From Bacteroidales bacterium (GTDB lineage: Bacteria; Bacteroidota; Bacteroidia; Bacteroidales; VadinHA17): DNA of 64,000 bases. The notes below the pieces were generated by a model, which was not told where the DNA came from, made no database searches, and saw nothing but the letters and a program-made list of their open reading frames with translations. The position numbers were made by a program, and so were the translations under genes. Below are positions 1 through 64,000 of the stretch, in pieces; the stretch's first letter is position 1; each line of letters opens with the position of its first letter. The stretch lies in contig PLML01000004.1 of NCBI GenBank assembly GCA_003141525.1, positions 787 to 64,786 of the forward strand, written 5' to 3'.

Positions 1-82
1 CCTCACGCCGCACACCACATACCATTCATATCAATCCAGAAGATTTCCCGACTTAAAAATTAGTCATAATAATCACTCCAGA

Positions 83-113
83 TTTGCATAATCCGAAATA
101 ACGAGTAAATTTG
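83..113 (+). promoter_or_regulatory. candidate Bacteroidota-type promoter (TTTG-N19-TAAATTTG)
   Basis: TTTG at 83-86 and TAAATTTG at 106-113 with a 19-nt spacer. The ATG at 140 lies 27 nt downstream. This matches the published Bacteroides -33/-7 consensus TTTG/TAnnTTTG. Confidence 0.4.
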
Positions 114-139
114 TTACTCATTAATCCAAACCAATCCTG

Positions 140-718
140 ATGATTAATGCCTTAATTACTTCTGAAACAAGGATAAAGCTCCTCAGGAAGTTTTTCCTTA
201 ATAGCAGCACCAAGGCTCACCTACGGGGCTTAGAGTCTGAATTTGGAGAGTCCTCAAATGCAATCCGGCTTGAATTGAACAGGTTTGAAGAAGCCGGGCT
301 TCTGCATTCCCTCCGTGACGGCAATAAAAAGGTTTACCAGGCTAATCGTGATCATCCCTTATTTGGCGACATTCATAGTATTATAATGAAAGAGGCCGGT
401 ATTGACCGTGTTATAGATAAGGTGATTCATCGTTTAGGTAATCTTGTTTGCATTTATCTCACCGGCGATTTTGCCCGTGGTAAAGACAGTCCTGTTATAG
501 ATCTTATACTTGTGGGAGAGAATATTGACCGTGAGTATCTCGCCAGGAAAGTTGTGCAAGCTGAAGACCTGGTTGGAAGGAAGGTTAGTTACGTTGTTCT
601 TCATCCCGATGAAGCTGAAAATCATCTTTTAAGAGTAAAACCTGCAGATCTGCTACCGCTTTGGAACAGCGAAGAAAGTAAATTGATAATCCATCATCCT
701 GTTTCTACAGGAATATGA
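140..718 (+). CDS. ArsR-like winged-helix regulator with C-terminal nucleotidyltransferase-like domain
   Basis: 192-aa ORF. The N-terminal AHLRGLESEFGESSNAIRLELNRFEEAGLL resembles a wHTH. The C-terminal YLTGDFARGKDSPVIDLILVG resembles a minimal NTase core. Confidence 0.5.
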   Translation: MINALITSETRIKLLRKFFLNSSTKAHLRGLESEFGESSNAIRLELNRFEEAGLLHSLRDGNKKVYQANRDHPLFGDIHSIIMKEAGIDRVIDKVIHRLGNLVCIYLTGDFARGKDSPVIDLILVGENIDREYLARKVVQAEDLVGRKVSYVVLHPDEAENHLLRVKPADLLPLWNSEESKLIIHHPVSTGI

Positions 719-832
719 TGTTGACGATATAAGCAGTGTGTTCAAAATATAGCTGAAGTCACTGCAACCATAGGTAAATAGAGCTTGTCAGGCACTTCTC
801 AGGATGTGACTGACGGGGCGGAAGTTTGCCAG

Positions 833-877
833 AAAGCAAAGACAAAAGACAAAAGGAAAAAGACAAAAGTAAAAGTG
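833..877. repeat. purine-rich low-complexity arm, family A (AAAGACAAAAG units), left/outer
   Basis: The sequence aaagcaaagacaaaagacaaaaggaaaaagacaaaagtaaaagtg is the reverse complement of the CTTTTGTCTT-type arms at 2740-2814. Confidence 0.7.
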
Positions 878-900
878 TTTCGCATTTTTCGTTTCACGTT

Positions 901-942
901 CAGAGAAGCGCAGAGCGCAGAGCACAGGGCTCAGAGAACAGA
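901..942. repeat. left arm B (heptamer NCAGRGC x5)
   Basis: The sequence cagagaagcgcagagcgcagagcacagggctcagagaacag is an imperfect inverted partner of 1336-1381. Confidence 0.75.
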
Positions 943-971
943 ATAAATGACTTAGAAATAAATAAGAGATA

Positions 972-1334
972 ATGATAATGGACGATTTCAGATTTGAGAA
1001 GCTTGATATCTGGAAAGAATCAATTGAGATTTCGGATGTACTATTCGATTATGCAGACAAGGCTGACGATAAAAGACATTATAAATTTGCTGAACAATTA
1101 AGATCTGCAGGGATGAGTATATCAAACAATATTGCAGAGGGATCGGGTTCTTTCTCAGATAAGGAATTTGCTAATTTTTTGAATATATCCCGTCGTTCAA
1201 TTTTTGAATGTGCAAATATTCTTTTTATTTTCGAACGAAGAGGAATTATTAATCAAATAGAGAGAACTTCTATATATCTTAAACTAATAATATTAAGTAA
1301 GAAAATTACCAATTTCCGCAAATCTTTAAAATAA
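972..1334 (+). CDS. four-helix-bundle protein (23S rRNA intervening-sequence protein family, PF05635/TIGR02436), NIAEG subtype
   Basis: 120 aa. Family hallmarks are LDIWKESIEI, SISNNIAEGSGSFSDKEFANFLNISRRSIFE. It is flanked by the B arms. Confidence 0.85.
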   Translation: MIMDDFRFEKLDIWKESIEISDVLFDYADKADDKRHYKFAEQLRSAGMSISNNIAEGSGSFSDKEFANFLNISRRSIFECANILFIFERRGIINQIERTSIYLKLIILSKKITNFRKSLK

Positions 1335-1335
1335 A

Positions 1336-1381
1336 CTGCACCCTGAGCTCTGCGCCCTGCGCCCTGAGCTTCTTGTTCCCC
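1336..1381. repeat. right arm B
   Basis: The sequence ctgcaccctgagctctgcgccctgcgccctgagcttcttgttcccc reverse-complements into heptamers that match 901-942. Confidence 0.75.
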
Positions 1382-1385
1382 AAAA

Positions 1386-1417
1386 TTTGTCAGATAGATA
1401 AAAAGTATATACCTTTG
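1386..1417 (+). promoter_or_regulatory. candidate Bacteroidota-type promoter for the RHH-MazF pair
   Basis: TTTG at 1386-1389 and TACCTTTG at 1410-1417 with a 20-nt spacer. The ATG at 1440 lies 23 nt downstream. Confidence 0.4.
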
Positions 1418-1439
1418 CGATATACTTAAATTATACACA

Positions 1440-1670
1440 ATGAAGACACTCTCTTTAAAGCTCGACGACAACATCTTCAATGAGACCGAAGTTGTATTAA
1501 CAAAAGTCAAAAAATCGAGAAATCGCTATATAAATGAAGCTGTTGACTATTATAACCGTATCAATAAGAGAACCCTGATTTCACGAAAGCTTATCAAAGA
1601 ATCAAAGCTTGTCAGGAAAGAATCGCTGACAGTTCTTTCCGAATTTGAAAATCTCAATGATGAAAATTAA
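1440..1670 (+). CDS. putative ribbon-helix-helix antitoxin
   Basis: 76 aa. MKTLSLKLDDNIF...SRNRYINEAVDYYNR fits an RHH/CopG-like pattern. It overlaps the downstream MazF-like gene. Confidence 0.55.
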   Translation: MKTLSLKLDDNIFNETEVVLTKVKKSRNRYINEAVDYYNRINKRTLISRKLIKESKLVRKESLTVLSEFENLNDEN

Positions 1671-2004
1671 ACAATTTGATATCTGGATTGCGGATCTCGT
1701 ACCACAACGAGGAACAGAAACCGGCAAAGTAAGACCTGTTTTAATTGTTCAAACCAACCTTTTAAATAACGTGCACCCATCTACTTTTATTTGTCCCATT
1801 ACAACCAATGTAGAGAAAGACAGCGATATATTAAGGGTTCATATAAGAAAGGGAATCGCAAATCTCAAGATTGAATCTGATATTATGATTGATCAAATCA
1901 GAGCTATTGATAACAGAAGATTGTTAAATAAAATTGGCGAACTGACAAAAGAGCTTCAATTAAAAGTTAAGGATAATATCAAAATAATTTTTGATCTGGA
2001 CTAG
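1645..2004 (+). CDS. mazF: PemK/MazF-family toxin (mRNA interferase)
   Basis: FDIWIADLVPQRGTETGKVRPVLIVQTN...ICPITT...IMIDQIRAIDNRRL are classic MazF/PemK motifs. The true start may be an internal Met a few codons in. Confidence 0.8.
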   Translation: MKISMMKIKQFDIWIADLVPQRGTETGKVRPVLIVQTNLLNNVHPSTFICPITTNVEKDSDILRVHIRKGIANLKIESDIMIDQIRAIDNRRLLNKIGELTKELQLKVKDNIKIIFDLD

Positions 2005-2015
2005 CTCAATTGTTA

Positions 2016-2051
2016 AGGAGAAAGTAAGTAAAAAGTAAAAAGTAAAAAGTG
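2016..2051. repeat. left arm C (AAGTAAAA units)
   Basis: The sequence aggagaaagtaagtaaaaagtaaaaagtaaaaagtg is the inverted partner of 2697-2739. Confidence 0.75.
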
Positions 2052-2205
2052 TTTATTTATTATGAAGGAGAATGATTTAAAGGAACGTTTATTCCGTTTT
2101 GCGGTTAATGTGTTAAAAATGCTCGGAACATTAAAAGGGGGAAAAGAGACAGATGTTATAAAATATCAATTATCAAAATCAGCTACTTCATCTGGCGCTA
2201 ATTAT

Positions 2206-2493
2206 TCACCCTGTCAAATTGCATCAAATTGTTAAAAGATTTTTATTGTACATATGTTTTAAGGAGTTTGACCGATTTCAAATTTTACGTTGGTTTTACA
2301 TCAGATTTGATGCAAAGATTTGAGGCGCATAACGCGGGTAAAGTACCTTCAACCAAAAATCGGAGACCTTTTGAAATTGTATACTTCGAAGGTTGTCGCT
2401 CAAAAGAAGATGCAATTAATCGAGAGAAATATCTGAAAACATTTTATGGGAAGATGTTTTTGAAAAACCGCCTCAAATCTTATTTGACTGGGT
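2206..2493 (+). mobile_element. 288-bp GIY-YIG micro-element with inverted termini CCCTGTCAAAT/ATTTGACTGGG
   Basis: The left end is tcaCCCTGTCAAAT (2209-2219) and the right end is ATTTGACTGGGt (2482-2492). It carries only the 88-codon GIY-YIG ORF and sits precisely inside a conserved host codon block. Confidence 0.75.
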
Positions 2494-2495
2494 AG
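2229..2495 (+). CDS. small GIY-YIG nuclease family protein
   Basis: YVLRSLTDFKFYVGFTSDLMQRFEAHNAG...REKYLKTFYGKMFLKNRL carries the GIY/YIG, R and E motifs of the UPF0213-like single-domain GIY-YIG proteins. The start is non-ATG (TTG) in the track. Confidence 0.85.
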   Translation: MLKDFYCTYVLRSLTDFKFYVGFTSDLMQRFEAHNAGKVPSTKNRRPFEIVYFEGCRSKEDAINREKYLKTFYGKMFLKNRLKSYLTG

Positions 2496-2696
2496 AGAAT
2501 CTCAATCTGGATCCTCAAAGGCAGATTTTGCGAATAAAGTGAGAATTTCATTGCGAGAAATGCGCGAATCAAATTATTGGTTACGAATTATAAAGGAACT
2601 TTTCCCAAAAACAGAAAATATTGTATATTTAGTTGGCGAAAGCGAAGAGCTAGGAAAAATTCTTGCTTCAATTCTAATAAAATCACGGAACTGACT

Positions 2697-2739
2697 CATT
2701 CTTTACTTTTACCTTTTTACTTTTTACTTTTTACTTTAT
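2697..2739. repeat. right arm C
   Basis: The sequence cattctttacttttacctttttactttttactttttactttatc is the reverse complement of the AAGTAAAA units. Confidence 0.75.
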
Positions 2740-2814
2740 CCCACTTTTGTCTTGTGACTTTTGTCTTTTATCTTTAACCCCACTTTTGTCTTGTGACTTT
2801 TGTCTTTTATCTTA
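2740..2814. repeat. right/outer arm A, present as a 38-bp tandem duplication
   Basis: cccacttttgtcttgtgacttttgtcttttatctt occurs twice (2740-2776 and 2778-2814). It pairs with 833-877. Confidence 0.8.
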
Positions 2815-2825
2815 AACATAATATA

Positions 2826-3608
2826 ATGAAGCACCTCACCCTCATACTATCTACTGCCTTACTTCTGGCCGCTTCCTGTACCAGCCAAAAGAAACTAGCG
2901 TATCTGAATAATCTCCCCGAGCCAAAAGGTGAAGAGTCGTTTAACATGTCTATCCCGGACTATAAAATCCAGCCGCGCGATATACTTTATATTTCAGTAA
3001 AAGCTATGGCCCCTGATGGTTCAATTAAAGATTTCTTATCATCTGGTAGTAATAACGGGATGTACTTAACACAGGGTGATGCAGGAGGGGCTTTTATGGG
3101 CTATAATGTCAGCCCGGATGGGTACATTACACTAGTGCCAATTGGACAGATAAAAGTAAGTGGTCTTACACTGGAGGAAACCAGAAAAAAACTGCAGGAA
3201 TTAACAGAAAAAGTCTTCCTAAACTCAACTGTAGAATGTAAATTGCTCAGTTTTAAATTTACGGTGATTGGAGAAGTCAAAAGTCCGGGAGCATATATCA
3301 ATTACAATAATTACCTGACTGTTATTGAAGCAATTGGACGCGCCGGAGGAGTAGGCGACTTAGGAAACAGGAACCGGATCCTGGTTGTTCGTCCGATTGA
3401 TAAGGGAACCAAAACCTATAGAATTAATCTGCAGGATAAAAATATTCTTACATCAGAAGCATATTTTCTTCTTCCAAATGACGTGGTAATAGTGGAACCG
3501 GTGAGACAGAAGATCTTTAACATGAATGTGCCGACTATTTCTTTTGTAATCTCAACCTTCACAGCAACAATTACGATGACACTTTTGCTCATTAATTATT
3601 TGAAATAA
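2826..3608 (+). CDS. wza: polysaccharide export outer-membrane lipoprotein (Wza/BexD family)
   Basis: Lipoprotein signal MKHLTLILSTALLLAASC. Poly_export/SLBB-like motifs are PDYKIQPRDILYISV, GYITLVPIGQIKVSGLTLEE and VIGEVKSPG. The track ORF start at 2793 translates the repeat arm, so I use the Met at 2826. Confidence 0.85.
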   Translation: MKHLTLILSTALLLAASCTSQKKLAYLNNLPEPKGEESFNMSIPDYKIQPRDILYISVKAMAPDGSIKDFLSSGSNNGMYLTQGDAGGAFMGYNVSPDGYITLVPIGQIKVSGLTLEETRKKLQELTEKVFLNSTVECKLLSFKFTVIGEVKSPGAYINYNNYLTVIEAIGRAGGVGDLGNRNRILVVRPIDKGTKTYRINLQDKNILTSEAYFLLPNDVVIVEPVRQKIFNMNVPTISFVISTFTATITMTLLLINYLK

Positions 3609-3612
3609 AAAA

Positions 3613-3668
3613 TTCTAAGTTCAAAGTTCAAAGTTCAAAGTTCAATGTTCCAAGTTCCATGTTTAAAG
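3613..3668. repeat. left arm D (CAAAGTT units)
   Basis: The sequence ttctaagttcaaagttcaaagttcaaagttcaatgttccaagttccatgtttaaag is the inverted partner of 4361-4400. Confidence 0.75.
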
Positions 3669-3837
3669 ACATATTTATATGAAGATAGAGAAGTTTGAAG
3701 ATCTGGAGATTTGGCAAGAAGCCAGGGAGTTATGCAAAAGAGTCTTTGAAATAACTTCCGTCAGTCCGTTTTGCAATGACTTTAAATTTAGGGATCAGAT
3801 CAGAGCTTCATCTGGATCAGTAATGGATAATATAGCC

Positions 3838-4127
3838 TGCCCTGTGAAATAGCAAGATGTATTATGTATATATACTTATAAGCGAAAAAGATAACATGTT
3901 TTATACAGGTTATACATCAGACCTTGAAAATCGAATAGAAGAGCATTTGAAAGGGAAAGTAAATTCTACTAGGCACAGATTGCCTTTAAAGCTTGTCTAC
4001 TATGAATGTTCTATTAATCAGGATGATGCGCTTCATAGAGAGAAATATCTTAAAAGTACGTATGGCAAACGATATATTAAGAACCGTTTAAAACATTTTC
4101 TAAATGAGTAAATATTTCACAGGGCAA
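3838..4127 (+). mobile_element. 290-bp GIY-YIG micro-element with perfect 13-bp inverted termini GCCCTGTGAAATA
   Basis: GCCCTGTGAAATA at 3839-3851 and TATTTCACAGGGC at 4113-4125. The only cargo is an 84-codon GIY-YIG ORF. Confidence 0.8.
3857..4111 (+). CDS. small GIY-YIG nuclease family protein
   Basis: [30 protein letters not shown]...[18 protein letters not shown] is a paralog of the 2229-2495 product. Confidence 0.85.
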
Positions 4128-4360
4128 GAAGGCTTCGAACGTGGTGGAAATAAAGAGTTTATCCAGTTTCTGAGTATTGCCAAGGGATCTTGTGGTGAAG
4201 TCCGTTCACAATCTTATCGATCATTTGACTATAAATATATTAACCAGGAAATTTTGGATGAACTTATTTCCAGAACAATGCAACTAAGCAAGAAAATCTC
4301 ATCACTTATAGGATATTTGAAAAATAGCGAATTTAAAGGCTCAAAATTCCATACCTCATA

Positions 4361-4400
4361 ACTTTGAACCTTGAACCTTGAACATTTAACCTTGAACCTG
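4361..4400. repeat. right arm D
   Basis: The sequence actttgaaccttgaaccttgaacatttaaccttgaacctg runs directly into the wzc start codon. Confidence 0.75.
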
Positions 4401-6838
4401 TGACCATGGATCCAAATTATCCCTCCCCCCCTCAGCCAAACCTCCCCGAGGACGACAACCTCGACATAAAAAGATATCTAACTCTGTTCATGAGCAACTG
4501 GTACTGGTTTGCAATCTCATTATTTATTGCACTGACAGTTGCCTATGGCATAAACAGGTACTCCAGTAAACTATATACTATTTCGTCAACACTCATGATA
4601 AGTGATGACCAGTATTCAGGGTCGAGCAGAATTGTAAGCAGCGCAATCCCCGGAGGAGATATTTTCAGGAGCAAGCCAAACATAACAAATGAAATATCAA
4701 TACTGAAATCTTTCAGCCTCAATAAAAGAGTAATAGACTCATTACCCGAATTCAGGGTGGCATATTATGGTGTCGGAAAAAGAAACATCGCTGAGACCCA
4801 GCTTTATAAAAACTGTCCTTTCAGGGTAACATCAGAATCTGTTGATGTTCAGCCTAAAAATGTAAGAGTAAATATCATTATAAGTTCTGCAACAACTTAT
4901 TCACTGGAAATTAATGGGAATAAGAATGTTGAAAAGGACCTTAAATTTGGCCGGCTCTTCAGTAAAGATGGTTTTAAATTCATTATTGAATTGAGAGATC
5001 CGAATAATTTTAAATTTAATCCTAAAGTATCAAATAAATACTATTTTTATTTTACATCTTCTGACGAACTGGCAAACAATTACAGGGCAAATCTGAGTGT
5101 GGCACCGATTGAAAAAGATGCCACTATTGTTAATTTATCTAAAGTAGGTCTGGATCCGCAGCAGGAAGCTGATTACCTGAATAAACTTATGGAAGTATAT
5201 AGAAATCAGGGTTTGGAATCTAAGAATCATATTGCTGACACTACAATTGCTTTTATAGATAAACAACTCGGCTTTGTTGCAGATTCTCTTAAAAAGGCCG
5301 ATAATAAACTTCAGAGATTAAGACTTGACAACAAATTGATTGACCTCGGTAAGGATGGCACTCTTTTACAAACTCGTTTAGAGAAGTTTGCGAATGAAAA
5401 AGTATCCCTTAAGCTTCAATATTATTATTTTCAATATCTGAAAGAATATCTTGACACCAAAAACGAATCGGGTGATATTGTTTCTCCGAATGTTATGGGA
5501 ATTACCGAACCGACGTTAGGAAAACTGGTTCAGGAACTTTCAGAACTCCAGAAAAAGAAGAAAGAGATGTCTATGAACCTTTCAGCGGAGGTGCCGCCGT
5601 TAAATCTATTAACTGAAAACATACACAAAATAAGAATGGCTCTTACCGAGAATATAAAGAGTAGTTTTGCCAGTATAGAACATTTAATTGACGATTCAGA
5701 AAAAAATATAGAAGAGGTGAACCAGGAGATAAATAAACTTCCGGGAACCGAAAGTAAGAGGATAGGTATTCAGAGAGACTTTGATATAAGCAATACTGTT
5801 TATACCTATCTTCTTGAGAAAAGAGCTGAAACCGGTATTGCAAAGGCTTCAAATGTCCCGGACAGCAAAATTGTTGATTATGCAAATATCATTAATACCG
5901 TCCAAATTAAACCAAAGCCAGGAGGGAACAATTTAAAGGCATTACTTTTTGGCATATTAATTCCCGCGGTCATTTTATTCTTATTATATTATTTAAATAA
6001 CAAAATTATCGACAACGGGGACATTATTAAAAAAACAAATGTACCGATAATGGGGTATGTCAGTCACAGCGAATTTAAAAAAGAGATCCCTGTTATTGAT
6101 AACCCGAAATCAGCTCTTTCAGAATCATTCCGTTCAATCAGAACATCTTTACGATATTTTACAAAACAATCCAGCCATTCTGTTATTGCCATTACATCCA
6201 CTATAAGCTCGGAGGGGAAAACTTTTATATCAATTAATCTTGCAGCAATAACGGCACTGCTTGGTAAAAAAGTATTATTAATCGGTCTCGATCTTCGGAG
6301 ACCAAGGATACACAAAATCCTGGGGATTGACAATAGCGAGGGTCTCAGCACCTATTTAATAGGTAATTGTGAATATAAAGAAGTTATAAAGGAAACATCA
6401 TTAAAGAATCTGTATTATGCTACTTCCGGACCAGTACCCCCAAATCCGGCTGAACTGCTAGAGGAGGAAAGGATGGATGCATTTATTGTGAAAGCGAAAA
6501 AGGAGTTTGATTATATATTTATAGATACCCCACCGATTGCGATAGTTTCAGATACTTTATTAATTGCCAGGTTTGTAGATGTTAATCTTTTTATTGTGAG
6601 GCAGAGGTATACCTCAAAAAATACATTGGAATTAATTGAGGAATTATACAAGGATGAAAAACTTAAACACATGGGGATTATTATTAATGATATAAGCCTT
6701 ACAGGTTATTATGGGTATGGGATAAGATACGGCTATTATAAGGGTTATGGATATTCATACGGTAAAAACTACTATGGGCAGTATTCTTACAGCCGGTACG
6801 GATATTCAGATAAAGAACATGGATATTATAATACTTAA
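4400..6838 (+). CDS. wzc: chain-length determinant / tyrosine autokinase (Wzc/GumC family)
   Basis: 812 aa with a Wzz-like periplasmic coiled-coil region and two TM segments. Walker A is SEGKTFISINLA, followed by DLRRP and IDTPP. The C-terminal tail is Tyr-rich (YYGYGIRYGYYKGYGYSYGKNYYGQYSYSRYGY). The start is GTG 4400 or ATG 4406. Confidence 0.9.
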   Translation: MTMDPNYPSPPQPNLPEDDNLDIKRYLTLFMSNWYWFAISLFIALTVAYGINRYSSKLYTISSTLMISDDQYSGSSRIVSSAIPGGDIFRSKPNITNEISILKSFSLNKRVIDSLPEFRVAYYGVGKRNIAETQLYKNCPFRVTSESVDVQPKNVRVNIIISSATTYSLEINGNKNVEKDLKFGRLFSKDGFKFIIELRDPNNFKFNPKVSNKYYFYFTSSDELANNYRANLSVAPIEKDATIVNLSKVGLDPQQEADYLNKLMEVYRNQGLESKNHIADTTIAFIDKQLGFVADSLKKADNKLQRLRLDNKLIDLGKDGTLLQTRLEKFANEKVSLKLQYYYFQYLKEYLDTKNESGDIVSPNVMGITEPTLGKLVQELSELQKKKKEMSMNLSAEVPPLNLLTENIHKIRMALTENIKSSFASIEHLIDDSEKNIEEVNQEINKLPGTESKRIGIQRDFDISNTVYTYLLEKRAETGIAKASNVPDSKIVDYANIINTVQIKPKPGGNNLKALLFGILIPAVILFLLYYLNNKIIDNGDIIKKTNVPIMGYVSHSEFKKEIPVIDNPKSALSESFRSIRTSLRYFTKQSSHSVIAITSTISSEGKTFISINLAAITALLGKKVLLIGLDLRRPRIHKILGIDNSEGLSTYLIGNCEYKEVIKETSLKNLYYATSGPVPPNPAELLEEERMDAFIVKAKKEFDYIFIDTPPIAIVSDTLLIARFVDVNLFIVRQRYTSKNTLELIEELYKDEKLKHMGIIINDISLTGYYGYGIRYGYYKGYGYSYGKNYYGQYSYSRYGYSDKEHGYYNT

Positions 6839-6883
6839 GGTTAAGGCCAAGTAAGGTTAAGGTTAAGGCTAAGGTTGAGAAGA
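6836..6883. repeat. left arm E (AAGGTTAAGG/GTTGAG units)
   Basis: The sequence taaggttaaggccaagtaaggttaaggttaaggctaaggttgagaag begins on the wzc stop codon. Confidence 0.8.
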
Positions 6884-6897
6884 AGAATAAATAAAAC

Positions 6898-7254
6898 ATG
6901 ATTTACATAAGTTTTACTGAAATGCCAGTTTGGCAGAAAGCACATAAGCTTGCAATTGAAGTATTTAATCTAACAATTAATCTTCCAAGGTCTGAAGATT
7001 ACGGATTGACATCCCAGATTCGTAAATCATCAAATGGAGTAGCTGCCTGTATCGCTGAAGGATTTGGAAGAAGTACTAAAAAAGACAAATCAAATTTTTA
7101 TATAATTGCACGGGGTTCCTCATTCGAAACCCAGAACCATTTATTATATAGCAACAAAGTTGGTTATTTTGAAACTCAAATTACTCAACGTCTTTTTGAT
7201 GAGTATAATGAGCTCATTTACGAGTTGAATAAACTTATTAAATCCCTGGAATAA
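6898..7254 (+). CDS. four-helix-bundle protein (23S rRNA IVS protein family), NIAEG-like subtype
   Basis: 118 aa with MPVWQKAHKLAIEVF, SSNGVAACIAEGFGRSTKKDKSNFYIIARGSSFETQ. Confidence 0.85.
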   Translation: MIYISFTEMPVWQKAHKLAIEVFNLTINLPRSEDYGLTSQIRKSSNGVAACIAEGFGRSTKKDKSNFYIIARGSSFETQNHLLYSNKVGYFETQITQRLFDEYNELIYELNKLIKSLE

Positions 7255-7278
7255 GACAGGAACTAAGGTTTATGGATT

Positions 7279-7368
7279 CTCAACCTCAACCTTAACCTCA
7301 ACCTTAGTAACCTCAGCCTCAACCTCAACCTCAACCTCAGTCTCAACCTCAACCTCAACCTTAGCCTC
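7279..7368. repeat. right arm E (CTCAACC/TTAACC units, about 90 bp)
   Basis: The sequence ctcaacctcaaccttaacctcaaccttagtaacctcagcctcaacctcaacctcaacctcagtctcaacctcaacctcaaccttagcctc is the reverse complement of arm E but longer. Confidence 0.8.
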
Positions 7369-7439
7369 ATTTTATGGTTATAACAATAAAAAGTCAACAT
7401 TTATCACTATTTTTGTGGTTATAATCTGGTAAATTAAAT

Positions 7440-8660
7440 ATGATGATCAGAAGAGATTTATATTTAAATCAGCTTTTCGGCTATATTGATAAGCCTTTTA
7501 TCAAGGTCATTACCGGCATCAGACGAAGTGGTAAGTCCGCCATTCTGATGTTACTTCGTGATGAATTGTTGAGAAAAGGGATTAATGGGATAAATGTTAT
7601 CTATATAAATTTTGAAAGTTTTGAATTTTCAGAAATAGATGACGCCGAAAAGCTTTACAAATTTGTCAAAACTAAAATTAAAACCAGGAAACGTTATTAT
7701 ATTCTACTCGACGAGATCCAGGAAGTAGGATCATGGGAAAAAGCTGTTAACTCTTTTTTAGTTGATTTCAACGCTGATATTTACATTACAGGATCCAACT
7801 CCCGGCTTTTGTCTTCGGAATTGGCCACTTATCTGGCTGGACGCTATGTTGAAATTCACCTTCATACACTGTCCTTTTCTGAATATCTTCTTTTCAAACA
7901 AATACGTCTTAATGAAGAGACTTCCGATCTGTATCGTGAATTTGGATTTTTTTTACGTCTTGGGGGATTTCCGGCTCTTAATACCGGGGAATACACTTAT
8001 GAATCTGCCTATAAGGTAGTATACGATATTTATTCATCCGCTATTCTTCGCGATACAGTACAACGATATAATATCAGGGATGTTGAACTTCTGGAACGTG
8101 TTGTCAGGTACGTGTTTGACAATATAGGTAATAAATTCTCGGCAAAAAATGTAGCAGACTATTTTAAAAGCCAGCAGCGCAAGATAGATCTTAACACTGT
8201 ATATAATTACCTCACTGCTCTTGAGGGAGCATTTATTGTGTACCGGATACCACGTTATGATGTTAAGGGTAAAGAGATACTTAAGACATTTGAAAAATTT
8301 TATACAGCTGATCAATCGTTACTGTATGCCGTTATGGGGTATAAGGAGAGGCATATTTCAGGTGTTCTTGAAAATATTGTAATGCTTGAGCTAAAACGAA
8401 GAGGGTACAATGTATTTGTTGGAAAATCGGATGACAAAGAGATTGACTTTATTGCTGAATTGAAAGGGAATAAAATTTACATTCAGGTCGCTTACAAAAT
8501 GTCGGAGCAAACTACAATTGACCGTGAGTTTGCTCCATTACATGAAATAAAAGACAACTATCCTAAATACGTGATAACAATGGATGAGACATGGCAGGAT
8601 AATATTGAAGGCGTTCAGCACATGCACATTGCTGATTTTTTACTTATGAAGGAATATTAG
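7440..8660 (+). CDS. AAA-family ATPase with DUF4143-type C-terminal domain
   Basis: 406 aa. Walker A is GIRRSGKS and Walker B-like is YILLDEIQ. The overall layout is typical of AAA_14+DUF4143 proteins. Confidence 0.7.
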   Translation: MMIRRDLYLNQLFGYIDKPFIKVITGIRRSGKSAILMLLRDELLRKGINGINVIYINFESFEFSEIDDAEKLYKFVKTKIKTRKRYYILLDEIQEVGSWEKAVNSFLVDFNADIYITGSNSRLLSSELATYLAGRYVEIHLHTLSFSEYLLFKQIRLNEETSDLYREFGFFLRLGGFPALNTGEYTYESAYKVVYDIYSSAILRDTVQRYNIRDVELLERVVRYVFDNIGNKFSAKNVADYFKSQQRKIDLNTVYNYLTALEGAFIVYRIPRYDVKGKEILKTFEKFYTADQSLLYAVMGYKERHISGVLENIVMLELKRRGYNVFVGKSDDKEIDFIAELKGNKIYIQVAYKMSEQTTIDREFAPLHEIKDNYPKYVITMDETWQDNIEGVQHMHIADFLLMKEY

Positions 8661-8688
8661 TTGCGGGTTCTGCATTCCGCATCAAAAT

Positions 8689-8874
8689 ATGAAGTGTTCG
8701 GAACTATTAAGATTACTTTTAAAAGACGGGTGGGTGGTTGTGTCAACAAAAGGGTCACATTTGAAGATGAAACACCCTGAAAAGCAAGGGATCATAATTT
8801 TCCCTGATCATGGAGCACGGGAAATGGGTAAGGGAATGGAGAAGAAAATCCGTAAAGATGCCGGTTTGAACTAG
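8689..8874 (+). CDS. hicA: HicA-family toxin
   Basis: 61 aa. LLKDGWVVVSTKGSHLKMKHPEKQGIIIFPDHG is the HicA core, including the GSH motif. Confidence 0.8.
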   Translation: MKCSELLRLLLKDGWVVVSTKGSHLKMKHPEKQGIIIFPDHGAREMGKGMEKKIRKDAGLN

Positions 8875-8886
8875 AGATAGTCAGGT

Positions 8887-9294
8887 ATGGTAACAAAAAA
8901 GAAAATAGTGGTTATAATTGAAAAGACAGATACCGGATTTTCTGCTTATTCAGAAGACTATCCGGTATTTACAACAGGAGCAACAGTGAATGAGTTGCTT
9001 GAAAATACCAATGAAGGTTTCACCCTTTACTTTGGGGATAAAAATCATGGTACGCAACAGATTTACTATGAAATAGATTTTAAGCAGTTCTTTCAATACT
9101 ATAAGGTGATAAACTCCAAAGCACTTGCTGAGAAGATCGGCATGAATCCTACTCTTTTATCTCAATATGTGAGAGGTCATAAAAGACCATCCGAGAAACA
9201 AAGCCGAAGGATTCTGTATGGTATTAACAAGATCGGACAGGAACTGGCTGAAATGAGTGTTATTTATGAAAAACAAGATAAAAGACAAAAGTAA
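8887..9294 (+). CDS. hicB: HicB-family antitoxin with C-terminal HTH
   Basis: It has a UPF0150-like N-terminus (VVIIEKTDTGFSAYSEDYPVFTTGATVNELLEN) and an XRE-like HTH (LAEKIGMNPTLLSQYVRG). It lies directly downstream of hicA. Confidence 0.75.
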   Translation: MVTKKKIVVIIEKTDTGFSAYSEDYPVFTTGATVNELLENTNEGFTLYFGDKNHGTQQIYYEIDFKQFFQYYKVINSKALAEKIGMNPTLLSQYVRGHKRPSEKQSRRILYGINKIGQELAEMSVIYEKQDKRQK

Positions 9295-9354
9295 AAAGAT
9301 AAAAGTAGGGCCGAGCGTTAAGAATTTGCCCGGTGGGCAAATTTAGCGACGGAG
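9271..9354. repeat. composite left arm (family A units plus unique segment G containing palindrome AATTTGCC-N5-GGCAAATT)
   Basis: gataaaagtagggccgagcgttaagaatttgcccggtgggcaaatttagcgacggag matches the reverse complement of 12477-12543 with only a few mismatches. Confidence 0.8.
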
Positions 9355-9367
9355 CCAGTTTGTAGCG

Positions 9368-9508
9368 ATGGAAAAGAAAAATGACCTTTGCGAAAGGCTT
9401 TTTGAATTTGCAGTAAGAGTCATTGAATTTTTGAAAACATTATCCTATTCACCTGAAAATAAAACTATTCGGACACAACTGTCAAAAAGCGCTGATTGGA
9501 TTAGTTGA
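9368..9508 (+). pseudogene. 5' fragment of a four-helix-bundle gene (GANY subtype)
   Basis: MEKKNDLCERLFEFAVRVIEFLKTLSYSPENKTIRTQLSKSA is nearly identical to the 13474 copy. It then diverges and stops (DWIS*). Confidence 0.75.
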
Positions 9509-9589
9509 AAGCGGGGTTGTGGAGAAAGTTGAAGGAAATTATTTCATATCTGATCCATTCTTTAAGAGGTTTCTTTTCCGTTACGCCTG
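9492..9589 (+). pseudogene. possible C-terminal remnant of a DUF234-type ATPase
   Basis: LIGLVESGVVEKVEGNYFISDPFFKRFLFRYA* resembles the wHTH tail (Y.I.DPF..FWF) of DUF234 ATPases. It has no N-terminal part. Confidence 0.3.
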
Positions 9590-9643
9590 ATGGCGTTACG
9601 CTTGTGGGCGTAAAAAACAACGCAATGTTAAAAAAACTTAAAA

Positions 9644-9853
9644 ATGACAAATAAAGAACAAATACAACGAGATATAGCAATTGCTTTTGATTTCGTTGAA
9701 CAAATAATAGATAACCCGGATATACTTGATAAGATACCTGATGGTACTACGATTACTTTTCTTGACTGTGAAAATGTAAAGCCGGAGAAACCTATTAGTC
9801 AAGATACTGCAAAAAAATACGTCAACGTTAAAAGGCACTTTGAAGTATTATAA
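9644..9853 (+). CDS. small hypothetical protein (69 aa)
   Basis: An ORF with a clean ATG. I do not recognise a domain with confidence. Confidence 0.35.
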   Translation: MTNKEQIQRDIAIAFDFVEQIIDNPDILDKIPDGTTITFLDCENVKPEKPISQDTAKKYVNVKRHFEVL

Positions 9854-9865
9854 AATCTATGGCAT

Positions 9866-9903
9866 AAGATTAAGGCTAAGGTTAAGGTTAAGGTTGAGAG
9901 GTT
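9866..9903. repeat. E-type left arm (second copy)
   Basis: The sequence aagattaaggctaaggttaaggttaaggttgagaggtt has its inverted partner at 11661-11697. Confidence 0.7.
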
Positions 9904-10053
9904 ACTCTACCTAAGTCATGAAAATATTTTATCTGCTAGACGCCTGACGCCAGACGCCGGACACCCCGAAGAGTTCATATGGTCGTTAAAAGATATTAAT
10001 CTTCAGGTACAAATTATTTCTTTTAGTACATTTGTTAACTAATAATTAAAAAG

Positions 10054-10221
10054 ATGGTAACAACAATAAAAAAAGGAACATCACGCGAAAAAATCCGGTT
10101 AGCCTTAAAAAAACGACAAGTAAAAATCAAAAGTCCTGATTTAAAAAAATATTGCGGTTCTATCACCCTCCTTGAGGACCCAATGAAACTACAAAAAGAA
10201 TGGCGCAATGAATGGGACTAA
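10054..10221 (+). CDS. putative antitoxin of the VapC module (55 aa, below track threshold)
   Basis: My own translation is MVTTIKKGTSREKIRLALKK...LEDPMKLQKEWRNEWD*. It overlaps the PIN gene start by 14 nt. A TACATTTG -7-like box lies at 10027-10034. Confidence 0.5.
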   Translation: MVTTIKKGTSREKIRLALKKRQVKIKSPDLKKYCGSITLLEDPMKLQKEWRNEWD

Positions 10222-10579
10222 TATCCTTCTTGATACCAATATTGTGCTTTATCTCCTTAACGGAGAAGAGACACTGATTCCTCTTTTAGATGAGAAAAAT
10301 CTTTTTCTATCATTTATAACCCAATTGGAGTTATTGGGTAACCGGCATTTAAAACCCAGCGACATCCTGAAAATTAAACAATTTATTTCTGAGTGTACAG
10401 TGATTGATATTACACCTGCTATAAAGGAATTAGTTATAAATATTCGTCAAAAATACAACATCAAGCTTCCTGACTGTATTATTATAGCAACTTCCCTTTG
10501 GCTAAATATGCCTTTAATTACAGCTGATCACGATTTTAAAAAGATTGACATAGCCGACCTGATATATTTTCAAATATAA
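10208..10579 (+). CDS. vapC: PIN-domain toxin (VapC-like)
   Basis: ILLDTNIVLYLL at the N-terminus gives the first acidic residue. It also has ITQLELL, LPDCIIIATSL and ITADHDF, the acidic quartet pattern of PIN domains. Confidence 0.8.
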   Translation: MNGTNILLDTNIVLYLLNGEETLIPLLDEKNLFLSFITQLELLGNRHLKPSDILKIKQFISECTVIDITPAIKELVINIRQKYNIKLPDCIIIATSLWLNMPLITADHDFKKIDIADLIYFQI

Positions 10580-10626
10580 CCAGGACAAAAAAGATAACTA
10601 AAAGGGCTTATTTTAGAATTCAGGCA

Positions 10627-10725
10627 CTTGAACTTTGAACCTTAAACTTTGAACTTTGAACTTTTATCTTTTTACTTTTGTCTTTTGTCTTATTCCATAC
10701 TTTTGCCTTTTTACTTTTGTCTTGA
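10627..10725. repeat. stacked orphan right arms (D-type then A-type)
   Basis: cttgaactttgaaccttaaactttgaactttgaac is followed by ttttatctttttacttttgtcttttgtcttattccatacttttgcctttttacttttgtcttga. No matching left arm lies nearby. Confidence 0.65.
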
Positions 10726-10851
10726 TAAACCCTCAACAAATGACCAATGTTGTCCAGATAACGCACCTCTCTAAGATTTACTGATTGGTGAAAATAACGA
10801 AAACAATAAAAGGGAGGGCATAATATTACCTGAAATCTTTGCGCAGTTTTA

Positions 10852-10883
10852 TTTGGCGAACAATCCCTTATACGTTAAATTTG
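10852..10883 (+). promoter_or_regulatory. candidate Bacteroidota-type promoter for the second PIN module
   Basis: TTTG at 10852-10855 and TAAATTTG at 10876-10883 with a 20-nt spacer. It lies inside the 5' extension of track ORF 10853, which argues for the Met at 10904 as the true start. Confidence 0.4.
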
Positions 10884-10903
10884 TATATAAAACTTATAAA
10901 ACG

Positions 10904-11140
10904 ATGAACACTACTTCATATAAAAGAACGTACAGTTTCCCTTTCACATTCGATGATGTATTAAAGCTGATTAAATCATTCTCAATAGAGGATAAAGTGA
11001 GATTGGAAAAGGAATTGGAAAAAGAGACACTCGTTTACCGGGCACAAAAATTGTCAGAAAAAATTAAGTCAAATGATCTCACTATTGAGGATGTAGTAGC
11101 TGAAGTTGTGGAATACAGAAAGAAACAGAATGCAAAATGA
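10904..11140 (+). CDS. putative antitoxin partner of PIN protein
   Basis: 78 aa from MNTTSYKR. It has a charged coiled C-terminus and overlaps the downstream PIN gene. Confidence 0.45.
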   Translation: MNTTSYKRTYSFPFTFDDVLKLIKSFSIEDKVRLEKELEKETLVYRAQKLSEKIKSNDLTIEDVVAEVVEYRKKQNAK

Positions 11141-11537
11141 AGTTTTCATTCTGGATAGTAACATCTGGATAAACTATGTGATCACAAAGCGACTGGACAA
11201 ATTAGTTACACGGATTTACCACCATCAATTGACGGTTCTGACAAGTCACCACCTTATTACAGAAATACAGGAGGTATTGACTCGATCAAAGTTTAAGAAA
11301 TATCTTAAACTTTCTGACATTAAAGAATTAATTGCAATACATTTAAAACTATGCCGGCTTGTGGATACTGATGAAACTACAGACCAACTTACGGACCCCA
11401 AAGATAATTTCTTGCTAAATTTATATAACACAGGAAAAGCCACCGTAATTGTGAGCGGTGATAAAGAATTTCTCCATGAGGCAAGCGAATTAAATTACCG
11501 TGTTATGACGCTTAAAGAGTTTGAGTTATCCCATTAG
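11130..11537 (+). CDS. PIN-family toxin (TIGR00305-like)
   Basis: VFILDSNIWINYV, LITEIQEVL and DPKDNFLLNLYNTGKATVIVSGDKEFL are the typical D..D..GD pattern of this PIN subfamily. The start is taken at MQNE, which overlaps the upstream stop. Confidence 0.75.
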   Translation: MQNEVFILDSNIWINYVITKRLDKLVTRIYHHQLTVLTSHHLITEIQEVLTRSKFKKYLKLSDIKELIAIHLKLCRLVDTDETTDQLTDPKDNFLLNLYNTGKATVIVSGDKEFLHEASELNYRVMTLKEFELSH

Positions 11538-11580
11538 CAGTGACCCCGAATGCTGAAAAACAGAAGCTCCCTCCTTAGAA

Positions 11581-11697
11581 TTCAAAACGAGAACCGACCC
11601 GCTTTTCACTTTCTCCTTGTTATCTTTACTTTTGTCTTGTGACTTTTGTCTTTTATCTTTATTTCAACCTCAACCTCAACCTAAACCTGAACCTCAA
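11581..11697. repeat. stacked arms: unique segment J, A-type right arm, E-type right arm
   Basis: tcaaaacgagaaccgacccgcttttcactttctc is the partner of 12225-12305. acttttgtcttgtgacttttgtcttttatctt is the A family. caacctcaacctcaacctaaacctgaacctcaag is the partner of 9866-9903. Confidence 0.65.
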
Positions 11698-11772
11698 GAA
11701 TAAGACAGGACAATTAAAGAAGTTGCCTAATAAATAAAAGTTCGTACTTTTACAAAAGAATATTTTACCATT

Positions 11773-11988
11773 ATGAAGAAAATCAAATACGTAATTTATA
11801 AAGAAGGAAAGTATTATGTTTCACAATGTTTAAATGTGGACATATCCAGTTTTGGTACCACCATTGATGAGGCAAGTGCCAACTTGAAAGAAGCTTTACA
11901 ATTATATTTTGAAGATGATAAAAGTCATTGGGATTATTTACCAATTTCAGAAGCTTTAATTGGGGAAACTCAGCTTAATTTGAGATGA
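11773..11988 (+). CDS. short HicB-like antitoxin
   Basis: 71 aa. YVIYKEGKYYVSQCLNVDISSFGTTIDEASANLKEALQLYFED matches the UPF0150/HicB N-domain pattern. Confidence 0.6.
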   Translation: MKKIKYVIYKEGKYYVSQCLNVDISSFGTTIDEASANLKEALQLYFEDDKSHWDYLPISEALIGETQLNLR

Positions 11989-12123
11989 CAAAACTGTAAT
12001 TGTTCCTTGCCCTGTGAAATAGCACAAAGCCCCCGCCCTGGCCATATTTCACAGGGCCGGCACCCCGGAAGGAAATCCCTATTGGTACTTTTCGTTCAAT
12101 AATAAGACAATCAGGATTAAACC
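11985..12123 (+). pseudogene. decayed HicA-like toxin gene
   Basis: It starts MTKL and then hits a stop. After the 49-bp insert is mentally removed, the same frame reads FVPSAPRKEIPIGTFRSIIRQSGL, a HicA C-terminal motif. The central dsRBD-like part is missing and the 3' end appears frameshifted. Confidence 0.45.
12010..12058. mobile_element. 49-bp miniature derivative of the 3838-4127 element
   Basis: GCCCTGTGAAATAGCA...ATATTTCACAGGGC has termini identical to the 290-bp element, with only about 20 nt between them. Confidence 0.7.
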
Positions 12124-12379
12124 AAAATGATTTTGTTTGAGAAAAAGATGGTTAGTTTATACAGGAATCTACATTTTATACCTCGAAAAACACGAAACGC
12201 CCAGGGAATTAGAAAAATGATAAAAAGTGAAAGAGAAAAAAAGTTTCTCGATTTTCATTTGACTTCGTCGAGCTCGTCCCGCTAAAGCGGGACTCGGTTC
12301 ACGTTTAAGAAAGCTCTTAGCCCTGTGCCACTAAACGATAATCTCAAAACACTTAATACGAAACGTGTTAAATTTTTTA

Positions 12380-12543
12380 ACTTTTGTCTTTTTCCTTTCT
12401 CCTTTTGCCTTTTGCCTTGATTCTACTTTTATCTTGTGACTTTTGTCTTTTGTCTTGATCCACCCCTGCATGCTGTCCCCTTCGCTAAATTTGCCTACCA
12501 GGCAAATTTTTAACGCTCGGTCCTGTCTTTTATCTTTATAGAG
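12380..12543. repeat. composite right arms (long A-type, then G', then short A')
   Basis: cttttgtctttttcctttctccttttgccttttgccttgattctacttttatcttgtgacttttgtcttttgtcttga is followed by ccttcgctaaatttgcctaccaggcaaatttttaacgctcggtcctgtcttttatcttt. It ends one nt before the wzm ATG. Confidence 0.8.
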
Positions 12544-13410
12544 ATGAATTCCAATTCTGAAAAATCACATACAATAATATATGAGCCCAACCAGCGATTG
12601 AAAATAGGTTGGGTAAAAACCTGGATAATACTTGTTCGAAACATTGTTCATAGCTGGGATTTGATTTATCAGCTATTTCGAAGAGATTTTTTAATGAGCT
12701 ATAAGAAATCATTTATTGGTGCGGGCTGGATTTTTATTTCTCCATTATTAGGGGTTGTCTCATGGGTATTTTATAATTCTACTGGTATCCTTAAGCCAGG
12801 TGATGTAGGAATCCCCTATCCTGCCTATGTTTTGTTAAGTACCTCAATTTATGGCTTGTTTGGTGGATTTTTTACCTCAGCCAGCGGGACCTTAACTGCC
12901 GGTTCTGGTTTTATAACCCAGGTAAATTATCCCCACGATGCCTTACTGATAAAGCAGGCTATGCTTCAGCTTGCGAATTTTGCAATTGTGTTTTTCATTA
13001 ATATTATCGTTTTGTTTTCCTTTAGGGTAGTTCCTAGTTTATATATATTCTTATTGCCATTATTGATTCTTCCCATCTTTTTCATTGGCTCGGCAATAGG
13101 TTTGTTTGCCTCTGTCATTGAAGTAGTTGCCTCTGATATAAACAAAGTAATTACTTTTATGATTGGCTTATTATTGTTTATTACACCAGTCATATATTCA
13201 TCAAAAGTGCAGAACCCCTTTCTGCAGAAAATGATCAAATGGAATCCATTAACCTATCTTATTGGAGGTGCAAGAGATATGATCATATACGGAAAGATGG
13301 AACACCTTGACACATATTTTATTTGCGCCGGAGTATCATTCCTGCTTTTTCTATTTTCCTGGCGCATTTTTTACATTACCGAACAACGGGTAATTGAAAA
13401 GATGATTTAA
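12544..13410 (+). CDS. wzm: ABC-2 type polysaccharide exporter permease (Wzm)
   Basis: 288 aa with six predicted TM stretches. The N-terminal LIYQLFRRDFLMSYKKSFIGAGW is typical of ABC-2/Wzm permeases. Confidence 0.85.
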   Translation: MNSNSEKSHTIIYEPNQRLKIGWVKTWIILVRNIVHSWDLIYQLFRRDFLMSYKKSFIGAGWIFISPLLGVVSWVFYNSTGILKPGDVGIPYPAYVLLSTSIYGLFGGFFTSASGTLTAGSGFITQVNYPHDALLIKQAMLQLANFAIVFFINIIVLFSFRVVPSLYIFLLPLLILPIFFIGSAIGLFASVIEVVASDINKVITFMIGLLLFITPVIYSSKVQNPFLQKMIKWNPLTYLIGGARDMIIYGKMEHLDTYFICAGVSFLLFLFSWRIFYITEQRVIEKMI

Positions 13411-13441
13411 ATGCTAAACAATAAACGCGAAAGGTAAGATC

Positions 13442-13478
13442 TAAAGATAAAAGACAAAAGTCACAAGATAAAAGTGGA
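13442..13478. repeat. left arm A (third copy)
   Basis: taaagataaaagacaaaagtcacaagataaaagtgg is the exact reverse-complement style of the 32-bp ACTTTTGTCTTGTGACTTTTGTCTTTT motif. Confidence 0.8.
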
Positions 13479-13951
13479 AGAAAAGAAAAATGATTTGTGC
13501 GAGAGACTCTTTGAGTTTGCAGTAAGAGTAATTGAATTTTTAAAAACACTACCTTATTCCCCAGAAAATAAAACTATTCGTACGCAATTATCAAAAAGTG
13601 CTTGTTCGTCAGGAGCTAATTACTCGCCCTGTCAAATTGCATCAAATTGTTAAAAGATTTTTATTTTATATATGTTTTAAGGAGTTTAACTGATTTCAAA
13701 TTCTATGTTGGTTTTACATCAGATTTGATGCAAAGATTTGACAGGGTGAAGAGTCTCAAAGCGGTTCATCCAAGGCAGACTTTTCTAACAAAGTCAGGAT
13801 TTCCCTTCGTGAAATGAGAGAATCAAATTATTGGCTCAGAATAATTATAAGAACTGTTAAAGAAGTTAATGGGCCAGAACTCGACTACCTTATAAAAGAA
13901 TCAGGAGAACTCAAAAACATCCTTGGCTCTATAGTCCAAAAAACCAGATAA
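13474..13951 (+). pseudogene. four-helix-bundle gene (GANY subtype) interrupted by a 124-bp miniature element
   Basis: The 5' half reads (V/M)EEKKNDLCERLFEFAVRVIEFLKTLPYSPENKTIRTQLSKSACSSGANY (to 13623). The 3' half reads EESQSGSSKADFSNKVRISLREMRESNYWLRII... (13748-13951). Removing 124 nt restores the frame. Confidence 0.85.
13624..13747. mobile_element. 124-bp non-autonomous (MITE-like) derivative of the 2206-2493 element
   Basis: The termini are CCCTGTCAAAT (13627-13637) and ATTTGACAGGG (13736-13746). The interior equals the first ~115 nt of the full element, including the 5' part of the GIY-YIG ORF, with 6 mismatches by my count. Confidence 0.8.
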
Positions 13952-13956
13952 TCAAC

Positions 13957-13999
13957 CTCTTTTTACTTTTGTCTTGTGACTTTTGTCTTTTGTCTTTGA
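13957..13999. repeat. right arm A
   Basis: The sequence ctctttttacttttgtcttgtgacttttgtcttttgtctttga. Confidence 0.8.
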
Positions 14000-14052
14000 T
14001 CATTAAACCCTCAACGCCTCAACAAATAAACACATCAACCATTACCCACTAC

Positions 14053-15282
14053 ATGAGCGACACAGTAATAAAAGTCGAAGGCCTTCACAAAAAATTCTGC
14101 CAATCCCTTAAACGGAGCATGTTTTATGGCACTATTGATGCTACAAAAAGCATATTTGGGTTGCCTATTGAAAATGTTGATCTGCGGAAAAAGGAATTTT
14201 GGGCATTACAGGATATTAACTTTGAATTAAAGCGTGGTGAAACTCTTGGTTTGATAGGTCAGAATGGTAGTGGCAAAACAACATTATTGCGTTTATTAAA
14301 CGGACTTTTTCCACCCGATAAAGGGAAAATTACAATTAGGGGACGTATTGGTGCATTAATTGCAGTTGGTGCAGGCTTTCATCCTCACATGACAGGTCGT
14401 GAAAATATTTTTCTGAATGGAACAATTCTTGGCATGACTAAACCCGAATTAAAACGAAAATTTGATGAAATAGTTGATTTTGCCGAAATTGGGGATTTTA
14501 TTGATTCACCTGTTGCAACATACTCCAGCGGTATGACAGTCAGGTTAGGTTTTGCTATTGCAATACATTGTGACCCAGACATTTTGCTTTTAGATGAAAT
14601 CTTAGCAGTTGGAGATGGCAGGTTTCAACAAAAATGTTTTTCGAAAATTGCGAAATTCCTCAAAAATGGTACTTCTGTAGTTTTTGTATCTCATTCAATG
14701 CCAATTGTTCAAATGATTTGTAAAGATGCTGCTTTTATGGATAAGGGCAAAATACTTGCTTATGGTAAGGTTGAAGATGTAGTTGGCTTTTACTATAATA
14801 AATGTGCTGTAAATGTCTTTGAAACGAATGAAATTGGGAAAAATAATTTTATTAGCACATACAATATTTCATACCAGTATTTGAAATTTTATAATGAAAA
14901 GGGTGAAGAGACCCGAACATTTCAATCGGGTGATGATATTATTGCAGAATGGAGATATGAAATGCAAAATGAAATTAAAAATGTTTCTGTTTATTTTGGA
15001 ATGGCAAATGATGGGTTTACTCATAGCGGTTATAGTACTGCGAAAACCTATGATAATTATAAAGTAGAAAAAATTAATTCTGACACTATTTGTCGTATCC
15101 GAATTAAAAAGCCATACCTGTCACCGGGTGACTATATCGTAAGCATTGGTCTCTGGGATGAAAATTTGCAGGATTGTTATTATAATGACTATGAAAGTAC
15201 AGGTAAAATAAAGATTTTTAGCTCAAATAAAATCCACACTCGTTTTCAATTTGATCACGAATGGAACGTAATTAACAAATAG
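14053..15282 (+). CDS. wzt: polysaccharide ABC exporter ATPase (Wzt/TagH type) with C-terminal extension
   Basis: Walker A is GQNGSGKTT, the signature is YSSGM, and Walker B is ILLLDE. About 170 extra C-terminal residues follow. The track start at 13969 translates the repeat arm, so I use the Met at 14053. Confidence 0.85.
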   Translation: MSDTVIKVEGLHKKFCQSLKRSMFYGTIDATKSIFGLPIENVDLRKKEFWALQDINFELKRGETLGLIGQNGSGKTTLLRLLNGLFPPDKGKITIRGRIGALIAVGAGFHPHMTGRENIFLNGTILGMTKPELKRKFDEIVDFAEIGDFIDSPVATYSSGMTVRLGFAIAIHCDPDILLLDEILAVGDGRFQQKCFSKIAKFLKNGTSVVFVSHSMPIVQMICKDAAFMDKGKILAYGKVEDVVGFYYNKCAVNVFETNEIGKNNFISTYNISYQYLKFYNEKGEETRTFQSGDDIIAEWRYEMQNEIKNVSVYFGMANDGFTHSGYSTAKTYDNYKVEKINSDTICRIRIKKPYLSPGDYIVSIGLWDENLQDCYYNDYESTGKIKIFSSNKIHTRFQFDHEWNVINK

Positions 15283-15284
15283 GT

Positions 15285-16388
15285 ATGAGCATCTCTTTTT
15301 TTTACACCCATATAAATCTGGTAGCTTTTAACAAAGTAAAAGATGTTTTAGATTCAACTTTCCTTAGCGAAGGCGATGTTGTAAAAGATTTTGAAGGTGA
15401 ATTGTATAATAAACTCGGGCTAATAAATCCTGTAGCTTTAAATAGCGGTACATCTGCACTTCATTTAGCTCTGATTCTTGCAGGGGTAAAAGAAGGTGAT
15501 GAAGTAATTTTACCTGCTCAAACGTTTATTGCCACAGGTCTTGTAATACTAATGCAAAAAGCGAAACCTGTTTTTGCTGATATTCAGTTTAATACCGGAA
15601 ATATTGATCCAAACTCGATTAAAGAGAAAATAACTTCAAAAACTAAAGCTATAATTGCTGTTCATTGGGGTGGCTATCCCTGCGATATGGATGAGATTAA
15701 TAAAATAGCCGGGGAAAACAATCTAAAAGTAATTGAAGATGCTGCTCATGCTATAGGTGCAGTTTATAAAAATAAACCTATTGGAAGTATATCCGATTTT
15801 ACTTGTTTTTCTTTCCAGGCTATAAAGCATTTAACAACAGCTGATGGTGGCGCTATCTGTTGTAAAAATGAAGAAGACTATCTACGGGCAAAGCGGTTAC
15901 GATGGTTCGGAATTGACAGGTTAAATAGCAAACCTTCAATTTTGGGAGAGCGCGAATACGATGTATCTGAAATCGGATATAAATATCACATGAATAATTT
16001 TTCTGCTGCCTTAGGTATTGCAAATTTGGCAGATATTAACAAGATTTTAGAGAGGAGACTTCAAATTTCTGATATTTATAGAAAAGAACTAAAATATATA
16101 AAAGGAATACAATTATTAAATTATCAAAATGACAGAAAATCAGCCTGGTGGTTATTTACGCTTCTGGTTGATAACAGGATAAATTTTATTACAAAATTGA
16201 AAGAAAAGAATATACCGGCATCTGTTGTTCATTTGAGAATTGATTCAAATACTGTTTTTGGAGGCATCAGAAAAGAATTATTAAATCAAAATAAATTTAA
16301 TGATTTACAAGTGTCTCTTCCTGTTCATTCTGGTCTGAAAGAAGAAGATATAAATTATGTAATTGAAACTATTAAACATGGTTGGTAA
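15285..16388 (+). CDS. DegT/DnrJ/EryC1/StrS-family sugar aminotransferase (perosamine-synthase-like context)
   Basis: DEVILPAQTFIAT, VIEDAAHAIG and FSFQAIKHLTTADGG give the PLP lysine context. It lies next to gmd. Confidence 0.8.
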   Translation: MSISFFYTHINLVAFNKVKDVLDSTFLSEGDVVKDFEGELYNKLGLINPVALNSGTSALHLALILAGVKEGDEVILPAQTFIATGLVILMQKAKPVFADIQFNTGNIDPNSIKEKITSKTKAIIAVHWGGYPCDMDEINKIAGENNLKVIEDAAHAIGAVYKNKPIGSISDFTCFSFQAIKHLTTADGGAICCKNEEDYLRAKRLRWFGIDRLNSKPSILGEREYDVSEIGYKYHMNNFSAALGIANLADINKILERRLQISDIYRKELKYIKGIQLLNYQNDRKSAWWLFTLLVDNRINFITKLKEKNIPASVVHLRIDSNTVFGGIRKELLNQNKFNDLQVSLPVHSGLKEEDINYVIETIKHGW

Positions 16389-17307
16389 AATCATTTTGTT
16401 TGGAGCCAATGGCTTTGTGGGTAAAAATGCTGCAGAGGTCCTTTCTGAAAATAAACTTTCATTTGTACCTGCATCCCGCACAACAGGAATTGACCTGAGA
16501 GATTCAGAGCAAACTTCTGCTTTTCTTTCGAAGCATAAACCTGCATTTATCATTAATTGTGCGGCACATGTTGGTAGTCTTAACTATGTAACTGAAAAAG
16601 CTGCAATTGTTATTTCTGATAATGCCCGTATGATACTGGGAATGTATGAAGCTGTGGCAAAAAGCTGTCCTGAGGCAATTATTATTAACCCTATTGCTAA
16701 TTGTGCCTATCCGGCAAAGGCTGACACATTCGTTGAAGATAACTGGTGGGATGGACACCTTCACCGTTCGGTATTATCATACGGTGCTACCAGGCGCCTG
16801 ATGTGGTCTGTAGGTGAAAGCTTTCAGATGCAATATGGCATAAAGAGTATTTATCTCATGGTCCCCAATATGTACGGTCCTTATGATTCAACCGATCCAA
16901 ATAAAGCCCATGCGTTAAATGCACTCATTTCAAAGTTTGTAAAAGCGCAACAAACAAATCAGCAAAAAATAGAAATCTGGGGAACAGGAGTAGCAATTCG
17001 TGAATGGCTTTATGCCAAAGATTTCGGACAAATTGTGCTTAAAGTGCTTAAAAATCCAAACACACTTGGTTTATCAGAACCAGTAAACATAGCTCAAAAT
17101 TTCGGGTTAAGTGTGAAAGAATTGGTAAACGTCATAAAATCCACTTTTAATTATAACGGTGAAATCATATGGGATACTTCCAAACCGGATGGTGCACCGA
17201 AAAAAGTAATGGACGATAGAAGGTTTAGAAAAATCTTCCCGGATTTCAAGTTTACTGAATTTAATGAGGGAATCAGAAACACAATTGATTATTACAAATC
17301 ATTATAG
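16363..17307 (+). CDS. GDP-L-fucose synthase-like SDR (Fcl/WcaG family)
   Basis: GANGFVG Rossmann motif. VPNMYGPYD, WGTGVAIREWLY and SKPDGAPKKVMD align with E. coli Fcl as I recall it. The active-site YxxxK reads YGATR here. Confidence 0.7.
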   Translation: MKLLNMVGKIILFGANGFVGKNAAEVLSENKLSFVPASRTTGIDLRDSEQTSAFLSKHKPAFIINCAAHVGSLNYVTEKAAIVISDNARMILGMYEAVAKSCPEAIIINPIANCAYPAKADTFVEDNWWDGHLHRSVLSYGATRRLMWSVGESFQMQYGIKSIYLMVPNMYGPYDSTDPNKAHALNALISKFVKAQQTNQQKIEIWGTGVAIREWLYAKDFGQIVLKVLKNPNTLGLSEPVNIAQNFGLSVKELVNVIKSTFNYNGEIIWDTSKPDGAPKKVMDDRRFRKIFPDFKFTEFNEGIRNTIDYYKSL

Positions 17308-17316
17308 AATATCTTA

Positions 17317-18288
17317 ATGACAAAGAAAAAGGCATTAATAACTGGGATTGCCGGACAAGATGGCTCTTACCTTGCTGAACTTCTTTTAGAAAAAGACTAC
17401 GAAGTAATTGGAATGATACCTCGTCGTTCGTCACCGGAAACACAAACAATTCGTATCGATCACATTGGTAAAAGACTAAACCTCGAATATGGCGATGTTA
17501 CTGACCTGGCAAGCATTTACAGGTTAATGCATCTTATTAAACCCGATGAGATATATCATTTAGCTGCACAAAGTCATGTTCAGGTTTCATTTATTGAACC
17601 GATAAATACCACCAATGTTGATGCACTCGGAACGTTAAATATGCTGGAAGCAACGGCCATGTTTGCTCCTAAGGCAAAGTTTTATAATGCCTCTTCATCT
17701 GAAATGTTCGGAAATACACCCGATTATCCTATCGATGAAAATTCAAAAATGCTGCCGGTTTCACCTTATGCTGTGGCCAAATTATATGCATATCATTTAA
17801 CCAGAACATACAGAGTCTCAAAAAAATTGTTTGCTGTAAATGGCATTCTTTTCAACCACGAATCGCCCAGACGTGGATTGAACTTTGTTACGGCAAAGGT
17901 AGTGAAGGGAGCCTTAGATATTAAACATGGTAACCTTGAAAACCTAAAGTTAGGTAATCTTGAAAGCACCAGAGATTGGGGACATGCAAAAGATTATGTG
18001 TATTCAATGTGGCTTATGTTACAACATAATGAACCCGATGATTATGTAGTTGCAACGGGTAAAGAACACAGTATAAGAGATTTATGTAAATATGTTTTTG
18101 AAAATGTTGGTTTAGGAGATTATCATAATTATGTAATTACCGATTCGAAGTATATCAGGCCCTATGAACTCAATCATTTACGAGGAAATCCTTCTAAAAT
18201 AAACAGAATCTTAAATTGGGCACCTGAATATTCTTTTGAACTTATTCTTGATGAAATGATAATTGAAATTGAGAAACGCTTTTATTAA
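17317..18288 (+). CDS. gmd: GDP-mannose 4,6-dehydratase
   Basis: KKALITGIAGQDGSYLAELLLEKDYEV, SSSEMFG, SPYAVAKLYAYHLTRTYR and GILFNHESPRRG are diagnostic Gmd motifs. Confidence 0.9.
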   Translation: MTKKKALITGIAGQDGSYLAELLLEKDYEVIGMIPRRSSPETQTIRIDHIGKRLNLEYGDVTDLASIYRLMHLIKPDEIYHLAAQSHVQVSFIEPINTTNVDALGTLNMLEATAMFAPKAKFYNASSSEMFGNTPDYPIDENSKMLPVSPYAVAKLYAYHLTRTYRVSKKLFAVNGILFNHESPRRGLNFVTAKVVKGALDIKHGNLENLKLGNLESTRDWGHAKDYVYSMWLMLQHNEPDDYVVATGKEHSIRDLCKYVFENVGLGDYHNYVITDSKYIRPYELNHLRGNPSKINRILNWAPEYSFELILDEMIIEIEKRFY

Positions 18289-18363
18289 AATTCAGGTGAT
18301 TATTGAGAAATTTAATTTTATTCTGATAATTTATTTCTCTATTAACATAATAATTGAATAGGT

Positions 18364-18924
18364 ATGGATAATTTGTTTTTCAAAAAGGAAAATTTAAAAT
18401 ATTGTGGTTCGAATGTCCTTTTAGGTAAAACAGTTCGCATAAGGAAACCTGAATTAGTAAGCATTGATGACAATTCAATTATTGATGATTTTACATATAT
18501 ATCTGGTGAAGTTGAAATTGGGAAATATGTTCATATTGCCGCTAATTGTACTCTTCAAGCAAGTCAATCAAAAATAATTATGAAAGATTTTTCTGCAATT
18601 GCCACTGGGGTTCGCGTTTTTGCTTCAACTGCTGATTATATAAATTGTTCATTTGATAGTGCTACAATTCCAAAAGAATTTGCATATGGTACTATTATTG
18701 CTGAGATATTTTTTGATTCTTTTGTTTGGATTGGATCAAATAGTGTGGTTATGCCAGGATGTAGATTTCCACAAGGATTTGCAGCAGGAGCTTTAACCAA
18801 ACTCACAAAAAATATACCTTTCAGAGCCTGGCACATACTTGTAAATGACAAAACAGGGGAGAGTGTGAGGCGAATAGGCGTAAAGAAAATTCTGGAGAAA
18901 GCAGCGCTACTTAAACATCTCTAA
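18364..18924 (+). CDS. left-handed beta-helix (hexapeptide) acyltransferase
   Basis: Hexapeptide-like repeats include VWIGSNSVVMPGCRF. Confidence 0.6.
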   Translation: MDNLFFKKENLKYCGSNVLLGKTVRIRKPELVSIDDNSIIDDFTYISGEVEIGKYVHIAANCTLQASQSKIIMKDFSAIATGVRVFASTADYINCSFDSATIPKEFAYGTIIAEIFFDSFVWIGSNSVVMPGCRFPQGFAAGALTKLTKNIPFRAWHILVNDKTGESVRRIGVKKILEKAALLKHL

Positions 18925-18935
18925 ATCATTTAGTA

Positions 18936-19763
18936 ATGCTTTCCGAATTATTCAAATTTGACAGATTTTTGCGTATAGAGAATAAGAAACTATTAGATTC
19001 AGTGCATTGTAATATGAACCTGATAACATTAATAGATGATTATTTAGATTCATATGCAAAAGAAAATAATTTAACTATTCCAACAATTATAAAAAAATAT
19101 CTAGATTTTATTTCACTTTACTCAAAACATATTGATTTGTTTGTTCGAACAAAAAAATATCCAGCAGAATTTAGCTATCAAATTGAAATTGAAAGAACAG
19201 AATATGATATTGCATTAATCTTGTCCGCAGTAACTTCAATCCATCGCCATATCTTATTAAACCAAATTGTAGAATTTTGTTCAACTATACATGATAATAT
19301 ATTGATAGTAGGAGTAGGTTCGGGAATTGAGTTGGAAATAATTAAAAATTATTCTCAGAGCCAAGAAGTATTTATAGATGCCTTTGATATTGATATTAAT
19401 CCTTGGTTAAAAAGAAAATTTCCTCTTGTAAATTTTTATCAAAAGGAGTTTGATTTTACTCATGATAAGAAATATAGTTTTATTTTTTTGATTGAAATTT
19501 TGGAACATCTAAAAACACCATTTAAATTATTGAGGGATTGTAAAAGAGCTCTAGAAAAAGATGGAAAACTAGTCACAACGACAGCCAGGAATATCCCACA
19601 ATTCGATCATTTATATAATTTTACACACGACTCGCGCTTCGAAAATGAACTGAATGAGATTGACTTAATAATTGAAAAAAAAGTCGAGATACCTCATCAT
19701 TTTCAATCACAAAACATAGAAGCAAAAAACACATACTATATTTTAAAATCTAATTTATTGTGA
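18936..19763 (+). CDS. class I SAM-dependent methyltransferase
   Basis: Motif I is ILIVGVGSGIELE, with downstream FDID and FIFLIEILEHL. Confidence 0.65.
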   Translation: MLSELFKFDRFLRIENKKLLDSVHCNMNLITLIDDYLDSYAKENNLTIPTIIKKYLDFISLYSKHIDLFVRTKKYPAEFSYQIEIERTEYDIALILSAVTSIHRHILLNQIVEFCSTIHDNILIVGVGSGIELEIIKNYSQSQEVFIDAFDIDINPWLKRKFPLVNFYQKEFDFTHDKKYSFIFLIEILEHLKTPFKLLRDCKRALEKDGKLVTTTARNIPQFDHLYNFTHDSRFENELNEIDLIIEKKVEIPHHFQSQNIEAKNTYYILKSNLL

Positions 19764-21499
19764 TTTCAATGAAATATAGTGAATTGATAACAACAAATAG
19801 ACAACTTGCAAAAAGAGTTAATACGCCACCTTATAACATTGCAATCCTCTCAAATATAGTTGTTCATCCAATAATAGACTTTGTTGAGTATGCTTGTAGA
19901 ATAATGAACATAAATGCAACTGCGATAGTAGGCGATTATGATAATATCATTCAAGACAGCCAGAAATATTGTGATTATGATGCTACTATAATTTTTTGGG
20001 AATTATGCAATTTGACAGAGAGGATACATTATAAAATTGAATTGTTTAATGATGAACAAATAAATATACTACTTGATAAGACAAAATCAGAAATTGATTA
20101 TGTTCTATCAAAGTTGAATAAAACTTCGCTTGTTATATTTAATAAATTTACATCATTTCCATTTTCACGGTTTAGTCCAAACATAAATAAATTAGAACAA
20201 TTCTCAAAAAAATTAAATCAACATTTACTTGAAAAAGCACCACCCAATGTAAAGATCATCGATTTAGAAGGAATATTTGCATCAATTGGCATATATAGAA
20301 GTATAGACTTCAGATTTTATTATTCATCTAAAGCCTTATATACCATTGATTTTTATAAATCATATGTTGACCATATAATACCATCCATTTTAGCAATTAA
20401 TGGTAAGGCAAAGAAAGTACTGGTTTTTGATTGTGATAATACTTTATGGAAGGGAATTATTGGTGAAGATGGATACCAAAATATTGAAATGTCTGAAAGA
20501 ACCAAATCAGGAGCAATCTTCGCAGAGATTCAAGGCATAGCATTATCCTTAAACAAATCAGGAGTTTTATTAGGATTGTGCACAAAAAATAATTATCAGG
20601 ATATAGAGGAGGTGATAAAGCATCATCCGGATATGAAACTAAGGATGGAACAGATTGCCATTATTAAATGCAATTGGGATGATAAGGTTAGTAATTTACT
20701 CCAGATTGCACTTGAACTAAATGTTGGTCTGGATAGCATTGTATTTATTGACGATTCTGCTTTTGAGATAAATTTAATAAAAGAGCATTTGCCTGAAGTT
20801 ACAGTTTTACAAGTGCCAGAAAGATTATATTATTACCCTGAATTATTACGAGAAAATTTAGGATTATTTTATAATCTTTCAAATACTAAAGAAGACTTGC
20901 AGCGAGCTGAAATGTATAAGCAACAGGAAAAGAGAGAAAGTTTATTAAAAAAATATACGAATGTAGAAGATTATCTGACCAGTTTGGGATTAGAAATTAC
21001 AGTTTATGAGGATGATCAGTCAATAGTTTCTAGATTATCTCAATTGACGCAAAAAACAAACCAATTTAATTTAACAACAAAAAGATATTCTGAAGTGGAC
21101 ATAATGAATTTCATTTCATCTTCCGACAGTAAAGTTCTCGCTTTCAATACTAATGATAAATTTGGAGATAGTGGAATTACCGGACTTTGCATTATTCGAT
21201 TTGATAAAATTCAAAGAACTGCATTAATTGATACGTTTCTAATGAGTTGCAGAATAATTGGACGTAATATTGAATATGCTTTTCTCGACTTTATAATAGA
21301 TATTTTAAAAAAAAATAAAACTTCATATCTTAAGGCGAATTACATTAGAACACCTAAAAACGAACAGGTTAATAATTTTTACGACAGCTGCTCATTTAGT
21401 TTGATCAAATCAGATAGCAATATAAAAGAATACAACCTTTGGATTAAAGATTATAAACCCAAAAGAATAGAATATATAACTATCAATTATGGAAAATAG
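19760..21499 (+). CDS. FkbH-like HAD-IIIC family protein
   Basis: VLVFDCDNTLWKGIIGEDG matches the FkbH/HAD-IIIC DxDNTLW.G.IGEDG signature. It is 579 aa with a C-terminal acyltransferase-like region and is translationally coupled to an ACP gene. Confidence 0.8.
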   Translation: MISMKYSELITTNRQLAKRVNTPPYNIAILSNIVVHPIIDFVEYACRIMNINATAIVGDYDNIIQDSQKYCDYDATIIFWELCNLTERIHYKIELFNDEQINILLDKTKSEIDYVLSKLNKTSLVIFNKFTSFPFSRFSPNINKLEQFSKKLNQHLLEKAPPNVKIIDLEGIFASIGIYRSIDFRFYYSSKALYTIDFYKSYVDHIIPSILAINGKAKKVLVFDCDNTLWKGIIGEDGYQNIEMSERTKSGAIFAEIQGIALSLNKSGVLLGLCTKNNYQDIEEVIKHHPDMKLRMEQIAIIKCNWDDKVSNLLQIALELNVGLDSIVFIDDSAFEINLIKEHLPEVTVLQVPERLYYYPELLRENLGLFYNLSNTKEDLQRAEMYKQQEKRESLLKKYTNVEDYLTSLGLEITVYEDDQSIVSRLSQLTQKTNQFNLTTKRYSEVDIMNFISSSDSKVLAFNTNDKFGDSGITGLCIIRFDKIQRTALIDTFLMSCRIIGRNIEYAFLDFIIDILKKNKTSYLKANYIRTPKNEQVNNFYDSCSFSLIKSDSNIKEYNLWIKDYKPKRIEYITINYGK

Positions 21500-21719
21500 A
21501 ATTAAAAATGTAATGTCTGCCGTATTTGATATTCCCTTTGAAAAAATCAACGATGAGTCTTCTCCAGATAATATTATGTCGTGGGACTCATTGAAACATA
21601 TGCAATTGGTAGTGGCTCTGGAAGAAGAGTTTAGAATAGTTTTCGAAGATGAAGAAATAATCGAAATGCTAAATTATAGTTCAATAAAGCAAAACATTGC
21701 AAAAAAGGTCAAACAATAA
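21489..21719 (+). CDS. acyl carrier protein
   Basis: 76 aa. IMSWDSLKHMQLVVALEEEF contains the DSL phosphopantetheine serine motif. Confidence 0.8.
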   Translation: MENRIKNVMSAVFDIPFEKINDESSPDNIMSWDSLKHMQLVVALEEEFRIVFEDEEIIEMLNYSSIKQNIAKKVKQ

Positions 21720-21871
21720 AATATCAATTTTAAGAGGTCATGTTTTTTAAGAAAGATCTACCAAGCTATTGAAACAAATAGGTGTAAAAGAATCTAACCT
21801 AAGATCATGGAAAATTGAATTTTGATATAAACAACAATTAAATTTTATAGATCAATTTTTCCATATTTAAT

Positions 21872-22827
21872 ATGAATAAAGAAATTACATTAAGCTACGT
21901 TCTTACAACTCGTAATAAGCTCCCTTATTTAAGAGAAGCAATAAAGCGGTTGCTTGAAAATGTTCAACCCGACGAAGAGATAGTTATTACTGATGGAGCA
22001 AGCACTGATGGAACCGTTAAATTTTTGACAGAACTTTATAAACAGGGAAAGATTCATCAGTTTATTTCTGAACCCGATTGTGGAGAAGCTCATGGGTTTA
22101 ATAAAGGATTATTGATGGCTAAGGGCGAATTAATAAAATTATTAAGTGATGATGATGTATTTTGTTATTCAGCAATTCAGGAATGTAGGCGTTTCATGCA
22201 AACAAACAGTTCATTCGATTATTTTACGGGGGGAATCGCTTCTTTAAGATTTGATAATTTTGAGCTAAGTCAGTTTATTATTGCATACGAGTATGAAAAA
22301 AGCTTTATGGAATGGATAAATGCGAAAACAAACACTTGCTATTTTGGAGGCTTAGCCTTAATGATTAGAAAATCAGACTTTCTAAATTCGGATTACTTGA
22401 TATATCATACACCCACAATGATCTTGAATATTGTACACGCTTAACTTTTTTAAAAGCAAAAATTGCGTATTATACAGCATTACATGTAGTTGCTATCCGC
22501 AATAACGAAAGTAAATCTGTTTCAGCCAAATCAGATTTGGTTTCAAATGAATGCAATAGAGTTGATTATTATTATAATAGCAAAATAGTTCCTGTCAATA
22601 GTTACTCAACAACGACATTATTGGAAACAATATTAAGTAAAATTAAAAATAAAGTAAAACAAAACTTTAAGAGTGGGAATAAAGCTAGTACTAAAAAAGA
22701 AACAGATCAATATTTCGGAAGTGAACTTTTAAAACCAAAATATAATACAATTGGTGAGTTGTTTTCAGATTGCGAAGTTCTTATGCATGATTTTAATAAT
22801 TCCCTGGAACACAGGTTTATTTTTTAA
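21872..22827 (+). pseudogene. frameshifted GT2 glycosyltransferase, paralog of 25809-26780
   Basis: The first ~95 residues are nearly identical to the 25809 product. The reading frame switches near 22388, after which the next frame (GLLDISYTHNDLEYCTRL...) continues the alignment (GLFDTSFKHIDFEYSVRV) and stays open to 22827. Confidence 0.7.
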
Positions 22828-23013
22828 ATAATGAGAATGAAGAGTTAAAAATAAGAAAAATAGATGCTGCTGCGATCCGGCCAAATATATGGACAATAAG
22901 TCCTTTAGTAGATCGCACCTTAGATGCTCTTTGAATATCAGTTTTATCGTGGCATTTAATAGAAATGAGATTTTTAAATTTCAAAAAGCACTTCGCTTAT
23001 AGTTAATAGAAAT

Positions 23014-24021
23014 TTGGAGATGAATATATACTTTGAAAGAGCCAAACATTCTTTAAAAGCATATGAATATTTTAACTTTGACAAATTGGATGCCTTTCAT
23101 AATCAAGATGTATTATCGGTTATCTTTGGTGATAATTGGTACTCTGTATTAATTACTGATGAGGAGAAAGCATTTTTCCATGTTTTCTCTAAAAACAAAA
23201 TCCCCAATTCTGATTATTTTGATATTGAACCTTTTTTAGGCTATGCAGGACCTGTTGTTAATAATGAAAATAGTGGATTTATTTGTACTGCCCTTCTAAA
23301 ATATTCTGAAATTTGTACAGAAGTTAAAATTATTGCAGAAATTATTAGATTTAATCCGCTTTTAAATAATCATGTCCTTTTCAACAACAGCATGATCAAA
23401 GTATTTCTTTCCAAAGAAATAGTCATTACATTTTGCAGAAAAGATAAGGAATTGCAATTAAGGGAATTTAGCAAATCAAGGAAGAGAGATATAAAAATTG
23501 CGGAAAAGAGTATGATTTTTAATCCTTCCGGGGACATTGAAGTTTTTAAAAAATTATATTTTAATTCAATTAACAAGCATAATGCTAAAAAAGAATGGTT
23601 TTTTAAGGAATCGCTTTTTGATAGAATAAAAATTTCTCCATACTTTAATATTCTTGAAGCAAAATCAGGTAAAGATGTGCTATCGTCTGCAATAATAATT
23701 GATCACCTTCTTGCCTCATACTACTTTTTAGCTGCAAACACTTATCCTCAGGTTACCGGAGCAAATGATTTCTTATTATTAAATGCTTGCCTTAGTTCTG
23801 CGAAGAAAGAAATTCCATATCTTATACTTGGTGGCGGAAACTCAGCTGCTGAGGATGATCCATTATTTATGTATAAGAAAAAATTTACCCAATTTTCAAC
23901 AGGTTTTTACATGGGAAAATTAATTCATGACGAGCTGGTGTACAAAAAAATGTGTTATCAGGCAATAAGTCATAACACTAAATTGGAAAGTATGAATTAC
24001 TTTTTAAAATATAGACTTTAA
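23014..24021 (+). CDS. FemAB-like/GNAT-fold acyltransferase (tentative)
   Basis: 335 aa. DIEPFLGYAGPVV and the overall length resemble FemAB-family/BioF2-like acetyltransferases found in EPS loci. Confidence 0.35.
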   Translation: MEMNIYFERAKHSLKAYEYFNFDKLDAFHNQDVLSVIFGDNWYSVLITDEEKAFFHVFSKNKIPNSDYFDIEPFLGYAGPVVNNENSGFICTALLKYSEICTEVKIIAEIIRFNPLLNNHVLFNNSMIKVFLSKEIVITFCRKDKELQLREFSKSRKRDIKIAEKSMIFNPSGDIEVFKKLYFNSINKHNAKKEWFFKESLFDRIKISPYFNILEAKSGKDVLSSAIIIDHLLASYYFLAANTYPQVTGANDFLLLNACLSSAKKEIPYLILGGGNSAAEDDPLFMYKKKFTQFSTGFYMGKLIHDELVYKKMCYQAISHNTKLESMNYFLKYRL

Positions 24022-24034
24022 TTGCAAATTTGAA

Positions 24035-24562
24035 ATGATTGAATCGCAAGAAGCAATAAAAATTTTATTTGATTGGCAAAACTTATCTTTCGAAGATCTA
24101 AAGAAGATTGTAATTGCAATGAATATTAAGAACATAAGGTGGTTAGCTATTCATCATCCTGATAATAGAACCAGAGAAAATCTTTATCGATTGAGTAATG
24201 TTAGTGTTGGCGCAAAAACTGTAATTAATATGGGATTATATATATATGATTCTTTTAAACCTTTAGTTACGATAGGCGCAAATTGTGCTTTAGCAGCAAA
24301 TATCTCTCTGATTCCTGAATCAGGACCAAACATGTCCGAATTATCTAATGTAAAGGAAATTGCTGAGCGTCTGATAGTAACAGCGCCAATTGTAATTGAA
24401 GATCATTCCTGGATTGGTTCAAATGTAATTGTCATGCCTGGTGTAACAATAGGTCATCATTCAATAATTGGTGCCGGGGCAATAATTACAAAAGACGTAA
24501 TACCATTTAGTATTATTAAAGGAAATATTAAGAATTTATCAAGAACAATAAGACTGGAATAA
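24035..24562 (+). CDS. hexapeptide-repeat O-acetyltransferase
   Basis: HSWIGSNVIVMPGVTIGHHSIIGAGAIITKDVIPFSI is a typical LbH acetyltransferase C-terminus. Confidence 0.75.
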   Translation: MIESQEAIKILFDWQNLSFEDLKKIVIAMNIKNIRWLAIHHPDNRTRENLYRLSNVSVGAKTVINMGLYIYDSFKPLVTIGANCALAANISLIPESGPNMSELSNVKEIAERLIVTAPIVIEDHSWIGSNVIVMPGVTIGHHSIIGAGAIITKDVIPFSIIKGNIKNLSRTIRLE

Positions 24563-25657
24563 ATGAATATAGGTGGTGAGCTGGAGCTAAACGCCAGGCA
24601 ATTAACATACACAGAATTTAATAAGTATAATTTTGATCAATTTCATACTTATTATTGTGGAAGGAGTTCGGTTAAGCATATCTTACAAACTATAAATAAG
24701 AAGAGTTTTTTATTGCCTGCCTTTTTGTGTGCCGCAGTGATACAGCCATTTAACGAATGTGGAGTTGATTGTTATTATTATGCCGTCAATGATGATCTGT
24801 CAATAAATATTCCTCATATAAAGCAAATTTTGGCAAAAGAAAAAATAGATGGCATATATATTATTAATTATTTTGGTTTTCCGCAGAAAGAAGATGTGCA
24901 ATTTTTTCTGAAGCAATTAAAGAGAAAGTATATTATCATAGAAGATTGCTCTCAAGGTTCTCTTATAGAAACAAAGCACCCACAAGTTGGAACTATAGGA
25001 CACTTTGTATTTACCAGCTTACGCAAGTATTTACCAGTACCGAGCGGGGCTTTGTTGAAAAATAACTCTACCTATACTTTAAGGCGTGATATTGCAGAGG
25101 ACAATAATTTTACAGAAAACCGCCTTCTGGCAAAACTATTAAGGAACTATTACGTAAAACAGTCTTCTCAGGAAAATACGGTTGAAACTGTTTATTTAGA
25201 TATCTTCAGGAATGAAGAATTGTCATTAGATAAGCATATTGAGATTGCAAAAATGGCTCTAATCTCAATGCAAATACTCAATAATCTTGATTTTTCAGAT
25301 ATAATTAATAGACGAAGAACTAATTTCAATCAATTGGCAACTTTTTTTAAGTTATATTTTGAGAATCATAATTGTGGGAGTATTATAATTGATTCATTAC
25401 CAGATAATATTTCACCACAATATTTTCTCATACGAATAAAGACAAATCGAAATTTGGTAAGAAAATCATTAGTTAGTGAAAATATATATTGCCCTATTCT
25501 TTGGCCCTATATCGTTGGAGATTCTAATTTGATTTATAAGGAAACCGTTGAACTCTCAAATGAAATATTGTGTATTCCAATCGATCAAAGGTACAGTCCT
25601 CAGGATATGGAATTTATAATTGGAAAAATTACAAATGTATTAAACCGTATATTATAA
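24563..25657 (+). CDS. DegT-like PLP-fold protein (divergent aminotransferase)
   Basis: LLPAFLCAAVIQPF, IIEDCSQGS and FTSLRKYLPVPSGA have the spacing of DegT-family motifs but are divergent. Confidence 0.4.
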   Translation: MNIGGELELNARQLTYTEFNKYNFDQFHTYYCGRSSVKHILQTINKKSFLLPAFLCAAVIQPFNECGVDCYYYAVNDDLSINIPHIKQILAKEKIDGIYIINYFGFPQKEDVQFFLKQLKRKYIIIEDCSQGSLIETKHPQVGTIGHFVFTSLRKYLPVPSGALLKNNSTYTLRRDIAEDNNFTENRLLAKLLRNYYVKQSSQENTVETVYLDIFRNEELSLDKHIEIAKMALISMQILNNLDFSDIINRRRTNFNQLATFFKLYFENHNCGSIIIDSLPDNISPQYFLIRIKTNRNLVRKSLVSENIYCPILWPYIVGDSNLIYKETVELSNEILCIPIDQRYSPQDMEFIIGKITNVLNRIL

Positions 25658-25808
25658 AAATAATCATTCCCGGAGGTCCTGGTTTTACTGGAAACATTCT
25701 AACCATTTGTTGAATCTGACAGTTGTAAAGTGAATTTGAATCAATAGAAAATGAGTTTTTTTAAGAACAACAATTGAATAATACCATTCAGTTTTCCCAT
25801 ATTAAATT

Positions 25809-26780
25809 ATGAATAGAGAAATTACATTGAGTTACGTTCTTACAACCCGTAATAAGCTTCCTTATTTAAAAGAAGTAATGAAGCGATTGCTTGAAAATGT
25901 TCAACCTGATGAAGAGATAGTTATTACTGATGGAGCAAGTACCGATGGAACCGTAGAGTATTTAACTGAACTTTATAAGCTAGGTAAAATACACCAGTTT
26001 ATTTCAGAACCAGATAAAGGAGAAGCTCATGGGTATAATAAAGGATTTTTGATGGCTAAGGGCGAATTAATAAAATTTTTAAGTGATGATGATGTTTATG
26101 ATTTTCAAGTAATAGCTAAATGTAAAGAATACATGATTTCGAATTTATCAATTGATTTAACATTTGCTAATATTTGTTGTTTGAACCATTCAATTGCAAG
26201 CAACAAATTATTATTGATTAAATCTTATGAAATTTGGTTTAAAGAATGGGTAGGTAAAAAAGTTGAAAATTGTTTCTTCTGCGGCTTGTCTATAATGATT
26301 AGAAAAAAATCATTACCCTTTTTAGGTCTTTTCGATACATCTTTTAAGCACATTGATTTTGAATACTCTGTCAGAGTTACATCAAAAAGGGCCAATATAG
26401 CGTTTTGCTCTCATATAATGGTATGCGCCATATTTAATGAAATGAGTATTTCAAAGAATTACGAATATATTCAAAAGAAAGAAATAGAAAGAGTTTCAGC
26501 TTATTATAATTACATTTATTTATTAGGGGGAAAACCAGTAATTACTGAAATTCAAAAGAATATTTTTTTTAGAATTTCAAAGAAATTAGGTCTTTTTCAT
26601 CCAATCCCCAGAATAGAATTTTATCCGAATTATAATTACGAATTATACGATAATATAATTTATACCGATTTAACCAGCTTATTTAATGAAATTCCCAAAT
26701 ATTTGTCTGATTATAATCGTTCCAATAAATTAGAATTCATTTCAAATATTAATATGAATAGTTTAAGTAAAATTCAATAA
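25809..26780 (+). CDS. GT2 family glycosyltransferase
   Basis: LSYVLTTRNKLPYL...VITDGASTDGT...LSDDDV is a GT-A fold with DxD. Confidence 0.75.
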   Translation: MNREITLSYVLTTRNKLPYLKEVMKRLLENVQPDEEIVITDGASTDGTVEYLTELYKLGKIHQFISEPDKGEAHGYNKGFLMAKGELIKFLSDDDVYDFQVIAKCKEYMISNLSIDLTFANICCLNHSIASNKLLLIKSYEIWFKEWVGKKVENCFFCGLSIMIRKKSLPFLGLFDTSFKHIDFEYSVRVTSKRANIAFCSHIMVCAIFNEMSISKNYEYIQKKEIERVSAYYNYIYLLGGKPVITEIQKNIFFRISKKLGLFHPIPRIEFYPNYNYELYDNIIYTDLTSLFNEIPKYLSDYNRSNKLEFISNINMNSLSKIQ

Positions 26781-26821
26781 CCATAGTAAAATGGTTTTAT
26801 ATATTTTCAACTGCAGATAAT

Positions 26822-27466
26822 ATGAACATCAGATTCTTCTTTCGAAAAGATAGAATAAAAAAAAAGTTTACAAATATTTTTTATAATAATTCTTTTAATG
26901 GAACGGCTTCTGTTTCAGGTTCGGGTTCTGACTTAACTCAAACACAGACAATCAGAATAGAAATACCCAAATTATTAAAAAAACATAATGTAAATACATT
27001 TATTGATGCTCCATGCGGCGATTTTTATTGGATGCAACATATTGAACTAGATGGAATAAAATATATCGGAATAGATATAGTCAAAAAAATTATTAAGAAT
27101 AATAATAAGAAATACAAAAACACTCAAAAGAAATTTCTTTGCAAAAATATCATTTCTGACAAGTTGCCAAAAGCGGAATTAATTCTAATTAGAGATTGTT
27201 GGGTGCATTTAAGTTATGCAGATATTTTTTCATGTATTGATAATTTAAAGAAAAATAAAATTCAATACTTGCTCACCACATCTTTTATAAATTTAAATCT
27301 GAATAAAGAACTTGATGGCATTTGGAGACCTTTGAATTTAGAAATAGAGCCTTTTAATTTCCCCCAACCCATTCAAATATTAAATGAAAACTGCACTGAG
27401 GACAACGGAAATTACTCCGACAAAAGTTTACTCATTTGGGAAATTAGTAATTTACCTAAGCTTTAG
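26822..27466 (+). CDS. SAM-dependent methyltransferase
   Basis: FIDAPCGDFYWM and LILIRDCWVHL resemble class I MTase motifs I and post-II. Confidence 0.55.
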   Translation: MNIRFFFRKDRIKKKFTNIFYNNSFNGTASVSGSGSDLTQTQTIRIEIPKLLKKHNVNTFIDAPCGDFYWMQHIELDGIKYIGIDIVKKIIKNNNKKYKNTQKKFLCKNIISDKLPKAELILIRDCWVHLSYADIFSCIDNLKKNKIQYLLTTSFINLNLNKELDGIWRPLNLEIEPFNFPQPIQILNENCTEDNGNYSDKSLLIWEISNLPKL

Positions 27467-27561
27467 ATTTGAGTTTGAGCAAACTGGTCTTGTTTAAGGA
27501 AATAAAAAACGGTTAAACCAACAATAAGAAAAAATTATTATCAGAAAATCAATGATATTAA

Positions 27562-28779
27562 ATGAATATTTTAAATATCAGTAGTTACGAGCTTTCAGGA
27601 AGCAGGTTTAATGGATTTATAAATCATTTGAATTTTATAAAGGAAGGATATAATTCAAAGTATCTGGTTTGGACTAAAGAAGGCAATGATACTAATACTG
27701 AGATTTTATTTAAAAATAAATATAGAACACAAATTCAAAGAAAAGTCCAGAAATTAGAATATAAATATTCCGTTCATTCAGTTTTTTATCCATTTGCGTT
27801 TGTTTTGCCATTTTTAAGAATTTTTAGAAATGCAAATGTTGTTCATTATCATCTAATCCATAATTACTTTTTTAGTTTGCTTGCCTTTCCTCTTCTGACA
27901 TGGTTAAAACCGACTCTGTGGACATTACATGATCCATGGGCATTAACAGGCCATTGTATTCATCCGGGAGATTGTAAAAAATGGACAAAAATATGTGAAA
28001 ATTGCCCAAAGTTGAATATTTTATTTCCTATGAAAAAGGATAATACAAAAAGGATTTGGAAATTTAAAAGAATAATCTATAAATTATCAAAATTCGAAAT
28101 AATTGTTGCTTCAAAATGGATGTTAGAAAATGTAAAGGCATCACCTTTATTTAAAAAAAAAATTATACATTATATCCCTTTTGGAATAGATTTTAATACA
28201 TTCTACCCTATCGAAGCAACTGTGGCAAAATTAAAATTAGGAATAAATGAAGATTTTACAATATTATTCAGAGCTACAAATAGTGAATTTAAAGGGTTTA
28301 GTTATGTACGAGAATTTTTAATTAGATATTCTAAAAATAATAAACATAAAATCAATATTCTGACAGTTGAACAAACAGGGTTGTTAGACGACTTAAAAGA
28401 ACATTTTAATATTAAAGAATTTGGTTGGGTTAATGACCAAAAAATGATGAATTTAATTTATAATGCAACCGACGTTTTCTTAATGCCTTCTATAGCAGAA
28501 GCATTTGGTCTGATGGCTGTGGAAGCAATGTCTTGCGCTAAAACAGTTGTAGTTTTTAAAGGTACTGCGTTGACTGAAACTATAGAAGCACCGGAGGGAG
28601 GAATAGCAATTGATATGTCAAGCGATGCTATTTATGAGAAAATGATTTTTTTGATGGAAAATGAATCATATAGAAACAATATTGGAAGAAAAGCATTTGA
28701 TATAGCTCAAAAAAACTATAACTATGATACTCATTATAAGAATATTAAAGATTTGTATAATAAAATTTCAATAAAATAA
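27562..28779 (+). CDS. GT4 (GT-B fold) glycosyltransferase
   Basis: FLMPSIAEAFGLMAVEAMSCAKTVVV is the EX7E region. Confidence 0.75.
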   Translation: MNILNISSYELSGSRFNGFINHLNFIKEGYNSKYLVWTKEGNDTNTEILFKNKYRTQIQRKVQKLEYKYSVHSVFYPFAFVLPFLRIFRNANVVHYHLIHNYFFSLLAFPLLTWLKPTLWTLHDPWALTGHCIHPGDCKKWTKICENCPKLNILFPMKKDNTKRIWKFKRIIYKLSKFEIIVASKWMLENVKASPLFKKKIIHYIPFGIDFNTFYPIEATVAKLKLGINEDFTILFRATNSEFKGFSYVREFLIRYSKNNKHKINILTVEQTGLLDDLKEHFNIKEFGWVNDQKMMNLIYNATDVFLMPSIAEAFGLMAVEAMSCAKTVVVFKGTALTETIEAPEGGIAIDMSSDAIYEKMIFLMENESYRNNIGRKAFDIAQKNYNYDTHYKNIKDLYNKISIK

Positions 28780-28826
28780 ATAACAGCGTTTATTTTTTTA
28801 ACTCATTCTTTTTGAAACGCAATAAA

Positions 28827-28955
28827 ATGTATTATAAAATATTAATTCTTGGAATCTCCGGAATGCTTGGTCATGTTTTATATGCAGAATTTTTAAAAAA
28901 TTCTATGGAGAAAATGCTACCATATATTCATACTCAAACCAGGCGGAATAAATGA
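28827..28955 (+). pseudogene. N-terminal remnant of an RmlD-like/SDR sugar reductase
   Basis: My own translation is MYYKILILGISGMLGHVLYAEFLKN...*, 42 codons. A Rossmann GxxGxxG start is followed by a stop that overlaps the next gene's ATG. Confidence 0.5.
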
Positions 28956-29893
28956 AAAACAAAAAAGTATTAGTTACAGGGGGGGCAGGATTTATTGGGT
29001 CAAATCTTGTTAAGCGTTTAATTGAGGACGGAAATTCAGTAACAGTCTTAGATAATTTTATATCAGGGTATCGTAGTAATCTTGAGCCATTTTCTTCTAT
29101 ACATATTATAGAAGGCGATATTAGAGATATAAGTTCAGTAGAGGAGGCTATGCATGGTGTAGAAGTCGTATTCCATCTGGCAGCTTCGGTTGGGAACAAA
29201 CGGTCTATTGATCATCCATTAATCGATGCTGAGATTAATGTGTTAGGTACTTTACAGATGTTGGAAGCGGCTCGAAAAGAAGGGGTACAGAAAATTGTAA
29301 CTTCATCTTCAGCAGGTATTTTTGGGGAGGTACTGACTATGCCAATAAAAGAAGACCACCCGTTTGAACCAGATTCCCCTTATGGTTGTACAAAATTGTG
29401 TCAGGAGAAACTATGTTTAGTTTATGCAAAACTGTATGCTATTGAAACGGTATGTCTTAGATATTTTAACGTATACGGGCCGAATCAGCGTTTTGATACT
29501 TATGGGAATGTTATTCCGATTTTTGTATTTCGTATGCTTCGTAATGAATCTCTCCAAATCTATGGTGATGGAGAACAAACGCGAGATTTTGTCCATGTAG
29601 ATGATGTAGTTCAAGCCAATATTAAAGCTGCAGATACAGTTGGTGTAAGTGGAGCCTTTAATATAGCCAGTGGCAAGAGTATTACCATTAACAATCTGGT
29701 TAAGATAATAACTAAAGGGAATAATACAGCCAGGACCGAATTTTGCCCAGAAAGACCTGGTGATGTCCGGCACAGTTTAGCAGATCTTTCATTAGCACAT
29801 CAAAAAATCGATTATACACCAACTGTTGAATTAGAACGAGGCATATATGAATATATAAAATGGGCCAAAGGTATAATGGTCGAAATCAAATAA
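28952..29893 (+). CDS. NAD-dependent UDP-sugar 4-epimerase (WbpP/TviC-like)
   Basis: VLVTGGAGFIGSNL, YGCTKLCQE (YxxxK), TRDFVHVDDVVQAN and PGDVRHSLADLS. Confidence 0.8.
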   Translation: MKNKKVLVTGGAGFIGSNLVKRLIEDGNSVTVLDNFISGYRSNLEPFSSIHIIEGDIRDISSVEEAMHGVEVVFHLAASVGNKRSIDHPLIDAEINVLGTLQMLEAARKEGVQKIVTSSSAGIFGEVLTMPIKEDHPFEPDSPYGCTKLCQEKLCLVYAKLYAIETVCLRYFNVYGPNQRFDTYGNVIPIFVFRMLRNESLQIYGDGEQTRDFVHVDDVVQANIKAADTVGVSGAFNIASGKSITINNLVKIITKGNNTARTEFCPERPGDVRHSLADLSLAHQKIDYTPTVELERGIYEYIKWAKGIMVEIK

Positions 29894-29968
29894 CTTGCTG
29901 GGAATTCTGAAGATGAATAGTATCATTTCGAGTATTTAAAAAAGTTGGATTAAGAAAACAAAATCAAA

Positions 29969-30847
29969 ATGGCATTTAATCCAAAAGTATCAATTATTAT
30001 ACCAGTATATAATGGTTCTGATTATTTAAAAGAAGCTATTGAGAGTGCCATAACTCAAACATATAAAAATATTGAGGTTCTGGTAATTAATGATGGCTCA
30101 ACTGATAATGGCGAAACCGAAAAAATTGCCATGACTTATGGAGATAAAATAAAATATTATAAAAAAACTAATGGCGGCGTTGCATCAGCTTTGAATTTTG
30201 GCATTGAAAAAATGCAAGGAGAATATTTTTCATGGCTGAGTCATGATGATATTTATTATCCTGAAAAAATTGAAACCCAAATTAATTTCTTAGATACAAG
30301 GAAAATAAAAGAGATATTTCTATTTAGTGATTTTGAGTTTATTGATAAAGATTCCAATCATTTAAGTTTCTATCAGGTAAAAGAAATTTATTCTAGGAAT
30401 TCAGGCTTAGCAATATTATTCAATCAAATCAATGGATGTACTACATTAATTCATAAAAACATTCTGCAAAAAATATCCAATTTTCCGGAAAGTTTTAAAA
30501 CGACTCAGGATTATCACGCATGGGTAGAGATTTTTAAAAATAGATTCTTAATGGTACATACTCCTAAAGTTCTCATAAAATCTAGATTACACGAGAATCA
30601 GGGGACCAAAAAGATGATTGGTATTTGTTTAGAAGAAATATTTTTTTTGGAGAAAACAATTATTGAAAATATACCTAAATTTTATCCATTTCATTTATGC
30701 TTAATTTTAGGTTATTATTTTAAAAGAAATATTGATCTTTATCAATTTCTATTGGATCATTTAACTAATAATGCAAACATTATATTTAAGGTATATATAG
30801 TATTTCTTTCAAGATTGATTCTACTCAAAAGTCCTAGAACGAAATGA
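29969..30847 (+). CDS. GT2 family glycosyltransferase
   Basis: VSIIIPVYNGSDYLKEAIESAITQTYKNIEVLVINDGSTD and SHDDIY. Confidence 0.8.
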   Translation: MAFNPKVSIIIPVYNGSDYLKEAIESAITQTYKNIEVLVINDGSTDNGETEKIAMTYGDKIKYYKKTNGGVASALNFGIEKMQGEYFSWLSHDDIYYPEKIETQINFLDTRKIKEIFLFSDFEFIDKDSNHLSFYQVKEIYSRNSGLAILFNQINGCTTLIHKNILQKISNFPESFKTTQDYHAWVEIFKNRFLMVHTPKVLIKSRLHENQGTKKMIGICLEEIFFLEKTIIENIPKFYPFHLCLILGYYFKRNIDLYQFLLDHLTNNANIIFKVYIVFLSRLILLKSPRTK

Positions 30848-32052
30848 AAAGAATTCTATATATCCCATCATGGTATCCTACGCCGGAAAATAAAATGAAA
30901 GGAAGTTTTTTCAGGGAGCAGGCACTTTTATTTAAGAATCATTTTGATTTTTTTACCCTAACAATTGCCCCTTTGAAGGTGGGAGTTTTTAAATTTTTAT
31001 ATTACTATTTTAGAAGGGAATTTAAATATTTTGACATTCAAGTTCCACCAGATGGTTTAGGTGTTTTTTATTTGCAAATAAAATACCCTAGTTTTTTATC
31101 AATAATAGAACCGGTTTCAAAATTTATAGAAAAAATAAATTATAAAATAATGTGTAAATATTCTTATCTTTCTTTAACGAAAGAAATTGATAAGTTAAAT
31201 TGGAAACCAAACTTAATACATGCGCAATCTGTTGAAGATGGCGGAATATTAGCAAACTATTTATCTCATAAATTTGAAGTTCCCTATATTATTACTGAGC
31301 ATCAGGTATTCCTTTTACAAAAATTTTCAGATTTTAAGATCAAATTAATTTTTAGTTCGTTTGTTAATGCAAAAAAGGTCCTAGCTGTAAGCGAGCATCA
31401 AAAACGACAAATATTAATGAATGGGATAAATTGTACCCCTCTTGTAGTTGGAAATTGTATTGATGAGAGTGTATTTTTTATAAATAAAGGGGAAAAAGAT
31501 GTCTTTAATATCTTGGTAGTGACTTATCCTTCATACATTAAAGACAACGAAACTCTCTTTAACGCGATTAAGGTGTTAAAATTACAAGGAATAACTGATT
31601 TTAAAGTACTTATCATAGGAGGGGATTTTGATAATTTGTATTTGACAGACAAAAATAATCCTTTATTTAAACAGGCAGAAAGTTTTGGAATTTTAGAATA
31701 TTTAGAATTTTTAAATTACGTGAACAGGGAAGAAATGCCAGGATATTATAATAAAAGCGATGTATTTGTTTCAACAAGTATTGCTGAAACTTTTGGAGTA
31801 GCTCAGTGTGAAGCAATGATGTGTGGAGTTCCTGTAATAGCTACTGCAAATGGTGGTATAGATGATATGATAAGCGAAAAAAACGGTATTAAAATACCAA
31901 TACAGGATTATAAAGCACTGGCTAAAGCTATTTTACAGATTAAGAATAAAGAAGTTCAATTTAAACCTGACGAAATCAGAAATTCTGTTATTGGTAAATT
32001 TGGCAAAGACGCTTTTAAAAATAAATTATTAGAGGTTTATAGCAAGTTTTAA
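30844..32052 (+). CDS. GT4 glycosyltransferase
   Basis: FVSTSIAETFGVAQCEAMMCGVPVIATANGG. Confidence 0.75.
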   Translation: MKRILYIPSWYPTPENKMKGSFFREQALLFKNHFDFFTLTIAPLKVGVFKFLYYYFRREFKYFDIQVPPDGLGVFYLQIKYPSFLSIIEPVSKFIEKINYKIMCKYSYLSLTKEIDKLNWKPNLIHAQSVEDGGILANYLSHKFEVPYIITEHQVFLLQKFSDFKIKLIFSSFVNAKKVLAVSEHQKRQILMNGINCTPLVVGNCIDESVFFINKGEKDVFNILVVTYPSYIKDNETLFNAIKVLKLQGITDFKVLIIGGDFDNLYLTDKNNPLFKQAESFGILEYLEFLNYVNREEMPGYYNKSDVFVSTSIAETFGVAQCEAMMCGVPVIATANGGIDDMISEKNGIKIPIQDYKALAKAILQIKNKEVQFKPDEIRNSVIGKFGKDAFKNKLLEVYSKF

Positions 32053-33158
32053 TGGGAAATAAAATTTTCGTAACACAGCCATTTCTTCCTCCATTAGAAG
32101 AATTTAACGAATATCTTAAAAAAATATGGAAAAGTAAATGGCTGACTAATAACGGACCGTTTCACATGGAATTGGAACAAATGCTTTGTGAGTACATGGG
32201 GGTGAAACATATTTCACTTTTCTCCAATGGAACACTGGCATTAATAACCGCAATTCAGGCAATGAAAATTTCTGGTGAAGTTATTACAACACCTTACAGC
32301 TTTGTAGCAACAACCCACGCTCTTTGGTGGAACAATATAAAGCCGGTGTTCGCAGATATTGACCCTGTAACTTTTAACCTCGATCCGGATAAAGTTGAAG
32401 CTGCAATAACTCCAAAAACCACTGCTATTCTTCCTGTACATGTTTATGGAAATCCCTGTAATGTGATTAAACTTCAGAAAATAGCAGACCGTTACGGACT
32501 AAAACTGATTTATGATGCTGCTCATTCCTTTGGCGTGAAGATAAAAGGAACATCATTGGCTACTTATGGTGATCTGGCGATACTTAGTTTTCATGCGACC
32601 AAGGTTTTTAACACATTTGAAGGAGGAGCGATAATTTGCCATGATGAAATAACCAAACAACATATTGATCAGTTAAAAAATTTTGGCATCATAAATGAAA
32701 CCACTGTTCTTACTCCTGGGATAAATGCAAAAATGAATGAATTTCAGTCTGCCCTGGGAATACTGCAATTGAAATATTTAGATGAGGCAATTGGGAAAAG
32801 AAAGTTCATAACAGAAAGATACAGGGAATTATTAGAAGAGATACCTGGATTAACAATCATGAAGGACGTTCCTGGTGTTGAATATAATTTTGCCTATTTC
32901 CCTATTTTGATAGATTATGTTAAATTCGAAAGGACAAGAGATGAGGTTTATAATAAATTAAAAAGTCATAATATTTTTAGTCGAAGATATTTCTATCCGT
33001 TAATTAGCCAGTTTCCTACATATAAAGGGTTGCCATCTGCTGATCCGGCAAATTTGCCAATTGCTGAAAAAATAACTCAACAAATTCTTTGTCTGCCAAT
33101 TTATCCCGATTTAGAAATTAACAATGTTGAAAGAGTTTGCGATCTGGTTATTGGATAA
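32052..33158 (+). CDS. DegT/DnrJ/EryC1/StrS-family sugar aminotransferase
   Basis: EVITTPYSFVATTHAL, IYDAAHSFG and LSFHATKVFNTFEGG. Confidence 0.85.
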   Translation: MGNKIFVTQPFLPPLEEFNEYLKKIWKSKWLTNNGPFHMELEQMLCEYMGVKHISLFSNGTLALITAIQAMKISGEVITTPYSFVATTHALWWNNIKPVFADIDPVTFNLDPDKVEAAITPKTTAILPVHVYGNPCNVIKLQKIADRYGLKLIYDAAHSFGVKIKGTSLATYGDLAILSFHATKVFNTFEGGAIICHDEITKQHIDQLKNFGIINETTVLTPGINAKMNEFQSALGILQLKYLDEAIGKRKFITERYRELLEEIPGLTIMKDVPGVEYNFAYFPILIDYVKFERTRDEVYNKLKSHNIFSRRYFYPLISQFPTYKGLPSADPANLPIAEKITQQILCLPIYPDLEINNVERVCDLVIG

Positions 33159-33243
33159 AGTATTGAATGTAAAATATCCTTCTTTATATCTATAAATTAC
33201 GATTTTCATAGAGCAATATCCTTGAACTTTATTATAACTCCTT

Positions 33244-34242
33244 ATGGGCTGCAAAATATCTTACATTGAATCTCACTTGCCAGAAAATATTCTGGATAAT
33301 GAACAACTATCTAAAGAATTTCCTGAATGGGATGCTGCAAAAATAAGTGAAAAAATAGGTATTAAACAAAGGCGGATAGCAAGTTTTAGTGAGACTGCAA
33401 TGGATCTAGGCATAAAAGCTGCTGAAAAAGTTTTTACGCAATTTGATAAAAATCTAGTTGACTTTGTACTCTTTTGCACACAAAGCCCTGATTATTTACT
33501 CCCGACAAGTGCTTGTATTATTCAGGATAAACTAGGTTTACGGCAAAATATAGGAGCTCTTGATTATAATTTAGGATGTTCCGGTTTTATTTATGGCCTC
33601 CTATTATCAAAAGGGCTTATTAAAATTGGGGCAGCACAGCATGTACTTCTTATAACTTCCGAAACCTACTCTAAGCATTTAAATGTTAGAGATAAAGCTA
33701 ATCGTAGCATCTTTGGTGACGGTGCCGCAGCTACAATAATTTCTAAAAGCGATCAAGACTATATTTTGGAGTTTGAGGTAGGCACAGATGGATCAGGAAT
33801 GAATAACCTTATAGTTTCAAACGGAGCATTCAGAAATAAATATGAGGAGCCAGAAACAGATATATTTGAGAATGGTGCTTTTGTAAGAAACAATAATAAT
33901 CTTTATATGAATGGCCCGGAAATTTTCAATTTTACTCTTGGAAAAATACCTCCTTTAGTTAAAAATGTTCTCCAAAAAAATGAGAGTACAATAGAATCCA
34001 TAGATTATTTTGTTTTTCACCAGGCCAATAAATACATGCTCGATTATTTGAGGAAAAAAATTAAAATTCCTGAAAACAAGTTTTATCAAAATATGGAATA
34101 TACGGGGAATACTGTATCTGCAACTATTCCAATTGCACTTGCAGACTGCTTAACAAAAAAAATAATTAAACCAGGAGATAAAGTATTATTGGCAGGTTTT
34201 GGTGTTGGTTACTCCTGGGGAGCTACCATTTTAAAATTTTAA
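33244..34242 (+). CDS. KAS III (FabH-like) 3-oxoacyl-ACP synthase
   Basis: The Cys-His-Asn triad context is GCSGFIYGL, FHQANKYM and GNTVSATIP. Confidence 0.85.
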   Translation: MGCKISYIESHLPENILDNEQLSKEFPEWDAAKISEKIGIKQRRIASFSETAMDLGIKAAEKVFTQFDKNLVDFVLFCTQSPDYLLPTSACIIQDKLGLRQNIGALDYNLGCSGFIYGLLLSKGLIKIGAAQHVLLITSETYSKHLNVRDKANRSIFGDGAAATIISKSDQDYILEFEVGTDGSGMNNLIVSNGAFRNKYEEPETDIFENGAFVRNNNNLYMNGPEIFNFTLGKIPPLVKNVLQKNESTIESIDYFVFHQANKYMLDYLRKKIKIPENKFYQNMEYTGNTVSATIPIALADCLTKKIIKPGDKVLLAGFGVGYSWGATILKF

Positions 34243-34260
34243 CTATAATTACAGCTGAAA

Positions 34261-34479
34261 ATGGAAAAGACTAAATTCTTCAATGAATTGAAAGAGACAC
34301 TAGAACTGGATGGCAAAATAAATGAAAAAACTTCAATAAACCTTTCATCTCTGGCTGTTTTGAGTCTCATTGTATTTATTGATGAAAATTTTAACAAACA
34401 GATTAGTGCAGCTGAACTAAAAAAAGTTGTTACAGTCAATGACTTAATTGTGTTAATTGGTACTGAAAACTTAATATAA
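34261..34479 (+). CDS. acyl carrier protein-like
   Basis: 72 aa between FabH and FabG homologs. INLSSLAVLSLIVFIDENF is an ACP-like helix II with a serine. Confidence 0.6.
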   Translation: MEKTKFFNELKETLELDGKINEKTSINLSSLAVLSLIVFIDENFNKQISAAELKKVVTVNDLIVLIGTENLI

Positions 34480-34497
34480 TTTTGCAATTTCTAATAA

Positions 34498-35259
34498 ATG
34501 AATCCATTTACTCTGGAAGGTAAAAAAATATTAATCACCGGAGCCTCATCAGGCATTGGGAAGCAATGTGCCATTAGCTGCAGCCAAATGGGGGCAATTG
34601 TAATACTTATTGGCCGGAACGAAGAAAAACTTATAAAAACAATGGCGCTTCTTTCTAAAGGAGATCACCAATACTATGTTTTTGATGTTACTAATTATCC
34701 TGAAATAGAAAGTATTGTAAAAGAAGCTGTTGACAAAACAGGTAAAATCTCAGGATTTATTTATAGTGCCGGTATTGAAATTCCCATGCCTCTGAATGTT
34801 ACCCAACCTGAACATTACGAAGCTCTTTTTGCAACTAATGTAATAGCAGGTTTTGAATTTGCAAAAATTCTATCCAAAAAAAAATACTCGGATGAATCAG
34901 GAAGTAGTTTTGTATTTATTGCTTCTATAATGAGTACTGTAGGTGATTCCTCTCTATCAGGATACTCTGCATCAAAAGGAGCAATTGTTGCAGGCATAAG
35001 ATCTATTGCTCTGGAATTGGCAAATAAAAAAATCAGGGTTAATGCAATTTCCCCGGCTCAAATATCCGATACAAAAATGACTTCCAACAAGTTTTCCCTC
35101 TTGAATAAGGAAGATATTGATAAAATATATGATAGGCATCCATTGGGTTTGGGAAGTGCTGAAGATGTTGCAAATGGATGTGTATACTTATTGTCGGATG
35201 CTTCAAAGTGGATAACCGGTACAAACCTGATTATCGATGGAGGATATAGTGCAAAGTAA
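34498..35259 (+). CDS. SDR 3-oxoacyl-ACP reductase (FabG-like)
   Basis: ITGASSGIG, YSASKGA (YxxxK) and NAISPA. Confidence 0.85.
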   Translation: MNPFTLEGKKILITGASSGIGKQCAISCSQMGAIVILIGRNEEKLIKTMALLSKGDHQYYVFDVTNYPEIESIVKEAVDKTGKISGFIYSAGIEIPMPLNVTQPEHYEALFATNVIAGFEFAKILSKKKYSDESGSSFVFIASIMSTVGDSSLSGYSASKGAIVAGIRSIALELANKKIRVNAISPAQISDTKMTSNKFSLLNKEDIDKIYDRHPLGLGSAEDVANGCVYLLSDASKWITGTNLIIDGGYSAK

Positions 35260-35890
35260 ACGGAATTTGTATATCATTGGAGCATCTCATTTTGGCAGGG
35301 AAATGGAGGGCTGGCTTGATCTTGTTCCGGAAAATGAAAGAGATTGGGAATTTAAAGGATTCTTACATACATATCAGGGTATTACACCTCTTGAAAAATA
35401 TCCATCTGATTATTCAATATTAGGGAACTGGGAAGACTATCCTTTATCAAAAGATGATTATTGTATTATTTCAGTTACAAACTGTGACTGGAAAGAAAAA
35501 ATATATAGTCATTTAAAAGACAAGACAACATTTTTTACTTATACAGCACCAAGTGCAATAGTTGGCAAGTATAATATTATAGAAGAGGGATGTATTATTT
35601 GTCCTAATTGTGTGGTTACCACCAATGTCTATTTAGGTAAGTGTACAACGTTAAATATTGGAACCCAAATTGGCCACGATTCCACAATAGGCAATTTTTC
35701 GTCTTTAATGCCAGGTGTTGATTTAGGAGGACATGTAATAATTGGGAAGAAAGTATTTATTGGTACCAAGGCAACAATAATTCCTAAAATCGAAATTGAA
35801 GATAATTCAATAGTTGGAGCTGGTAGTGTTGTAATAAGAAAAGTAAAAAGCAAAACGACGGTATTTGGAAATCCCGCAAAAGTCATATAA
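35237..35890 (+). CDS. NeuD/PglB-family sugar N-acyltransferase
   Basis: The N-terminus is a Rossmann-like LYIIGASHFGRE. The C-terminus has hexapeptide repeats (IGHDSTIGNFSSLMPGVDLGGHVIIGKKVFIGTKATI). Confidence 0.75.
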   Translation: MEDIVQSKRNLYIIGASHFGREMEGWLDLVPENERDWEFKGFLHTYQGITPLEKYPSDYSILGNWEDYPLSKDDYCIISVTNCDWKEKIYSHLKDKTTFFTYTAPSAIVGKYNIIEEGCIICPNCVVTTNVYLGKCTTLNIGTQIGHDSTIGNFSSLMPGVDLGGHVIIGKKVFIGTKATIIPKIEIEDNSIVGAGSVVIRKVKSKTTVFGNPAKVI

Positions 35891-36883
35891 ATGACAATAG
35901 AAGAAACTAAAAGGGATAAAGTGATGGTGAGTGTTTGTATGATTACTTATAATCATGAGAATTTCATTCATGAGGCTATAGAAGGTGTACTAACCCAAAA
36001 ATGTAATTTCCCAATTGAATTAATGATTGGTGAAGATTGTAGCAATGATAAAACTAGGCAGATATGTCTGGAATATGCATCAAAGTATTCTGAAATTAGC
36101 TTATTGCCATCTGAATCCAATTTAGGTATGATGGCTAACTTTATTCGAACTTTACAAGTAAGTACAGGTAAATACATTGCTTTATGCGAAGGCGACGACT
36201 ACTGGACCGACCCATATAAGCTGCAAAAACAAGTGGATTTTTTGGAGGCTAATGAGGATTATGTTTTATGTACACATAGTGTAGATGAACTAGACGAAAA
36301 CAATAAATTTATTCGTATTCTAAAACCAGATTTCATTAAGAATGAATATACATATAGAGACTTAAATATAAATTTAACAATATGGACTTGTTCAGTTGTA
36401 TTTAGAAATTGTATTAAGGAAATGCCCAAATGGTTAAATTCACTCCCGGCTGGAGATTTTCCATTATGGCTTCTTTTATCAAAATACGGAGGCATAAAAT
36501 ATCTTGATGAAACAATGAGCGTTTATCGAAATAACAATTCTGGGGTACACTCCTCTTTATCAAGAACAAAAAAAATAATAAACGGGTTGGTTTTGGTAAA
36601 AAAGGTGAAAATATATTTCCCCTTAGAATATCAAGATTTTTTTAAAGAGCACAATAAATTATATCTAAATTTTCTTTCGAATGAAATTAATGAGTTGAGT
36701 AGTCAGGAGAAATACAGTGAAGCTCGTAAATCCATATTTTTAATGCTAAAATATGACATTACGCTTAAAAGTCTTCAATTCCCAAAATTTAAAGTAATGG
36801 TTAATATTATTATTGGAAATAAATTATGGCTGTTTTTGATGGGATTAAAAGGGAAGCGTAAACTAAAAAAAATCATTAATTAA
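35891..36883 (+). CDS. GT2 family glycosyltransferase
   Basis: VSVCMITYNHENFIHEAIEGVLTQ, GEDCSNDKT and CEGDDYW. Confidence 0.8.
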   Translation: MTIEETKRDKVMVSVCMITYNHENFIHEAIEGVLTQKCNFPIELMIGEDCSNDKTRQICLEYASKYSEISLLPSESNLGMMANFIRTLQVSTGKYIALCEGDDYWTDPYKLQKQVDFLEANEDYVLCTHSVDELDENNKFIRILKPDFIKNEYTYRDLNINLTIWTCSVVFRNCIKEMPKWLNSLPAGDFPLWLLLSKYGGIKYLDETMSVYRNNNSGVHSSLSRTKKIINGLVLVKKVKIYFPLEYQDFFKEHNKLYLNFLSNEINELSSQEKYSEARKSIFLMLKYDITLKSLQFPKFKVMVNIIIGNKLWLFLMGLKGKRKLKKIIN

Positions 36884-37043
36884 ATATTGTCACTTTTCTT
36901 TGGATGAAACAGTTGGGAATCACAAACTAGAAAAATAAATTAAATAAAAATTGCTATATAGTATCATTTTATTAGGTACTTCGATAATTTTAAATTAGAC
37001 AATACTCACAGGTTCTTCACTGCTGAACTCGCAAAAATGAATT

Positions 37044-38198
37044 ATGCGAAAAGCAACATCCATGAATAATATTATTCTGGTTTCTCATGCATCAAATCTG
37101 AATGGTGCCGAACGTTGTTTTATTGAAACGATTCAAGCTTTACAAATTGCTTTTCCTGAAATAAAAATATTTTGTGTCTTTCCCAAAGATGGAGCTTTAA
37201 TAGGACTTTGCAAACCTTTTATTGATGGTTTTAAAATTATTGATTTACCCTGGTGGATAACCGGGAAGAATAAACTTACTCTTGGAGAAAAATTCAGGAA
37301 TCTAAGGAGAATATTCTACTCAGTAAACGAGCTTATAAAATACTTCAGACAGGTCAAAACTGATCTTGTAATTTCAAATACCATGGTGATAGTAACTCCT
37401 TCAATAGCAGCTAGGGTATTAGGTGTTACTCATGTTTGGTATGTACATGAGCTTGGAAAGGAGGATCATGGATATAGCTTCTTTTTTGGGGAATACATCA
37501 CTAAAAAAATAATTGGTTTGTTTTCCAGATTAATTTTAGTCAACTCCTGGTTTGTTTATTCCAGATATAAAAATGTAATAAACAATAGAAAGTTAAAAAC
37601 GATATATCAGCCTGTTGAAATACATAATAATAGAGTACAGCATATTAAAAAAACAAGCGATTTAGTTCTCATCATGGTCGGAAGATTTGCTCCGGGTAAA
37701 GGCCAATATGAAGCCATCGATGCTCTAAAGGAACTTATTAACCAGGGCGAAGAAATGAGCCTTTTACTGGTGGGAGCCATTAAAGATGAGTATGATCAAA
37801 GAATTAAAGAGTACATTAAAGAGAATGATTTGGATTCAAAAATCAGTATTATTGACTTTACTTCAAATCCCGAAGTTTATTATGAAAGGGCCGACATTGC
37901 TCTGATCTGTTCAAAAAATGAAGCCTTTGGGCGAATTACTATAGAAGCAATGAAATATGGACTACCTATAATTGCTTCAAATGCCGGTGCTAATACTGAA
38001 TTAATAAATGATGGATTCAATGGGCTTTATTATGAGCCTGGAAGCAGCCATGATTTAGCAGAAAAGATCTTGGTTTTGAAAGATATTCGATTAAGAAAAA
38101 AAATTGGAAAGAATGCTCTTAAATGGGCAAATGAAAAATTCAATTTAGAACAATATGCTGAAGATTTAGGAAATTCAATATTAGCGATTCTTCAATAA
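37044..38198 (+). CDS. GT4 glycosyltransferase
   Basis: ALICSKNEAFGRITIEAMKYGLPIIASNAGANTELI. Confidence 0.8.
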   Translation: MRKATSMNNIILVSHASNLNGAERCFIETIQALQIAFPEIKIFCVFPKDGALIGLCKPFIDGFKIIDLPWWITGKNKLTLGEKFRNLRRIFYSVNELIKYFRQVKTDLVISNTMVIVTPSIAARVLGVTHVWYVHELGKEDHGYSFFFGEYITKKIIGLFSRLILVNSWFVYSRYKNVINNRKLKTIYQPVEIHNNRVQHIKKTSDLVLIMVGRFAPGKGQYEAIDALKELINQGEEMSLLLVGAIKDEYDQRIKEYIKENDLDSKISIIDFTSNPEVYYERADIALICSKNEAFGRITIEAMKYGLPIIASNAGANTELINDGFNGLYYEPGSSHDLAEKILVLKDIRLRKKIGKNALKWANEKFNLEQYAEDLGNSILAILQ

Positions 38199-39226
38199 TG
38201 AATCTCGTTTTCACTATCTGTTCAAATAACTATCTTGCACAAGCAATCTCACTTGGAGCTTCTCTACTTAAGCACAATCCCGGTTATATTTTTAAAATAT
38301 GTCTTGTTGACAGAAAAAATGAGTTGATTCAATATGATCAAATACCTTATGAGTTGGTTGAAGTTGAAAAAATTGGAATTTCTTCTTTTGACGACATGTT
38401 TAGACGGTATAACATAACTGAGTTCAACACAGCAGTAAAACCTTTTTATTTTCAGTATTTTTTTAATAAACTATTAACAATTACAAATATTATTTATCTC
38501 GATCCTGATATTTTAGTTTATAGTCCTTTTACCGAACTGGATAAGGTTCTGGAAGAAAATGAGATAGTGATAACACCTCATTTTACGACACCAATAAATG
38601 ACGATAAATTTCAGGCAGAGAACGATTTTCTTAATTCAGGTCTTTATAACCTTGGTTTCCTGGCATTGAAGCGTAGCATTGAATCTGACAGTTTTTTGGA
38701 ATGGTGGGCAGCCAGGCTAACCAAAAAAGCCTATATCAACTTTGCCAAAGGAATGTTTACTGATCAGCTTTGGATAAATTTTGCTCCATTGTTTTTCGAA
38801 AAAGTTCATATATTTCGCCATCCGGGTTATAACATGGCCTATTGGAATCTGCATGAAAGGGTTCTTAATAATTCAGATTCCACTTATATTGTTAATAAGA
38901 AATTTCCATTAGTATTTTTCCATTTTAGCGGCTACGATCCTTTAATTCCTCAGATATTGTCTAAATATCAAAATAGGTTTTCTTTGAATCAAAGAACAGA
39001 TATTCAATCACTTTTCGAAAATTATTCTTATGTTTTAATTAGAAATAACTTTAAAAGTTTCTCAAGAATTCAATGCTACTTTGAGAAGACTAAACAAGAA
39101 GATGATAAACAAACCTTAAAAAATAATATAAGAAAAATACCATTATTAAAAAGAGCAATTCGGAAAATAATTCTTAAAATAATATCCATATTAAATATTG
39201 AAATGGATTATTCTAAAATGGCATAA
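38198..39226 (+). CDS. GT-A fold, GT8-like nucleotide-diphospho-sugar transferase (tentative)
   Basis: LVFTICSNNYLAQAISLGASL and IIYLDPDILVY (DxD) resemble GT8-like enzymes. Confidence 0.4.
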   Translation: MNLVFTICSNNYLAQAISLGASLLKHNPGYIFKICLVDRKNELIQYDQIPYELVEVEKIGISSFDDMFRRYNITEFNTAVKPFYFQYFFNKLLTITNIIYLDPDILVYSPFTELDKVLEENEIVITPHFTTPINDDKFQAENDFLNSGLYNLGFLALKRSIESDSFLEWWAARLTKKAYINFAKGMFTDQLWINFAPLFFEKVHIFRHPGYNMAYWNLHERVLNNSDSTYIVNKKFPLVFFHFSGYDPLIPQILSKYQNRFSLNQRTDIQSLFENYSYVLIRNNFKSFSRIQCYFEKTKQEDDKQTLKNNIRKIPLLKRAIRKIILKIISILNIEMDYSKMA

Positions 39227-39372
39227 TTTATATAAAGCTGTTTATGTTTAGATATTATACAGCAAAATTAACGATTAAATACAACCAGTTGTAAAATAAA
39301 AGAATCATGAAAATTTCGGTCTTTAAGATATTAATAGGAGAGACTTTAATAATAATCTAAATTTTATGTTCA

Positions 39373-41436
39373 ATGATTGGGCTTTTTCTTATTATTATTA
39401 ATTCTGCTCTCCTTTACAATTTAATACTTCAAAATTTAAGTGGTAGCTGGCATTATAAGATCCGGGAATCTATTCTGATTTATCTACTAATAAATACTGC
39501 ATTAGTATTTATAACTACAGAAGTATTATCAATATTTAATTTAATAAAAAGTAATGCATTTCTGCTTGAACAATTTTTTCTCCTTATCATTTTCATTATT
39601 TTCTCAATAAAGAAATTTAATTATCAATCAGTTAAACTATCCAAAGAAATTAGATTCATTTTCTTATCAACTATAATTACTATCGTAATTCCAGTCTTTA
39701 TTACATCCTTTTTTTATGCTCCCAATAATTGGGATTCATACACCTGCTGGTTAGCCAGAGTTGAGAATTGGATACAAAATGGTAGTATTAATTATTACCC
39801 TACAAATTTTGACCTGCAAAATTCACATCAACCATTATCATCTTTCATTTTTTTATTTGTAAGAATACTTACAAATAATGATTATTATCTAAATATTATT
39901 CAATTTTTCTTTTTGCTTGGCATTTCATCCGGAGTGTCCTTAATAGTATCAGTATACAATGGAAATAAATGGGCTCAAATCATTTCATTTATATTGTGTT
40001 TAACACTTTCATCGGCAATCTTACAAGCAAATGTCGTGAAGAACGATATTATTGTTTCATTCTACTTTATTGTTTTTTTATATTATTTAATTAAAATAGC
40101 ATACGTTAAATATAGCTTTTATAGTTTAGTCTTTTTAGCATTAGGAATTTCCTTTTCATTACTAACAAAGCTGACAGTATTACCATTTATAATAGTCTTT
40201 GTATTCTATTTCTTATTCAAAATATTCAGAGAATATAAAATTCAAAAAATCCTATTCTTCATTTTAATTATTGGTTCAATATTTTTAATTACTAATGGGC
40301 CTTATTATTATAGAAATTATTCTTATTTCAATAATATTTTAGGTAACACTGTTTATAAAGAAGATAGAAGTATAGTAGATGAAATGAGAGGTAAGAGCCA
40401 AATAAATATTTTTATTAGAGCCGCGTCTGTAATTTCAAAATATATAGGATGGCAATTTTCTACTTCATTTAAATTGATAAACAGAAATAATGAAATTCTT
40501 ATAGAAAAATTTCATTCAAAAATATTAAAAATAGATATAAATGAAACAAATCACGGAAGTTATAAACTTCTCGTACGCAATTATCAGGAAGATGTTGCGA
40601 ATAATTTGGCATATAGTATTTTATTTTGTTTTAGTTTATTTCTATTTTATAAGAAAAGGGCATTACATAAAGGCATATTAGAAATCTTGTTTTTATGTAT
40701 TATCTCGTTTATTCTATTTGTTTTTCTTTTCCCGGTATGGGACCCAGGCAGAAGCAGGTATTTATTGCCACTTTTTTTTGCCACAATTATTTTTTCCTCG
40801 ATATTGATCAGCGGTTTAAAATCTGTATATGTGAAAGCCACAATTTATCTTTTTCTTTTGGCCGGATTTATTAATGTTTCATTATGCACATATAGGCCAT
40901 TATTTAATTTTTATTATTTCAATAATCATATAAAATTAATTTTAGAAACAATTCCAAATAGATTTTCAGACACTGCACTAATTGATTCTTTAGTTGCAAC
41001 TGACTATAATTGCCCTATTACTAAAGGCTATATTAAAGAAAATAATAAATGGGTAATTAAAAACAATAATAATACAACGGATAAAAAATGTATTTTTCAA
41101 TACTTAAAATCTCAAGGTATAATATCAACACTCAAATACTTTGATAGAGAAAAAAGTTACTTAGCTAATGACCCACAATTTTATGCAATGATCGATACTA
41201 TTAAGAGATATAATTTTAAAAAAATAGCACTTTTCACTTCTCCTGATTTTCTCGAATACTCTTTATGGGTTAAACTCAACGCCTTCAAACTTAAATATAA
41301 AATACGAAGTCTGACAGATAAATCTTTTTCTGATTATGATTGTATTATTGTGTTCGAAAAAGATGCCAGCAATCTTGATTGGTATAATTCAAAAAGATTA
41401 AAGTTTGGCAAACTTACATTGTTAAAAAGCATATAA
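39373..41436 (+). CDS. large polytopic membrane protein, GT-C-like (ArnT/PMT-type) glycosyltransferase candidate
   Basis: 687 aa with about 12 or more hydrophobic segments followed by a soluble C-terminal domain. It is adjacent to a polyprenol-phosphate-sugar-synthase-like GT2. Confidence 0.45.
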   Translation: MIGLFLIIINSALLYNLILQNLSGSWHYKIRESILIYLLINTALVFITTEVLSIFNLIKSNAFLLEQFFLLIIFIIFSIKKFNYQSVKLSKEIRFIFLSTIITIVIPVFITSFFYAPNNWDSYTCWLARVENWIQNGSINYYPTNFDLQNSHQPLSSFIFLFVRILTNNDYYLNIIQFFFLLGISSGVSLIVSVYNGNKWAQIISFILCLTLSSAILQANVVKNDIIVSFYFIVFLYYLIKIAYVKYSFYSLVFLALGISFSLLTKLTVLPFIIVFVFYFLFKIFREYKIQKILFFILIIGSIFLITNGPYYYRNYSYFNNILGNTVYKEDRSIVDEMRGKSQINIFIRAASVISKYIGWQFSTSFKLINRNNEILIEKFHSKILKIDINETNHGSYKLLVRNYQEDVANNLAYSILFCFSLFLFYKKRALHKGILEILFLCIISFILFVFLFPVWDPGRSRYLLPLFFATIIFSSILISGLKSVYVKATIYLFLLAGFINVSLCTYRPLFNFYYFNNHIKLILETIPNRFSDTALIDSLVATDYNCPITKGYIKENNKWVIKNNNNTTDKKCIFQYLKSQGIISTLKYFDREKSYLANDPQFYAMIDTIKRYNFKKIALFTSPDFLEYSLWVKLNAFKLKYKIRSLTDKSFSDYDCIIVFEKDASNLDWYNSKRLKFGKLTLLKSI

Positions 41437-41437
41437 T

Positions 41438-42592
41438 ATGGAGTTAACGATTTTGATGCCATGCTTAAATGAAGAAAAGACAATAGCGACTTGTATTCGG
41501 AAAGCTATTAATTTCTTATCTGCTAATGAAATTGAAGGAGAAGTTTTAATAGCGGATAATGGAAGTAAAGATAGATCAGTAGAAATATCCAAAAAGTTAG
41601 GAGCCAGGGTAATTGAAATTAGTGAAAAAGGATACGGAAATGCATTATATAAAGGTATTCAGGCTGCCAAAGGGAAATATGTTATTATGGGTGATTCTGA
41701 TGATAGTTATGATTTTTCTAAGCTGATTCCATTTTTAGAGAAACTTCGTGAAGGCACAGATTTTGTAATAGGTAATAGGTTCAAAGGAGGAATAGAAAAG
41801 GGCGCTATGCCATTCTTAAACAGATATATTGGCAACCCCGTTTTGTCATTTATTGGCCGTTTGTTTTTTAAGATAGAAGTTGGTGATTTTCATTGTGGGC
41901 TCCGAGGCTTTTATCGTGATAAAATGCTTTCAATAGGATTAAATACGACAGGGATGGAGTTTGCCTCTGAAATGGTTGTGAAATCAGCAATTTTTAATTT
42001 GACTATAAGTGAAGTCCCTACAACTCTATCAAAAGATGGCCGGGATAGAAAACCTCATCTAAATCCCTGGCGAGATGGCTGGAGACATTTACGCTTCTTA
42101 TTAATATTTAGTCCCAAATGGCTATTCTTATATCCAGGTTTATTAGTATTGTTATTTGGTTTGCTTTTGTCAATTACACTTGCAATAGCTCCATTTAAAC
42201 TTGGGCACATTATTCTTGACATTCATTCACTATTATTTAGTTCTTCATTGGTAATAATAGGATTTCAATTAGTTACATTCTTTGCGTTTACAAAAATATA
42301 TGCAGTAACTCATGGATTGCTTCCGTCCAGTAAAAGATTTAACACAATATTTAAATATTTAAATCTTGAAAGAGGTTTAATTATTGGAATTTGCATAATC
42401 TTTATGGGAATATTTTTAACAATTAAATCTTTTCTTATATGGTATAATGCAGATTTTAAAGAATTAATACCACAAATAGTATTACGTTCCGCTATTCCCG
42501 CTGTTACATTTCTTATTCTGGGTTTTCAGATTATTATTTATAGTTTCTTTTTTAGTATTTTAGGATTAGAGAGTAAAAACCAGAAGACTTGA
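41438..42592 (+). CDS. GT2 with C-terminal TM helices (GtrB/ArnC/DPM1-like polyprenol-phosphate glycosyltransferase)
   Basis: LTILMPCLNEEKTI, ADNGSKDRS and GDSDDSY, followed by four hydrophobic helices. Confidence 0.7.
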   Translation: MELTILMPCLNEEKTIATCIRKAINFLSANEIEGEVLIADNGSKDRSVEISKKLGARVIEISEKGYGNALYKGIQAAKGKYVIMGDSDDSYDFSKLIPFLEKLREGTDFVIGNRFKGGIEKGAMPFLNRYIGNPVLSFIGRLFFKIEVGDFHCGLRGFYRDKMLSIGLNTTGMEFASEMVVKSAIFNLTISEVPTTLSKDGRDRKPHLNPWRDGWRHLRFLLIFSPKWLFLYPGLLVLLFGLLLSITLAIAPFKLGHIILDIHSLLFSSSLVIIGFQLVTFFAFTKIYAVTHGLLPSSKRFNTIFKYLNLERGLIIGICIIFMGIFLTIKSFLIWYNADFKELIPQIVLRSAIPAVTFLILGFQIIIYSFFFSILGLESKNQKT

Positions 42593-43161
42593 AATATTTT
42601 GATAGACTATTACGAGTTTGGCGGTTTAAAAAAGCTGACAAACATGTACCGTATCAATCAACAATACTTGATATAGGTGCATTTGATGGTTATTTTTTCA
42701 GAAAAATCGAATATAAATTAAAGTATGGTATAGGTATCGAACCCTTATTAAATACTGATGTAGTTAGATCAAATAATTATGTTATTTATAAAGATACATT
42801 TCCAGACACAGAAGTTGATTTAACGTCATATCACTTTAATGTGATAACAATGCTTGCTGTTCTCGAACATATCCTCCCGGAAAAGCAGAAGATCTTATCA
42901 AAAAAATGCCACGATTTGTTAACAAATGATGGCATAATAATAATTACTGTGCCATCTAAAATTGTCGATAGAATTATAGATGTCCTTAAATTTTTTAAAG
43001 TTATACACGGGATGTCAGATGAACAACATTACGGTTTTAATCCAAACGAAGTATTCAAGATATTTTGTGAACCCAATTTTACGTTGATTCATACAATCAA
43101 ATTTCAATTAGGCCTTAATAATCTATTTATTTTTAAAAGAAATAATTCAACAACATTATAG
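42589..43161 (+). CDS. class I SAM-dependent methyltransferase
   Basis: ILDIGAFDGYF and ITMLAVLEHI. Confidence 0.55.
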   Translation: MKYFDRLLRVWRFKKADKHVPYQSTILDIGAFDGYFFRKIEYKLKYGIGIEPLLNTDVVRSNNYVIYKDTFPDTEVDLTSYHFNVITMLAVLEHILPEKQKILSKKCHDLLTNDGIIIITVPSKIVDRIIDVLKFFKVIHGMSDEQHYGFNPNEVFKIFCEPNFTLIHTIKFQLGLNNLFIFKRNNSTTL

Positions 43162-43263
43162 TGAGATATTTTCAGTTTCTCCAAATAGTGTATGCCAAAA
43201 TCAAAACGTAGTTCTGGTAAAAAATCGAATTGTAAAGGATCAAATATTACGGTATAGAAATAT

Positions 43264-44004
43264 ATGAAACAAATAATAAAAAAAGCATGCTTAAACTTGA
43301 TACCTTATAAATTCCTTAAAATAATTTCACAATATAGTATTGAAAAGATCTATATTGAGTCAAATAAATTTAAAATAAGTTTTTCTCAACAAGGAGAGGA
43401 TATAATAATTCAGAACTTCTTTGAGAATAAAAATGATGGATTTTATATAGATATTGGTGCATACCACCCCATTAAATACTCAAATACACATGCCTTATAT
43501 CTAAAAGGTTGGAAAGGTATTAATATTGAACCCAATCCAGAATATTTTAATCTTTTCCAATCTATACGTAAGCGGGATTTAAATTTAAATCTTGGTGTTT
43601 CCGATAGAAATGATATGCTAACATTTTATAAATTCAATAATCCTGCAGTTAGTACATTTATGTCTGACCATGCAACAACATGGTCAAAAAAGGAGAATTT
43701 CTTTATAGAACAAACATTACAAATAGAAGTAAGACCTTTGGATGAAATTATTTCAGTTTATAAACCCAATAGCTTAATTATTGATTTAATGAGCATCGAT
43801 TGTGAAGGGATGGATTTCCTGGTATTAAGATCAAACAATTGGGAACTTTACCGACCTAAAATGCTCCTTGTCGAAATGCCTAGTTATGATAATAAGAATT
43901 TTTGCGATAACGAAATATATTTATTCTTAATAGCTAATAATTATACATTGTTTGCAATTTGTGGAATTACTGCAATTTTTATTGATAGTAGAAATGCCGG
44001 ATAG
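43264..44004 (+). CDS. FkbM-family methyltransferase
   Basis: SQQGEDIII...FYIDIGAYHPIKYSNT...GWKGINIEPNP. Confidence 0.7.
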   Translation: MKQIIKKACLNLIPYKFLKIISQYSIEKIYIESNKFKISFSQQGEDIIIQNFFENKNDGFYIDIGAYHPIKYSNTHALYLKGWKGINIEPNPEYFNLFQSIRKRDLNLNLGVSDRNDMLTFYKFNNPAVSTFMSDHATTWSKKENFFIEQTLQIEVRPLDEIISVYKPNSLIIDLMSIDCEGMDFLVLRSNNWELYRPKMLLVEMPSYDNKNFCDNEIYLFLIANNYTLFAICGITAIFIDSRNAG

Positions 44005-45034
44005 AAAAGATATTTTATTAGCAAAATACACAATTAAAAGAAATCTACCTGTCAATTATATTAATGGGGATTTGAATTACTGCCTAAGTGAATTTTCTTA
44101 TGAGACATATAATGTTGATTTCAGAAGTTTATATTTTTGTTTTGTTACATATGAAGGGATCATTTATAATTCATTTCTTCACTTGGTAAAATCTTCACTG
44201 GTAGGACCAAAGCTCAGGTCACAATATTCCTTAAAAAGAACATTAAATGAAATAAGAAAGCTAAAGATAAAATCTCTTGATAATAATAGAAAATATCTGA
44301 TAGCATTTGATGCCTGGAGTGGTAATCATTATCATTGGATTACAGAAGTATTATCGCGATTATTCCTTCTTAAAAAAGAACTAAATCAGTATATCTTGAT
44401 TCTGCCTGAAAATGTCTATATAAAGAATACAGGAAGGGCGTTACTCAATCTCTTAGACTTAATTCCGAGGGATATTATATATGTAAAACCGACTGAATTA
44501 ATTTATTCAAACAAGCTTCATTTCATTAACCATGTAGCTCTTACAGGATATATAAATGATAAGGTCCTGAAGGAAATAAAGAAAAAATTAGACTCTAAAA
44601 TTCAACATCATAAAGCGCAGATTTATAGGAAACTATATATTACTAGGGGACAAGCAAGTTACAGGAAAGTATTAAATGAGACTGATGTAGTATCATTGCT
44701 AATTTCGGAGGGGTACGAGATTTTTGATTTTGGCATTCTTTCATTAGAGGATCAAATTAGCATTTGCAGTCAGGCTAATATCATGATATCTATGCATGGT
44801 GCGGGGTTAACCAATATGATTTTTATGATTCCGGGAAGTAAGATTCTTGAATTCAGAAGAAATAAGATCTATCATAATCAATGTTATTGGCACTTGGCTG
44901 ATGCTCTTAAACATAAGTACTTTTATCTTTTTGGAGATCCTGACTCTGATCTTCAGTTAGAAGGTAATGGATGTAATTTAACTATTCCTTTACTAAAACT
45001 TCGACAATTATTAGATGAAATGGCATCTTCATAG
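43994..45034 (+). CDS. GT61/DUF563 glycosyltransferase
   Basis: GNHYHWITEVLSRL and ISMHGAGLTNMIFMIPGSKILE are characteristic DUF563 motifs. The start is taken at MPDRKD. Confidence 0.7.
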   Translation: MPDRKDILLAKYTIKRNLPVNYINGDLNYCLSEFSYETYNVDFRSLYFCFVTYEGIIYNSFLHLVKSSLVGPKLRSQYSLKRTLNEIRKLKIKSLDNNRKYLIAFDAWSGNHYHWITEVLSRLFLLKKELNQYILILPENVYIKNTGRALLNLLDLIPRDIIYVKPTELIYSNKLHFINHVALTGYINDKVLKEIKKKLDSKIQHHKAQIYRKLYITRGQASYRKVLNETDVVSLLISEGYEIFDFGILSLEDQISICSQANIMISMHGAGLTNMIFMIPGSKILEFRRNKIYHNQCYWHLADALKHKYFYLFGDPDSDLQLEGNGCNLTIPLLKLRQLLDEMASS

Positions 45035-45080
45035 TAATGTCAATGATAAAATAATTCCACCTAACTTTTCTACTTTCTAG

Positions 45081-46232
45081 ATGAGGATTCTATACGATTA
45101 CCAGGTATTTCAGAACCAAAAATATGGTGGTATATCAAAATATTTTATAGAGCTTATGACACATTTCAGTCCGGATGTAGTTTTTGAAATTGGATTGAAA
45201 TACACCAATAATATTCATATACTTGAAATGATGGATTTACCTTTTGATCCTCTTGAGGATTTTCAGATAGGGTTCTTAAAAGACAGTAATTTCATCGGTA
45301 AGGGGAGGATTACTAATTTATATTCAAAGCTTTTTCCACAAAAAGTTAAGGATTGCTATAAAGAAAATTTACTAAGTTCTCTATCTCTGGTTGAAAAGGA
45401 AGATTATGATGTTTTTCATCCAACCTACTATAATCCATATTTTCTTGATCACATAAAGAAGCCTTTTGTCATTACGATTCATGATTTAATATATGAATTA
45501 TTCCCAGAGTTTTTTCCACCTTCAGACATTACAGGTCAGCAAAAAAGGAAGCTTATTAATAATGCGAGTCACATAATTGCTGTTTCAAATAACACTAAAT
45601 CAGATCTTTTAAAATATTATGGCATTGATGAATCAAGGATAACTGTTATTCATCATGGGATAACAAGATTCAATTCTAAAGAAGAACTAAATATTAAATT
45701 ACCTGACAGGTATTTGCTTTATGTTGGCGATCGAAGAGGCTATAAGAATTTTTACTTTTTGCTTAATTCTATTGCTGACATTTTGGAGAAAAATGATCTT
45801 TCTATCGTTTGTGCGGGACTTCCATTGACTTCAGATGAAAAGTCAATGATAGATACCTTGAATATTAGCAATAGAATCTTTCAGCATTTCGCGAGTGAGA
45901 ATGAAATGACAATATTATATCGGAATGCTGTTGCTTTCATTTTTCCAAGCCTTTATGAGGGATTTGGAATGCCTATACTTGAAGCATTTGCCTCTAACTG
46001 TCCGGTTCTTTTGTCTGATTCAAGTTGCTTTAATGAAATAGCAGGGGATGCTGCTTTATATTTTGATCCTAAAAGCAAGCAGGATATTTGTAAGCTTGTC
46101 GAAAGAATTGCTCTTGACCAAAATGTTAGAGAATCCTTAATAATTAAAGGTTGCGAGAGGATGAAGCTTTTTTCCTGGACAGATACTGCCAATAAAACAC
46201 ATGATGTGTATTCAAAAGTATTATCTAGATAA
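45081..46232 (+). CDS. GT4 glycosyltransferase
   Basis: FIFPSLYEGFGMPILEAFASNCPVLLSD. Confidence 0.8.
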   Translation: MRILYDYQVFQNQKYGGISKYFIELMTHFSPDVVFEIGLKYTNNIHILEMMDLPFDPLEDFQIGFLKDSNFIGKGRITNLYSKLFPQKVKDCYKENLLSSLSLVEKEDYDVFHPTYYNPYFLDHIKKPFVITIHDLIYELFPEFFPPSDITGQQKRKLINNASHIIAVSNNTKSDLLKYYGIDESRITVIHHGITRFNSKEELNIKLPDRYLLYVGDRRGYKNFYFLLNSIADILEKNDLSIVCAGLPLTSDEKSMIDTLNISNRIFQHFASENEMTILYRNAVAFIFPSLYEGFGMPILEAFASNCPVLLSDSSCFNEIAGDAALYFDPKSKQDICKLVERIALDQNVRESLIIKGCERMKLFSWTDTANKTHDVYSKVLSR

Positions 46233-46238
46233 TTGAAT

Positions 46239-47084
46239 ATGCTTAAACTTTCTATTATCACGGTAAATCTTAATAATGCAAATGGGTTGGAGAAGACAAT
46301 TATTAGTGTTCTTAATCAAACAAACAAAGATTTTGAATATATAATAATTGATGGTGGATCATCTGATAATAGCTTGCAAGTCATTAATTCCTTTTCAAAT
46401 CAACTTACTTATTGGGTTAGTGAAAAGGACAATGGAATATATAATGCAATGAACAAGGGAATAAACAGAGCCTGCGGAGAATATTGTCTTTTCTTAAATA
46501 GTGGCGATTATTTGATTAATCAGGAGATCCTTAAATATATATTTTCATTTAATATCACCGAAGATATCGTTACGGGAGCTGTTATAGCATTTTCCGAACT
46601 GAATAAAAAAACACACTTACTTTCTAAAATTACATCCTCAGATATAACATTAAGTGATCTATTTGTGGCATCACTAAATCATCAGGCAACATTTATTAAA
46701 AGATCACTTTTTACCAGGTATGGTCTATATGAAGAAAAATTCAAAATTATTTCAGACTGGATCTTTACACTAAAAACTATAGTACTAAATAATGTCACAT
46801 TCAGGTATTTGGATGTAGCTGTAACATTATATAATATTGATGGTCGTTCAGGCTCTGTTTCTGAATATTATACAAGGGAAAACCTATCAGGATTGAAAGA
46901 GCTCATCCCACCTCGCATTCTTGCAGATTATCAAACCGGTTATATTCATGCTGTAAAGCGGATGAAAAAGTACTTGCTCTTCTGGACAATTTTTAGGATA
47001 TTGAACTTATGCACAATTAATTACGATTCAATTTCCAAAAGAATTTTGTCCCAGAGGCACATTAAAAGATTATTCCGTGAATAG
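46239..47084 (+). CDS. GT2 family glycosyltransferase
   Basis: LSIITVNLNNANGLEKTIISVLNQ, IIIDGGSSDNS and NSGDY. It is a paralog of 48233-49042. Confidence 0.8.
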   Translation: MLKLSIITVNLNNANGLEKTIISVLNQTNKDFEYIIIDGGSSDNSLQVINSFSNQLTYWVSEKDNGIYNAMNKGINRACGEYCLFLNSGDYLINQEILKYIFSFNITEDIVTGAVIAFSELNKKTHLLSKITSSDITLSDLFVASLNHQATFIKRSLFTRYGLYEEKFKIISDWIFTLKTIVLNNVTFRYLDVAVTLYNIDGRSGSVSEYYTRENLSGLKELIPPRILADYQTGYIHAVKRMKKYLLFWTIFRILNLCTINYDSISKRILSQRHIKRLFRE

Positions 47085-48195
47085 AAAGGTTTTGCGCCAG
47101 GCAATATTTGATTCTGATTTCTTTGGACATGGGGGAGAAAAACGCACTGCGCAGATCTCAAATTTATTGACCGCTAATAATATTGAATATATTCTTGTTC
47201 CCGGCTTAGTTAAACAAAAGATTTCTTTAGCATTTTTAAAGAATTTAGTATTATCAGTTCTAATTAATATTAAAATCGGATTAAGATTAAGATCAATCAG
47301 CTCCATTCTAAATATGGTCAAGAGAATCTACCATTCTGCCCTGATAATCAATAGCATTGAGAAAATCTCAAGATTTGACACCTCAATTTTCCTATGGGAA
47401 GGAACTAAACCAGAAAACTATATATATCCTATTTACTTTAAAAGACTAAAATACAAGGTAATTGGCTTACCCCATAATTTAGAATCATTAGTCCCTTCAC
47501 AGTTTTCCAAAATTACAAATAAAAAATCCCCTTCATGGTTGTGGGAAGAAATGGCAATGCTCAAGGTTTGTGATGTTGTATTTACTATATCACGAGAAGA
47601 AAATCTCTTACTGAAACAATTTGGTATCGATGCACAATATTTGCCTTATTTCCCTGCTGGTGATGTTTATCATCGTCTTTTGGATATAAGATCCCATCGT
47701 ACCAGGAAGAAAGAAATAAAAGCTATTAAGAAATTGCTTATGCTTGGGTCAATAATTAATATACCTACCCGACTAGGAATGATTGACAGAATTGACTGGT
47801 TTGTTAATTCAAAACCTGACAATTATAAATTAGGAATTGCCGGATATTCAACGGAAGAACTAAAAAGCATAATTATTGATTCAGAAAATATTGTCCTTTA
47901 CGGATCCCTGTCAAATGATCAATTATACGATATGCTTTCGGAGGTAGATGCTGTTCTTATACATCAGGTTGCCAGTTCAGGAGCTCTCACAAAAATTCCG
48001 GAGATGCTTATTGCCGGAATTCCTATCTTAATTAATTGTGAAAGTGCAAGAAGCTACTATAATATCGATGGTTTAAATATTTACGAAAATGATGCAGAAC
48101 TTAATGAATATCTTTTAAATGAGAAGGTATTCCGTGTTCCTCCTTTACCACAAATACCCTACTCTTATTTTAAAAGTTTTTTAAATAGAATCTGA
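47077..48195 (+). CDS. hypothetical protein with GT-B-like C-terminal half
   Basis: 372 aa. The C-terminal LGIAGYSTEE...AVLIHQVASSGALTKIPEMLIAGIPIL is reminiscent of GT1/GT4 donor-binding domains. I saw no clear EX7E. Confidence 0.3.
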   Translation: MNRKVLRQAIFDSDFFGHGGEKRTAQISNLLTANNIEYILVPGLVKQKISLAFLKNLVLSVLINIKIGLRLRSISSILNMVKRIYHSALIINSIEKISRFDTSIFLWEGTKPENYIYPIYFKRLKYKVIGLPHNLESLVPSQFSKITNKKSPSWLWEEMAMLKVCDVVFTISREENLLLKQFGIDAQYLPYFPAGDVYHRLLDIRSHRTRKKEIKAIKKLLMLGSIINIPTRLGMIDRIDWFVNSKPDNYKLGIAGYSTEELKSIIIDSENIVLYGSLSNDQLYDMLSEVDAVLIHQVASSGALTKIPEMLIAGIPILINCESARSYYNIDGLNIYENDAELNEYLLNEKVFRVPPLPQIPYSYFKSFLNRI

Positions 48196-48232
48196 TGAGG
48201 ATTAGAATGATCTGCTAAAATAACTTCTCACA

Positions 48233-49042
48233 TTGAAATTAAGTATAATAACAATTAATTTAAATAATTATTCAGGTCTGGAAAAGACCATAACAAGTGT
48301 TATTAATCAGGATTATCAACAATATGAGTACATTGTTATCGATGGAGGTTCCACGGATGGTTCAAAAGAATTATTGGAAAAGTATTGCAAAAAAATAAAT
48401 TATTGTGTTAGTGAGACTGATCACGGTATCTATAGTGCAATGAATAAAGGCATCAAAAAAGCAACTGGTGAATATTGTCTTTTTGTTAATTCCGGGGACG
48501 TACTCTATAATAGTAATGTGCTAACTGATATCGTGAATCAGAACCTTAAAGCTGATATCATTACAGGCAACGCTTTTGTTAACAGAAATAACAAAAAACC
48601 TCAACTCGTGAAAGCTCCTGAAAATATCTCGTTTTACACATTTTTTCAGCACACCATTTTGCATCAGGCAACACTTATTCGAATTTCTCTTTTTAAAAAG
48701 GTTGGATATTATAATGAAAATCTCAGGATTGTTGCCGATTGGGAATTTTTCATTAAAGCACTTTTTTTAAATCACTTAAGTTATAAGGCAATAAACGTAA
48801 CTATATCTGTATTTGATAACTCTGGAATAAGTTCACAGACAGAAAATTTCCATATCAGTCTTAGAGAGCGGGATGAAGTGCTTCAAAAGTACTTTCCGTA
48901 CTTTATTAATGATTATCAGTTACTCCAACCTCACTCAACATTTATTTTCCTTCAGCATAATCAAAAAAGCCCGGTTTTACGTAATATTTTCACTTTCTCA
49001 ACCAGAATTGTAAATAAGGTTTTTAAAATATTTTCCAGGTGA
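48233..49042 (+). CDS. GT2 family glycosyltransferase
   Basis: LSIITINLNNYSGLEKTITSVINQ, IVIDGGSTDGS and NSGDV. The start is TTG in the track. Confidence 0.8.
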   Translation: MKLSIITINLNNYSGLEKTITSVINQDYQQYEYIVIDGGSTDGSKELLEKYCKKINYCVSETDHGIYSAMNKGIKKATGEYCLFVNSGDVLYNSNVLTDIVNQNLKADIITGNAFVNRNNKKPQLVKAPENISFYTFFQHTILHQATLIRISLFKKVGYYNENLRIVADWEFFIKALFLNHLSYKAINVTISVFDNSGISSQTENFHISLRERDEVLQKYFPYFINDYQLLQPHSTFIFLQHNQKSPVLRNIFTFSTRIVNKVFKIFSR

Positions 49043-50187
49043 AACGTGTAGCTATATATCTTATTTCTGATGGGATGGGAGGTGCAGAACAGGTGGTCTG
49101 GCAAACCATTAAAGGATTAAGTAAATATGATTCAATCTATCTTATAGTCAACAACGAAATTGCTTCCTATTATGCTAGTATAATTCCCGATAGTAGAGTT
49201 CTTAATATTGGAGACATTTTTATTCATTCGAAGAAGAAATATCGAGTTGTCCGATTTCTCCTTAATAACAGGGTTTATAGTTTAATTCCATTTATAATTC
49301 GTTTTAAATCTGCAAAAATTGCTGATTATCTTAGAAATAATAATATTGAAATACTCCATTCCCACCTGGATTATGCCCTTTACTCTTCATTATATATTAA
49401 AAAGATAAAAACAAATATTAAGATATTCCATACTGTGCATGGTGCATTTGGACTAATTGAAGATAAACTGTTAAAACCTTTAGTACCGCTATCAAAAATT
49501 GATTTCAGTAATGTAGATAAACTGATTTTTGTTTCACGATATAATTACAATTTATATAAGTCCAAAAACATATCCATTAATGATTTTAAAATAATCTACA
49601 ATGGCATTGACTATGATAATAATGATCCGTATTTCAGACCTGCAAAAAGAACTAATGAATTTGAAGTTTTATATGTTGGTGGTTCAAAATATGTTAAGGG
49701 ATATGATATACTTGTTGAAACTGTAGATCTGATGAATAAATCAATTTTTAAAAACAGTTTTCATGTGGTTGTTCTTGGGCATCTGTCCGATCAATGTGAT
49801 TTTGTTACAATGATCAGGCAATATAGACTTGAGCATTTTTTTAAATTGGTTGGATTTGTCACTCCACCTTTGCATTTGAATTACTTCAAATCTGCTGATA
49901 TGCTTTTTATGCCTTCCCGGTCTGAAGCCTTGCCCATAGCAGCAATTGAAGCTCTTTCTCTTGATTTACCTGTAATTGCTAGCAATGTTGGGGGTTTACC
50001 CGAAATAATTAAACATGGAGAGAACGGATTGTTGGGCAATAATAATCCTCATGAATATAGTAACTTTATAATTGATTTGATTGCAAACTATAATGAATTT
50101 CTTGAAAGGGCCAGAAATTACAACATGATAGTAAAACCACGGTTTGAAGCAAAAAAAATGTGTCAAAAATTGCTAGATGTATATTGA
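49039..50187 (+). CDS. GT4 glycosyltransferase
   Basis: MLFMPSRSEALPIAAIEALSLDLPVIASNVGGLPEII. Confidence 0.8.
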   Translation: MKRVAIYLISDGMGGAEQVVWQTIKGLSKYDSIYLIVNNEIASYYASIIPDSRVLNIGDIFIHSKKKYRVVRFLLNNRVYSLIPFIIRFKSAKIADYLRNNNIEILHSHLDYALYSSLYIKKIKTNIKIFHTVHGAFGLIEDKLLKPLVPLSKIDFSNVDKLIFVSRYNYNLYKSKNISINDFKIIYNGIDYDNNDPYFRPAKRTNEFEVLYVGGSKYVKGYDILVETVDLMNKSIFKNSFHVVVLGHLSDQCDFVTMIRQYRLEHFFKLVGFVTPPLHLNYFKSADMLFMPSRSEALPIAAIEALSLDLPVIASNVGGLPEIIKHGENGLLGNNNPHEYSNFIIDLIANYNEFLERARNYNMIVKPRFEAKKMCQKLLDVY

Positions 50188-50353
50188 TTATTTTGCAAAT
50201 ATTATTGATTTAAGAAAAGAACTTTAAACTAACTTTTATATCTGATTATTGAGTTTAAAATTAATGAATAATCAAATTTACATTAATCAGACTGCCAGAC
50301 TTCGGTAGGTATATTAGCGAGCCATTAGAGACAGGCAATTCTGAATAAAATTA

Positions 50354-51133
50354 TTGTTCTTGAAAAAATTGAAATCTAGAATAATAAGGAAAATTCTATT
50401 ATTAATTACTCCGAATAATTCTTACCGGAAAATTTATTTCGGAGTTTTGAAAGGAATCAAATGGGTGTATCGTTCAGGTTATTCGCAATATTGGATGGGT
50501 ACCTATGAAAAAGAGGTTGCCGAATTGTTTGCCGAATACGCTAAAAAGAGTAATGTAGTCTATGATCTTGGAGCAAATATTGGCTACTATTCTCTAATTG
50601 CAGTTAAGTCAGTTGGTATTAAAGGAATTGTTTATGCATTTGAACCTTTTCCTCAAAATACTAAAATTCTTAAACAGCATAAAACCCTAAATAATGCTGA
50701 AAATCTGATTATCTTTGAATCAGCGGTATCAGATAAGACAGGGAAAGTTTCATTTTCAAATTCAGTAAATAATGTCGCGAATACAATATGTCCTGAATCT
50801 CCGATTTTTCTAGAAGGGAAAACAATCGAAGTGGAAGCAGTTACTTTAGATAATTTATTAATCTTGAAAGAAATAGAGCCACCGCAGCTTATAAAAATCG
50901 ATGTTGAAGGTGCTGAATATAAAGTTTTGTTAGGCGCAAATTCTTTAATAATGGATCATAGGCCTGTTATTTTCTTATCTACCCATAATTGTCAGGTCCC
51001 AGGCATTCATAAAAAATGTGTTGATTTACTTTCAAATTTAGGTTATAAAATAACTTACGTGAATTATAGAGAAAGAATAACAGAATATGATGATCCATGG
51101 TATGAAATTCTGGCAGAATTCAGAACTATTTGA
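50354..51133 (+). CDS. FkbM-family methyltransferase
   Basis: VYDLGANIGYYSL, AFEPFP and IKIDVEGAEYKVL. Confidence 0.75.
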   Translation: MFLKKLKSRIIRKILLLITPNNSYRKIYFGVLKGIKWVYRSGYSQYWMGTYEKEVAELFAEYAKKSNVVYDLGANIGYYSLIAVKSVGIKGIVYAFEPFPQNTKILKQHKTLNNAENLIIFESAVSDKTGKVSFSNSVNNVANTICPESPIFLEGKTIEVEAVTLDNLLILKEIEPPQLIKIDVEGAEYKVLLGANSLIMDHRPVIFLSTHNCQVPGIHKKCVDLLSNLGYKITYVNYRERITEYDDPWYEILAEFRTI

Positions 51134-51220
51134 TCTTAGGTAAATAGGGGAATTAAAAAAAGCAAATAGTGTATATCTGTATCTTTTAAATTTTGAAAAT
51201 AGTATCAAGTTTTAGTTGAA

Positions 51221-52576
51221 ATGCAAAGAGAAGCCATTTACTGGTATATTGTTTTATTGACCTTTTTATACATCATTTTTAAAAATAAAAATAATACGAT
51301 AAAAATTTTAATTATTCTTTGTTTTTACTCCGGTCTTGCATCATTTTATGGTAAAGGAATTGAAAATCCTTATAAAATAATAGTTGTTCTCCTTTCATTG
51401 TACATTTTGCAAAAGAATAACGGACTATCCGGATTGAATAAGAGAGAAAGCTTTTTATTATTTGTTTTTGTAATTTTCTCTGTTTCTTTTCTTTATTCAG
51501 CTATTATTAATGGAGACTATTTCAAATTGGTTTTTAGTCAATATGGTAAATATATAACACCAATCTGCCTTTTCTTTGTATTTAAACGTATTCTGATCAA
51601 AAGCCCGGGTACATTTATTAATTTTAGGAAGCTGTTTTTTTCATTACTCACAATTCAGGTTTTTTTAACTGCCGTGAAAATTCTAACTGTTGGCTTAAAG
51701 GAAAGCCCTGTTGGTTCAATGGCATATATAGGCGGGGGTGCGGCTACAATGGTACCGGTTTTGGGTTTTATACTGATGTGGTTGTATAAGCAGGGTGATT
51801 TTAAAAGAAAAGATTGGTATTATATTTTTCTGCTAATATTTGTTGGGTTTGCCAGTTTAAAACGAGCTATATGGTTTATCTTGCCCACAATTGTTATTCT
51901 GTTTCTGTATTATATACCAAAAAGATTAAAAATTAGTAATCTGATAAATTATATCCCATTAATTCCACTTATTTTTTATGCAGGTGTCAGACTAAATCCT
52001 ACGCTAAACAAAGAAGGCAAACTAGGCGGTAGCTTTGATCTTCAATATGTATTAGATTATGTCAAAATCTATAGTTTTGGGGAAGCCACAGGAACATCCA
52101 ACATTCAATTAGGAACGGGCAGAGGGGGCGCTACGTTATTGCTCGTTGGTAAACTATTTAATAAACAGCCTCTTTCCTTTAGCGATTATTGGGGCTCTGG
52201 TTTACAGGAAGTCTATACAACCGATTATGAACAGTTTAATGATGAGAAATATGGAGTAAACAGTAAGGGGGCAGTTACAGGTGTTTTTCAATCGTATATA
52301 TCTTCAGGTTTTGTTGGTGTGTTAATAACCATTTTACTTATTATTTCAATATTGGGGTTGATTAAAGAGACTCGGATTCGCACTACAATAGCACTCTTAA
52401 TGTTTTGGGATTATTTTTTTTACAGTGGTTTGATTTTGAGAACTCAATCTCTTTTTGTTTTGTTTTTTTTCATTATAATTTATTCAAACCTTCAGTATGA
52501 ACAGAAATTGTATAGAAAATACATAAGTCTAAAACCGGATGATAAGAACAGGAATTTACAACCTCAGGCAGTTTAA
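51221..52576 (+). CDS. O-antigen polymerase/ligase-like (Wzy-type) membrane protein
   Basis: 451 aa with about 10-12 hydrophobic segments and one larger loop. FASLKRAIWFILP resembles the Wzy_C region. Confidence 0.5.
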   Translation: MQREAIYWYIVLLTFLYIIFKNKNNTIKILIILCFYSGLASFYGKGIENPYKIIVVLLSLYILQKNNGLSGLNKRESFLLFVFVIFSVSFLYSAIINGDYFKLVFSQYGKYITPICLFFVFKRILIKSPGTFINFRKLFFSLLTIQVFLTAVKILTVGLKESPVGSMAYIGGGAATMVPVLGFILMWLYKQGDFKRKDWYYIFLLIFVGFASLKRAIWFILPTIVILFLYYIPKRLKISNLINYIPLIPLIFYAGVRLNPTLNKEGKLGGSFDLQYVLDYVKIYSFGEATGTSNIQLGTGRGGATLLLVGKLFNKQPLSFSDYWGSGLQEVYTTDYEQFNDEKYGVNSKGAVTGVFQSYISSGFVGVLITILLIISILGLIKETRIRTTIALLMFWDYFFYSGLILRTQSLFVLFFFIIIYSNLQYEQKLYRKYISLKPDDKNRNLQPQAV

Positions 52577-53474
52577 TCCGGCAGCCCTGAAAGATGTTTT
52601 TGGGAAAGAAAAAAACATTTCAATTGAAGTTTACTCTCAATTAAATCAAGTATATGATTCTCAATTAAAAGAGGGATATGCTGAAATAGTTTTAAATCGT
52701 TTTAATTCAAGCAACAATGTAATTAAGCGAACCTACCGCAACAGATTCAATTCTTTTGATGATATGGTTATAGAAATAATTCAAAATTTAGAAATATCTT
52801 CTCCAAGAATACATGATATGGCAATTTCTGATGGACGGGCATCATATTACTTTCTTGAAAAGATTCAAAACCATTTTCACGATGTTGAATATCATGCCTC
52901 AGATTTAATTATATCTTATACTATTCATAAAAAAAAATCTGAGTCAAGCTCTTATATAGTCACAGATGATAACTTAAATATTATTGAAATAACAGTCCCT
53001 CCATTCGTATGGAACTATGCCAGAAAAGAAGGGAAATTGTATTTTCTCAACAATTTACTAAAAGCCTATTTTAAAAGGAAATTCTATAAACTGATAATCG
53101 GGAAGCAATTAAAATTTAGAAAAACATTGCCTGTTGTTGATTATGGCTTTAAATCACTTTTGGATAAAAGCGACAAAAATAAGCTGCTGAACTATAATAT
53201 TTTTGAAAAGTCTCATTACCAATATAATGTAATCAGGGCGATGAATATATTGCATTTTGGTTACTTTAATCCTGAGCAATTAAATGCTGTCCTGGATAAC
53301 GTCTACGAATCTCTTTTGCCTGATGGGATTTTAATTGAAGGTTCCAACGAAGATGTTGGTTCGCCAGTTGAAGGAGCAGTATATCGTAAAACTTGCACAG
53401 GATTTGAATTGATTATTTCATCTGATAAACCTTCCCGGATTTCAGATATTGTTTTAAATTATAATAAATCTTAG
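52539..53474 (+). CDS. hypothetical protein, possible methyltransferase fold
   Basis: IHDMAISDGRASYYF and NILHFGYFNPEQLNAVLDNVYESLLPDGILIEG are weakly MTase-like. The true start is probably downstream of 52539. Confidence 0.3.
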   Translation: MIRTGIYNLRQFNPAALKDVFGKEKNISIEVYSQLNQVYDSQLKEGYAEIVLNRFNSSNNVIKRTYRNRFNSFDDMVIEIIQNLEISSPRIHDMAISDGRASYYFLEKIQNHFHDVEYHASDLIISYTIHKKKSESSSYIVTDDNLNIIEITVPPFVWNYARKEGKLYFLNNLLKAYFKRKFYKLIIGKQLKFRKTLPVVDYGFKSLLDKSDKNKLLNYNIFEKSHYQYNVIRAMNILHFGYFNPEQLNAVLDNVYESLLPDGILIEGSNEDVGSPVEGAVYRKTCTGFELIISSDKPSRISDIVLNYNKS

Positions 53475-53573
53475 CTTTTATTGAATCTTTTAGTATGGAT
53501 ATCAAATGAGGTTATTAATAACCAAAATTTGAAATAGAACTTTTTTCAAACCGGGAAATGTAACGTCAAATAA

Positions 53574-54641
53574 ATGAGTTTAAAATCGTTGAGCATGTCA
53601 GAGATGCAATTTCAATCTGCATGTGATATAAGCAATGTAATGTTGAAAGAGTTTTATTATGAAGTATATCCTAATAGACATAAGGCCCTTATTAATAATT
53701 TCAAATGGTTAAACCGCTCGTATTTCTTCAATAACAAAATCCCGATAGTTATTGTTGCAAGTGACAAGGTTATTGCGCATGCCGGAATGATTCCCCTTAA
53801 AGTATTACTTGATGATGAATCCTTTACAGCTGCATGGTATATTGATTTTGCTGTATTACCGTCTTTTCATCGTCAAGGACTAGGTACCCTGATTACAAAT
53901 AAATATTCAGAATTCTCAGACATACAATTAGCTTTGTCCTGTAATGATATGTCAATAACCGTATTCAGAAAACTGGGATGGATAGAATCAGCAAATACTT
54001 TTCTTCATATTAACTTTATGGCGCCATTTAGTTATCCAGGAGTTACTAAAAGATTACCACCCCTTTTATGCAAAATATTGAATTATATTTCTCAGCCTTT
54101 TCTTTATTGTATTTATAAGATAAATTTGTCTTCTAATGTCAATTATAAGATTGAGCTCCTGCATGAAAATATTCTGAATGATTTTATTAAATTATACAAC
54201 AAATCTAAAACTGCAACTTGTTCTATAAATGCTGTCAAACCTGTAAGAGATAAAGATTTTATAAATTGGAGAGTCTTAAATTCGCCGGATAAGGCCAAAT
54301 ATCACATTTTTAGTACAAAGGACTTTATGGCTTTGATTCTATTCAACCATAACCATGGCTCATATATTGACATATTATGGGTCACTGATATTTTAAATTA
54401 TTCTGCAATTAAGACTATGATATGCTATTTAGCATTATACGGAATGAAGAGTGAATATTCATATATTCGTTTCTATACTACACAAAAAAATCTATCAAAC
54501 TACCTTAGAAAAAGACTAAAGTCCCTTGTAAGATTTCCGCGGTTTGCAATATTTTCCAAAAATCCTGAATTATTAAACAGGTTAAGAAATGTTGAATGGA
54601 ATTGGGAACTGATAGACAATGATTTTGAAAGAATCTATTGA
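53574..54641 (+). CDS. GNAT-family acetyltransferase
   Basis: IDFAVLPSFHRQGLGTLI contains GNAT motif A (Q/R-x-x-G-x-G). Confidence 0.6.
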   Translation: MSLKSLSMSEMQFQSACDISNVMLKEFYYEVYPNRHKALINNFKWLNRSYFFNNKIPIVIVASDKVIAHAGMIPLKVLLDDESFTAAWYIDFAVLPSFHRQGLGTLITNKYSEFSDIQLALSCNDMSITVFRKLGWIESANTFLHINFMAPFSYPGVTKRLPPLLCKILNYISQPFLYCIYKINLSSNVNYKIELLHENILNDFIKLYNKSKTATCSINAVKPVRDKDFINWRVLNSPDKAKYHIFSTKDFMALILFNHNHGSYIDILWVTDILNYSAIKTMICYLALYGMKSEYSYIRFYTTQKNLSNYLRKRLKSLVRFPRFAIFSKNPELLNRLRNVEWNWELIDNDFERIY

Positions 54642-54690
54642 TATTTTGAGTATTAGATTTCAACATGTATAACTATTTTATAATACACTT

Positions 54691-55629
54691 ATGAATAAAA
54701 GCTTAATCCTAACTTTTCATAATGTATTAAATAGAAGCTGGTTTGAAAAGGTAATCACCTATTTAAAGTCGAATTATAGATTAGTAGATTCAGAATGCCT
54801 GGAGATGGCCTTTCCCAACAAAGTTGTAATGAAAAATCTATGCCATATTACATTTGACGATGGGGAAAAGTCATTCTATAATATAGCTTTTCCAATATTA
54901 AAAAAGTATCATGTTCCGGCTACAATATTTGTATCACCATCTATAATTACTTCCGGTGACAATTTCTGGTTTCAGGAAGTTAGCGATTACAATGAGAAAA
55001 TAATTAAACGGATTTTGTCAGAAGAGCTGAATATTCAAATAGAAATTATTAGAAACATAAACCATTTAAACGTTTTCAAGTGCTTGCCTATATCAGAAAT
55101 ACATAGAATCATATCTATTTATCGTGCAGAAACAAAATCTCAAAAAAGATTTTCTCAAAACATGTCTTTAACCGAAACAATTGAGGTTCAAGAATCAGGA
55201 TTAGTTACTATCGGAGCTCATACATTAAACCATCCGATTTTAAGTAATGAAACCGATGATATAAGTTATCATGAAATAACCAATTCCATAAAAATGCTTC
55301 AGGAACTTTTAGGTATTAATATCAAGCATTTCGCATATCCAAATGGTATTCCAGATCTGGATTTTAGCAAAAGAGAAATAATTTATCTTCAAAAAAATTA
55401 TATTTCTATGGCATTTTCTTCTGAATCTAAATTTATGACTACCTCTGATGACATATATAGTTTACCACGAATAGGGCTAACATATGGTAATATGACATTT
55501 ATCAAACTAAAATTATTAATGGGTGATAAGTGGGAATCAATAAAGTCAATTAAAAATTCAACTGAAGTAAAAAACAGAAAATTGATTCTATTACAATTAA
55601 GTGAAAAGAAACTAACTTCTGCAAACTGA
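54691..55629 (+). CDS. polysaccharide deacetylase (NodB homology)
   Basis: HITFDDGEKSFYNIAFPILKKYHVPATIFV and GAHTLNHPIL. Confidence 0.8.
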   Translation: MNKSLILTFHNVLNRSWFEKVITYLKSNYRLVDSECLEMAFPNKVVMKNLCHITFDDGEKSFYNIAFPILKKYHVPATIFVSPSIITSGDNFWFQEVSDYNEKIIKRILSEELNIQIEIIRNINHLNVFKCLPISEIHRIISIYRAETKSQKRFSQNMSLTETIEVQESGLVTIGAHTLNHPILSNETDDISYHEITNSIKMLQELLGINIKHFAYPNGIPDLDFSKREIIYLQKNYISMAFSSESKFMTTSDDIYSLPRIGLTYGNMTFIKLKLLMGDKWESIKSIKNSTEVKNRKLILLQLSEKKLTSAN

Positions 55630-55674
55630 AAATCAAGCATTAAGTAGTCCTTTACTGATATAGGGATTAAGATA

Positions 55675-56745
55675 ATGAATAGCAAAAAAAAAATTCTGTT
55701 TGTGAATGGCAATCAGTTCGGCTACTCCAGCGGGCACTATTATTATTGTAAATATTTAAAGGACAAATTTGAAATTGAATACATTTGTTATGATCGTGGT
55801 TTTAAGAAAATGATTATGGAAGGGGTCAGGGTTTTGTATGTTCCTTTCCTTAAAAATAAGTCAAGAAGGGTAATAAACTTTATTCGCATTTCAGTCTCAC
55901 GGTCTAAAGAATTACAGCCAGATGCATTGTTTGTTGTATACTTTAATTTTAGTTTCATACTTGCCTTATTTTGTTCAGCGAAGCTAAAACTGTTAGATAT
56001 TCGTACAGGCTCATTAGCACATTTTAGTATTTATCGGATCCTTGAAAATACATTTCTTTATGTTCAGAATATGTTTTATCCGAAGGTATTAATTTTATCT
56101 GAAAGTTTAAGAAAACGGTTGCATATCAGAAGAGAGAAAACGATTATAATGCCACTAGGTTCAGAGATTTATTATTCTGGGATTCACGACTTTAGTTCAG
56201 TGAGCTTATTATATGTTGGCGGTCTCGCAAGAAAAATAAATCAAACAATAGAAGGTATTGAGATTTTTCTTAGAAATTATCCTGAGTATAAACCATATTT
56301 GACTTATACAATTGTAGGCTACGGCAGCCCTTTGGATGAAAAAGAAATAACAGATACCATTTTAAAATGTAATTTAAAGTCATTTATTTCTTATGACGGA
56401 ATTAAAAATTATGAAGAATTGGCACCATATTTTCAAACACACAATTTTGGTGTTGCATATGTGCCCATAACAAAGTATTTTGATATTCAACCAACAACTA
56501 AGATATTTGAATATGCATTATCAGGATTATTCACTATTGCCACTGATACTTATGAAAACAGGAGAATAATAAATAAGACTAACGGAATTCTTTGTGAAGA
56601 TAATCCTCATTCATTTGCAGAAGCGTTGAAGACTTGCTTTGAGTTAAGACCTACTTTTAATTCCGAAACTATCAGAAATTCTCTTAAAGATAACGAGTGG
56701 AGAATATTAGTCCAATCCCAATTGTATCCGTTTATTTACAAATAG
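55675..56745 (+). CDS. GT4-like glycosyltransferase
   Basis: It has GT-B layout. The C-terminal FGVAYVPITKYFDIQPTTKIFEYALSGLFTIATD is EX7E-like. Confidence 0.6.
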   Translation: MNSKKKILFVNGNQFGYSSGHYYYCKYLKDKFEIEYICYDRGFKKMIMEGVRVLYVPFLKNKSRRVINFIRISVSRSKELQPDALFVVYFNFSFILALFCSAKLKLLDIRTGSLAHFSIYRILENTFLYVQNMFYPKVLILSESLRKRLHIRREKTIIMPLGSEIYYSGIHDFSSVSLLYVGGLARKINQTIEGIEIFLRNYPEYKPYLTYTIVGYGSPLDEKEITDTILKCNLKSFISYDGIKNYEELAPYFQTHNFGVAYVPITKYFDIQPTTKIFEYALSGLFTIATDTYENRRIINKTNGILCEDNPHSFAEALKTCFELRPTFNSETIRNSLKDNEWRILVQSQLYPFIYK

Positions 56746-57705
56746 TTGAAAATATTGATTGTCAGCAGCGGTAATGCCGGACAAGTTTCTCCTTTTGTTC
56801 AGGAGCAGGTTGAATCTGTCAAAAAATTAGGAATAGAATTTGAATATTATAATGTGCTGGGCAGGGGGTTTTCAGGATACCTTAAGAATGTAAAAACGTT
56901 AAAAAGCAAAATAAGATCTTATCAACCTGATATAATCCATGCACATTATGGATTGTCCGGATTACTTTCACTTCTGACAAAAGGGAGAAAGCCACTGATA
57001 ACAACTTTTCACGGGAATGATATTAATACTTTGCATCCGTTAAATAATTCAAAACCGAACTGGAATAAAATTCTTTCAGGAATAGTACACATTGGAGATA
57101 ATCATTCGATTTTTGTTACCAGTGATATAGCAAACCAGATCAAAGCTAAACCGATTAAATCTGATGTCATACCATGCCAGGTAAACCTGGATATTTTTTA
57201 TCCGATGGATAAAGCTGTTGCCCGAAAACAATTGATCCTTTCTCCTTCAAAACGATATGTTCTTTTTTCCTCTTCTTTCTTAACCCCAATAAAGAATTAC
57301 CCTTTGGCTAAGAAGGCCTGTCTTCATTTTGACAACCTTGAGCTAATTGAGTTAAGCGGATTTACACGGGAAGAAGTCAACCTGTTATTGAATGCCTGCG
57401 ATTTGGCACTAATTACATCATATAATGAGGGCTCATGCCAGTTTTTGAAAGAAGCGATGGCCTGTAATCGTCCGATCGTCAGTACAAAAGTAGGAGATTC
57501 TGAATGGATATTCGGAAAGACAGAAGGATGCTATCTTACGGGGTCTGTCCCGGAAGATGTTATAATCAATATAAAGAAAGCCCTGGATTTTAGCGAGACG
57601 AAAGGTCAAACTAATGGCCGGGATCGAATAATCGAATTAGGATTAGATTCGGAAACAATAGCCAGGAGGGTTTTTGAAGTGTATAAGAAAGTAATGTCAA
57701 TCTAA
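56746..57705 (+). CDS. GT4-like glycosyltransferase
   Basis: MKILIVSSGN and LALITSYNEGSCQFLKEAMACNRPIVSTKVGD. The start is TTG. Confidence 0.65.
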   Translation: MKILIVSSGNAGQVSPFVQEQVESVKKLGIEFEYYNVLGRGFSGYLKNVKTLKSKIRSYQPDIIHAHYGLSGLLSLLTKGRKPLITTFHGNDINTLHPLNNSKPNWNKILSGIVHIGDNHSIFVTSDIANQIKAKPIKSDVIPCQVNLDIFYPMDKAVARKQLILSPSKRYVLFSSSFLTPIKNYPLAKKACLHFDNLELIELSGFTREEVNLLLNACDLALITSYNEGSCQFLKEAMACNRPIVSTKVGDSEWIFGKTEGCYLTGSVPEDVIINIKKALDFSETKGQTNGRDRIIELGLDSETIARRVFEVYKKVMSI

Positions 57706-59529
57706 ATGTGCGGAATCTGCGGAATCATTAACCTGAACAAACAACCTGTAGATGAGTCAAAGCTTCATCTTATGATGAGGACTATGAAGCATCGCGGCCC
57801 TGATGATGAAGGTGTGTTTGCTAAAGATTACATAGGACTTGGTTTCGTAAGGTTAAGCATTCTTGATCTGTCCTCTGCCGGTCATCAACCGATGGTTTCA
57901 AAAGATGGGCGATATGTTATTGTATTGAATGGAGAGATATTCAACTATATTGAACTCAGAGAGGAGCTGAAAGATTTTTATCTATTCACCAGCAACTCCG
58001 ATACTGAAGTGTTGCTGGCTTCTTATATGAAATGGAGGGAACACTGTTTAGACAGACTAAATGGCATGTTCGCTTTTGCCATTTTAGATACTACCACAAA
58101 CGAATTCTTTGCAGCAAGAGACCGTTTCGGAATCAAACCCTTTTACTATTATCAGGATCAAAATCAGTTTATATTTGCTTCTGACATTCCTCCGATACTC
58201 AAGATCGTAGAGCATAAAAGGGAACCTGAAAATTCAGTTATCTTTGATTACCTTGTTTTTAACCGCACCAATCACAGCGGGAAAACATTTTTCAGAAGCA
58301 TACAAAAACTTCAGCATGGGCATACTCTGAAAGTTAAATCGGGATTAGTCAATATAAGTCGCTGGTATAATTTACCTGATCAGATTTCTCAATATAAATC
58401 CTTTCGGTTTAATGAAAAGGATTTCCTCGAAGAATTTAAGAATTCCATAAATCTTCAGTTAAGAAGCGATGTGCCGGTAGGTACATGCCTGAGTGGCGGA
58501 TTGGATTCTTCAGCAATAACCTCACTTGTGCTGAATAATAAGCAGGATGTTGATTTACACTCATTTTCGGCTGTCTACCAGAAGGGCCAGAAAGGTGATG
58601 AATCGGAATACATTGCTGAATTCAAAGAGAAAAATCTTAAGATCCATTATACCTTTCCATCCGATAATACATTGCTGGAAGATTTAAATAATTTCATTAT
58701 GTCCTTGTCAGAACCTGTTCCAACGACCTCAATTTATGCGGAATATAAGGTGATGGAGCTGGCGAAAAATCATTGTACTGTACTTTTAAATGGTCAGGGA
58801 GCCGATGAATTATTGGCTGGCTATCATTATTTTTACGGATACTATTTCAGAGATCTTGTCAATAGTAATTCCTGGGGAAAGTTTTTGAATGAATTATTTC
58901 AATACATAAGAACACAAAGATCGGTTTATGGTCTTAAAACATTAGTCTTTTCGATTAATCCACGCTCTTTAAGACACTTTAAAAAGCATGATTTCCTGGA
59001 TCAGGCATTTTATAATAATTTTTACAATAAAAGTAATTCCCTGCTTGATGATTTTTATAAATCAAAAAGCCTGAAAGAATTTTTAATAAATCATTTTGAA
59101 TATAAGTTTGAGCATAATTTGTTATGGGCAGATAAAACAGGAATGCAGTTTTCTTTAGAAACCCGATTCCCGTTTCTGGACCATAATCTGGTAGAAAAAA
59201 CATTATCCATCCCAACAGAAAATTATATCAAAAATGGATACACTAAGGTGATAATGAGAAATGCACTAAAAGGAATATTACCGGAAAAGATCAGGATGAG
59301 AAAAGATAAAGTAGGTTTTTCCACACCTGAATCAGATTGGTTTAAAAATAGGAAACTTCAGGCTATTCTCGAAGATGTCATTGAATCTGACTCATTTAAA
59401 GGAAGGGGTTATTTTGATGTTAAACAATGTAAAAAAGAATTTAAATCGTTTCAGAATTATCATAAATACAATCCGGAATTTTGGAAATGGATAAATCTGG
59501 AACTATGGTTCAGAACTTTTATTGATTAG
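57706..59529 (+). CDS. asnB: asparagine synthase (glutamine-hydrolysing) family amidotransferase
   Basis: MCGICGI is the Ntn nucleophile and LSGGLDSS is the PP-loop. Length 607 aa. Confidence 0.9.
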   Translation: MCGICGIINLNKQPVDESKLHLMMRTMKHRGPDDEGVFAKDYIGLGFVRLSILDLSSAGHQPMVSKDGRYVIVLNGEIFNYIELREELKDFYLFTSNSDTEVLLASYMKWREHCLDRLNGMFAFAILDTTTNEFFAARDRFGIKPFYYYQDQNQFIFASDIPPILKIVEHKREPENSVIFDYLVFNRTNHSGKTFFRSIQKLQHGHTLKVKSGLVNISRWYNLPDQISQYKSFRFNEKDFLEEFKNSINLQLRSDVPVGTCLSGGLDSSAITSLVLNNKQDVDLHSFSAVYQKGQKGDESEYIAEFKEKNLKIHYTFPSDNTLLEDLNNFIMSLSEPVPTTSIYAEYKVMELAKNHCTVLLNGQGADELLAGYHYFYGYYFRDLVNSNSWGKFLNELFQYIRTQRSVYGLKTLVFSINPRSLRHFKKHDFLDQAFYNNFYNKSNSLLDDFYKSKSLKEFLINHFEYKFEHNLLWADKTGMQFSLETRFPFLDHNLVEKTLSIPTENYIKNGYTKVIMRNALKGILPEKIRMRKDKVGFSTPESDWFKNRKLQAILEDVIESDSFKGRGYFDVKQCKKEFKSFQNYHKYNPEFWKWINLELWFRTFID

Positions 59530-59540
59530 GGAAGAAGTTA

Positions 59541-59604
59541 ATAAAGTACTTAAAGTACTTAAAGTGAGCTAAAGTAAATAGTGCTTAGAGTGAGTTAAAG
59601 TTAA
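59541..59604. repeat. left arm H (AAAGTACTT/AAAGTGAG units)
   Basis: The sequence ataaagtacttaaagtacttaaagtgagctaaagtaaatagtgcttagagtgagttaaagttaa. Confidence 0.75.
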
Positions 59605-59625
59605 TTATATTTAAAGTTTAGAGAA

Positions 59626-59985
59626 ATGGATAATAAAGAGTTTGGCAGGCAGCTAGAAAACAGAACAAAAAAGTTTGCAATTTGTGTTATAAGATTATCC
59701 GCGGCTTTACCAAATACTACGGAAGGGAAAGTCATTAGGAATCAATTTACAAAATCCGGAACAAGCATAGGAGCAAACTATAGAGAAGCTAACAGAGCCA
59801 GAAGCAAAGCAGATTTCTTTAGTAAAATAAAAATATGTGAAAGTGAGTCAAGTGAGACAGCGTACTGGTTAGAGATAATCCATGAGTTAAACTGGGTTGA
59901 AAACAACAAAACTGAAGAACTTCTTGCCGAAGCAAATGAACTGCTTGCAATTTTTACCTCAGCAGGTAAAACTTTAAAACTTTAA
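59626..59985 (+). CDS. four-helix-bundle protein (23S rRNA IVS protein family), GANYRE subtype, intact
   Basis: FAICVIRLSAALP and SGTSIGANYREANRARSKADFFSKIKICESESSETAYWLEII. This shows the uninterrupted target motif. Confidence 0.85.
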   Translation: MDNKEFGRQLENRTKKFAICVIRLSAALPNTTEGKVIRNQFTKSGTSIGANYREANRARSKADFFSKIKICESESSETAYWLEIIHELNWVENNKTEELLAEANELLAIFTSAGKTLKL

Positions 59986-60010
59986 GTACTTTAGTCACTC
60001 TAGTCACTTC
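59971..60010. repeat. right arm H
   Basis: The sequence actttaaaactttaagtactttagtcactctagtcacttc overlaps the last codons of the gene. Confidence 0.75.
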
Positions 60011-60015
60011 CTTTT

Positions 60016-60627
60016 ATGATCACTATTATTGATTACGGAATGGGCAACCTGAAGTCTGTTAAGAGAAAGATGGACAGAATAGGAGTAAAATCAATAATTT
60101 CATCGGATCCGGAAGAGATAAAAAAAAGTGATAGAATAATTTTACCCGGAGTTGGTCACTTTGCCAGAGCTGTTTCAGAAATTAAAAAGAGAGGATTATG
60201 GGATCTGCTTACGGAGCAGGTTTTAATGGAAAAGAAGTTAGTTCTAGGTATTTGTCTTGGCATGCAATTAATGGCAAAACACAGTGAAGAAGGCGATGCA
60301 GAGGGATTTGGATGGATCGATGCAAATGTCATAAGATTTAAAGTCTCTGATATAACAAAATACAAAGTCCCGCATATGGGTTGGAATACGATAATGCCGG
60401 TTAGAGATTCTTCATTATTTGAAAAGATAACTTTGGATTCAGAATTCTATTTCGTTCATAGCTATCATGTAAAATGCAATAATCCGGATGATATTTTAGC
60501 CGAAACTAACTATGACTTTTCTTTTACTTCTGTGTTTCAAACAGAAAACATTTTTGGCGTACAATTCCATCCTGAAAAAAGCCATGATGCCGGGGAAATG
60601 CTATTGAGAAATTTTGTTAATTTGTGA
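60016..60627 (+). CDS. HisH-like glutamine amidotransferase (LPS-locus paralog, WbuY-type)
   Basis: IIDYGMGNL, GICLGMQL (catalytic Cys) and FGVQFHPEKS. Confidence 0.85.
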   Translation: MITIIDYGMGNLKSVKRKMDRIGVKSIISSDPEEIKKSDRIILPGVGHFARAVSEIKKRGLWDLLTEQVLMEKKLVLGICLGMQLMAKHSEEGDAEGFGWIDANVIRFKVSDITKYKVPHMGWNTIMPVRDSSLFEKITLDSEFYFVHSYHVKCNNPDDILAETNYDFSFTSVFQTENIFGVQFHPEKSHDAGEMLLRNFVNL

Positions 60628-60659
60628 ATGGTGATTTGTAACTAGTAATTGGTAACTGG
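60628..60659. repeat. arm I-left (GGTGATT/AATTGGTAA units)
   Basis: The sequence atggtgatttgtaactagtaattggtaactgg starts on the base after the hisH-like stop. Confidence 0.75.
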
Positions 60660-60720
60660 TTTCCCTTAATAATATTCACTCTTTCATTAAAAATTTCTCT
60701 TTTAAAAAATAAAGGTTTTG

Positions 60721-60786
60721 TCGCCAATCACTAATTACCAATTACTATTCACCAATTACTATTCACTAATCACAAATCACTAAAGT
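60721..60786. repeat. arm I-right, copy 1
   Basis: tcgccaatcactaattaccaattactattcaccaattactattcactaatcacaaatcactaaag is the reverse-complement match to 60628-60659, with an internal 14-nt duplication. Confidence 0.75.
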
Positions 60787-60787
60787 T

Positions 60788-61141
60788 ATGAAAACCCATA
60801 AAGATTTAGACGTTTGGAATTATTCAATTGATCTTGTTACGGAATTATATCAAATTACTGCTAAATTCCCAAAAGAAGAAACCTATGGTTTATCTTCGCA
60901 GATGAGAAGAGCTGCAGTTTCAATACCTTCAAATATTGCAGAAGGGGCAGCACGAAATCACAAAAATGAATTTCGCCAGTTTCTTTATATTTCCCTTTCA
61001 AGCGCCGCTGAACTTGAAACTCAACTTATTATTTCAGAAAGACTTTCATATATCTCAAAAAACCAAAATGAAAATCTTATTGATAAACTTAACACTATAT
61101 CCCGAATGCTCCAGGGTCTAATCAAATCAATAAATCACTAA
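60788..61141 (+). CDS. four-helix-bundle protein (23S rRNA IVS protein family), NIAEG subtype, intact
   Basis: DLDVWNYSIDLV, RRAAVSIPSNIAEGAARNHKNEFRQFLYISLSSAAELETQL. Confidence 0.9.
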   Translation: MKTHKDLDVWNYSIDLVTELYQITAKFPKEETYGLSSQMRRAAVSIPSNIAEGAARNHKNEFRQFLYISLSSAAELETQLIISERLSYISKNQNENLIDKLNTISRMLQGLIKSINH

Positions 61142-61167
61142 TCACCAATCACCAATCACCAATCACC
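61133..61167. repeat. arm I-right, copy 2
   Basis: The sequence aatcactaatcaccaatcaccaatcaccaatcacc ends 3 nt before the hisF-like ATG. Confidence 0.75.
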
Positions 61168-61170
61168 GTA

Positions 61171-61941
61171 ATGTATCGTCCCCGCATTATCCCGGTTTTA
61201 TTATTACAAAAAAAAGGGTTAGTTAAGTCGGTTAATTTTAAAAACCACCGCTATATTGGAGATCCTATTAATGCTGTAAGGATTTTTAATGATTTAAAGG
61301 CTGATGAGTTGGTTTTTATTGATATACTTGCAACAAAAGAAAATCGAACAATTTCAGTTGATTTTGTTAAAAATGTTGGGGAAGAGGCTAATATGCCGTT
61401 TTCGGCGGGAGGCGGTATCAGGTCTCTTGAAGATATCAGAAAAATAATTGAAGCCGGAGCAGAAAAAGTGATATTAAACTCCATCGCCGGAGAAAATCCG
61501 GGTTTTGTTAAAGAAGCAGCTGATGCATTTGGATCATCCACCATTACAGTTTGTATCGATGTTAAAAAAGATTTTTTGGGGAAAGAGAAAGTTTGGATTA
61601 AGGCTGGCTCAAAATCTTTAGCTTCAAATCCTGTCCAATATGCAAGGTACATGGAGGATAGAGGCGCTGGAGAGCTGATTATTCAATCCATTGAGCGCGA
61701 TGGCACAATGGACGGTTATGACATCAATTTAATAAAGAAAGTTGCTGAATCAGTCACTATCCCGGTTGTTTCCCTTGGAGGAGCCGGTAAATGGGAACAT
61801 ATTATTGAACTTAATTCTTTAGTTTCATTAAACGGACTTGCTGCGGGCAGCCTGTTTATTTATCATGGAGAACGCAACGCGATTTTAGTTAACTACCCGG
61901 AAAAAGAATCAATACTACAGCTATTTAAAAAAAGCTCCTGA
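61171..61941 (+). CDS. HisF-like cyclase subunit (LPS-locus paralog, WbuZ-type)
   Basis: RIIPVLLL, ADELVFIDI and FSAGGGIRS are TIM-barrel HisF motifs. Confidence 0.85.
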   Translation: MYRPRIIPVLLLQKKGLVKSVNFKNHRYIGDPINAVRIFNDLKADELVFIDILATKENRTISVDFVKNVGEEANMPFSAGGGIRSLEDIRKIIEAGAEKVILNSIAGENPGFVKEAADAFGSSTITVCIDVKKDFLGKEKVWIKAGSKSLASNPVQYARYMEDRGAGELIIQSIERDGTMDGYDINLIKKVAESVTIPVVSLGGAGKWEHIIELNSLVSLNGLAAGSLFIYHGERNAILVNYPEKESILQLFKKSS

Positions 61942-63086
61942 TGAAACAGAGATGTGTTATAGGTTTATGGGACGAAACTGTTCCCGGGATAAAGTTTGAT
62001 GAAAAAGGAGTATCAAACTATGCAAAGATGTTTCTGAAATTTATAGAACTCTATCCCCGTGGAGAAAAAGGTTTAGCAGAGTGGGAAGAATGGTTAAAAA
62101 GGATAAAAAGGGATGGAAAGAATAAGAAATATGATTGCATTGTTGGTGTTAGCGGAGGAACTGATAGCTGCTATTTGTTGTATTTAGCAAAAAAGTATGG
62201 ACTCAGACCATTGGCAGTTAATTTAGACAATGGTTTCAGCAGCAAGACTGCAGTAGAAAATATAAAAAAAGTTACAAATGCTTTAAAAATTGACCTTGAA
62301 ACTTTTGTAATAGACTATGAGGAAGTAAAAGCGGTTCTCAGAGCATATATAAAAGCTTCTTTACCCTGGATTGACGGACCGACTGATCTCGCAATTAAAG
62401 CGGCTTTATATCAGGTAGCCGACAGAGAAAGAGTAAAATATATTTTTAACGGGAGCGATTTCAGAACTGAAGGTAAACAGCCGACAGAATGGACCTATTC
62501 TGATGCCAGGCAATTATTGTATCTCCTTAAAAAATTTGAAAAAATAAAACTTAATTCTTTCCCTTACTATACGATCATCCAGTTTATAAGATTTGGATAT
62601 TTGAAAAAAATTAAGATGTTGCGTCCTTACTACTATTTAGATTATGAAAAAAGAAAGGCCCAGGAATTCCTTAAAAATGAATATGGGTGGGAGTATTATG
62701 GCGGCCACCATCATGAGAACATATTTACCAGGTTTGCAATATCATATTGGTTACCTCAAAAGTTTGGTATTGATAAGAGAGTAATAACCCTTTCAGCGCT
62801 GGTGATGAATGACGAAATATCAAGAGACCAGGCTTTGGATGAATTGAAACAAGATCCATACAATGCAGGTGAAATGCAATATGATAAAGAGTATGTATTG
62901 AAAAAACTGGAAATGACAAATGAGGAATTTGAGGAGTGTTTTTCAAAACCTAATAAATATTATTATGATTATCCTTCTTATATGAAATTGTTAAAAACAT
63001 TCAATAAATTATCAATATCAGGTATTAAGAAAATACTGCCCTTCACACCATCCATTTTTATTGAAAGTCAAAACAGAGTGGATTAA
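61941..63086 (+). CDS. N-acetyl sugar amidotransferase (PP-loop ATPase, WbuX/TIGR03573-like)
   Basis: The N-terminal C-rich start is followed by IVGVSGGTDSCYLLYL (PP-loop SGGxDS). It is coupled to the HisH/HisF paralogs. Confidence 0.8.
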   Translation: MKQRCVIGLWDETVPGIKFDEKGVSNYAKMFLKFIELYPRGEKGLAEWEEWLKRIKRDGKNKKYDCIVGVSGGTDSCYLLYLAKKYGLRPLAVNLDNGFSSKTAVENIKKVTNALKIDLETFVIDYEEVKAVLRAYIKASLPWIDGPTDLAIKAALYQVADRERVKYIFNGSDFRTEGKQPTEWTYSDARQLLYLLKKFEKIKLNSFPYYTIIQFIRFGYLKKIKMLRPYYYLDYEKRKAQEFLKNEYGWEYYGGHHHENIFTRFAISYWLPQKFGIDKRVITLSALVMNDEISRDQALDELKQDPYNAGEMQYDKEYVLKKLEMTNEEFEECFSKPNKYYYDYPSYMKLLKTFNKLSISGIKKILPFTPSIFIESQNRVD

Positions 63087-63090
63087 TCAA

Positions 63091-64000
63091 ATGAGGATTT
63101 TTATAGATATCGGACATCCGGCTCACGTGCATTATTTTAAAAATTTCTTGAGAATAATGGAATCTAAAGGTCATACCTTTTTCGTTTCTGCCCGCGAAAG
63201 ATCAATAATATTTGATTTGCTCAACAAGTATAAAATTTCTTATTTCAGCAGAGGAAAAGGCAGTGATGGCATTATCGGGAAATTATTTTACATGTTTGCT
63301 GCAGATTTCAAATTATTTTCCAAAGCTCTTAAGTTCAACCCCAATATCTTCATCAGCTTCGCATCTCCTTATGCGGCTCAAACCTCATGGTTATTAAGAA
63401 CCCCTCATATTGTTCTTGATGATACAGAGCATGCCCGGTTCGGGCACTTTTTTTATAAGCCATTCTCAAAAGTTTTTTTAAATCCTTCTTGTTTTCAAAA
63501 AGATTTTGGCAAAAAACAGATTCGATTCAACAGCTATTCAGAACTCTTTTACCTTCATCCAAATTACATTGTCAGCTATCCTGATATTTTAACCCTTTTA
63601 GGGATATCTGAAAATGAAAAGTTTGCATTGCTACGTTTTGTATCGTGGAAGGCCAGCCATGATGTCGGCCACTCAGGATTAGATTTAGCGACAAAAAAAC
63701 AATTGGTAAACATGTTAGTTGAAAAAGATTACAAAGTATTTATCTCAACAGAAGCAGAAAATAAAGATCCGTTTTTTGATAAATATATGATTAATATTTC
63801 TCCGGAACTGATTCATTACGTAATGGCGCATGCTCACCTGCTGGTTACCGAAGGAGCGACAATGGCTTCAGAATGCGCCATGCTGGGGACTCCTGCCATT
63901 TATGTAAATTCATTGGATACAGGAACGCTTCGCGAACAGGAAGATAAATATCAACTTCTTCATGGCTTTCGTTCTTCAAAGGGAGTAATAGAGAAAGTTG
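63091..64000 (+). CDS. DUF354-family protein (partial, runs off the window)
   Basis: This is not in the ORF track because there is no stop before the window end. I checked frame 1 codon by codon from ATG 63091 to 64000 and found no stop. MRIFIDIGHPAHVHYFKNFLRIMESKGHTFFVSARE matches the DUF354 N-terminus. Confidence 0.75.
   Translation, partial: MRIFIDIGHPAHVHYFKNFLRIMESKGHTFFVSARERSIIFDLLNKYKISYFSRGKGSDGIIGKLFYMFAADFKLFSKALKFNPNIFISFASPYAAQTSWLLRTPHIVLDDTEHARFGHFFYKPFSKVFLNPSCFQKDFGKKQIRFNSYSELFYLHPNYIVSYPDILTLLGISENEKFALLRFVSWKASHDVGHSGLDLATKKQLVNMLVEKDYKVFISTEAENKDPFFDKYMINISPELIHYVMAHAHLLVTEGATMASECAMLGTPAIYVNSLDTGTLREQEDKYQLLHGFRSSKGVIEKV

What the first reader, a model, noticed from the sequence alone, without database searches (positions are those of the whole stretch)
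833..2814. Nested (matryoshka) arm structure enclosing two cassettes and a MazF module
Layout:
- The outer purine-rich arm A (833-877) pairs with CTTTTGTCTT-type arms at 2740-2814.
- Inside the outer arms, in order: [arm B - four-helix gene - arm B'] (901-1381), an RHH/MazF toxin-antitoxin pair with its own TTTG/TAnnTTTG promoter (1386-2004), and [arm C - four-helix gene split by a GIY-YIG element - arm C'] (2016-2739).

What this implies:
- The whole 2-kb block sits exactly between the regulator gene and wza.
- Proper nesting of three arm pairs is what repeated insertion of cassettes into the loop of an older cassette would produce.
- It also predicts a multi-branched RNA structure.
Basis: seen in the sequence. 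Interest (0 to 1): 0.75.

Follow-up and report, generated by a model that had tools for sequence, protein, structure and literature searches.

The report
Nested selfish gene cassettes before wza
The 2-kb block in front of a polysaccharide-export gene is a real set of nested stem-loop brackets, built from small selfish gene cassettes of the kind so far described only inside 23S ribosomal RNA genes, and related genomes show that the cassettes come and go one at a time.

Summary
An unconstrained fold of 800-2850 gives A/A', B/B' and C/C' as three separate long helices. Pair probabilities are 0.83, 0.76 and 0.91, and each pair is far stronger than composition-matched shuffles.

The basic unit is a cassette. 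It carries a ~118-aa four-helix-bundle gene (PF05635/TIGR02436, S23p/Avd-like), in sense orientation within an operon. A 5' arm and a complementary 3' arm bracket the gene, and each arm is made of tandem 7-nt units. The Coxiella 23S rRNA intervening sequence has the same architecture. About 130 such cassettes in related genomes and metagenomes carry arms, and the B subfamily has its own arm unit.

Relatives fill the same leader-wza slot in different ways. Some have an empty A-like hairpin, some one cassette of B, C or K type, and some have nothing.

Two corrections apply.
- A' is not a unique partner of A. It is a conserved 32-mer with 7 copies in the window, and A pairs as well or better with five distant copies.
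- The arm pairs show no excess of G.U over A.C mismatches, so nothing shows that the stems are selected as RNA.

The RHH-MazF module and the GIY-YIG element are separate mobile units. Verdict: a new variant of a known kind. How the cassettes move is unknown.

The parts
806..825 (+). Conserved leader motif GTGACTGACGGGGCGGAAGT, which comes just before the first arm
   Evidence: Found in 34 of 39 Reg+wza loci, usually 90-110 nt after the regulator gene's stop. An alignment of 52 distinct occurrences gives the consensus ATGTGACTGACGGGGCGGAAGCTTGCC.
833..877 (+). Arm A: purine-rich 5' arm of the outer bracket (K-type, AAAGACA x ~5)
   Evidence: TRF 838-874, period 7. Pairs with 2743-2775. Orthologous arms follow the leader in L011, L016, L024, L044 and L049.
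877..900 (+). Orphan Z arm (GTTTCGC-type) with no partner in this block
   Evidence: Read directly from the sequence. Z...Z' pairs bracket the B hairpin or cassette in L011 and L094. Z pairs with nothing in the block.
901..945 (+). Arm B (5' arm, AGCGCAG/GCNCAGR units)
   Evidence: This is the subfamily-specific unit.
978..1334 (+). Four-helix-bundle gene, B type (S23p/Avd-like), intact
   Evidence: PF05635 E 4.8e-24. TIGR02436 E 1.9e-22. PDB 2GSC XCC0516 E 2.5e-12. The family has dN/dS 0.088. The ORF opens at 972, but the gene call in identical contigs is 118 aa.
1336..1381 (+). Arm B' (3' arm, YCTGNGC units)
   Evidence: Helix 903-941:1336-1374, 32 bp, duplex -52.7 kcal/mol, pair probability 0.76.
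1386..1417 (+). Bacteroidetes-type promoter-like site TTTG-N21-TAccTTTG for the TA module
   Evidence: The motif count in the whole window is not above chance (9 against 6.4). The site lies 22 nt upstream of the antitoxin ATG and travels with the module in L101 and L110.
1440..1670 (+). Small antitoxin-like gene (RHH-like by pattern only)
   Evidence: No family hit. It overlaps the MazF start by 11 nt. It is conserved together with MazF at 89-96% in L101 and L110.
1660..2004 (+). MazF/PemK toxin gene
   Evidence: PF02452 E 2.5e-27.
2016..2052 (+). Arm C (5' arm, AAGTAAA units); its copy number varies between strains
   Evidence: L002-L005 carry 21 nt (3 units) more at this arm.
2062..2205 (+). 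C-type four-helix-bundle gene, N-terminal part (up to ...SSGANY)
   Evidence: 78% identical to residues 1-54 of the intact L047 gene. Boundary taken from the alignment and the reading frame.
2206..2493 (+). GIY-YIG element, 288 nt, with terminal inverted repeats (about 2208-2219 and 2482-2493); ORF 2241-2495
   Evidence: PF01541 E 2.4e-16. TIR helix probability 0.87. Removing 2206-2493 restores the frame ...GANY|RESQSGSSKADF.... Uninterrupted genes exist in L032, L044, L047 and L049.
2494..2694 (+). C-type four-helix-bundle gene, C-terminal part
   Evidence: 71% identical to residues 49-113 of the L047 gene.
2695..2739 (+). Arm C' (3' arm, TTTACTT units)
   Evidence: Helix 2026-2052:2711-2736, 26 bp, probability 0.91.
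2740..2817 (+). Arms A'1 and A'2: two 39-nt units, each holding the K' 32-mer ACTTTTGTCTTGTGACTTTTGTCTTTTATCTT (2743-2774 and 2782-2813)
   Evidence: The 32-mer has 7 copies in the window (0 expected by chance). It lies 15-80 nt upstream of the wza ATG in 12 of 39 related loci.
2826..3608 (+). wza-like polysaccharide export gene (host gene downstream of the block)
   Evidence: Poly_export plus SLBB.
3609..4399 (+). Neighbouring F cassette between wza and wzc. Arms are AAAGTTC and its complement. The gene is split by a second GIY-YIG element at 3837-4126.
   Evidence: Helix 3619-3656:4360-4397. The intact gene in L013 is 90%/87% identical.
6835..7369 (+). H cassette after wzc: TTAAGG arm, intact four-helix-bundle gene 6898-7254, CTCAAC arm
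9275..12540 (+). Second nested bracket. A K arm (plus an inserted X element) is followed by residues 1-40 of a K-type four-helix-bundle gene. About 2.9 kb of other arms and TA modules come next, then X' and a K' end.
13443..13997 (+). K cassette: K arm, K-type gene holding a 124-nt GIY-YIG remnant (13624-13747), K' arm

Best explanation
The block is a pile-up of small selfish modules in the spacer between the conserved leader and wza, in a Bacteroidales polysaccharide-export operon.

**The basic unit.** It is an intervening-sequence-type cassette.
- It carries a ~118-aa four-helix-bundle gene (S23p/Avd-like, PF05635), in sense orientation within the operon.
- A 5' arm and a complementary 3' arm bracket the gene.
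- Each arm consists of 3-10 tandem 7-nt units.
- In the B subfamily the unit is characteristic of that subfamily, and the H-type cassettes seen here likewise share one unit.

**Layout of this block.**
- The outer K-type bracket (A with A'A') holds no gene here. In relatives the orthologous bracket stands alone as an empty hairpin or directly encloses a K-type gene.
- Inside it, in order, are:
  - an orphan Z arm;
  - a complete B cassette;
  - an independently mobile MazF toxin-antitoxin module with its own promoter;
  - a C cassette whose gene is broken by a GIY-YIG element. That element homes to the conserved N(I/Y)AE(G/E) motif of this gene family.

**How the nesting arose (inferred).** The nested brackets record successive insertion, replacement and decay inside an older bracket.

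**Mechanism.**
- Predicted: on the operon transcript the three arm pairs form three separate helices of 26-32 bp.
- Inferred by analogy with the Coxiella 23S intervening sequence, and not tested: the helices are RNase III substrates. Cleavage would cut each cassette out of the polycistronic RNA, leave its ends paired, and limit harm to the host operon.
- Unknown: how cassettes move at the DNA level.
For: **The arms are real and separate.**

**The cassette architecture is general.**
- For 65 full-length four-helix-bundle genes near orthologous regulator genes, the median duplex energy between a gene's own 5' and 3' flanks is -47.3 kcal/mol. Mismatched flanks give -28.9. The repeat units differ widely, mostly with period 7.
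- Of 64 distinct B-family cassettes from metagenomes, 40 have at least 3 GCNCAGR units upstream and at least 3 YCTGNGC units downstream. Reversed polarity occurs in 2 and 0. Only 4 of 65 cassettes of all families near the regulator loci show this pattern.
- H-type genes (64-95% identical) always carry TTAAGG/CTCAAC arms.

**The protein is functional.** dN/dS is 0.088 with dS about 1.8, which is saturated. The arm consensus nevertheless persists across the family.

**Sense orientation in operons.** Both neighbours are co-oriented with the gene in 68 cases and both opposed in 2, out of 80.

**Cassettes are present or absent one at a time in the same slot.**

**The outer bracket is orthologous to stand-alone hairpins.** These occur in L016 and L024. 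It is also orthologous to K-gene-K' cassettes in L044 and L049.

**A second stuffed bracket keeps a truncated gene.**

**The architecture matches the known one.** The Coxiella 23S intervening sequence has an S23p ORF in the loop and tandem heptamers (GACAGAT) immediately upstream of it, with the 5' RNase III cleavage site at the start of the first repeat. RNase III excises it (PMC4990558).

**Family membership of the protein.** PF05635, TIGR02436, PDB 2GSC, and a sub-threshold Avd match for the copy at 60788.

**The TA module moves on its own.** It occurs in L100, L101 and L110.

**The GIY-YIG element splits five subfamilies at the same motif.** C, F and K types are split in the window, and K, T2 and B types in other loci.
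Against: - There is no excess of G.U over A.C mismatches in 42 arm pairs (58 against 66, p = 0.53). Nothing therefore shows that the arms are selected as sense-RNA helices. Complementarity may be made and kept at the DNA level.
- A has no unique partner. It pairs as well or better with five other K' arms 8-13 kb away.
- K' copies outnumber K copies (5 against 2 for the 32-mer). Simple nested insertion does not explain this.
- No remnant of a gene or of the ancestral loop is left inside A/A'.
- One cassette (60628-61167) has direct copies of the same arm on both sides of the gene, with the complementary arm further upstream.
- RNase III cleavage is untested.
- Among the ORFs scanned, which cover the window up to about 55.6 kb, none is a recombinase, transposase or reverse transcriptase that could explain mobility.
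- No target-site duplications were seen at filled against empty sites.
Confidence: 0.6

Rival explanations
1. The arms are DNA-level terminal inverted repeats of non-autonomous mobile elements. They are mobilised in trans, or they target hairpins and repeat arrays. Nesting arises because arms attract further insertions, and the RNA helices are incidental.
For: - G.U does not exceed A.C in the arm pairs.
- Arms are the mutational hot spots between strains. All four differences between L002 and the window over 3.7 kb lie in arms C and F', including a 21-nt change of three units.
- Other small elements sit inside arms:
  - the X element in a K arm at 9308-9365, in L015, and in a B arm in L145;
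  - another insert in the 5' arm in L165/L166.
- Solo hairpins and orphan arms exist:
  - B/B' without a gene in L011, against the full cassette at the same site in L094;
  - the orphan Z arm;
  - supernumerary K' copies.
- Modules abut one another at arm boundaries with 0-10 nt between them.
Against: - No transposase or recombinase was found among the ORFs scanned, which cover the window up to about 55.6 kb.
- No target-site duplication was seen.
- Cassette copies are not near-identical. K-type copies in the window differ mostly at synonymous sites (sequence).
- The 68:2 orientation bias relative to the host operon points to a constraint linked to transcription.
- This rival is not exclusive of the best explanation. 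It concerns how the elements move, not what the transcript does.
Confidence: 0.25
2. The outer A/A' hairpin is a host regulatory structure of the wza leader, for example a processing, attenuation or translation-control element. The cassettes and the TA module are passengers that landed in its tolerant loop.
For: - The K' 32-mer lies 15-16 nt upstream of the wza ATG in the window, L011, L013 and L021, and within 80 nt in 12 of 39 loci. These loci span 65-94% regulator-protein identity.
- The leader motif is conserved in 34 of 39 loci.
- L016 and L024 have the hairpin with a short loop and no gene.
Against: - The same 32-mer occurs at four other places in the window that are not upstream of wza: 11628, 12425, 13965, and 9275/13444 in reverse.
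- In L044, L049 and at 13443-13997 it is simply the 3' arm of a K-type cassette.
- Many orthologous loci lack both the K arm and the K' 32-mer: L023, L034, L035, L037, L046.
- L032, L013 and L019 have the K' 32-mer but no matching K arm.
Confidence: 0.1
3. This is an integron-like gene-cassette array in which the arms play the role of attC recombination sites.
For: - The cassettes are promoterless, co-oriented small genes in a row, and toxin-antitoxin modules are frequent, as in chromosomal integrons.
- Cassettes are present or absent one at a time.
Against: - Arms come as complementary pairs on both sides of each gene, not as one imperfect palindrome at its 3' end.
- Arm sequences are subfamily-specific heptamer arrays. 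They do not share a single core.
- No integrase was found among the ORFs scanned, which cover the window up to about 55.6 kb.
- The cassettes are scattered between essential operon genes (wza, wzc, wzm, wzt), not gathered in one array behind an attI site.
Confidence: 0.03
4. The pairing is a chance by-product of low-complexity purine-rich and pyrimidine-rich spacers.
For: A and C cross-pair weakly with each other's partners, at -20 kcal/mol, because both are A/G-rich heptamer arrays.
Against: - Cognate pairs exceed 998-1000 of 1000 composition-matched shuffles.
- The 32-mer has 7 copies against 0 expected.
- Complementary arms recur around about 130 homologous genes with unrelated unit sequences.
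Confidence: 0.01

Closest known systems
23S rRNA intervening sequences that carry an S23p ORF (Leptospira, Coxiella burnetii, Brucella, Xanthomonas; PMC4990558)
   Same: - A PF05635 four-helix-bundle ORF lies in the loop of a long stem formed by flanking inverted repeats.
- Tandem heptamer repeats lie next to the ORF. In Coxiella they are GACAGAT x3, and the copy number varies between strains.
- The ORF is in sense orientation in a highly transcribed unit.
- The distribution is sporadic and looks selfish.
   Different: - These cassettes lie between protein-coding genes of a polysaccharide operon, not in helix 25 or 45 of 23S rRNA.
- They occur in many copies (8 in 64 kb) and nested in one another.
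- The ORF is under strong purifying selection (dN/dS 0.09). In Coxiella it is decaying and probably not translated.
- RNase III excision is shown for Coxiella and only inferred here.
Avd, the accessory protein of diversity-generating retroelements (PDB 4DWL; NF033474)
   Same: The fold and superfamily are the same, a pentameric four-helix bundle (PMC10053308). One window copy (60788-61141) matches the Avd model at E 2.4e-9.
   Different: - The score is below the model's cut-off.
- No reverse transcriptase was found among the ORFs scanned, which cover the window up to about 55.6 kb.
- No template/variable repeat pair was looked for or noticed.
Chromosomal integron cassette arrays
   Same: Small promoterless co-oriented cassettes with palindromic boundary elements, rich in toxin-antitoxin modules, and varying between relatives.
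   Different: - The arms are paired and flank each gene, instead of one attC per cassette.
- There is no integrase and no attI.
- The cassettes are interspersed among host operon genes.
Nested MITEs and TIR transposons
   Same: Terminal inverted repeats, solo and internally deleted derivatives, and insertion of one element into another.
   Different: - The arms are tandem heptamer arrays of variable length.
- No target-site duplication was seen.
- No transposase is known.
- The cargo is one conserved protein family.
Free-standing and intron-borne GIY-YIG homing endonucleases; UPF0213/YhbQ-type small GIY-YIG proteins (PDB 1ZG2)
   Same: - The inserted element encodes a GIY-YIG domain.
- It sits at the most conserved motif of its host gene.
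- Intact alleles of the host gene exist.
   Different: - The protein is only 84-88 aa and has no DNA-binding extension.
- The element has 12-14 nt terminal inverted repeats.
- It gave no group I intron match in Rfam.
Intergenic heptamer direct repeats in Beggiatoaceae, Cyanobacteria and Bacteroidetes (TAACTGA; PMC4679880)
   Same: Tandem 7-nt arrays lie in intergenic spacers next to start or stop codons, and the copy number changes in steps of 7 nt. One cassette (L083) has (A/T)AACTGA-type arms.
   Different: That work describes direct repeats of one heptamer. It does not link them to complementary partners or to four-helix-bundle genes ('S23' does not occur in its text).

Membership tests
S23p-type intervening sequence (IVS) element | ORF of the PF05635/TIGR02436 four-helix-bundle family inside the element | tested here: met
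   PF05635 E 4.8e-24. TIGR02436 E 1.9e-22. PDB 2GSC E 2.5e-12.
S23p-type intervening sequence (IVS) element | Flanking inverted repeats that form a long stem with the ORF in the loop | tested here: met
   B/B' 32 bp and C/C' 26 bp. The feature is general across about 130 cassettes.
S23p-type intervening sequence (IVS) element | Tandem heptamer repeats next to the ORF (as in Coxiella) | tested here: met
   Period-7 arrays in every arm. Copy number varies by 3 units between strains. Coxiella comparison from PMC4990558.
S23p-type intervening sequence (IVS) element | Located within a 23S rRNA gene (helix 25 or 45) | tested here: not met
   No rRNA or other Rfam family in 1-15000. The flanks are protein-coding genes: a putative regulator gene, wza and wzc.
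S23p-type intervening sequence (IVS) element | Excised from the transcript by RNase III | not testable with these tools
   Only predicted helices are available. There is no G.U-over-A.C bias that would indicate selection at the RNA level.
Integron gene cassette | A single attC site at the 3' end of each cassette with a conserved core | tested here: not met
   The arms are complementary pairs on both sides of the gene, with units specific to each subfamily.
Integron gene cassette | Adjacent IntI tyrosine recombinase and attI site | tested here: not met
   No integrase domain among the ORFs scanned, which cover the window up to about 55.6 kb. A few ORFs near the 3' end of the window were not scanned.
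TIR transposon / MITE | Target-site duplication flanking the terminal inverted repeats | tested here: inconclusive
   None was seen at the wza-wzc junctions when filled and empty loci were compared. The empty spacers are too diverged to align.
TIR transposon / MITE | A cognate transposase | tested here: not met
   None was found in the window ORFs scanned or in the cassettes. A gene acting in trans elsewhere in the genome cannot be excluded.
Type II toxin-antitoxin MazEF/PemIK | PemK/MazF toxin domain | tested here: met
   PF02452 E 2.5e-27, full-length match.
Type II toxin-antitoxin MazEF/PemIK | Small antitoxin gene upstream that overlaps the toxin gene, with a recognised DNA-binding fold | tested here: inconclusive
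   A 76-aa ORF overlaps the MazF start by 11 nt and is conserved with it. It has no Pfam or NCBIfam hit. The RHH assignment rests on the sequence pattern only.
GIY-YIG homing endonuclease element | GIY-YIG catalytic domain | tested here: met
   PF01541 E 2.4e-16 and 9.6e-17.
GIY-YIG homing endonuclease element | Insertion at a conserved site of a host gene, with uninterrupted alleles elsewhere | tested here: met
   The same motif is split in C, F and K types in the window and in K, T2 and B types in L095, L012 and L113. Intact alleles exist in L013, L047, L049 and others.
GIY-YIG homing endonuclease element | Carried by a group I intron, or has a C-terminal DNA-binding domain | tested here: not met
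   No Rfam intron match. The protein is 84-88 aa and consists of the catalytic domain only.
Diversity-generating retroelement | Reverse transcriptase next to the Avd-like gene | tested here: not met
   No RT domain in the ORFs scanned. The Avd model match is below its cut-off.

The most novel reading that the evidence does not exclude
The four-helix-bundle (Avd-like) protein recognises the heptamer-repeat arms of its own cassette and drives the cassette's spread. Spread could go through an RNA or reverse-transcription route with a polymerase supplied in trans, or through hairpin-targeted DNA insertion. Either way this would be a minimal, autonomous class of mobile element whose classical 23S rRNA intervening sequences are only the best-known landing sites. 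The nested brackets would then be footprints of its preference for existing hairpins and arms.
Probability: 0.15. Interest if true: 0.9.

Novelty: new variant of a known kind. Interest (0 to 1): 0.68.

Why it matters
S23p-bearing intervening sequences in 23S rRNA have been known for more than 30 years. Neither the role of the protein nor the way the elements spread has been explained.

The same architecture is shown here in intergenic spacers of ordinary operons.
- Cassettes occur in many copies.
- Arm repeats are specific to the protein subfamily.
- The protein is under strong purifying selection.
- There are abundant presence/absence polymorphisms, empty hairpins and nested copies.

This turns an oddity of a few rRNA genes into a large natural data set. 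Insertion sites, arm-protein co-variation and processing can all be studied in it.

It may also account for at least some of the unexplained intergenic heptamer arrays reported in Bacteroidetes and Cyanobacteria; one cassette seen here has such arms.

It also shows that capsule and exopolysaccharide operons can carry a dense load of selfish modules. These include toxin-antitoxin pairs and a GIY-YIG element that parasitises the cassettes themselves. The dispersed repeats could drive rearrangement of these loci.

Tried and rejected
- **Rfam, permissive search of 1-15000.** No family matched: no rRNA, intron or known RNA motif.
- **G.U against A.C mismatch test for RNA-level selection.** No asymmetry. 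I therefore do not claim that a conserved RNA structure is shown.
- **Target-site duplications.** I compared filled and empty wza-wzc junctions and saw none. The empty spacers are too diverged to align.
- **Remnant of the L016/L024 hairpin loop inside the window block.** None found.
- **Viral contigs.** No B-type cassette and no K' 27-mer, so there is no hint of a phage vector.
- **Integron reading.** Rejected, because the arms are paired and no integrase was found.
- **DGR reading.** Rejected, because no reverse transcriptase was found.
- **Do arm-unit subclades (GGAGCAG-type, GCATGG-type) form protein subclades within the B family?** The groups were too small to tell.
- **Literature.** Six full-text searches found no paper describing intergenic four-helix-bundle cassettes with heptamer arms. 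One search was badly chosen and returned only irrelevant hits. The library lacks most subscription journals, so an earlier description cannot be excluded.
- **Strain-level variants.** An exact-protein look-up gave only the same arrangement at 99% identity. Presence/absence evidence therefore comes from other species, not from strains.

Full report
**1. The observation**

The window starts with a putative regulator gene (140-718). A conserved leader motif follows at 806-825, then the block in question, then wza (2826-3608) and wzc (4400-6838). The rest of the scanned part of the window, up to about 55.6 kb, is a polysaccharide-biosynthesis locus. It encodes ABC-2/Wzt transporter parts, glycosyltransferases, aminotransferases and epimerases.

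- A 838-870 with 2743-2775 and with 2782-2813 (88% complementary over 33 and 32 nt).
- B 908-934 with 1336-1362 (85%).
- C 2026-2049 with 2713-2736 (100% over 24 nt).

Every arm is a period-7 tandem array.

An unconstrained MFE fold of 800-2850 gives three separate helices of 28, 32 and 26 bp. In the ensemble the 5'-arm nucleotides pair with their cognate arm with mean probability 0.83 (A-A'1), 0.76 (B-B') and 0.91 (C-C'). The probability of pairing with the wrong arm is 0.00. A fold of 700-7500 keeps these helices and adds those of the next two cassettes.

The in-block duplex matrix is diagonal. The cognate pairs beat 998-1000 of 1000 composition-matched shuffles.

The gene content is as described. 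Two assignments could not be confirmed by any family model: the 'RHH' fold of the antitoxin and the 'regulator' function of 140-718.

The block is not an assembly artefact. Contigs from independent ENA, JGI and Logan assemblies carry it at 99.2-99.4% identity.

**2. What the unit is**

The 'four-helix gene' belongs to PF05635/TIGR02436. Its closest solved structure is the pentameric XCC0516. This is the S23p family of 23S rRNA intervening sequences, and it is homologous to the DGR accessory protein Avd (PMC10053308).

The window holds eight such loci:
- B at 972
- C at 2062-2691
- F at 3679-4361
- H at 6898
- a K-type fragment at 9374-9493
- K at 13483-13945
- two more at 59626 and 60788

To see whether the arms are a property of the gene family, I collected two sets.
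- *80 loci around orthologues of the regulator gene* (genome contigs). All named hits are Bacteroidota, mostly Bacteroidales MAGs from fens and peat, apart from one Ignavibacteria contig.
- *80 loci around B-type relatives* (metagenome contigs).

In the first set there are 65 full-length genes. The duplex between a gene's own 5' and 3' flanks has a median of -47.3 kcal/mol, against -28.9 for mismatched flanks. The repeat units are unrelated from cassette to cassette (GGTTAAG, TGCTTGT, GAGGAAT, GGTGCAG, CGGTTAC, AAAGTGA and so on), mostly with period 7.

In the B family, 40 of 64 distinct cassettes have at least 3 GCNCAGR units upstream and at least 3 YCTGNGC units downstream. The polarity is essentially never reversed. 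Only 4 of the 65 cassettes of all families near the regulator loci show this unit pattern.

B-family proteins are under strong purifying selection (median dN/dS 0.088). Synonymous sites are saturated (dS about 1.8), yet the arm consensus persists. The arms are therefore not neutral spacer.

The genes lie in sense orientation within co-directional gene strings. Both neighbours are co-oriented in 68 cases and both opposed in 2, out of 80.

The one experimentally studied element of this kind has the same anatomy. In the Coxiella 23S intervening sequence the S23p ORF lies in the loop. Tandem heptamers (GACAGAT), whose number varies between strains, lie immediately upstream of the ORF, with the 5' RNase III cleavage site at the start of the first repeat. 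RNase III excises the element (PMC4990558).

**3. Is the nesting a history of insertions?**

The leader-wza slot differs between relatives:
- no cassette, about 220-350 bp (L019, L023, L034, L035, L037, L046);
- an A-like arm, an 85-100 nt loop and the A' 32-mer with no gene (L016, L024), folding as a hairpin of about -40 kcal/mol;
- a K arm, a K-type gene and K' (L044, L049);
- a C-type cassette only (L032, L047);
- a B-type cassette only (L018).

B-type cassettes also sit between wza and wzc (L047, L052).

Further arrangements add to the picture.
- *L097/L098* have K-Z-[B cassette]-K'x4-wza, without the TA module or the C cassette.
- *L094* has leader-K/C arm-Z-[B cassette]-Z'-TA.
- *L011*, the closest species (94% regulator-protein identity), has the same order as L094. 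Its B/B' is a gene-less hairpin.

The inner units are thus present or absent one at a time, and the outer bracket has orthologues that stand alone.

The window itself supplies a second case. The bracket 9275-12540 keeps residues 1-40 of its own K-type gene next to its 5' arm (97.5% identical to L049). About 2.9 kb follow, holding other arms, two PIN-type TA modules and a HicB-like gene.

**4.

(a) A' is not a private partner of A. It is a conserved 32-mer, ACTTTTGTCTTGTGACTTTTGTCTTTTATCTT, with seven copies in the window against none expected. It also occurs in relatives whose regulator proteins are only 65-94% identical. A pairs more strongly with five distant K' arms than with 2740-2814. A and A' are cognate by position and orthology only.

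(b) K' copies outnumber K copies, and they are tandemly multiplied upstream of wza: x2 here, x3 in L049, x4 in L097. Simple nested insertion does not predict this.

(c) Nothing remains of a gene or of the ancestral loop inside A/A'.

(d) 877-900 is an orphan arm of a further type (Z).

(e) In 42 arm pairs, non-Watson-Crick positions are G.U 58 times and A.C 66 times. Selection for pairing in the sense RNA should favour G.U. The arms therefore look like DNA-level inverted repeats, whatever their transcripts do.

(f) Arms are the fastest-changing sites between strains. All four differences between L002 and the window over 3.7 kb lie in arms. One is a gain of three heptamers in arm C.

**5. The other modules**

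*The TA module.* The antitoxin-MazF pair carries a TTTG-N21-TAccTTTG site at 1386-1417. It occurs at 89-96% identity in three other contexts (L100, L101, L110). In each context where its right end is on the contig (the window, L100, L110), that end, ctcaattgttaagg, is followed by a K/C-type purine arm. It is a separate mobile unit.

*The GIY-YIG insert.* The insert at 2206-2493 has 12-nt terminal inverted repeats, and removing it restores the reading frame. A second copy at 3837-4126 splits the F-type gene at the same motif. The intact L013 allele defines a 290-nt insertion between ...DNIA and EGFERG. A 124-nt remnant at 13624-13747 splits the K-type gene.

In other loci the same kind of element splits K-, T2- and B-type genes at the homologous residue, and solo hairpins of its ends also occur. 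It behaves as a homing parasite of the cassette gene. It gave no intron match in Rfam, and its protein is a bare 84-88-aa catalytic domain.

**6. Mechanism**

*Shown.*
- The cassette architecture, and an arm unit specific to the B subfamily.
- Sense orientation in operons.
- Purifying selection on the protein.
- Independent presence and absence of the units.
- Nesting.

*Predicted.* Three separate long helices form on the transcript.

*Inferred by analogy with Coxiella.* RNase III cuts these helices. That would release each cassette RNA with paired ends and spare the flanking operon genes.

*Unknown.* How the cassettes move at the DNA level. No recombinase, transposase or reverse transcriptase was found among the ORFs scanned. 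I saw no target-site duplications.

A DNA-level model is a serious partial rival, in which the arms act as terminal repeats and as targets for further insertion. The following support it:
- the mismatch test;
- small elements inserted inside arms, such as X at 9308-9365, in L015 and in L145;
- solo hairpins.

**7. Comparison and novelty**

By architecture these are intervening-sequence-type elements. They fail the defining location of that family, because no rRNA is present. I therefore file them as a new variant and not as members.

They are not integron cassettes, since the arms are paired and no integrase was found. They are not a DGR either, since no reverse transcriptase was found.

Six literature searches found no description of intergenic, nested, heptamer-armed S23p/Avd-like cassettes. 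The library is incomplete, so this is absence of evidence only.

Intergenic heptamer arrays in Bacteroidetes and Cyanobacteria have been reported without this link (PMC4679880). One cassette here (L083) has arms of that reported type.

Noticed in passing
window 806-825 (and L011-L095): The motif ATGTGACTGACGGGGCGGAAGCTTGCC is conserved about 90-110 nt after the regulator gene's stop and just before the first arm. It has 52 distinct occurrences and appears twice in some loci (L086, L094, L100). From memory, its GGCGGAAGC core resembles the enterobacterial ops/JUMPStart element GGCGGTAGC of polysaccharide operons. I did not test this.
   Followed up: partly
window 2206-2493, 3837-4126, 13624-13747; L012 4340-4645, L095 4918-5187, L113 2389-2694: A ~290-nt element encodes an 84-88-aa GIY-YIG protein and ends in inverted repeats (CCCTGT[GC]AAAT...ATTT[GC]ACAGGG). 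It splits four-helix-bundle genes of five subfamilies (C, F, K, T2, B) at the same conserved N(I/Y)AE(G/E) motif. Removing it restores the reading frame. It looks like a homing parasite of the cassette gene.
   Followed up: partly
window 12008-12058; L015 2892 and 3934, L061 15441, L075 7316: Solo hairpins consist only of the GIY-YIG element's two ends. The one in the window lies just upstream of a HicA-like C-terminal remnant (..KEIPIGTFRSIIRQSGL) and after a HicB-like gene (11773-11988).
   Followed up: partly
window 9275-12540: A second nested bracket. A K arm is followed by residues 1-40 of a K-type gene. Then come H, P (AGACGCC), F', K' and H' arms, two PIN-type TA modules and a HicB-like gene. 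The bracket closes with X' and K'.
   Followed up: partly
window 9308-9365 and 12465-12526; L015 10975-11040; L145 about 90-30 nt upstream of the gene at 208: A ~60-nt element (X) has an internal palindrome (aatttgccNggNgggcaaatt). It sits inside heptamer arms of different types, K arms here and in L015 and a B arm in L145. It looks like a MITE-like parasite of the arms.
   Followed up: no
window 60628-61167: This cassette has a different layout. A GGTGATT-type arm (60628-60660) and a 65-nt spacer are followed by an AATCACT array (60726-60783). Then come the gene (60788-61141) and a second AATCACC array (61133-61167). The gene is thus flanked by direct copies of the same arm, and the complementary arm lies further upstream.
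   Followed up: no
window ~2025 and 4384-4400, compared with L002-L005: Strains that are 99.4% identical differ almost only in the arms. They have three more AAGTAAA units in arm C, plus two substitutions and one indel in arm F'. The other strains' F' variant is the better complement of F.
   Followed up: yes
window 1440-2004, 8689-9294, 10054-10579, 10904-11537, 11773-12130: The first 14 kb of the operon holds five toxin-antitoxin modules or remnants, all in spaces between arms: MazF, HicA plus an HTH partner gene, PIN, PIN_3, and HicB with a HicA remnant. An AAA_14/DUF4143 ATPase gene (7440-8660) lies there too.
   Followed up: partly
L011 10795-10840, compared with L094 1590-2045: At orthologous sites bracketed by Z/Z' arms, L094 has a full B cassette and L011 has only a gene-less B/B' hairpin. 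The two arms of that hairpin join at a GAGCTC palindrome. This is either a precise loss of the loop or an empty target.
   Followed up: partly
L083 9470-9826 and L070 3572-3943: These cassettes have arms made of (A/T)AACTGA and related units. TAACTGA is the heptamer reported as unexplained intergenic direct repeats in Beggiatoaceae, Cyanobacteria and Bacteroidetes (PMC4679880).
   Followed up: no
L012 6175-6375, L014 984-1199, L017, L031, L095 288-488, L100 549-749: A second, more distant class of GIY-YIG gene (33-43% identical) has no terminal repeats and does not lie inside a four-helix-bundle gene. In L012, L014, L017, L031 and L100 it sits in the leader-wza slot just after a leader motif.
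   Followed up: no

Follow-up and report, generated by a model that had tools for sequence, protein, structure and literature searches.

A 290-bp element with a GIY-YIG nuclease gene and a predicted three-way DNA junction in split four-helix genes of a Bacteroidales genome

Copies of the element in a 64-kb window

We analyzed a 64-kb stretch of a Bacteroidales contig (hereafter the window), in which a gene of the four-helix family PF05635/TIGR02436 is split by a discrete insert of 288 bp, referred to here as copy 1. The features of this locus, and those elsewhere in the window to which we compare it, are listed in Table 1. The open reading frame of the host gene ends ...SKSATSSGANY at 2205 and picks up as RESQSGSSKADF at 2494, so that the insertion point is exactly GANY/RE. 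The two halves, when joined, match the paralogs over their full length, and the paralogs score above the TIGR02436 cut-off. In an intact paralog near the far end of the window, the comparable site is uninvaded. The boundaries can thus be fixed to the codon, as a preliminary description of this DNA had proposed.

Table 1. Features of the split four-helix gene, of copy 1, and of related sequences in the window
Feature	Coordinates	Strand	Details
Upstream arm of (GTAAAAA)n inverted repeat bracketing the whole host cassette	2026..2050	+	Partner 2705-2737
Host four-helix gene (PF05635/TIGR02436), N-terminal half	2062..2205	+	tblastn to paralogs; local four-helix HMM
Autonomous element, copy 1	2206..2493	+	288 bp; host frame broken at 2205/2206, resumes 2494; aligns with 68 relatives
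Left end (helix P1, 5' arm)	2208..2219	+	ACCCTGTCAAAT; family consensus TTYACCCYGTNAAAT
Helix Pa, 5' arm	2220..2229	+	TGCATCAAAT; pairs with 2305-2314; ssDNA fold
GIY-YIG nuclease ORF	2229..2495	+	Sole ORF of copy 1; 88 aa; TTG start; PF01541 E = 2.4e-16
Helix Pa, 3' arm	2305..2314	+	ATTTGATGCA; codons directly before R-F-E
Helix Pb, 5' arm	2315..2327	+	AAGATTTGAGGCG; codons R-F-E-A; pairs 13/13 with 2469-2481
Helix Pb, 3' arm	2469..2481	+	CGCCTCAAATCTT; codons R-L-K-S; abuts right end
Right end (helix P1, 3' arm)	2482..2493	+	ATTTGACTGGGT; also codes C-terminal Y-L-T-G
Host four-helix gene, C-terminal half	2494..2694	+	Pfam PF05635 positions 48-105; frame read by eye; without usable in-frame start
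Autonomous copy 2	3838..4127	+	290 bp; perfect 14-bp ends; GIY-YIG ORF 3857-4111
Gene-less mini hairpin	12009..12057	+	49 bp; GCCCTGTGAAATA...TATTTCACAGGGC; copy-2-type ends
Non-autonomous copy 3	13624..13747	+	124 bp; copy-1-type, internal deletion between two ATTTGA motifs
Intact paralog	59626..59985	+	Reads GANYREANRARSKADF; equivalent empty site 59781/59782 = GGAGCAAACTAT/AGAGAAGC

The inverted ends of copy 1, CCCTGTCAAAT (2209-2219) and ATTTGACTGGG (2482-2492), are 11 nt long with one mismatch, or 12 nt if A2208 and T2493 are counted. The nuclease gene starts 4 nt upstream of the stop codon that truncates the N-terminal half of the host protein, and its last codons, Y-L-T-G-stop, form the right end. 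Inverted termini, a single-domain GIY-YIG nuclease of 88 codons as the sole cargo, and the overlap of that gene with the right terminus had all been described previously, and all hold. The same description called the insertion in frame, which we find to have no functional meaning. The length of 288 bp is a multiple of three only incidentally, since the host frame meets a TAA at 2233-2235 inside the insert and two sister copies measure 290 and 124 bp; the nuclease gene itself does not share the reading frame of the host. The four-helix gene is destroyed by the insertion.

We searched metagenome contigs for an empty allele of the copy 1 site and found 0 matches; all same-strain contigs that reach the site contain the insert. 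The (GTAAAAA)n repeat around the host cassette differs in copy number between strains, and the cassette as a whole is missing from one strain (L088).

The window holds four copies of the element, three of which, like the conserved fold considered below, were absent from the preliminary description. Copy 2 splits a second four-helix gene (3679-3837 and 4128-4361) between NIA and EG. Its ends are strong, yet it does not have the Pa/Pb pattern of the family. Copy 3 occupies the same GANY codon in a third four-helix gene (13483-13623 and 13748-13951). Nine exact occurrences of the motif CCCNGTSAAAT were counted in the window. Eight make up four convergent pairs at gene discontinuities; the ninth, a solo match at 47906, we discarded as a chance match within a gene. 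The 49-bp mini lies within what appears, as read by eye, to be the remnant of a hicA-type toxin gene.

We considered whether the four-helix protein might be rescued as a split gene. An ATG at 4104 in copy 2 overlaps the nuclease stop codon and reads into the C-terminal half of the host, but this is not general, since in copy 1 and in a related locus (L007) the C-terminal half, read by eye, is without a usable start.

Copies 1 and 3 are identical at 93.5% of positions (116/124), while the host halves that flank them are only 63.7% and 66.8% identical. Judged by this difference, the spread was site-specific and recent, between paralogs of this genome that had already diverged.

Distribution, ends and targets of the family

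Ends of the form TTYACCCYGTNAAAT...ATTTNACNGGGTRAA are common to 80 loci from many phyla, none with a target duplication, and they are conserved in 73 of the 77 near-complete relatives found elsewhere. The conserved part extends over about 15-16 bp (TTYACCCYGTNAAATA), which is longer than had been noticed before, and the variable base of the 16-bp consensus covaries between left and right (column pair 13/300: GC 33, UA 18, CG 17). Relatives span 274-309 bp between called ends, most of them 277-294 bp. Neither in copy 1 nor in 73 relatives did we find a target-site duplication at any boundary offset, which bears out the earlier observation.

Proteins of the nuclease family fall into more than 2000 clusters (60-89% identity), and at least 569 genomic matches were confirmed. 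Members occur in Bacteroidota, Ignavibacteriota, Balneolaceae, Patescibacteria, Cloacimonadota, Bdellovibrionales and Desulfobacterales. Protein identity across phyla is 60-70%, which suggests horizontal spread. Viral contigs yielded a single relative, and plasmids no close homologs, only distant matches of the UPF0213/Ssn type.

The preliminary description held that the element targets one protein family and called for a survey of paired termini and their host context. The survey upheld the paired termini; it did not uphold the single target, because only about 17 of the 80 surveyed loci (about 20%) lie in PF05635 genes, and these at three different positions. Another 21 of the 80 occupy the TGGAGF codons in genes for NAD-dependent epimerases/dehydratases, three are in RHS cores and two in Ssn-type GIY-YIG genes; the remainder fall between genes or within genes of other kinds. 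Unrelated, non-homologous sites account for about half of the copies surveyed. The element has the same orientation as the host gene at all 15 four-helix loci and in all 21 epimerase-type elements, and the lineage of an element predicts its target class. Epimerase-type elements carry an 80-nt tail that rebuilds the 5' end of the gene. Tandem and nested copies were also found, among them tandem arrays of near-identical units.

Deletion derivatives go down to hairpins of 32-58 bp, including the 49-bp mini of the window. Such gene-less minis were found in more than 120 metagenome stretches, a lower bound. P1 and two hairpins are present in 56 of 81 minis, with zero junction bases in 48 of the 56, and minis of 50-58 bp retain the junction of the full elements. 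A relative of the nuclease is encoded in two of 80 mini-bearing metagenome stretches (L128 and L168), about 3 kb from the mini; we link minis to the nuclease by their shared ends.

A predicted three-way junction and a small nuclease

One strand of the element is predicted to fold as a three-way junction with zero unpaired bases at the junction, as the pairing and covariation of the aligned sequences show. P1 is made by the two ends, Pa by the sequence just inside the left end and the codons preceding R-F-E, and Pb by the R-F-E and L-K-S codons. For copy 1, the single-stranded DNA fold has a z-score of -3.7. Across the family, 87.9% of alignment cells are paired, vs 77.3% in shuffled alignments (0 of 500 reached the observed value) and 28-50% when the arms were slid; cells with double changes number 301 vs 106 in shuffles, counts that shared ancestry can inflate because the sequences are related. 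Compensatory changes affect 11 of the 13 family pairs of Pa, and covariation is seen at the level of codons (AGA/TCT, CGA/TCG, CTT/AAG). On this comparative evidence, compensatory substitutions maintain the predicted fold, and some of them alter amino acids. Because the DNA structure also shapes the coding sequence, the way the gene folds would in part determine the C-terminus of the nuclease that it encodes.

Mismatches in the junction are balanced between G.T (94) and C.A (135). There is no excess of sense-strand G.U, which favours DNA over mRNA; the balance is suggestive of a DNA rather than an RNA structure, though not proof of it. We also considered a group I or group II intron, an intein, a ribozyme or a known RNA, and rejected all of these candidates: Rfam returned nothing relevant for the window at the gathering threshold, for positions 1950-4450 at E <= 1, or for 20 related loci, and the host frame stops inside the insert.

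The nuclease is a compact single-domain protein (PF01541 at residues 6-75; AF2 model with pLDDT 93). The motif residues Y9, Y20, G22, R30, H34 and E66 are present in copy 1, and the catalytic residues are invariant across phyla. Its best matches are the UPF0213 protein 1zg2 (E = 1e-10) and Slx1 (TM 0.63-0.66, 31-34% identity). The analogy to homing endonucleases drawn in the preliminary description is weak at the protein level, as the structural match to I-TevI is marginal (E = 0.4) and neither Pfam nor the AF2 model reveals a second, DNA-binding domain; the TIGR01453 model gives 16-22 bits, below its cut-off of 56. An SRM-flanked homolog from Azospirillum, used as a proxy for Nm SsnA, is 35% identical over 72 of 97 residues (E = 2e-12), and hhalign aligns this Ssn-type protein with a probability of 98.7% over residues 2-72 only. 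The C-terminal third of the nuclease, coded by Pb and the right end, is unrelated to Ssn, and the KxWxRxWKxxLIExxNPxW tail of the Ssn-type protein is absent from it. From these comparisons we classify the nuclease as SLX1/UPF0213-like, and as homologous to the Ssn ssDNA nucleases over the core only.

Relation to known systems and a possible route of spread

The closest published parallel is the Ssn family, whose enzymes cleave single-stranded DNA beside SRM/NTS hairpins (Chenal et al. 2025, PMC11893778; cd10448). The authors describe the architecture of gene and inverted repeats as 'identical to' an insertion sequence, leave open whether NTS-ssnA-NTS is a mobile element, and propose domestication, with Neisseria SsnA/NTS restricting or shaping recombination of incoming ssDNA (PMC11893778). 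In both systems the protein consists of one GIY-YIG domain and is about 90 aa long, the gene is bracketed by inverted-repeat DNA, and gene-less hairpins are scattered in genomes. The hairpin grammar is also alike (TGTCA-stem...stem'-TC in flavobacterial SRM-like repeats, TTYA-stem...stem'-T[CAG] at the ends of the element). The element differs in that its gene lies inside the hairpin, with one arm on each flank and two extra helices that complete the three-way junction, and in that its copies sit precisely within coding sequences with direct signs of recent spread. The published SRM pattern has 0 matches in the window and occurs within 500 bp at one of 77 loci.

SLX1/UPF0213 proteins (YhbQ, BH0048) are the best matches in both sequence and structure, and Slx1 processes branched DNA, while the element encodes a branched fold; unlike them, however, the nuclease is without a RING domain or a Slx4-type partner, and its gene is embedded in a mobile repeat rather than being a single-copy housekeeping gene. 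Free-standing GIY-YIG and HNH homing genes are known from T4-like phages (the Seg proteins, and mobE, which splits nrdA in phage Aeh1). There, too, a nuclease gene reaches a conserved cognate site without an intron or intein and may split the host gene, but the enzymes carry DNA-binding domains and cut double-stranded DNA, and the genes are phage-borne, with neither inverted ends nor a folded-DNA signature nor miniature derivatives. IS200/IS605 and REP/RAYT systems move single-stranded DNA by 'peel and paste', using an HUH tyrosine transposase and covalent intermediates. Their ends are recognized as folded ssDNA and short palindromic repeats are associated with them; the element shares with IS200/IS605 the lack of a target duplication and orientation-specific insertion. 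In IS200/IS605, however, the ends fold separately and are not mutual inverted repeats, whereas those of the element pair together, and its only ORF is GIY-YIG rather than an HUH Y1 transposase. Like insertion sequences with terminal inverted repeats and MITEs, the element has such repeats and deletion derivatives that share them; unlike these, it makes no target duplication, and its sole ORF encodes neither a DDE-type nor any other recognized transposase. Short palindromic selfish DNAs also occur at conserved positions inside ORFs in the form of MITE-like repeats, among them the Rickettsia palindromic elements; these repeats are not known to contain a cognate gene or to form a three-way junction. 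Our search of the literature found no description of the element, with the Ssn paper as the sole related work. The proposal that an autonomous-looking element of about 290 bp belongs to no described class therefore stands as far as its discreteness and this search go.

Our preferred explanation, which we regard as probable, is that the element is selfish, and that the nuclease it encodes likely processes it in the form of a folded single DNA strand, after which the host copies or re-inserts it. We infer the cleavage, its strand and substrate, and the route of re-insertion as follows. The element would become single-stranded, for instance where a replication fork passes or when DNA is taken up or transferred. 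Pairing in Pa and Pb would zip the gene together, bringing the distant ends into the helix P1 that the nuclease recognizes; P1 would correspond to an Ssn SRM/NTS hairpin whose two arms are separated by the nuclease gene. Cleavage may then occur at the base of P1. GIY-YIG enzymes act by hydrolysis and are not known to transfer strands, so integration must fall to the host, whose replication or repair would copy or re-insert the element. Preferred destinations would be short DNA motifs conserved within gene families that have several members per genome, reached with a homing-like fidelity that tracks the lineage of the element, although new sites would occasionally be colonized. Several observations count against this explanation: the TTG that is the only start of the copy 1 nuclease, the failure to find an empty allele of its site in metagenome contigs, the uninvaded site at 59781/59782 in the intact paralog, and the missing Pa/Pb pattern of copy 2.

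Much of the insertion pattern would also be produced by classical free-standing GIY-YIG homing, in which empty alleles suffer double-strand breaks that are mended by recombination, the inverted ends and stems being by-products. Codon-precise insertion at the same site in diverged paralogs, with the insert much younger than its hosts, would be accounted for, as would strict orientation and the tracking of target class by lineage; the duplicated gene 5' ends flanking epimerase-type elements are what repair from a donor allele is expected to leave. We nevertheless think homing unlikely, given an 88-aa protein with no DNA-binding domain, only marginally similar to I-TevI and clearly similar to SLX1/UPF0213. 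Homing requires neither a three-way junction nor ends that are conserved and covary, and it fits poorly with the roughly half of the surveyed copies at non-homologous sites and with a junction kept by gene-less minis. Still less probable is a domesticated, Ssn-like system that serves the host, for instance by limiting or shaping how ssDNA from outside recombines, with the in-gene copies as old accidents. The core homology to Ssn-type proteins, the similar hairpin grammar, the domestication proposed for Ssn itself and the fixation of copies in all same-strain contigs speak for it; against it are the genes destroyed by insertions, near-identical copies in diverged paralogs, tandem and nested insertions, the protein identity across phyla that suggests horizontal spread, and the absence of canonical SRM repeats.

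Two further explanations we consider very improbable. If the insert were an intervening sequence at the RNA level, the end helix would let the transcript lose it, which could restore or regulate the four-helix mRNA. P1 does join both host junctions, the length of copy 1 is a multiple of three, and the host family takes its Pfam name from intervening sequences of 23S rRNA, which often encode PF05635 proteins. RNase III-type removal of such sequences, however, leaves fragmented RNA without religation. The search for an Rfam intron or ribozyme at gathering and permissive thresholds gave none, the other copies are 290 and 124 bp long, G.U is not in excess over C.A, and minis and many full copies are intergenic. 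The insert could instead be an inactive relic of a single ancient insertion, inherited vertically with the host gene family, so that nothing moves today. This would agree with the failure to find an empty allele in the metagenome contigs, the TTG start of copy 1 and the deletion in copy 3, but not with 93.5% identity between copies against about 65% between hosts, nor with invariant catalytic residues across phyla, the many unrelated insertion sites, or the near-identical units in tandem arrays.

On the reading that we prefer, of a selfish element processed as folded ssDNA, the family is possibly, and we say so tentatively, a new class of autonomous prokaryotic mobile element. At about 290 bp it would be among the smallest known, its mobility depending on a hydrolytic SLX1-like GIY-YIG nuclease that recognizes the ssDNA three-way junction of its own element. 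The derivatives of 50-58 bp would then constitute a widespread repeat family, and some lineages would spare essential targets because they bring along a substitute for the 5' end of the gene. Should the model prove right, a unit of about 290 bp with an 88-aa hydrolytic nuclease spreads within and between phyla by a route distinct from those of DDE, serine, tyrosine and HUH enzymes. The family is sequence evidence that NTS-ssnA-NTS may be a mobile element, and if a new class is indeed at hand, Ssn/SRM systems would be explained as related to elements of this type or descended from them. For biochemistry, the perfect three-way junction, kept from full elements to minis, offers a concrete DNA substrate, and the nuclease could become a programmable ssDNA cutter with new specificities. 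For annotation, the element can explain why four-helix genes are split, why 5' fragments of 'epimerase' genes occur, and where many of the orphan GIY-YIG ORFs come from that are found in phyla such as Bacteroidota and Patescibacteria.

Copies of the element and the cassettes around them

The window holds a polysaccharide-export and biosynthesis locus with Wza-like, Wzc-like and Wzm/Wzt genes and small accessory cassettes between them. One four-helix gene of this locus is split by a 288-bp insert, copy 1. What the preliminary description read from the sequence (the boundaries, the intact paralog, the termini, the single GIY-YIG ORF and the overlap of its end with the right terminus) was correct throughout on re-reading; the right end consists of the final ORF codons, Y-L-T-G-stop. 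The insertion had also been called in frame, which holds arithmetically for 288 bp but is without meaning, since the host frame meets a stop at 2233-2235 within the insert and the nuclease ORF uses a different one. In copy 1 the nuclease starts at a TTG 4 nt ahead of the codon that ends the truncated host ORF, and copies are always co-oriented with the genes they interrupt; expression of the element probably depends on the interrupted gene. The insert is present in all contigs of the source strain that reach the site, and no empty allele was found among the metagenome contigs. The similar site of the intact paralog, between 59781 and 59782, is uninvaded.

Features of the window and of the folded element
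Feature	Position	Description
Host four-helix gene (PF05635/TIGR02436)	start 2062	...SKSATSSGANY up to 2205; resumes RESQSGSSKADF at 2494
Intact four-helix paralog	59626	uninterrupted, reads GANYREANRARSKADF
Copy 1	2206-2493	288 bp; left terminus (TC)ACCCTGTCAAAT, right terminus ATTTGACTGGGT
Copy 1 ORF	2229-2495	88-aa protein, GIY-YIG domain and nothing else (PF01541, E = 2.4e-16)
Pa	2220-2229 with 2305-2314	internal helix, ssDNA fold of copy 1
Pb	2315-2327 with 2469-2481	internal helix, 13/13 paired
Copy 2	3838-4127	290 bp, full, 14-bp ends without mismatch; interrupts a second four-helix gene, with NIA before it and EG after
Copy 3	13624-13747	124 bp, within a third four-helix gene (13483-13951), after GANY as in copy 1
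Mini hairpin	12009-12057	49 bp, ends of copy-2 type
Bracketing arrays	908-934/1336-1362; 2026-2050/2705-2737; 3608-3642/4360-4387; 6849-6895/7269-7372; 13443-13475/13965-13997; 59534-59565/59979-60010	inverted short tandem repeats
26-nt motif	845-870, 2743-2768, 2782-2807, 9281-9306, 10660-10685, 11628-11653, 12425-12450, 13450-13475, 13965-13990	ACTTTTGTCTTGTGACTTTTGTCTTT

The site of copy 2 is a motif homologous to that of copy 1, offset by one codon. Copy 3 is copy 1 minus an internal stretch, deleted between two ATTTGA motifs. Over their common 124 bp, copies 1 and 3 are 93.5% identical, compared with 63.7% and 66.8% for the flanking host halves. The insert is thus much more recent than the host paralogs, having reached the same GANY codon either independently or through conversion.

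In copy 2, an ATG at 4104 shares bases with the nuclease stop codon (ATGAGTAA, 4104-4111). The 85-aa ORF that begins there has no counterpart in copy 1; it crosses the right end into the C-terminal half of the host and could encode a translationally coupled half-protein. Elsewhere (9374-9493), the N-terminal half of a four-helix gene, closest to the gene at 13483, stands alone: it ends after ...QLSKSA, a few codons short of the GANY insertion point, and neither an element nor a C-terminal half follows.

Six of the seven four-helix genes in the window each lie between two inverted arrays of short tandem repeats whose unit differs from gene to gene (GCGCAGA, GTAAAAA, GTTCAAA, TAAGGT and others); the gene at 60788 has none. 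Each bracketed gene would thus sit in the loop of a long stem, much like an rRNA intervening sequence. The GTAAAAA array (2026-2050) has 3 units here and 6 in L081 and L085, two contigs retrieved for comparison that are otherwise approximately 99% identical. In L088 (1756-2043), from a strain 96.6% identical, the entire repeat-bracketed cassette is missing, with a breakpoint exactly at window position 2026, and a GIY-YIG gene of the Ssn type takes its place. Given this variation in array length and the absence in L088, the four-helix cassette itself looks like a variable or mobile unit. The 26-nt motif occurs nine times in both orientations, with none expected, at intergenic sites adjoining small accessory cassettes (toxin-antitoxin-type modules and four-helix genes). 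A 66-nt inverted repeat (9307-9372 and 12459-12524, 82% complementary) surrounds a 3.1-kb island containing a PIN-domain gene, a hicB-like ORF, a hicA-like remnant and the 49-bp mini hairpin.

The three-way junction

When copy 1 is folded as single-stranded DNA, its two ends pair (P1) and, with the internal helices Pa and Pb, form a three-way junction with zero unpaired bases. We examined this junction in an alignment of 69 elements, using column shuffles and slid partners as controls. Paired cells made up 87.9%, against 77.3% in the shuffles (0/500) and 28-50% with slid partners; both sides had changed in 301 cells, against 106 in the shuffles, and Pa showed compensatory changes at 11/13 pairs, although these covariation statistics come from related sequences and may overstate the support. 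Across the alignment, the three-way junction is strongly supported.

Pb pairs the codons for R-F-E with those for L-K-S, and the codons covary: AGATTTGAG pairs with CTCAAATCT (43 and 44 elements, respectively), CGA with TCG (10 and 13) and CTT (Leu) with AAG (4 each), while a change of GAG to AAG (Glu to Lys) accompanies CTC to CTT. The protein sequence is therefore constrained, and sometimes overridden, by the DNA fold. If the structure acted in mRNA, an excess of G.U on the sense strand would be expected; instead G.T (94) and C.A (135) mismatches are balanced, which favours a structure acting at the DNA level. Copy 2 falls in a divergent branch that lacks the family's Pa/Pb pattern, although its ends are strong and its fold is significant (z = -4.8).

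Ends, targets and derivatives of the family

Relatives of the nuclease at 60-89% identity number at least 2000, in Bacteroidota, Ignavibacteriota, Balneolaceae, Patescibacteria, Cloacimonadota, Bdellovibrionales, Desulfobacterales and other groups, with Y9, Y20, G22, R30, H34 and E66 invariant. We surveyed 80 genomic loci with 77 near-complete copies. Conserved termini, for which the preliminary description had proposed a search, are common to 73 of the 77 (left consensus TTYACCCYGTNAAATA, its complement on the right); the left and right bases at the N position covary, and the span between ends as called is 274-309 bp, mostly 277-294. Target duplication, which had not been seen at copy 1, was absent at every offset from the surveyed boundaries as well.

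The idea that the element targets one protein family did not survive the survey. Four-helix genes hold approximately 17 of the 80 loci, at three different positions and always in the orientation of the host gene; 21 loci lie in NAD-dependent epimerase/dehydratase genes, directly after the ...TGGAGF codons, 3 in RHS cores (between NYVY and NYTDHLGNVR) and 2 in Ssn-type GIY-YIG genes, the remaining loci lying between genes or in genes of other kinds. Insertions are thus strongly enriched in four-helix genes, yet other targets exist. Target class tracks element lineage.

Elements of the epimerase lineage (21 loci among L003-L071) have a tail of approximately 80 nt after the right end. At its far end the tail supplies a start codon and the residues MxxILVTGGAGF, which run on in frame into the IGS... 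of an intact gene, and upstream of the left end the original 5' end of the epimerase gene survives as a defunct remnant. Most simply read, the mobile unit brings along a new 5' gene end in place of the old one and so restores the target, which would also allow repeated insertion; the 5' duplication may instead have arisen locally. L033 contains about four tandem units (2433-3800), and in L024 (2383-2842) and L029 a deleted unit lies upstream of a full one.

We searched metagenome contigs for gene-less derivatives (minis) using the exact pattern ACCCTGTNAAAT-N4-34-ATTTNACAGGGT and found at least 120 mini-bearing stretches, where chance is estimated to give of the order of one. Among the matches listed we read 81 copies, whose flanks (TTT/TTC...AAA/GAA) match those of full elements; 75 have complementary N bases and 56 fold into P1 plus two short hairpins, 48 of these 56 with zero unpaired junction bases. 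Hairpin sequences vary from copy to copy, and the minis conserve the junction rather than the sequence it encloses. No Rfam family matches them.

Four 52-bp minis form a tandem array in L049 (2792-3000); in L044 (~2440-2500) a full element starts, with its left end, directly after a 32-bp mini hairpin, and in L028 (2750-2790) a right end is followed 2 nt on by another left end. These arrangements suggest insertion beside pre-existing ends. By eye, the sequences just outside the two ends are mutually inverted repeats in five Patescibacteria loci (L034, L036, L038, L059 and L063; for example, GCGAACAAAATTTATTTACC...GGTAGATAAATTTATTTCGC), where the element appears nested inside a larger palindrome.

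The nuclease and its relation to Ssn

The AlphaFold model of the 88-aa protein is a single, confident domain (pLDDT 93). Among PDB structures, it most closely resembles UPF0213 BH0048 and the nuclease domain of Slx1, a branched-DNA nuclease (TM 0.63-0.66, 31-34% identity); the match to I-TevI is marginal. The literature searched contained nothing related apart from a paper on the Ssn family, single-domain GIY-YIG enzymes that cut only ssDNA, beside NTS/SRM hairpins (PMC11893778). These hairpins flank ssn genes, an architecture that its authors liken as identical to that of an insertion sequence, mobility not having been demonstrated (PMC11893778).

On an Azospirillum lipoferum plasmid (L090; NC_016623, 255385-255906), an Fe-S cluster operon carries a canonical Ssn-type gene with four NTS hairpins, two per side, between its sufB and sufC genes. 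Over its first 72 residues the copy 1 protein shares 35% identity with the product of this Ssn-type gene (E = 2e-12, hhalign probability 98.7%), whereas the two proteins are unrelated in their C-terminal thirds. Around the present elements the published SRM pattern is missing. SRM-like hairpins beside Ssn-type genes in Flavobacteria read TGTCA-stem-loop-stem'-TC, a grammar shared by the element ends, TTYA-stem...stem'-T[CAG]. In the present family, unlike Ssn, the gene would lie within the recognition hairpin, splitting it, and two extra helices would hold it together. From the homologous core, the unrelated C terminus and the hairpin grammar, we place the family as a probable sister of Ssn.

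The element is discrete, recently spread and orientation-specific, and it inserts without target duplication; its single-strand fold is conserved, deletion derivatives exist, and the SLX1/Ssn-like nuclease gene is intact and conserved. In the mechanism we propose, the fold would form in ssDNA, the nuclease, of a purely hydrolytic enzyme type, would recognise the three-way junction and cut at its foot, and host replication and repair would insert copies at short conserved motifs within multi-copy gene families in a homing-like manner, with occasional jumps to new sites. On the sequence comparisons, the system is best classed beside Ssn/SRM systems, as a variant with direct sequence evidence of mobility. 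The element first noticed in the four-helix gene is real; rather than a homing element specific to such genes, it belongs to a large, self-folding family of GIY-YIG micro-elements, undescribed in the literature searched, that is found in many phyla.

Follow-up and report, generated by a model that had tools for sequence, protein, structure and literature searches.

How should three short open reading frames (ORFs) in a row, at 3679-4361 of a bacterial contig, be read? The window, by which we mean the whole stretch of 64,000 nucleotides that was analysed, carries here the 5′ half of a host gene (3679..3837, 53 codons), a gene for a stand-alone GIY-YIG nuclease (3857..4111, 84 aa) and the 3′ half of the host gene (4128..4361), all on the forward strand. 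These three ORFs are one gene and one parasite, and as a practical lesson for annotation the trio should be read in that way. The parasite is a 290-bp element, E2 (3838..4127, forward strand), that consists of a left end, the nuclease ORF and a right end.

The boundaries of E2 are firm because orthologous loci without the element show the same limits, which goes beyond what the reading frame can tell. At the empty orthologous loci L081, L082, L085 and L087 the alignment gap relative to the window is exactly 3838..4127. The host gene is uninterrupted at each of them and they have neighbours in common with the window, e.g. a Poly_export gene upstream in L085 and L087 and an 811-aa GNVR/AAA_31 gene downstream in L081. 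The empty alleles, of which L081 and L085 belong to ERZ27294308, show ~92% DNA identity and read ...GATAATATAGCT|GAAGGCTTC... at the empty site, within a target of ...GATAATATAGCTGAAGGCTTC... around the junction. By comparison with these sites, E2 has no target-site duplication. The insertion is recent and precise, lies in sense orientation and falls in the most conserved motif of the host, NIA|EG. An earlier note, made from the letters of the window, had placed the split at this motif, and the empty orthologues bear this out. It had also described a 290-bp insert with perfect 13-bp termini; the length stands, but the termini are 14 nt. The left terminal inverted repeat, TGCCCTGTGAAATA (3838..3851), and the right one, TATTTCACAGGGCA (4113..4126), are 100% complementary, and they pair in both the MFE and the centroid fold of the single-stranded DNA (z -4.6). 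The left end also supplies a TAG (3850-3852) that closes the N-terminal half of the host as ...NIA-CPVK*, and the ATG of the nuclease follows 4 nt past this stop.

When 3838..4127 is deleted and 3679..3837 is joined to 4128..4361, a 130-aa protein results that matches PF05635 over profile positions 1-105 of 106 (E 1.6e-34) and TIGR02436 over positions 1-109 of 109 (E 3.2e-32). Once healed, the host is a full-length match to the four-helix-bundle / 23S rRNA-IVS protein family, and alignment to orthologues places the 3′ half in the same way. It shares 94% amino acid identity with the uninterrupted protein P0121, and the best 120 homologues are all full length or nearly so (124-216 aa). A change of GAA to TAA has trimmed the last two codons relative to the orthologues. 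An inverted-repeat search showed that the host cassette is bracketed by an inverted tandem-heptamer repeat, (GTTCAAA)n, with an upstream arm at 3608..3668 and a downstream arm at 4360..4397; the same bracket also surrounds L005 and L081. Since the split from L081 the window lineage of the host has accumulated 16 synonymous changes and 1 non-synonymous change. Among the related occupied hosts, those at L092 and L093 are truncated, and the L005 host gene contains a second insertion, which is a second mini-copy inside the same gene.

How old is the element relative to its host? Between the window copy (W2) and L088 the host dS is 1.31 and the nuclease dS is 0.41, a third of the host value, therefore the insertions are younger than the hosts. 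Between W2 and L094 the host dN is 0.48 and the nuclease dN just 0.046. Host and nuclease identities are uncorrelated (r ~0) across 45 four-helix-bundle pairs. Equal divergence of the two would have spoken for a maintained split gene; with no correlation, and with dS values that make the element the younger partner, the comparison speaks against it. The purifying-selection signal of the host is mostly pre-insertion, again because the element postdates the divergence of the hosts. The earlier note was right that neither half has acquired extra stops or frameshifts, as both are intact and the healed protein spans PF05635. However, the intact halves are no evidence that the split gene works; given the youth of the element they reflect recency and not proven function.

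The only ORF in E2 encodes a single-domain protein without a DNA-binding module. Residues 1-72 match positions 1-76 of 78 in the GIY-YIG profile PF01541 (E 9.6e-17), and the nearest solved structures are the UPF0213 proteins 1zg2 (E 3.4e-10) and 1ywl. None of five residues (Y5, Y16, G18, R26 and E62) varies among 30 relatives, and the E2 nuclease has them all; H30 is found in at least 90% of these relatives. The catalytic residues of the GIY-YIG superfamily (two Tyr, Arg and Glu) are thereby all represented in the sequence, and with a dN/dS of 0.05-0.14 against relatives the nuclease evolves under purifying selection. A tblastn search with the nuclease gave no plasmid match and one weak phage match at 40%, and there was no PHROG match; the element is chromosomal. 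A sigma-70-type scan upstream of the nuclease ORF, which does not cover Bacteroidota promoters, found nothing above chance. When 1900-4500 was compared with Rfam (E<=1), no intron or ribozyme turned up, and the sole match (IS009, 17 bits) is meaningless.

E2 has relatives within the window. A sister element, E1 (2206..2493, forward strand, 288 bp), lies in a 4HB-B paralogue of the host (2062..2694), and the TTG start of its nuclease ORF (2229..2495, forward strand) overlaps the stop of the host N-terminal half. Against the uninterrupted homologues L095, L097 and L098, E1 is a clean 288-bp insertion with a 1-nt (T) ambiguity at its boundary and no target duplication. The manual comparison of the two elements in the earlier note survives well. 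It had put the two insertion sites within about one codon of each other, and a formal alignment places E1 after the Y of ANY|RE and E2 after the A of NIA|EG, in homologous columns with a one-codon offset. It had found the core termini one base apart, as they are (CCCTGTGAAAT for E2 versus CCCTGTCAAAT for E1), and had called the nucleases paralogous but diverged; they share 50.6% identity across 83 aa, as two copies of one family.

The same genome also hosts non-autonomous derivatives with matched ends, E3 for E1 and E4 for E2. E3 (13624..13747, forward strand) is a 124-bp, internally deleted E1-type derivative that occupies the same site in a further 4HB-B paralogue. It is 94% identical to E1 over 115 nt, whereas the host flanks are 53-70% identical, and it folds as a long hairpin. 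E4 (12008..12058, forward strand) measures 51 bp and is a miniature hairpin derivative whose ends are of the E2 type; it begins with the same 17 nt as E2, and its single-stranded DNA hairpin has a folding energy of -15.9 kcal/mol (z -4.2). One more match to the core, at 47906, was treated as chance because it is without a partner and inside coding sequence. The mis-registered end pattern CCCYGTNNARAT gave no match.

Could the 14-nt repeat of E2 itself be due to chance? This is countered by the recurrence of the same end architecture in 76 related elements. The family unit measures ~270-330 bp, with terminal inverted repeats of 12-16 nt around one GIY-YIG gene of ~84 aa, and the end core CCCYGTNNRAT is conserved across the 76 relatives. 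The ends contain a variable triplet (GAA in E2, CAA in E1), and in 67 of the 76 elements the two arms agree in it, where 18.5 are expected and the maximum in 2000 shuffles was 29. The best 80 of 559 genome matches come from the Bacteroidota, Planctomycetota, Patescibacteria, Verrucomicrobiota, Chlorobiota and other phyla, and almost all of these 80 have the same end architecture. The family is large, with more than 3000 clusters at 90% identity (E<=1e-5), and, at 50% identity, 17,960 clusters at E<=1e-3 and 3,572 at E<=1e-10.

The targets are varied. At least six unrelated families serve as host genes, namely PF05635, Bro-N, SLFN_AlbA_2/HATPase_c_4, YhcG, Phage_integrase (tyrosine integrase) and PDDEXK_3, and intergenic copies occur in operons (type III methylase|res, a ParE-toxin locus and AbiEi|AbiEii). 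Across the healed junctions of the relatives, Pfam domains continue without a break. The orientation is biased, with 54 elements on the host strand and 6 opposite, and nucleases that are 60-70% identical occupy unrelated targets. Tandem mini-copies are found at L016, L035, L058, L051 and L071. E2-type elements recur in 4HB-A genes (L005 and L088-L094) and E1-type elements in 4HB-B genes (the copy at 13624, L022 and L025), in line with an earlier suggestion that two lineages of the element track two host subfamilies. The suggestion fails where it implies that four-helix-bundle genes alone are tracked, as relatives with the same ends lie in other gene families and between operon genes. No common target motif was found across the host families.

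The junctions do not follow one rule either. For 76 loci, 0-6 extra bases on each side were scanned for restoration of the reading frame. Counted from the CCCYG cores, the boundary that restores the frame takes in 5 more bases for E2 and for the Bro-N lineage, but 4 more for the E1, AlbA_2, YhcG and PDDEXK_3 lineages and for the tandem arrays. A universal junction rule was therefore rejected. The PDDEXK_3 copies L003 and L036 have a flanking direct repeat, GTTTAC/GTTTAY, that resembles a target duplication and was seen only there.

What do these observations say about the fate of the host and the nature of the element? One explanation is that the gene is maintained in pieces, with the 5′ half translated as far as the stop in the left end, the 3′ half translated by coupling after the nuclease, and the two halves reassembling so that the host function is kept. 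The motif ATGAGTAA (4104..4111, forward strand) does place an ATG over the nuclease stop, as had been observed before, and the ORF that begins with this ATG (4104..4361) is in frame with the 3′ half of the host. The same motif is read in all six P0004 loci, L088-L093, where the C-terminal half is called as a PF05635 ORF of at least 87 aa that starts 8 nt inside the nuclease ORF, and L005 likewise carries the ATG over its nuclease stop. The intact halves, the end-to-end coverage of PF05635 and the 16 to 1 excess of synonymous changes are also what this explanation would predict. However, the ATG is there because the nuclease ends in Asn-Glu codons (AAT GAR); it is gone in L094, which has Lys-Glu codons and reads AAGAATAA. 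Ten other four-helix-bundle-hosted elements that were examined provide no ATG for the 3′ half, with no start codon in seven and only a GTG or TTG candidate in three. The donation of a start codon, which the earlier note had described for E2, is confined to W2, L088-L093 and L005 and does not characterise the family; the ATG is a by-product of the Asn-Glu codons, kept only in the closest clade. Furthermore, most of the selection signal predates the insertion, uninterrupted alleles are the norm among the best 120 homologues, and other occupied hosts are truncated or doubly interrupted. We regard a maintained gene in pieces as quite improbable.

A classical free-standing homing endonuclease, which cuts the duplex at NIA|EG and is copied in by homologous repair, with ends that play no part in mobility, is an unlikely alternative in our view, even if several observations fit it. 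Diverged hosts are occupied at one and the same site, the target is not duplicated, alleles with and without the element coexist, the hosts are older than the element, and in a multi-copy family it is the most conserved motif that is hit. But the 84-aa protein is a catalytic domain alone, its 60-70% identical relatives sit in unrelated targets, and the flanks of paralogous hosts share no more than 53-70% identity. Homing has no need of conserved ends with a triplet that co-varies between arms, and the miniatures, the tandem copies and the insertions elsewhere in the same gene suggest that it is the ends that are recognised. Is the element then removed from the RNA, its end stem being processed in the mRNA and the exons rejoined as for an intron, or cut and left unjoined like the 23S rRNA intervening sequences in which this host gene family is carried? 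The same-strand bias, the pairing ends that draw the host flanks together and a host gene family that is itself bracketed by stem-forming repeats would agree with this. That said, no Rfam match was found, introns and ribozymes included, and there is no room for a ribozyme because the ORF occupies 255 of the 290 nt. Many copies are intergenic, where splicing serves nothing; the ends, the mini-copies and the empty sites all belong to the level of DNA; and the strand bias would be accounted for by the need of the element for host transcription. Removal at the RNA level is thus highly improbable.

We consider it likely that E2 is a copy of a widespread, selfish, site-specific mini mobile element that is driven by a bare GIY-YIG nuclease. 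The empty sites for both E2 and E1, the co-varying ends, the miniatures and the youth of the element relative to its hosts all support this. The nuclease would be made from the host transcript via termination-reinitiation, and the insertion would split the host gene and most likely inactivate it. Recency and the C-terminal codons of the nuclease, not a maintained split gene, would then account for the fact that both halves are intact and that an ATG stands at 4104. We infer that the nuclease recognises the paired ends of its own element, because the specificity triplet co-varies in both arms, as would be expected for a transposase but not for a homing enzyme. As its substrate the nuclease probably takes a stem that these ends form in single-stranded DNA, by analogy with the related Ssn nucleases. 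Copies may spread to the same conserved motif of other alleles and paralogues without target duplication, with annealing or short-homology repair as the preferred route, where an end-to-end stem would loop the element out and juxtapose the short conserved host flanks. Some findings count against this reading. A GIY-YIG nuclease is hydrolytic and alone incapable of strand transfer, therefore the integration step would rest on unnamed host functions. The junction geometry is non-uniform, GTTTAC-type repeats occur at the PDDEXK_3 copies, and the published Ssn motif is without a match in the window. Against inactivation of the host stand the 16 to 1 ratio in the window lineage and the ATG that is kept in the closest clade.

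In the literature we came across no account of a GIY-YIG element with terminal inverted repeats on either side; such elements are not discussed in a 2006 survey of the GIY-YIG superfamily, and we could not find the E2-type family described as mobile DNA. To our knowledge, recognised bacterial transposon classes use DDE, DEDD, HUH, serine, tyrosine or Cas1 enzymes, and we know of no transposon mobilised by a bare GIY-YIG nuclease. As a tentative proposal, which we hold to be possible rather than probable, these elements may form an unrecognised prokaryotic transposable class, with short inverted ends and an 84-aa GIY-YIG nuclease as its whole machinery. The class would use an intermediate that is single-stranded and stem-looped, would enter conserved motifs in multi-copy genes without duplicating the target, and would have the Ssn/NTS-type hairpin repeats of many bacteria as its miniaturised or domesticated descendants. 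With a length of ~290 bp, E2-type units would count as some of the smallest autonomous mobile elements on record. Should the family be mobile, as the data suggest, it would give the Ssn nuclease/hairpin-repeat systems a natural origin, and it would account for a common kind of annotation in the Bacteroidota and many uncultured phyla, in which genes of the four-helix-bundle, Bro-N, Schlafen/AlbA_2, YhcG and integrase families are entered as split or pseudogenised. It would also provide many natural pairs of nuclease and ends, with a visible specificity triplet, for single-stranded DNA tools.

How does E2 compare with known systems? Like insertion sequences and MITEs, it has terminal inverted repeats and miniature derivatives with the same ends, and E3 and E4 are MITE-like. 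However, known MITEs derive from DDE-type insertion sequences, and the only ORF of E2 encodes a GIY-YIG protein, which falls in none of the known transposase classes (DDE, DEDD, HUH, serine or tyrosine). Rickettsia palindromic elements, which Ogata et al. reportedly found inside protein-coding genes in 2000, are likewise short, bounded by inverted repeats and located within ORFs, but they are read in frame as an extra peptide, whereas E2 brings stops and a gene of its own. The IS200/IS605 and REP/RAYT systems are also very small, insert sequence-specifically without target duplication, have end secondary structures that are recognised in single-stranded DNA, and spread as miniature hairpin repeats and clusters. 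They differ in their HUH tyrosine transposase, which forms covalent intermediates and rejoins DNA, and in their subterminal hairpins. E2 has neither an HUH Y1 transposase nor subterminal hairpins; it has terminal inverted repeats, and its sole protein is a hydrolytic GIY-YIG nuclease.

Seg and Mob are free-standing GIY-YIG homing endonuclease genes of T4-like phages. E2 resembles them in that a selfish GIY-YIG gene occupies a conserved site, is present in some alleles and absent from others, and leaves the target unduplicated; occupied and empty alleles without duplication are seen for both E2 and E1. In phage Aeh1, mobE is said (Friedrich et al., in 2007) to split nrdA and to give a working gene in pieces, and in E2 too the host is cut into two ORFs that are, in principle, separately translatable. 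In contrast, Seg and Mob carry DNA-binding domains and recognise the empty target, are without terminal inverted repeats or miniature derivatives, and are phage-borne, where the E2 family has no plasmid match, one weak phage match and no PHROG. Homing genes are housed in introns, inteins or intergenic regions, whereas E2 lies directly in an ORF, with stops.

The Ssn/NTS system is the closest described relative of E2-type elements, being alike in size, domain and layout. Ssn proteins are single-domain GIY-YIG proteins of comparable length that act as site-specific nucleases on single-stranded DNA and bind flanking hairpins, the stem of which may come from two separate strands (Chenal et al. 2025, PMC11893778). 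The repeat-gene-repeat layout of Ssn/NTS has already been likened to an insertion sequence by its authors, who present Ssn as a regulator of transformation that has been domesticated and not as mobile DNA that is still active, and report that NTS repeats are rarely inside genes (PMC11893778). In both systems a stand-alone, single-domain GIY-YIG protein of ~90 aa has inverted-repeat DNA on both sides, and the genome is dotted with miniature copies that form hairpins. The E2 nuclease, with 84 aa and a domain at 1-72, agrees with the size of the Ssn type (cd10448, single domain, ~90-100 aa). The SRM pattern HGTCWYN(0-2)YYVSBRHN(0-5)WNVSBRGN(0-2)RNCYNB, searched as a regular expression, has 0 matches in the 64-kb window. 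The flanks of Ssn genes are self-contained hairpins, whereas those of E2 are the two arms of one long-range inverted repeat. Furthermore, the E2-type unit differs from Ssn/NTS in that it is a discrete insertion, with empty sites, inside coding sequence.

The 290-bp element E2 (3838..4127) is a discrete, end-defined unit, and our comparisons show that it repeatedly invades the same conserved motif of diverged genes. An earlier note had described perfect 13-bp inverted termini; the termini are confirmed, and their arms extend to 14 nt (TGCCCTGTGAAATA at 3838-3851 and TATTTCACAGGGCA at 4113-4126). The 84-aa product of the sole ORF between them (3857..4111) consists of a GIY-YIG catalytic domain alone (PF01541, E 9.6e-17) and has the family-invariant residues Y5, Y16, G18, R26 and E62. 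Excising 3838..4127 joins 3679..3837 with 4128..4361 and gives a 130-aa protein that matches the four-helix-bundle/23S-rRNA-IVS family end to end (PF05635, E 1.6e-34; TIGR02436, E 3.2e-32). In the occupied gene the host frame reads ...NIA plus CPVK and then meets a TAG stop within the left end of E2, 4 nt ahead of the nuclease ATG. Both window copies, and the relatives nearest to E2, have the host stop within the left end or directly after it; the distance to the nuclease start is 4 nt in E2, L088 and L094 and 5 nt in L005, and in E1, the 288-bp sister element at 2206..2493, the host stop overlaps a TTG nuclease start.

Uninterrupted homologues of the healed E2 host protein number in the thousands, and identity reaches 94% in the best. 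Two sit in loci with window-like neighbours: as in the window, a Poly_export gene lies upstream in L085/L087 and an 811-aa GNVR/AAA_31 gene downstream in L081. Aligning these neighbour-sharing loci to the window leaves a gap of exactly 3838..4127, which bears out the proposed 290-bp insert in the host gene. The empty site is GATAATATAGCT followed directly by GAAGGCTTC, without any duplication. With L085 as the outgroup, the window host lineage has 16 synonymous changes versus 1 conservative non-synonymous change, and a GAA->TAA change that trims two terminal residues. To judge from these alignments, E2 is a genuine and recent insertion.

E1 lies in a divergent four-helix-bundle paralogue, whose uninterrupted homologues have the length of the healed ORF (114 aa). 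Alignment with L095, L097 and L098 places this 288-bp insertion between AAY TAY and GAR GAA, with a boundary that is ambiguous by 1 base and without duplication. When the proteins of all six window four-helix-bundle genes are aligned with those of 13 hosts from elsewhere, the E1 and E2 sites fall in homologous columns, offset by one codon; at the DNA level, GARG is found directly 3' of both insertions. The equivalent position claimed for the two elements is thus upheld, as are a one-base difference between their core ends and the paralogous but diverged state of their nucleases (50.6% identity).

Shorter derivatives and unequal divergence are further signs of mobility. E3, a 124-bp non-autonomous derivative (13624-13747), occupies the same site in a third paralogue and is 94% identical to E1, with host flanks of only 53-70% identity. 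E4 (12008-12058) is a 51-bp non-autonomous hairpin whose first 17 nt are the same as those of E2, and L016, L035, L058, L051 and L071 carry tandem arrays of full and mini-copies. L005 holds a second, non-autonomous mini-copy of ~98 bp (2259-2356) with the same ends, at a different site (between FEDL and ..W) of the host gene carrying the full element, so target choice is not absolute. Other four-helix-bundle genes have, at exactly the E2 junction, nucleases 87-89% identical to that of E2. Between E2 and L088, dS is 1.31 in the host and 0.41 in the nuclease; between E2 and L094, dN is 0.48 for the hosts, which are distant paralogues, and 0.046 for the nucleases. Since the nucleases have diverged far less than their hosts, the element moves among alleles and paralogues. 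The nuclease gene itself is under purifying selection (dN/dS 0.05-0.14).

The earlier note also suggested that E2 donates a start codon to the downstream half of its host. The codon is real: in ATGAGTAA (4104-4111) an ATG overlaps the nuclease stop and opens the frame of the host 3' half, and it recurs in L005 and in 6/6 P0004 loci (L088-L093), where the called C-half ORF begins 8 nt inside the nuclease ORF. A maintained split gene, with its 3' half translated from 4104 by coupling, is nevertheless unlikely, though possible, because the ATG derives from the last two nuclease codons (AAT GAR) and is missing from L094, which has AAA GAA instead. None of the remaining ten four-helix-bundle-hosted relatives has an ATG for the 3' half (seven are without any start codon; in three the sole candidate is a GTG or TTG), the hosts in L092 and L093 are truncated, and in L012, L036, L060 and L068 the nuclease and the host 5' or 3' part form one continuous reading frame. 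The domain is also embedded in long proteins or fused in P0243, P0301, P0305 (655 aa, domain 219-295), P0358 (600 aa) and P0377. By their reading frames, such fused copies may give nuclease-host chimeras.

As a mobile unit, E2 belongs to a large family. Its nuclease has relatives in >3000 90%-identity clusters at E<=1e-5, and a profile search returned 17,960 50%-identity clusters with a cut-off of E<=1e-3, and 3,572 when this was tightened to E<=1e-10. A collection with one genome per species contains 559 stretches coding for relatives; the best 80 of them (60-74% identical) are spread over Bacteroidota, Planctomycetota, Patescibacteria, Verrucomicrobiota, Chlorobiota, Cloacimonadota, Omnitrophota and other phyla. 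Nearly all of these 80 share the ends [TY][TY][CT]A-CCCYGT-NNR-ATA ... TAT-YNN-ACRGGG-T[AG]AA. Among 76 elements drawn from L001-L080, E1 and E2, the variable triplet is identical between arms in 67 (expected 18.5; maximum 29 across 2000 shuffles), and the L067 copy has CCCT/AGGG swapped for ATAC/GTAT on both sides. Position -2, outside the CCCYG core, is systematically non-complementary (16 agreements vs 31.7 expected in the same 76), pairing left TTCA with right TAAA or left TTTA with right TGAA; it may mark the cleavage site or tell the two ends apart. Tandem arrays have exactly 4 nt (TTCA or TGAA) between cores, and the number of extra bases that a junction needs outside the cores to restore the frame depends on the lineage, being either 5 or 4.

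In-silico excision restored long ORFs in 60 loci, and Pfam domains are continuous across the healed junctions. The ORF is on the element's strand in 54 and opposite in 6 (one-sided binomial ~5e-11, but with only ~20 independent host families). Genes hosting the element encode PF05635 (15 loci, both window copies included), Bro-N (11), SLFN_AlbA_2 + HATPase_c_4 (7), YhcG PDDEXK (4), tyrosine integrase (4) and PDDEXK_3 (2) proteins. Intergenic copies lie in a type III methylase/res gap, upstream of a ParE-toxin domain and in an AbiEi/AbiEii gap; one more was seen by eye between atpD and atpC. The PDDEXK_3/GxxExxY-hosted copies L003 and L036 have a direct GTTTAC/GTTTAY flanking repeat, each encoding Val-Tyr, which in sequence resembles a target duplication of 4-6 bp, a feature that E1 and E2 lack.

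Five of the six window four-helix-bundle genes each lie between the two arms of a long inverted repeat of short, gene-specific tandem units (908-934/1336-1362, 2026-2049/2713-2736, 3608-3668/4360-4397, 6852-6895/7269-7306 and 13443-13475/13965-13997); a (GTTCAAA)n bracket is common to the window, L005 and L081. This gene family was first found in 23S rRNA intervening sequences, whose flanking stems resemble these brackets. The impression is of self-contained cassettes with hairpin flanks that have been inserted between polysaccharide-locus genes. Often adjoining them is a 23-nt intergenic repeat, TTGTCTTGTGACTTTTGTCTTTT, with 9 occurrences within 3 mismatches vs 0 expected (2747-2769, 2786-2808, 11632-11654, 12429-12451, 13449-13471 on the minus strand and 13969-13991; weaker at 844, 9280 and 10664). 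By eye only, E4 follows a HicB-like 71-aa ORF (11773-11988) and lies inside an apparent HicA-like toxin tail (..KTVIVP, then APRKEIPIGTFRSIIRQSGL; 12059-12130) whose N-terminal part is absent. A two-gene pair (1440-2004; 76-aa and 119-aa ORFs, the latter PemK/MazF-type toxin-like by eye) separates two cassettes. Toxin-antitoxin-like and selfish cassettes crowd the start of the window, and a long polysaccharide-biosynthesis locus follows.

Target duplication is absent at both the E1 and E2 sites. In the predicted ssDNA fold the E2 arms pair in the MFE and centroid structures (z -4.6), with the same predicted stem on either strand; a ribozyme search of 1900-4500 gave no match and a sigma-70-type promoter scan no signal above chance. 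We infer that the paired ends of the element are what its nuclease recognises. A hydrolytic nuclease by itself cannot join DNA. The paired-end stem would loop the element out, so that the host flanks, which are short and highly conserved, come to lie next to each other; a strand released or nicked by the nuclease could then pair with an empty paralogue or serve as the template for its repair. Such a route would explain why the element is small, why no duplication is left, why conserved motifs of multi-copy families are preferred and why mini-copies are mobile. Among stand-alone GIY-YIG nucleases of such size only the Ssn proteins have been characterised; they bind such a stem exclusively in ssDNA, cut immediately 5' of it and accept a stem assembled from two strands (PMC11893778).

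In the literature we found no described GIY-YIG element bounded by terminal inverted repeats, and E2 could tentatively represent a new class of transposon, at somewhat less than even chances. Its inverted ends and MITE progeny are those of insertion sequences, from which it differs in transposase class and target duplication. Like homing genes it has empty and occupied alleles, but it carries no DNA-binding domain and no intron or intein housing. In protein architecture the nuclease is similar to Ssn, and E2 is negative in the published flanking-motif test; the repeat-ssnA-repeat unit has been likened to an insertion sequence and regarded as possibly domesticated (PMC11893778). We file E2 as an element that combines features of insertion sequences, homing genes and Ssn.
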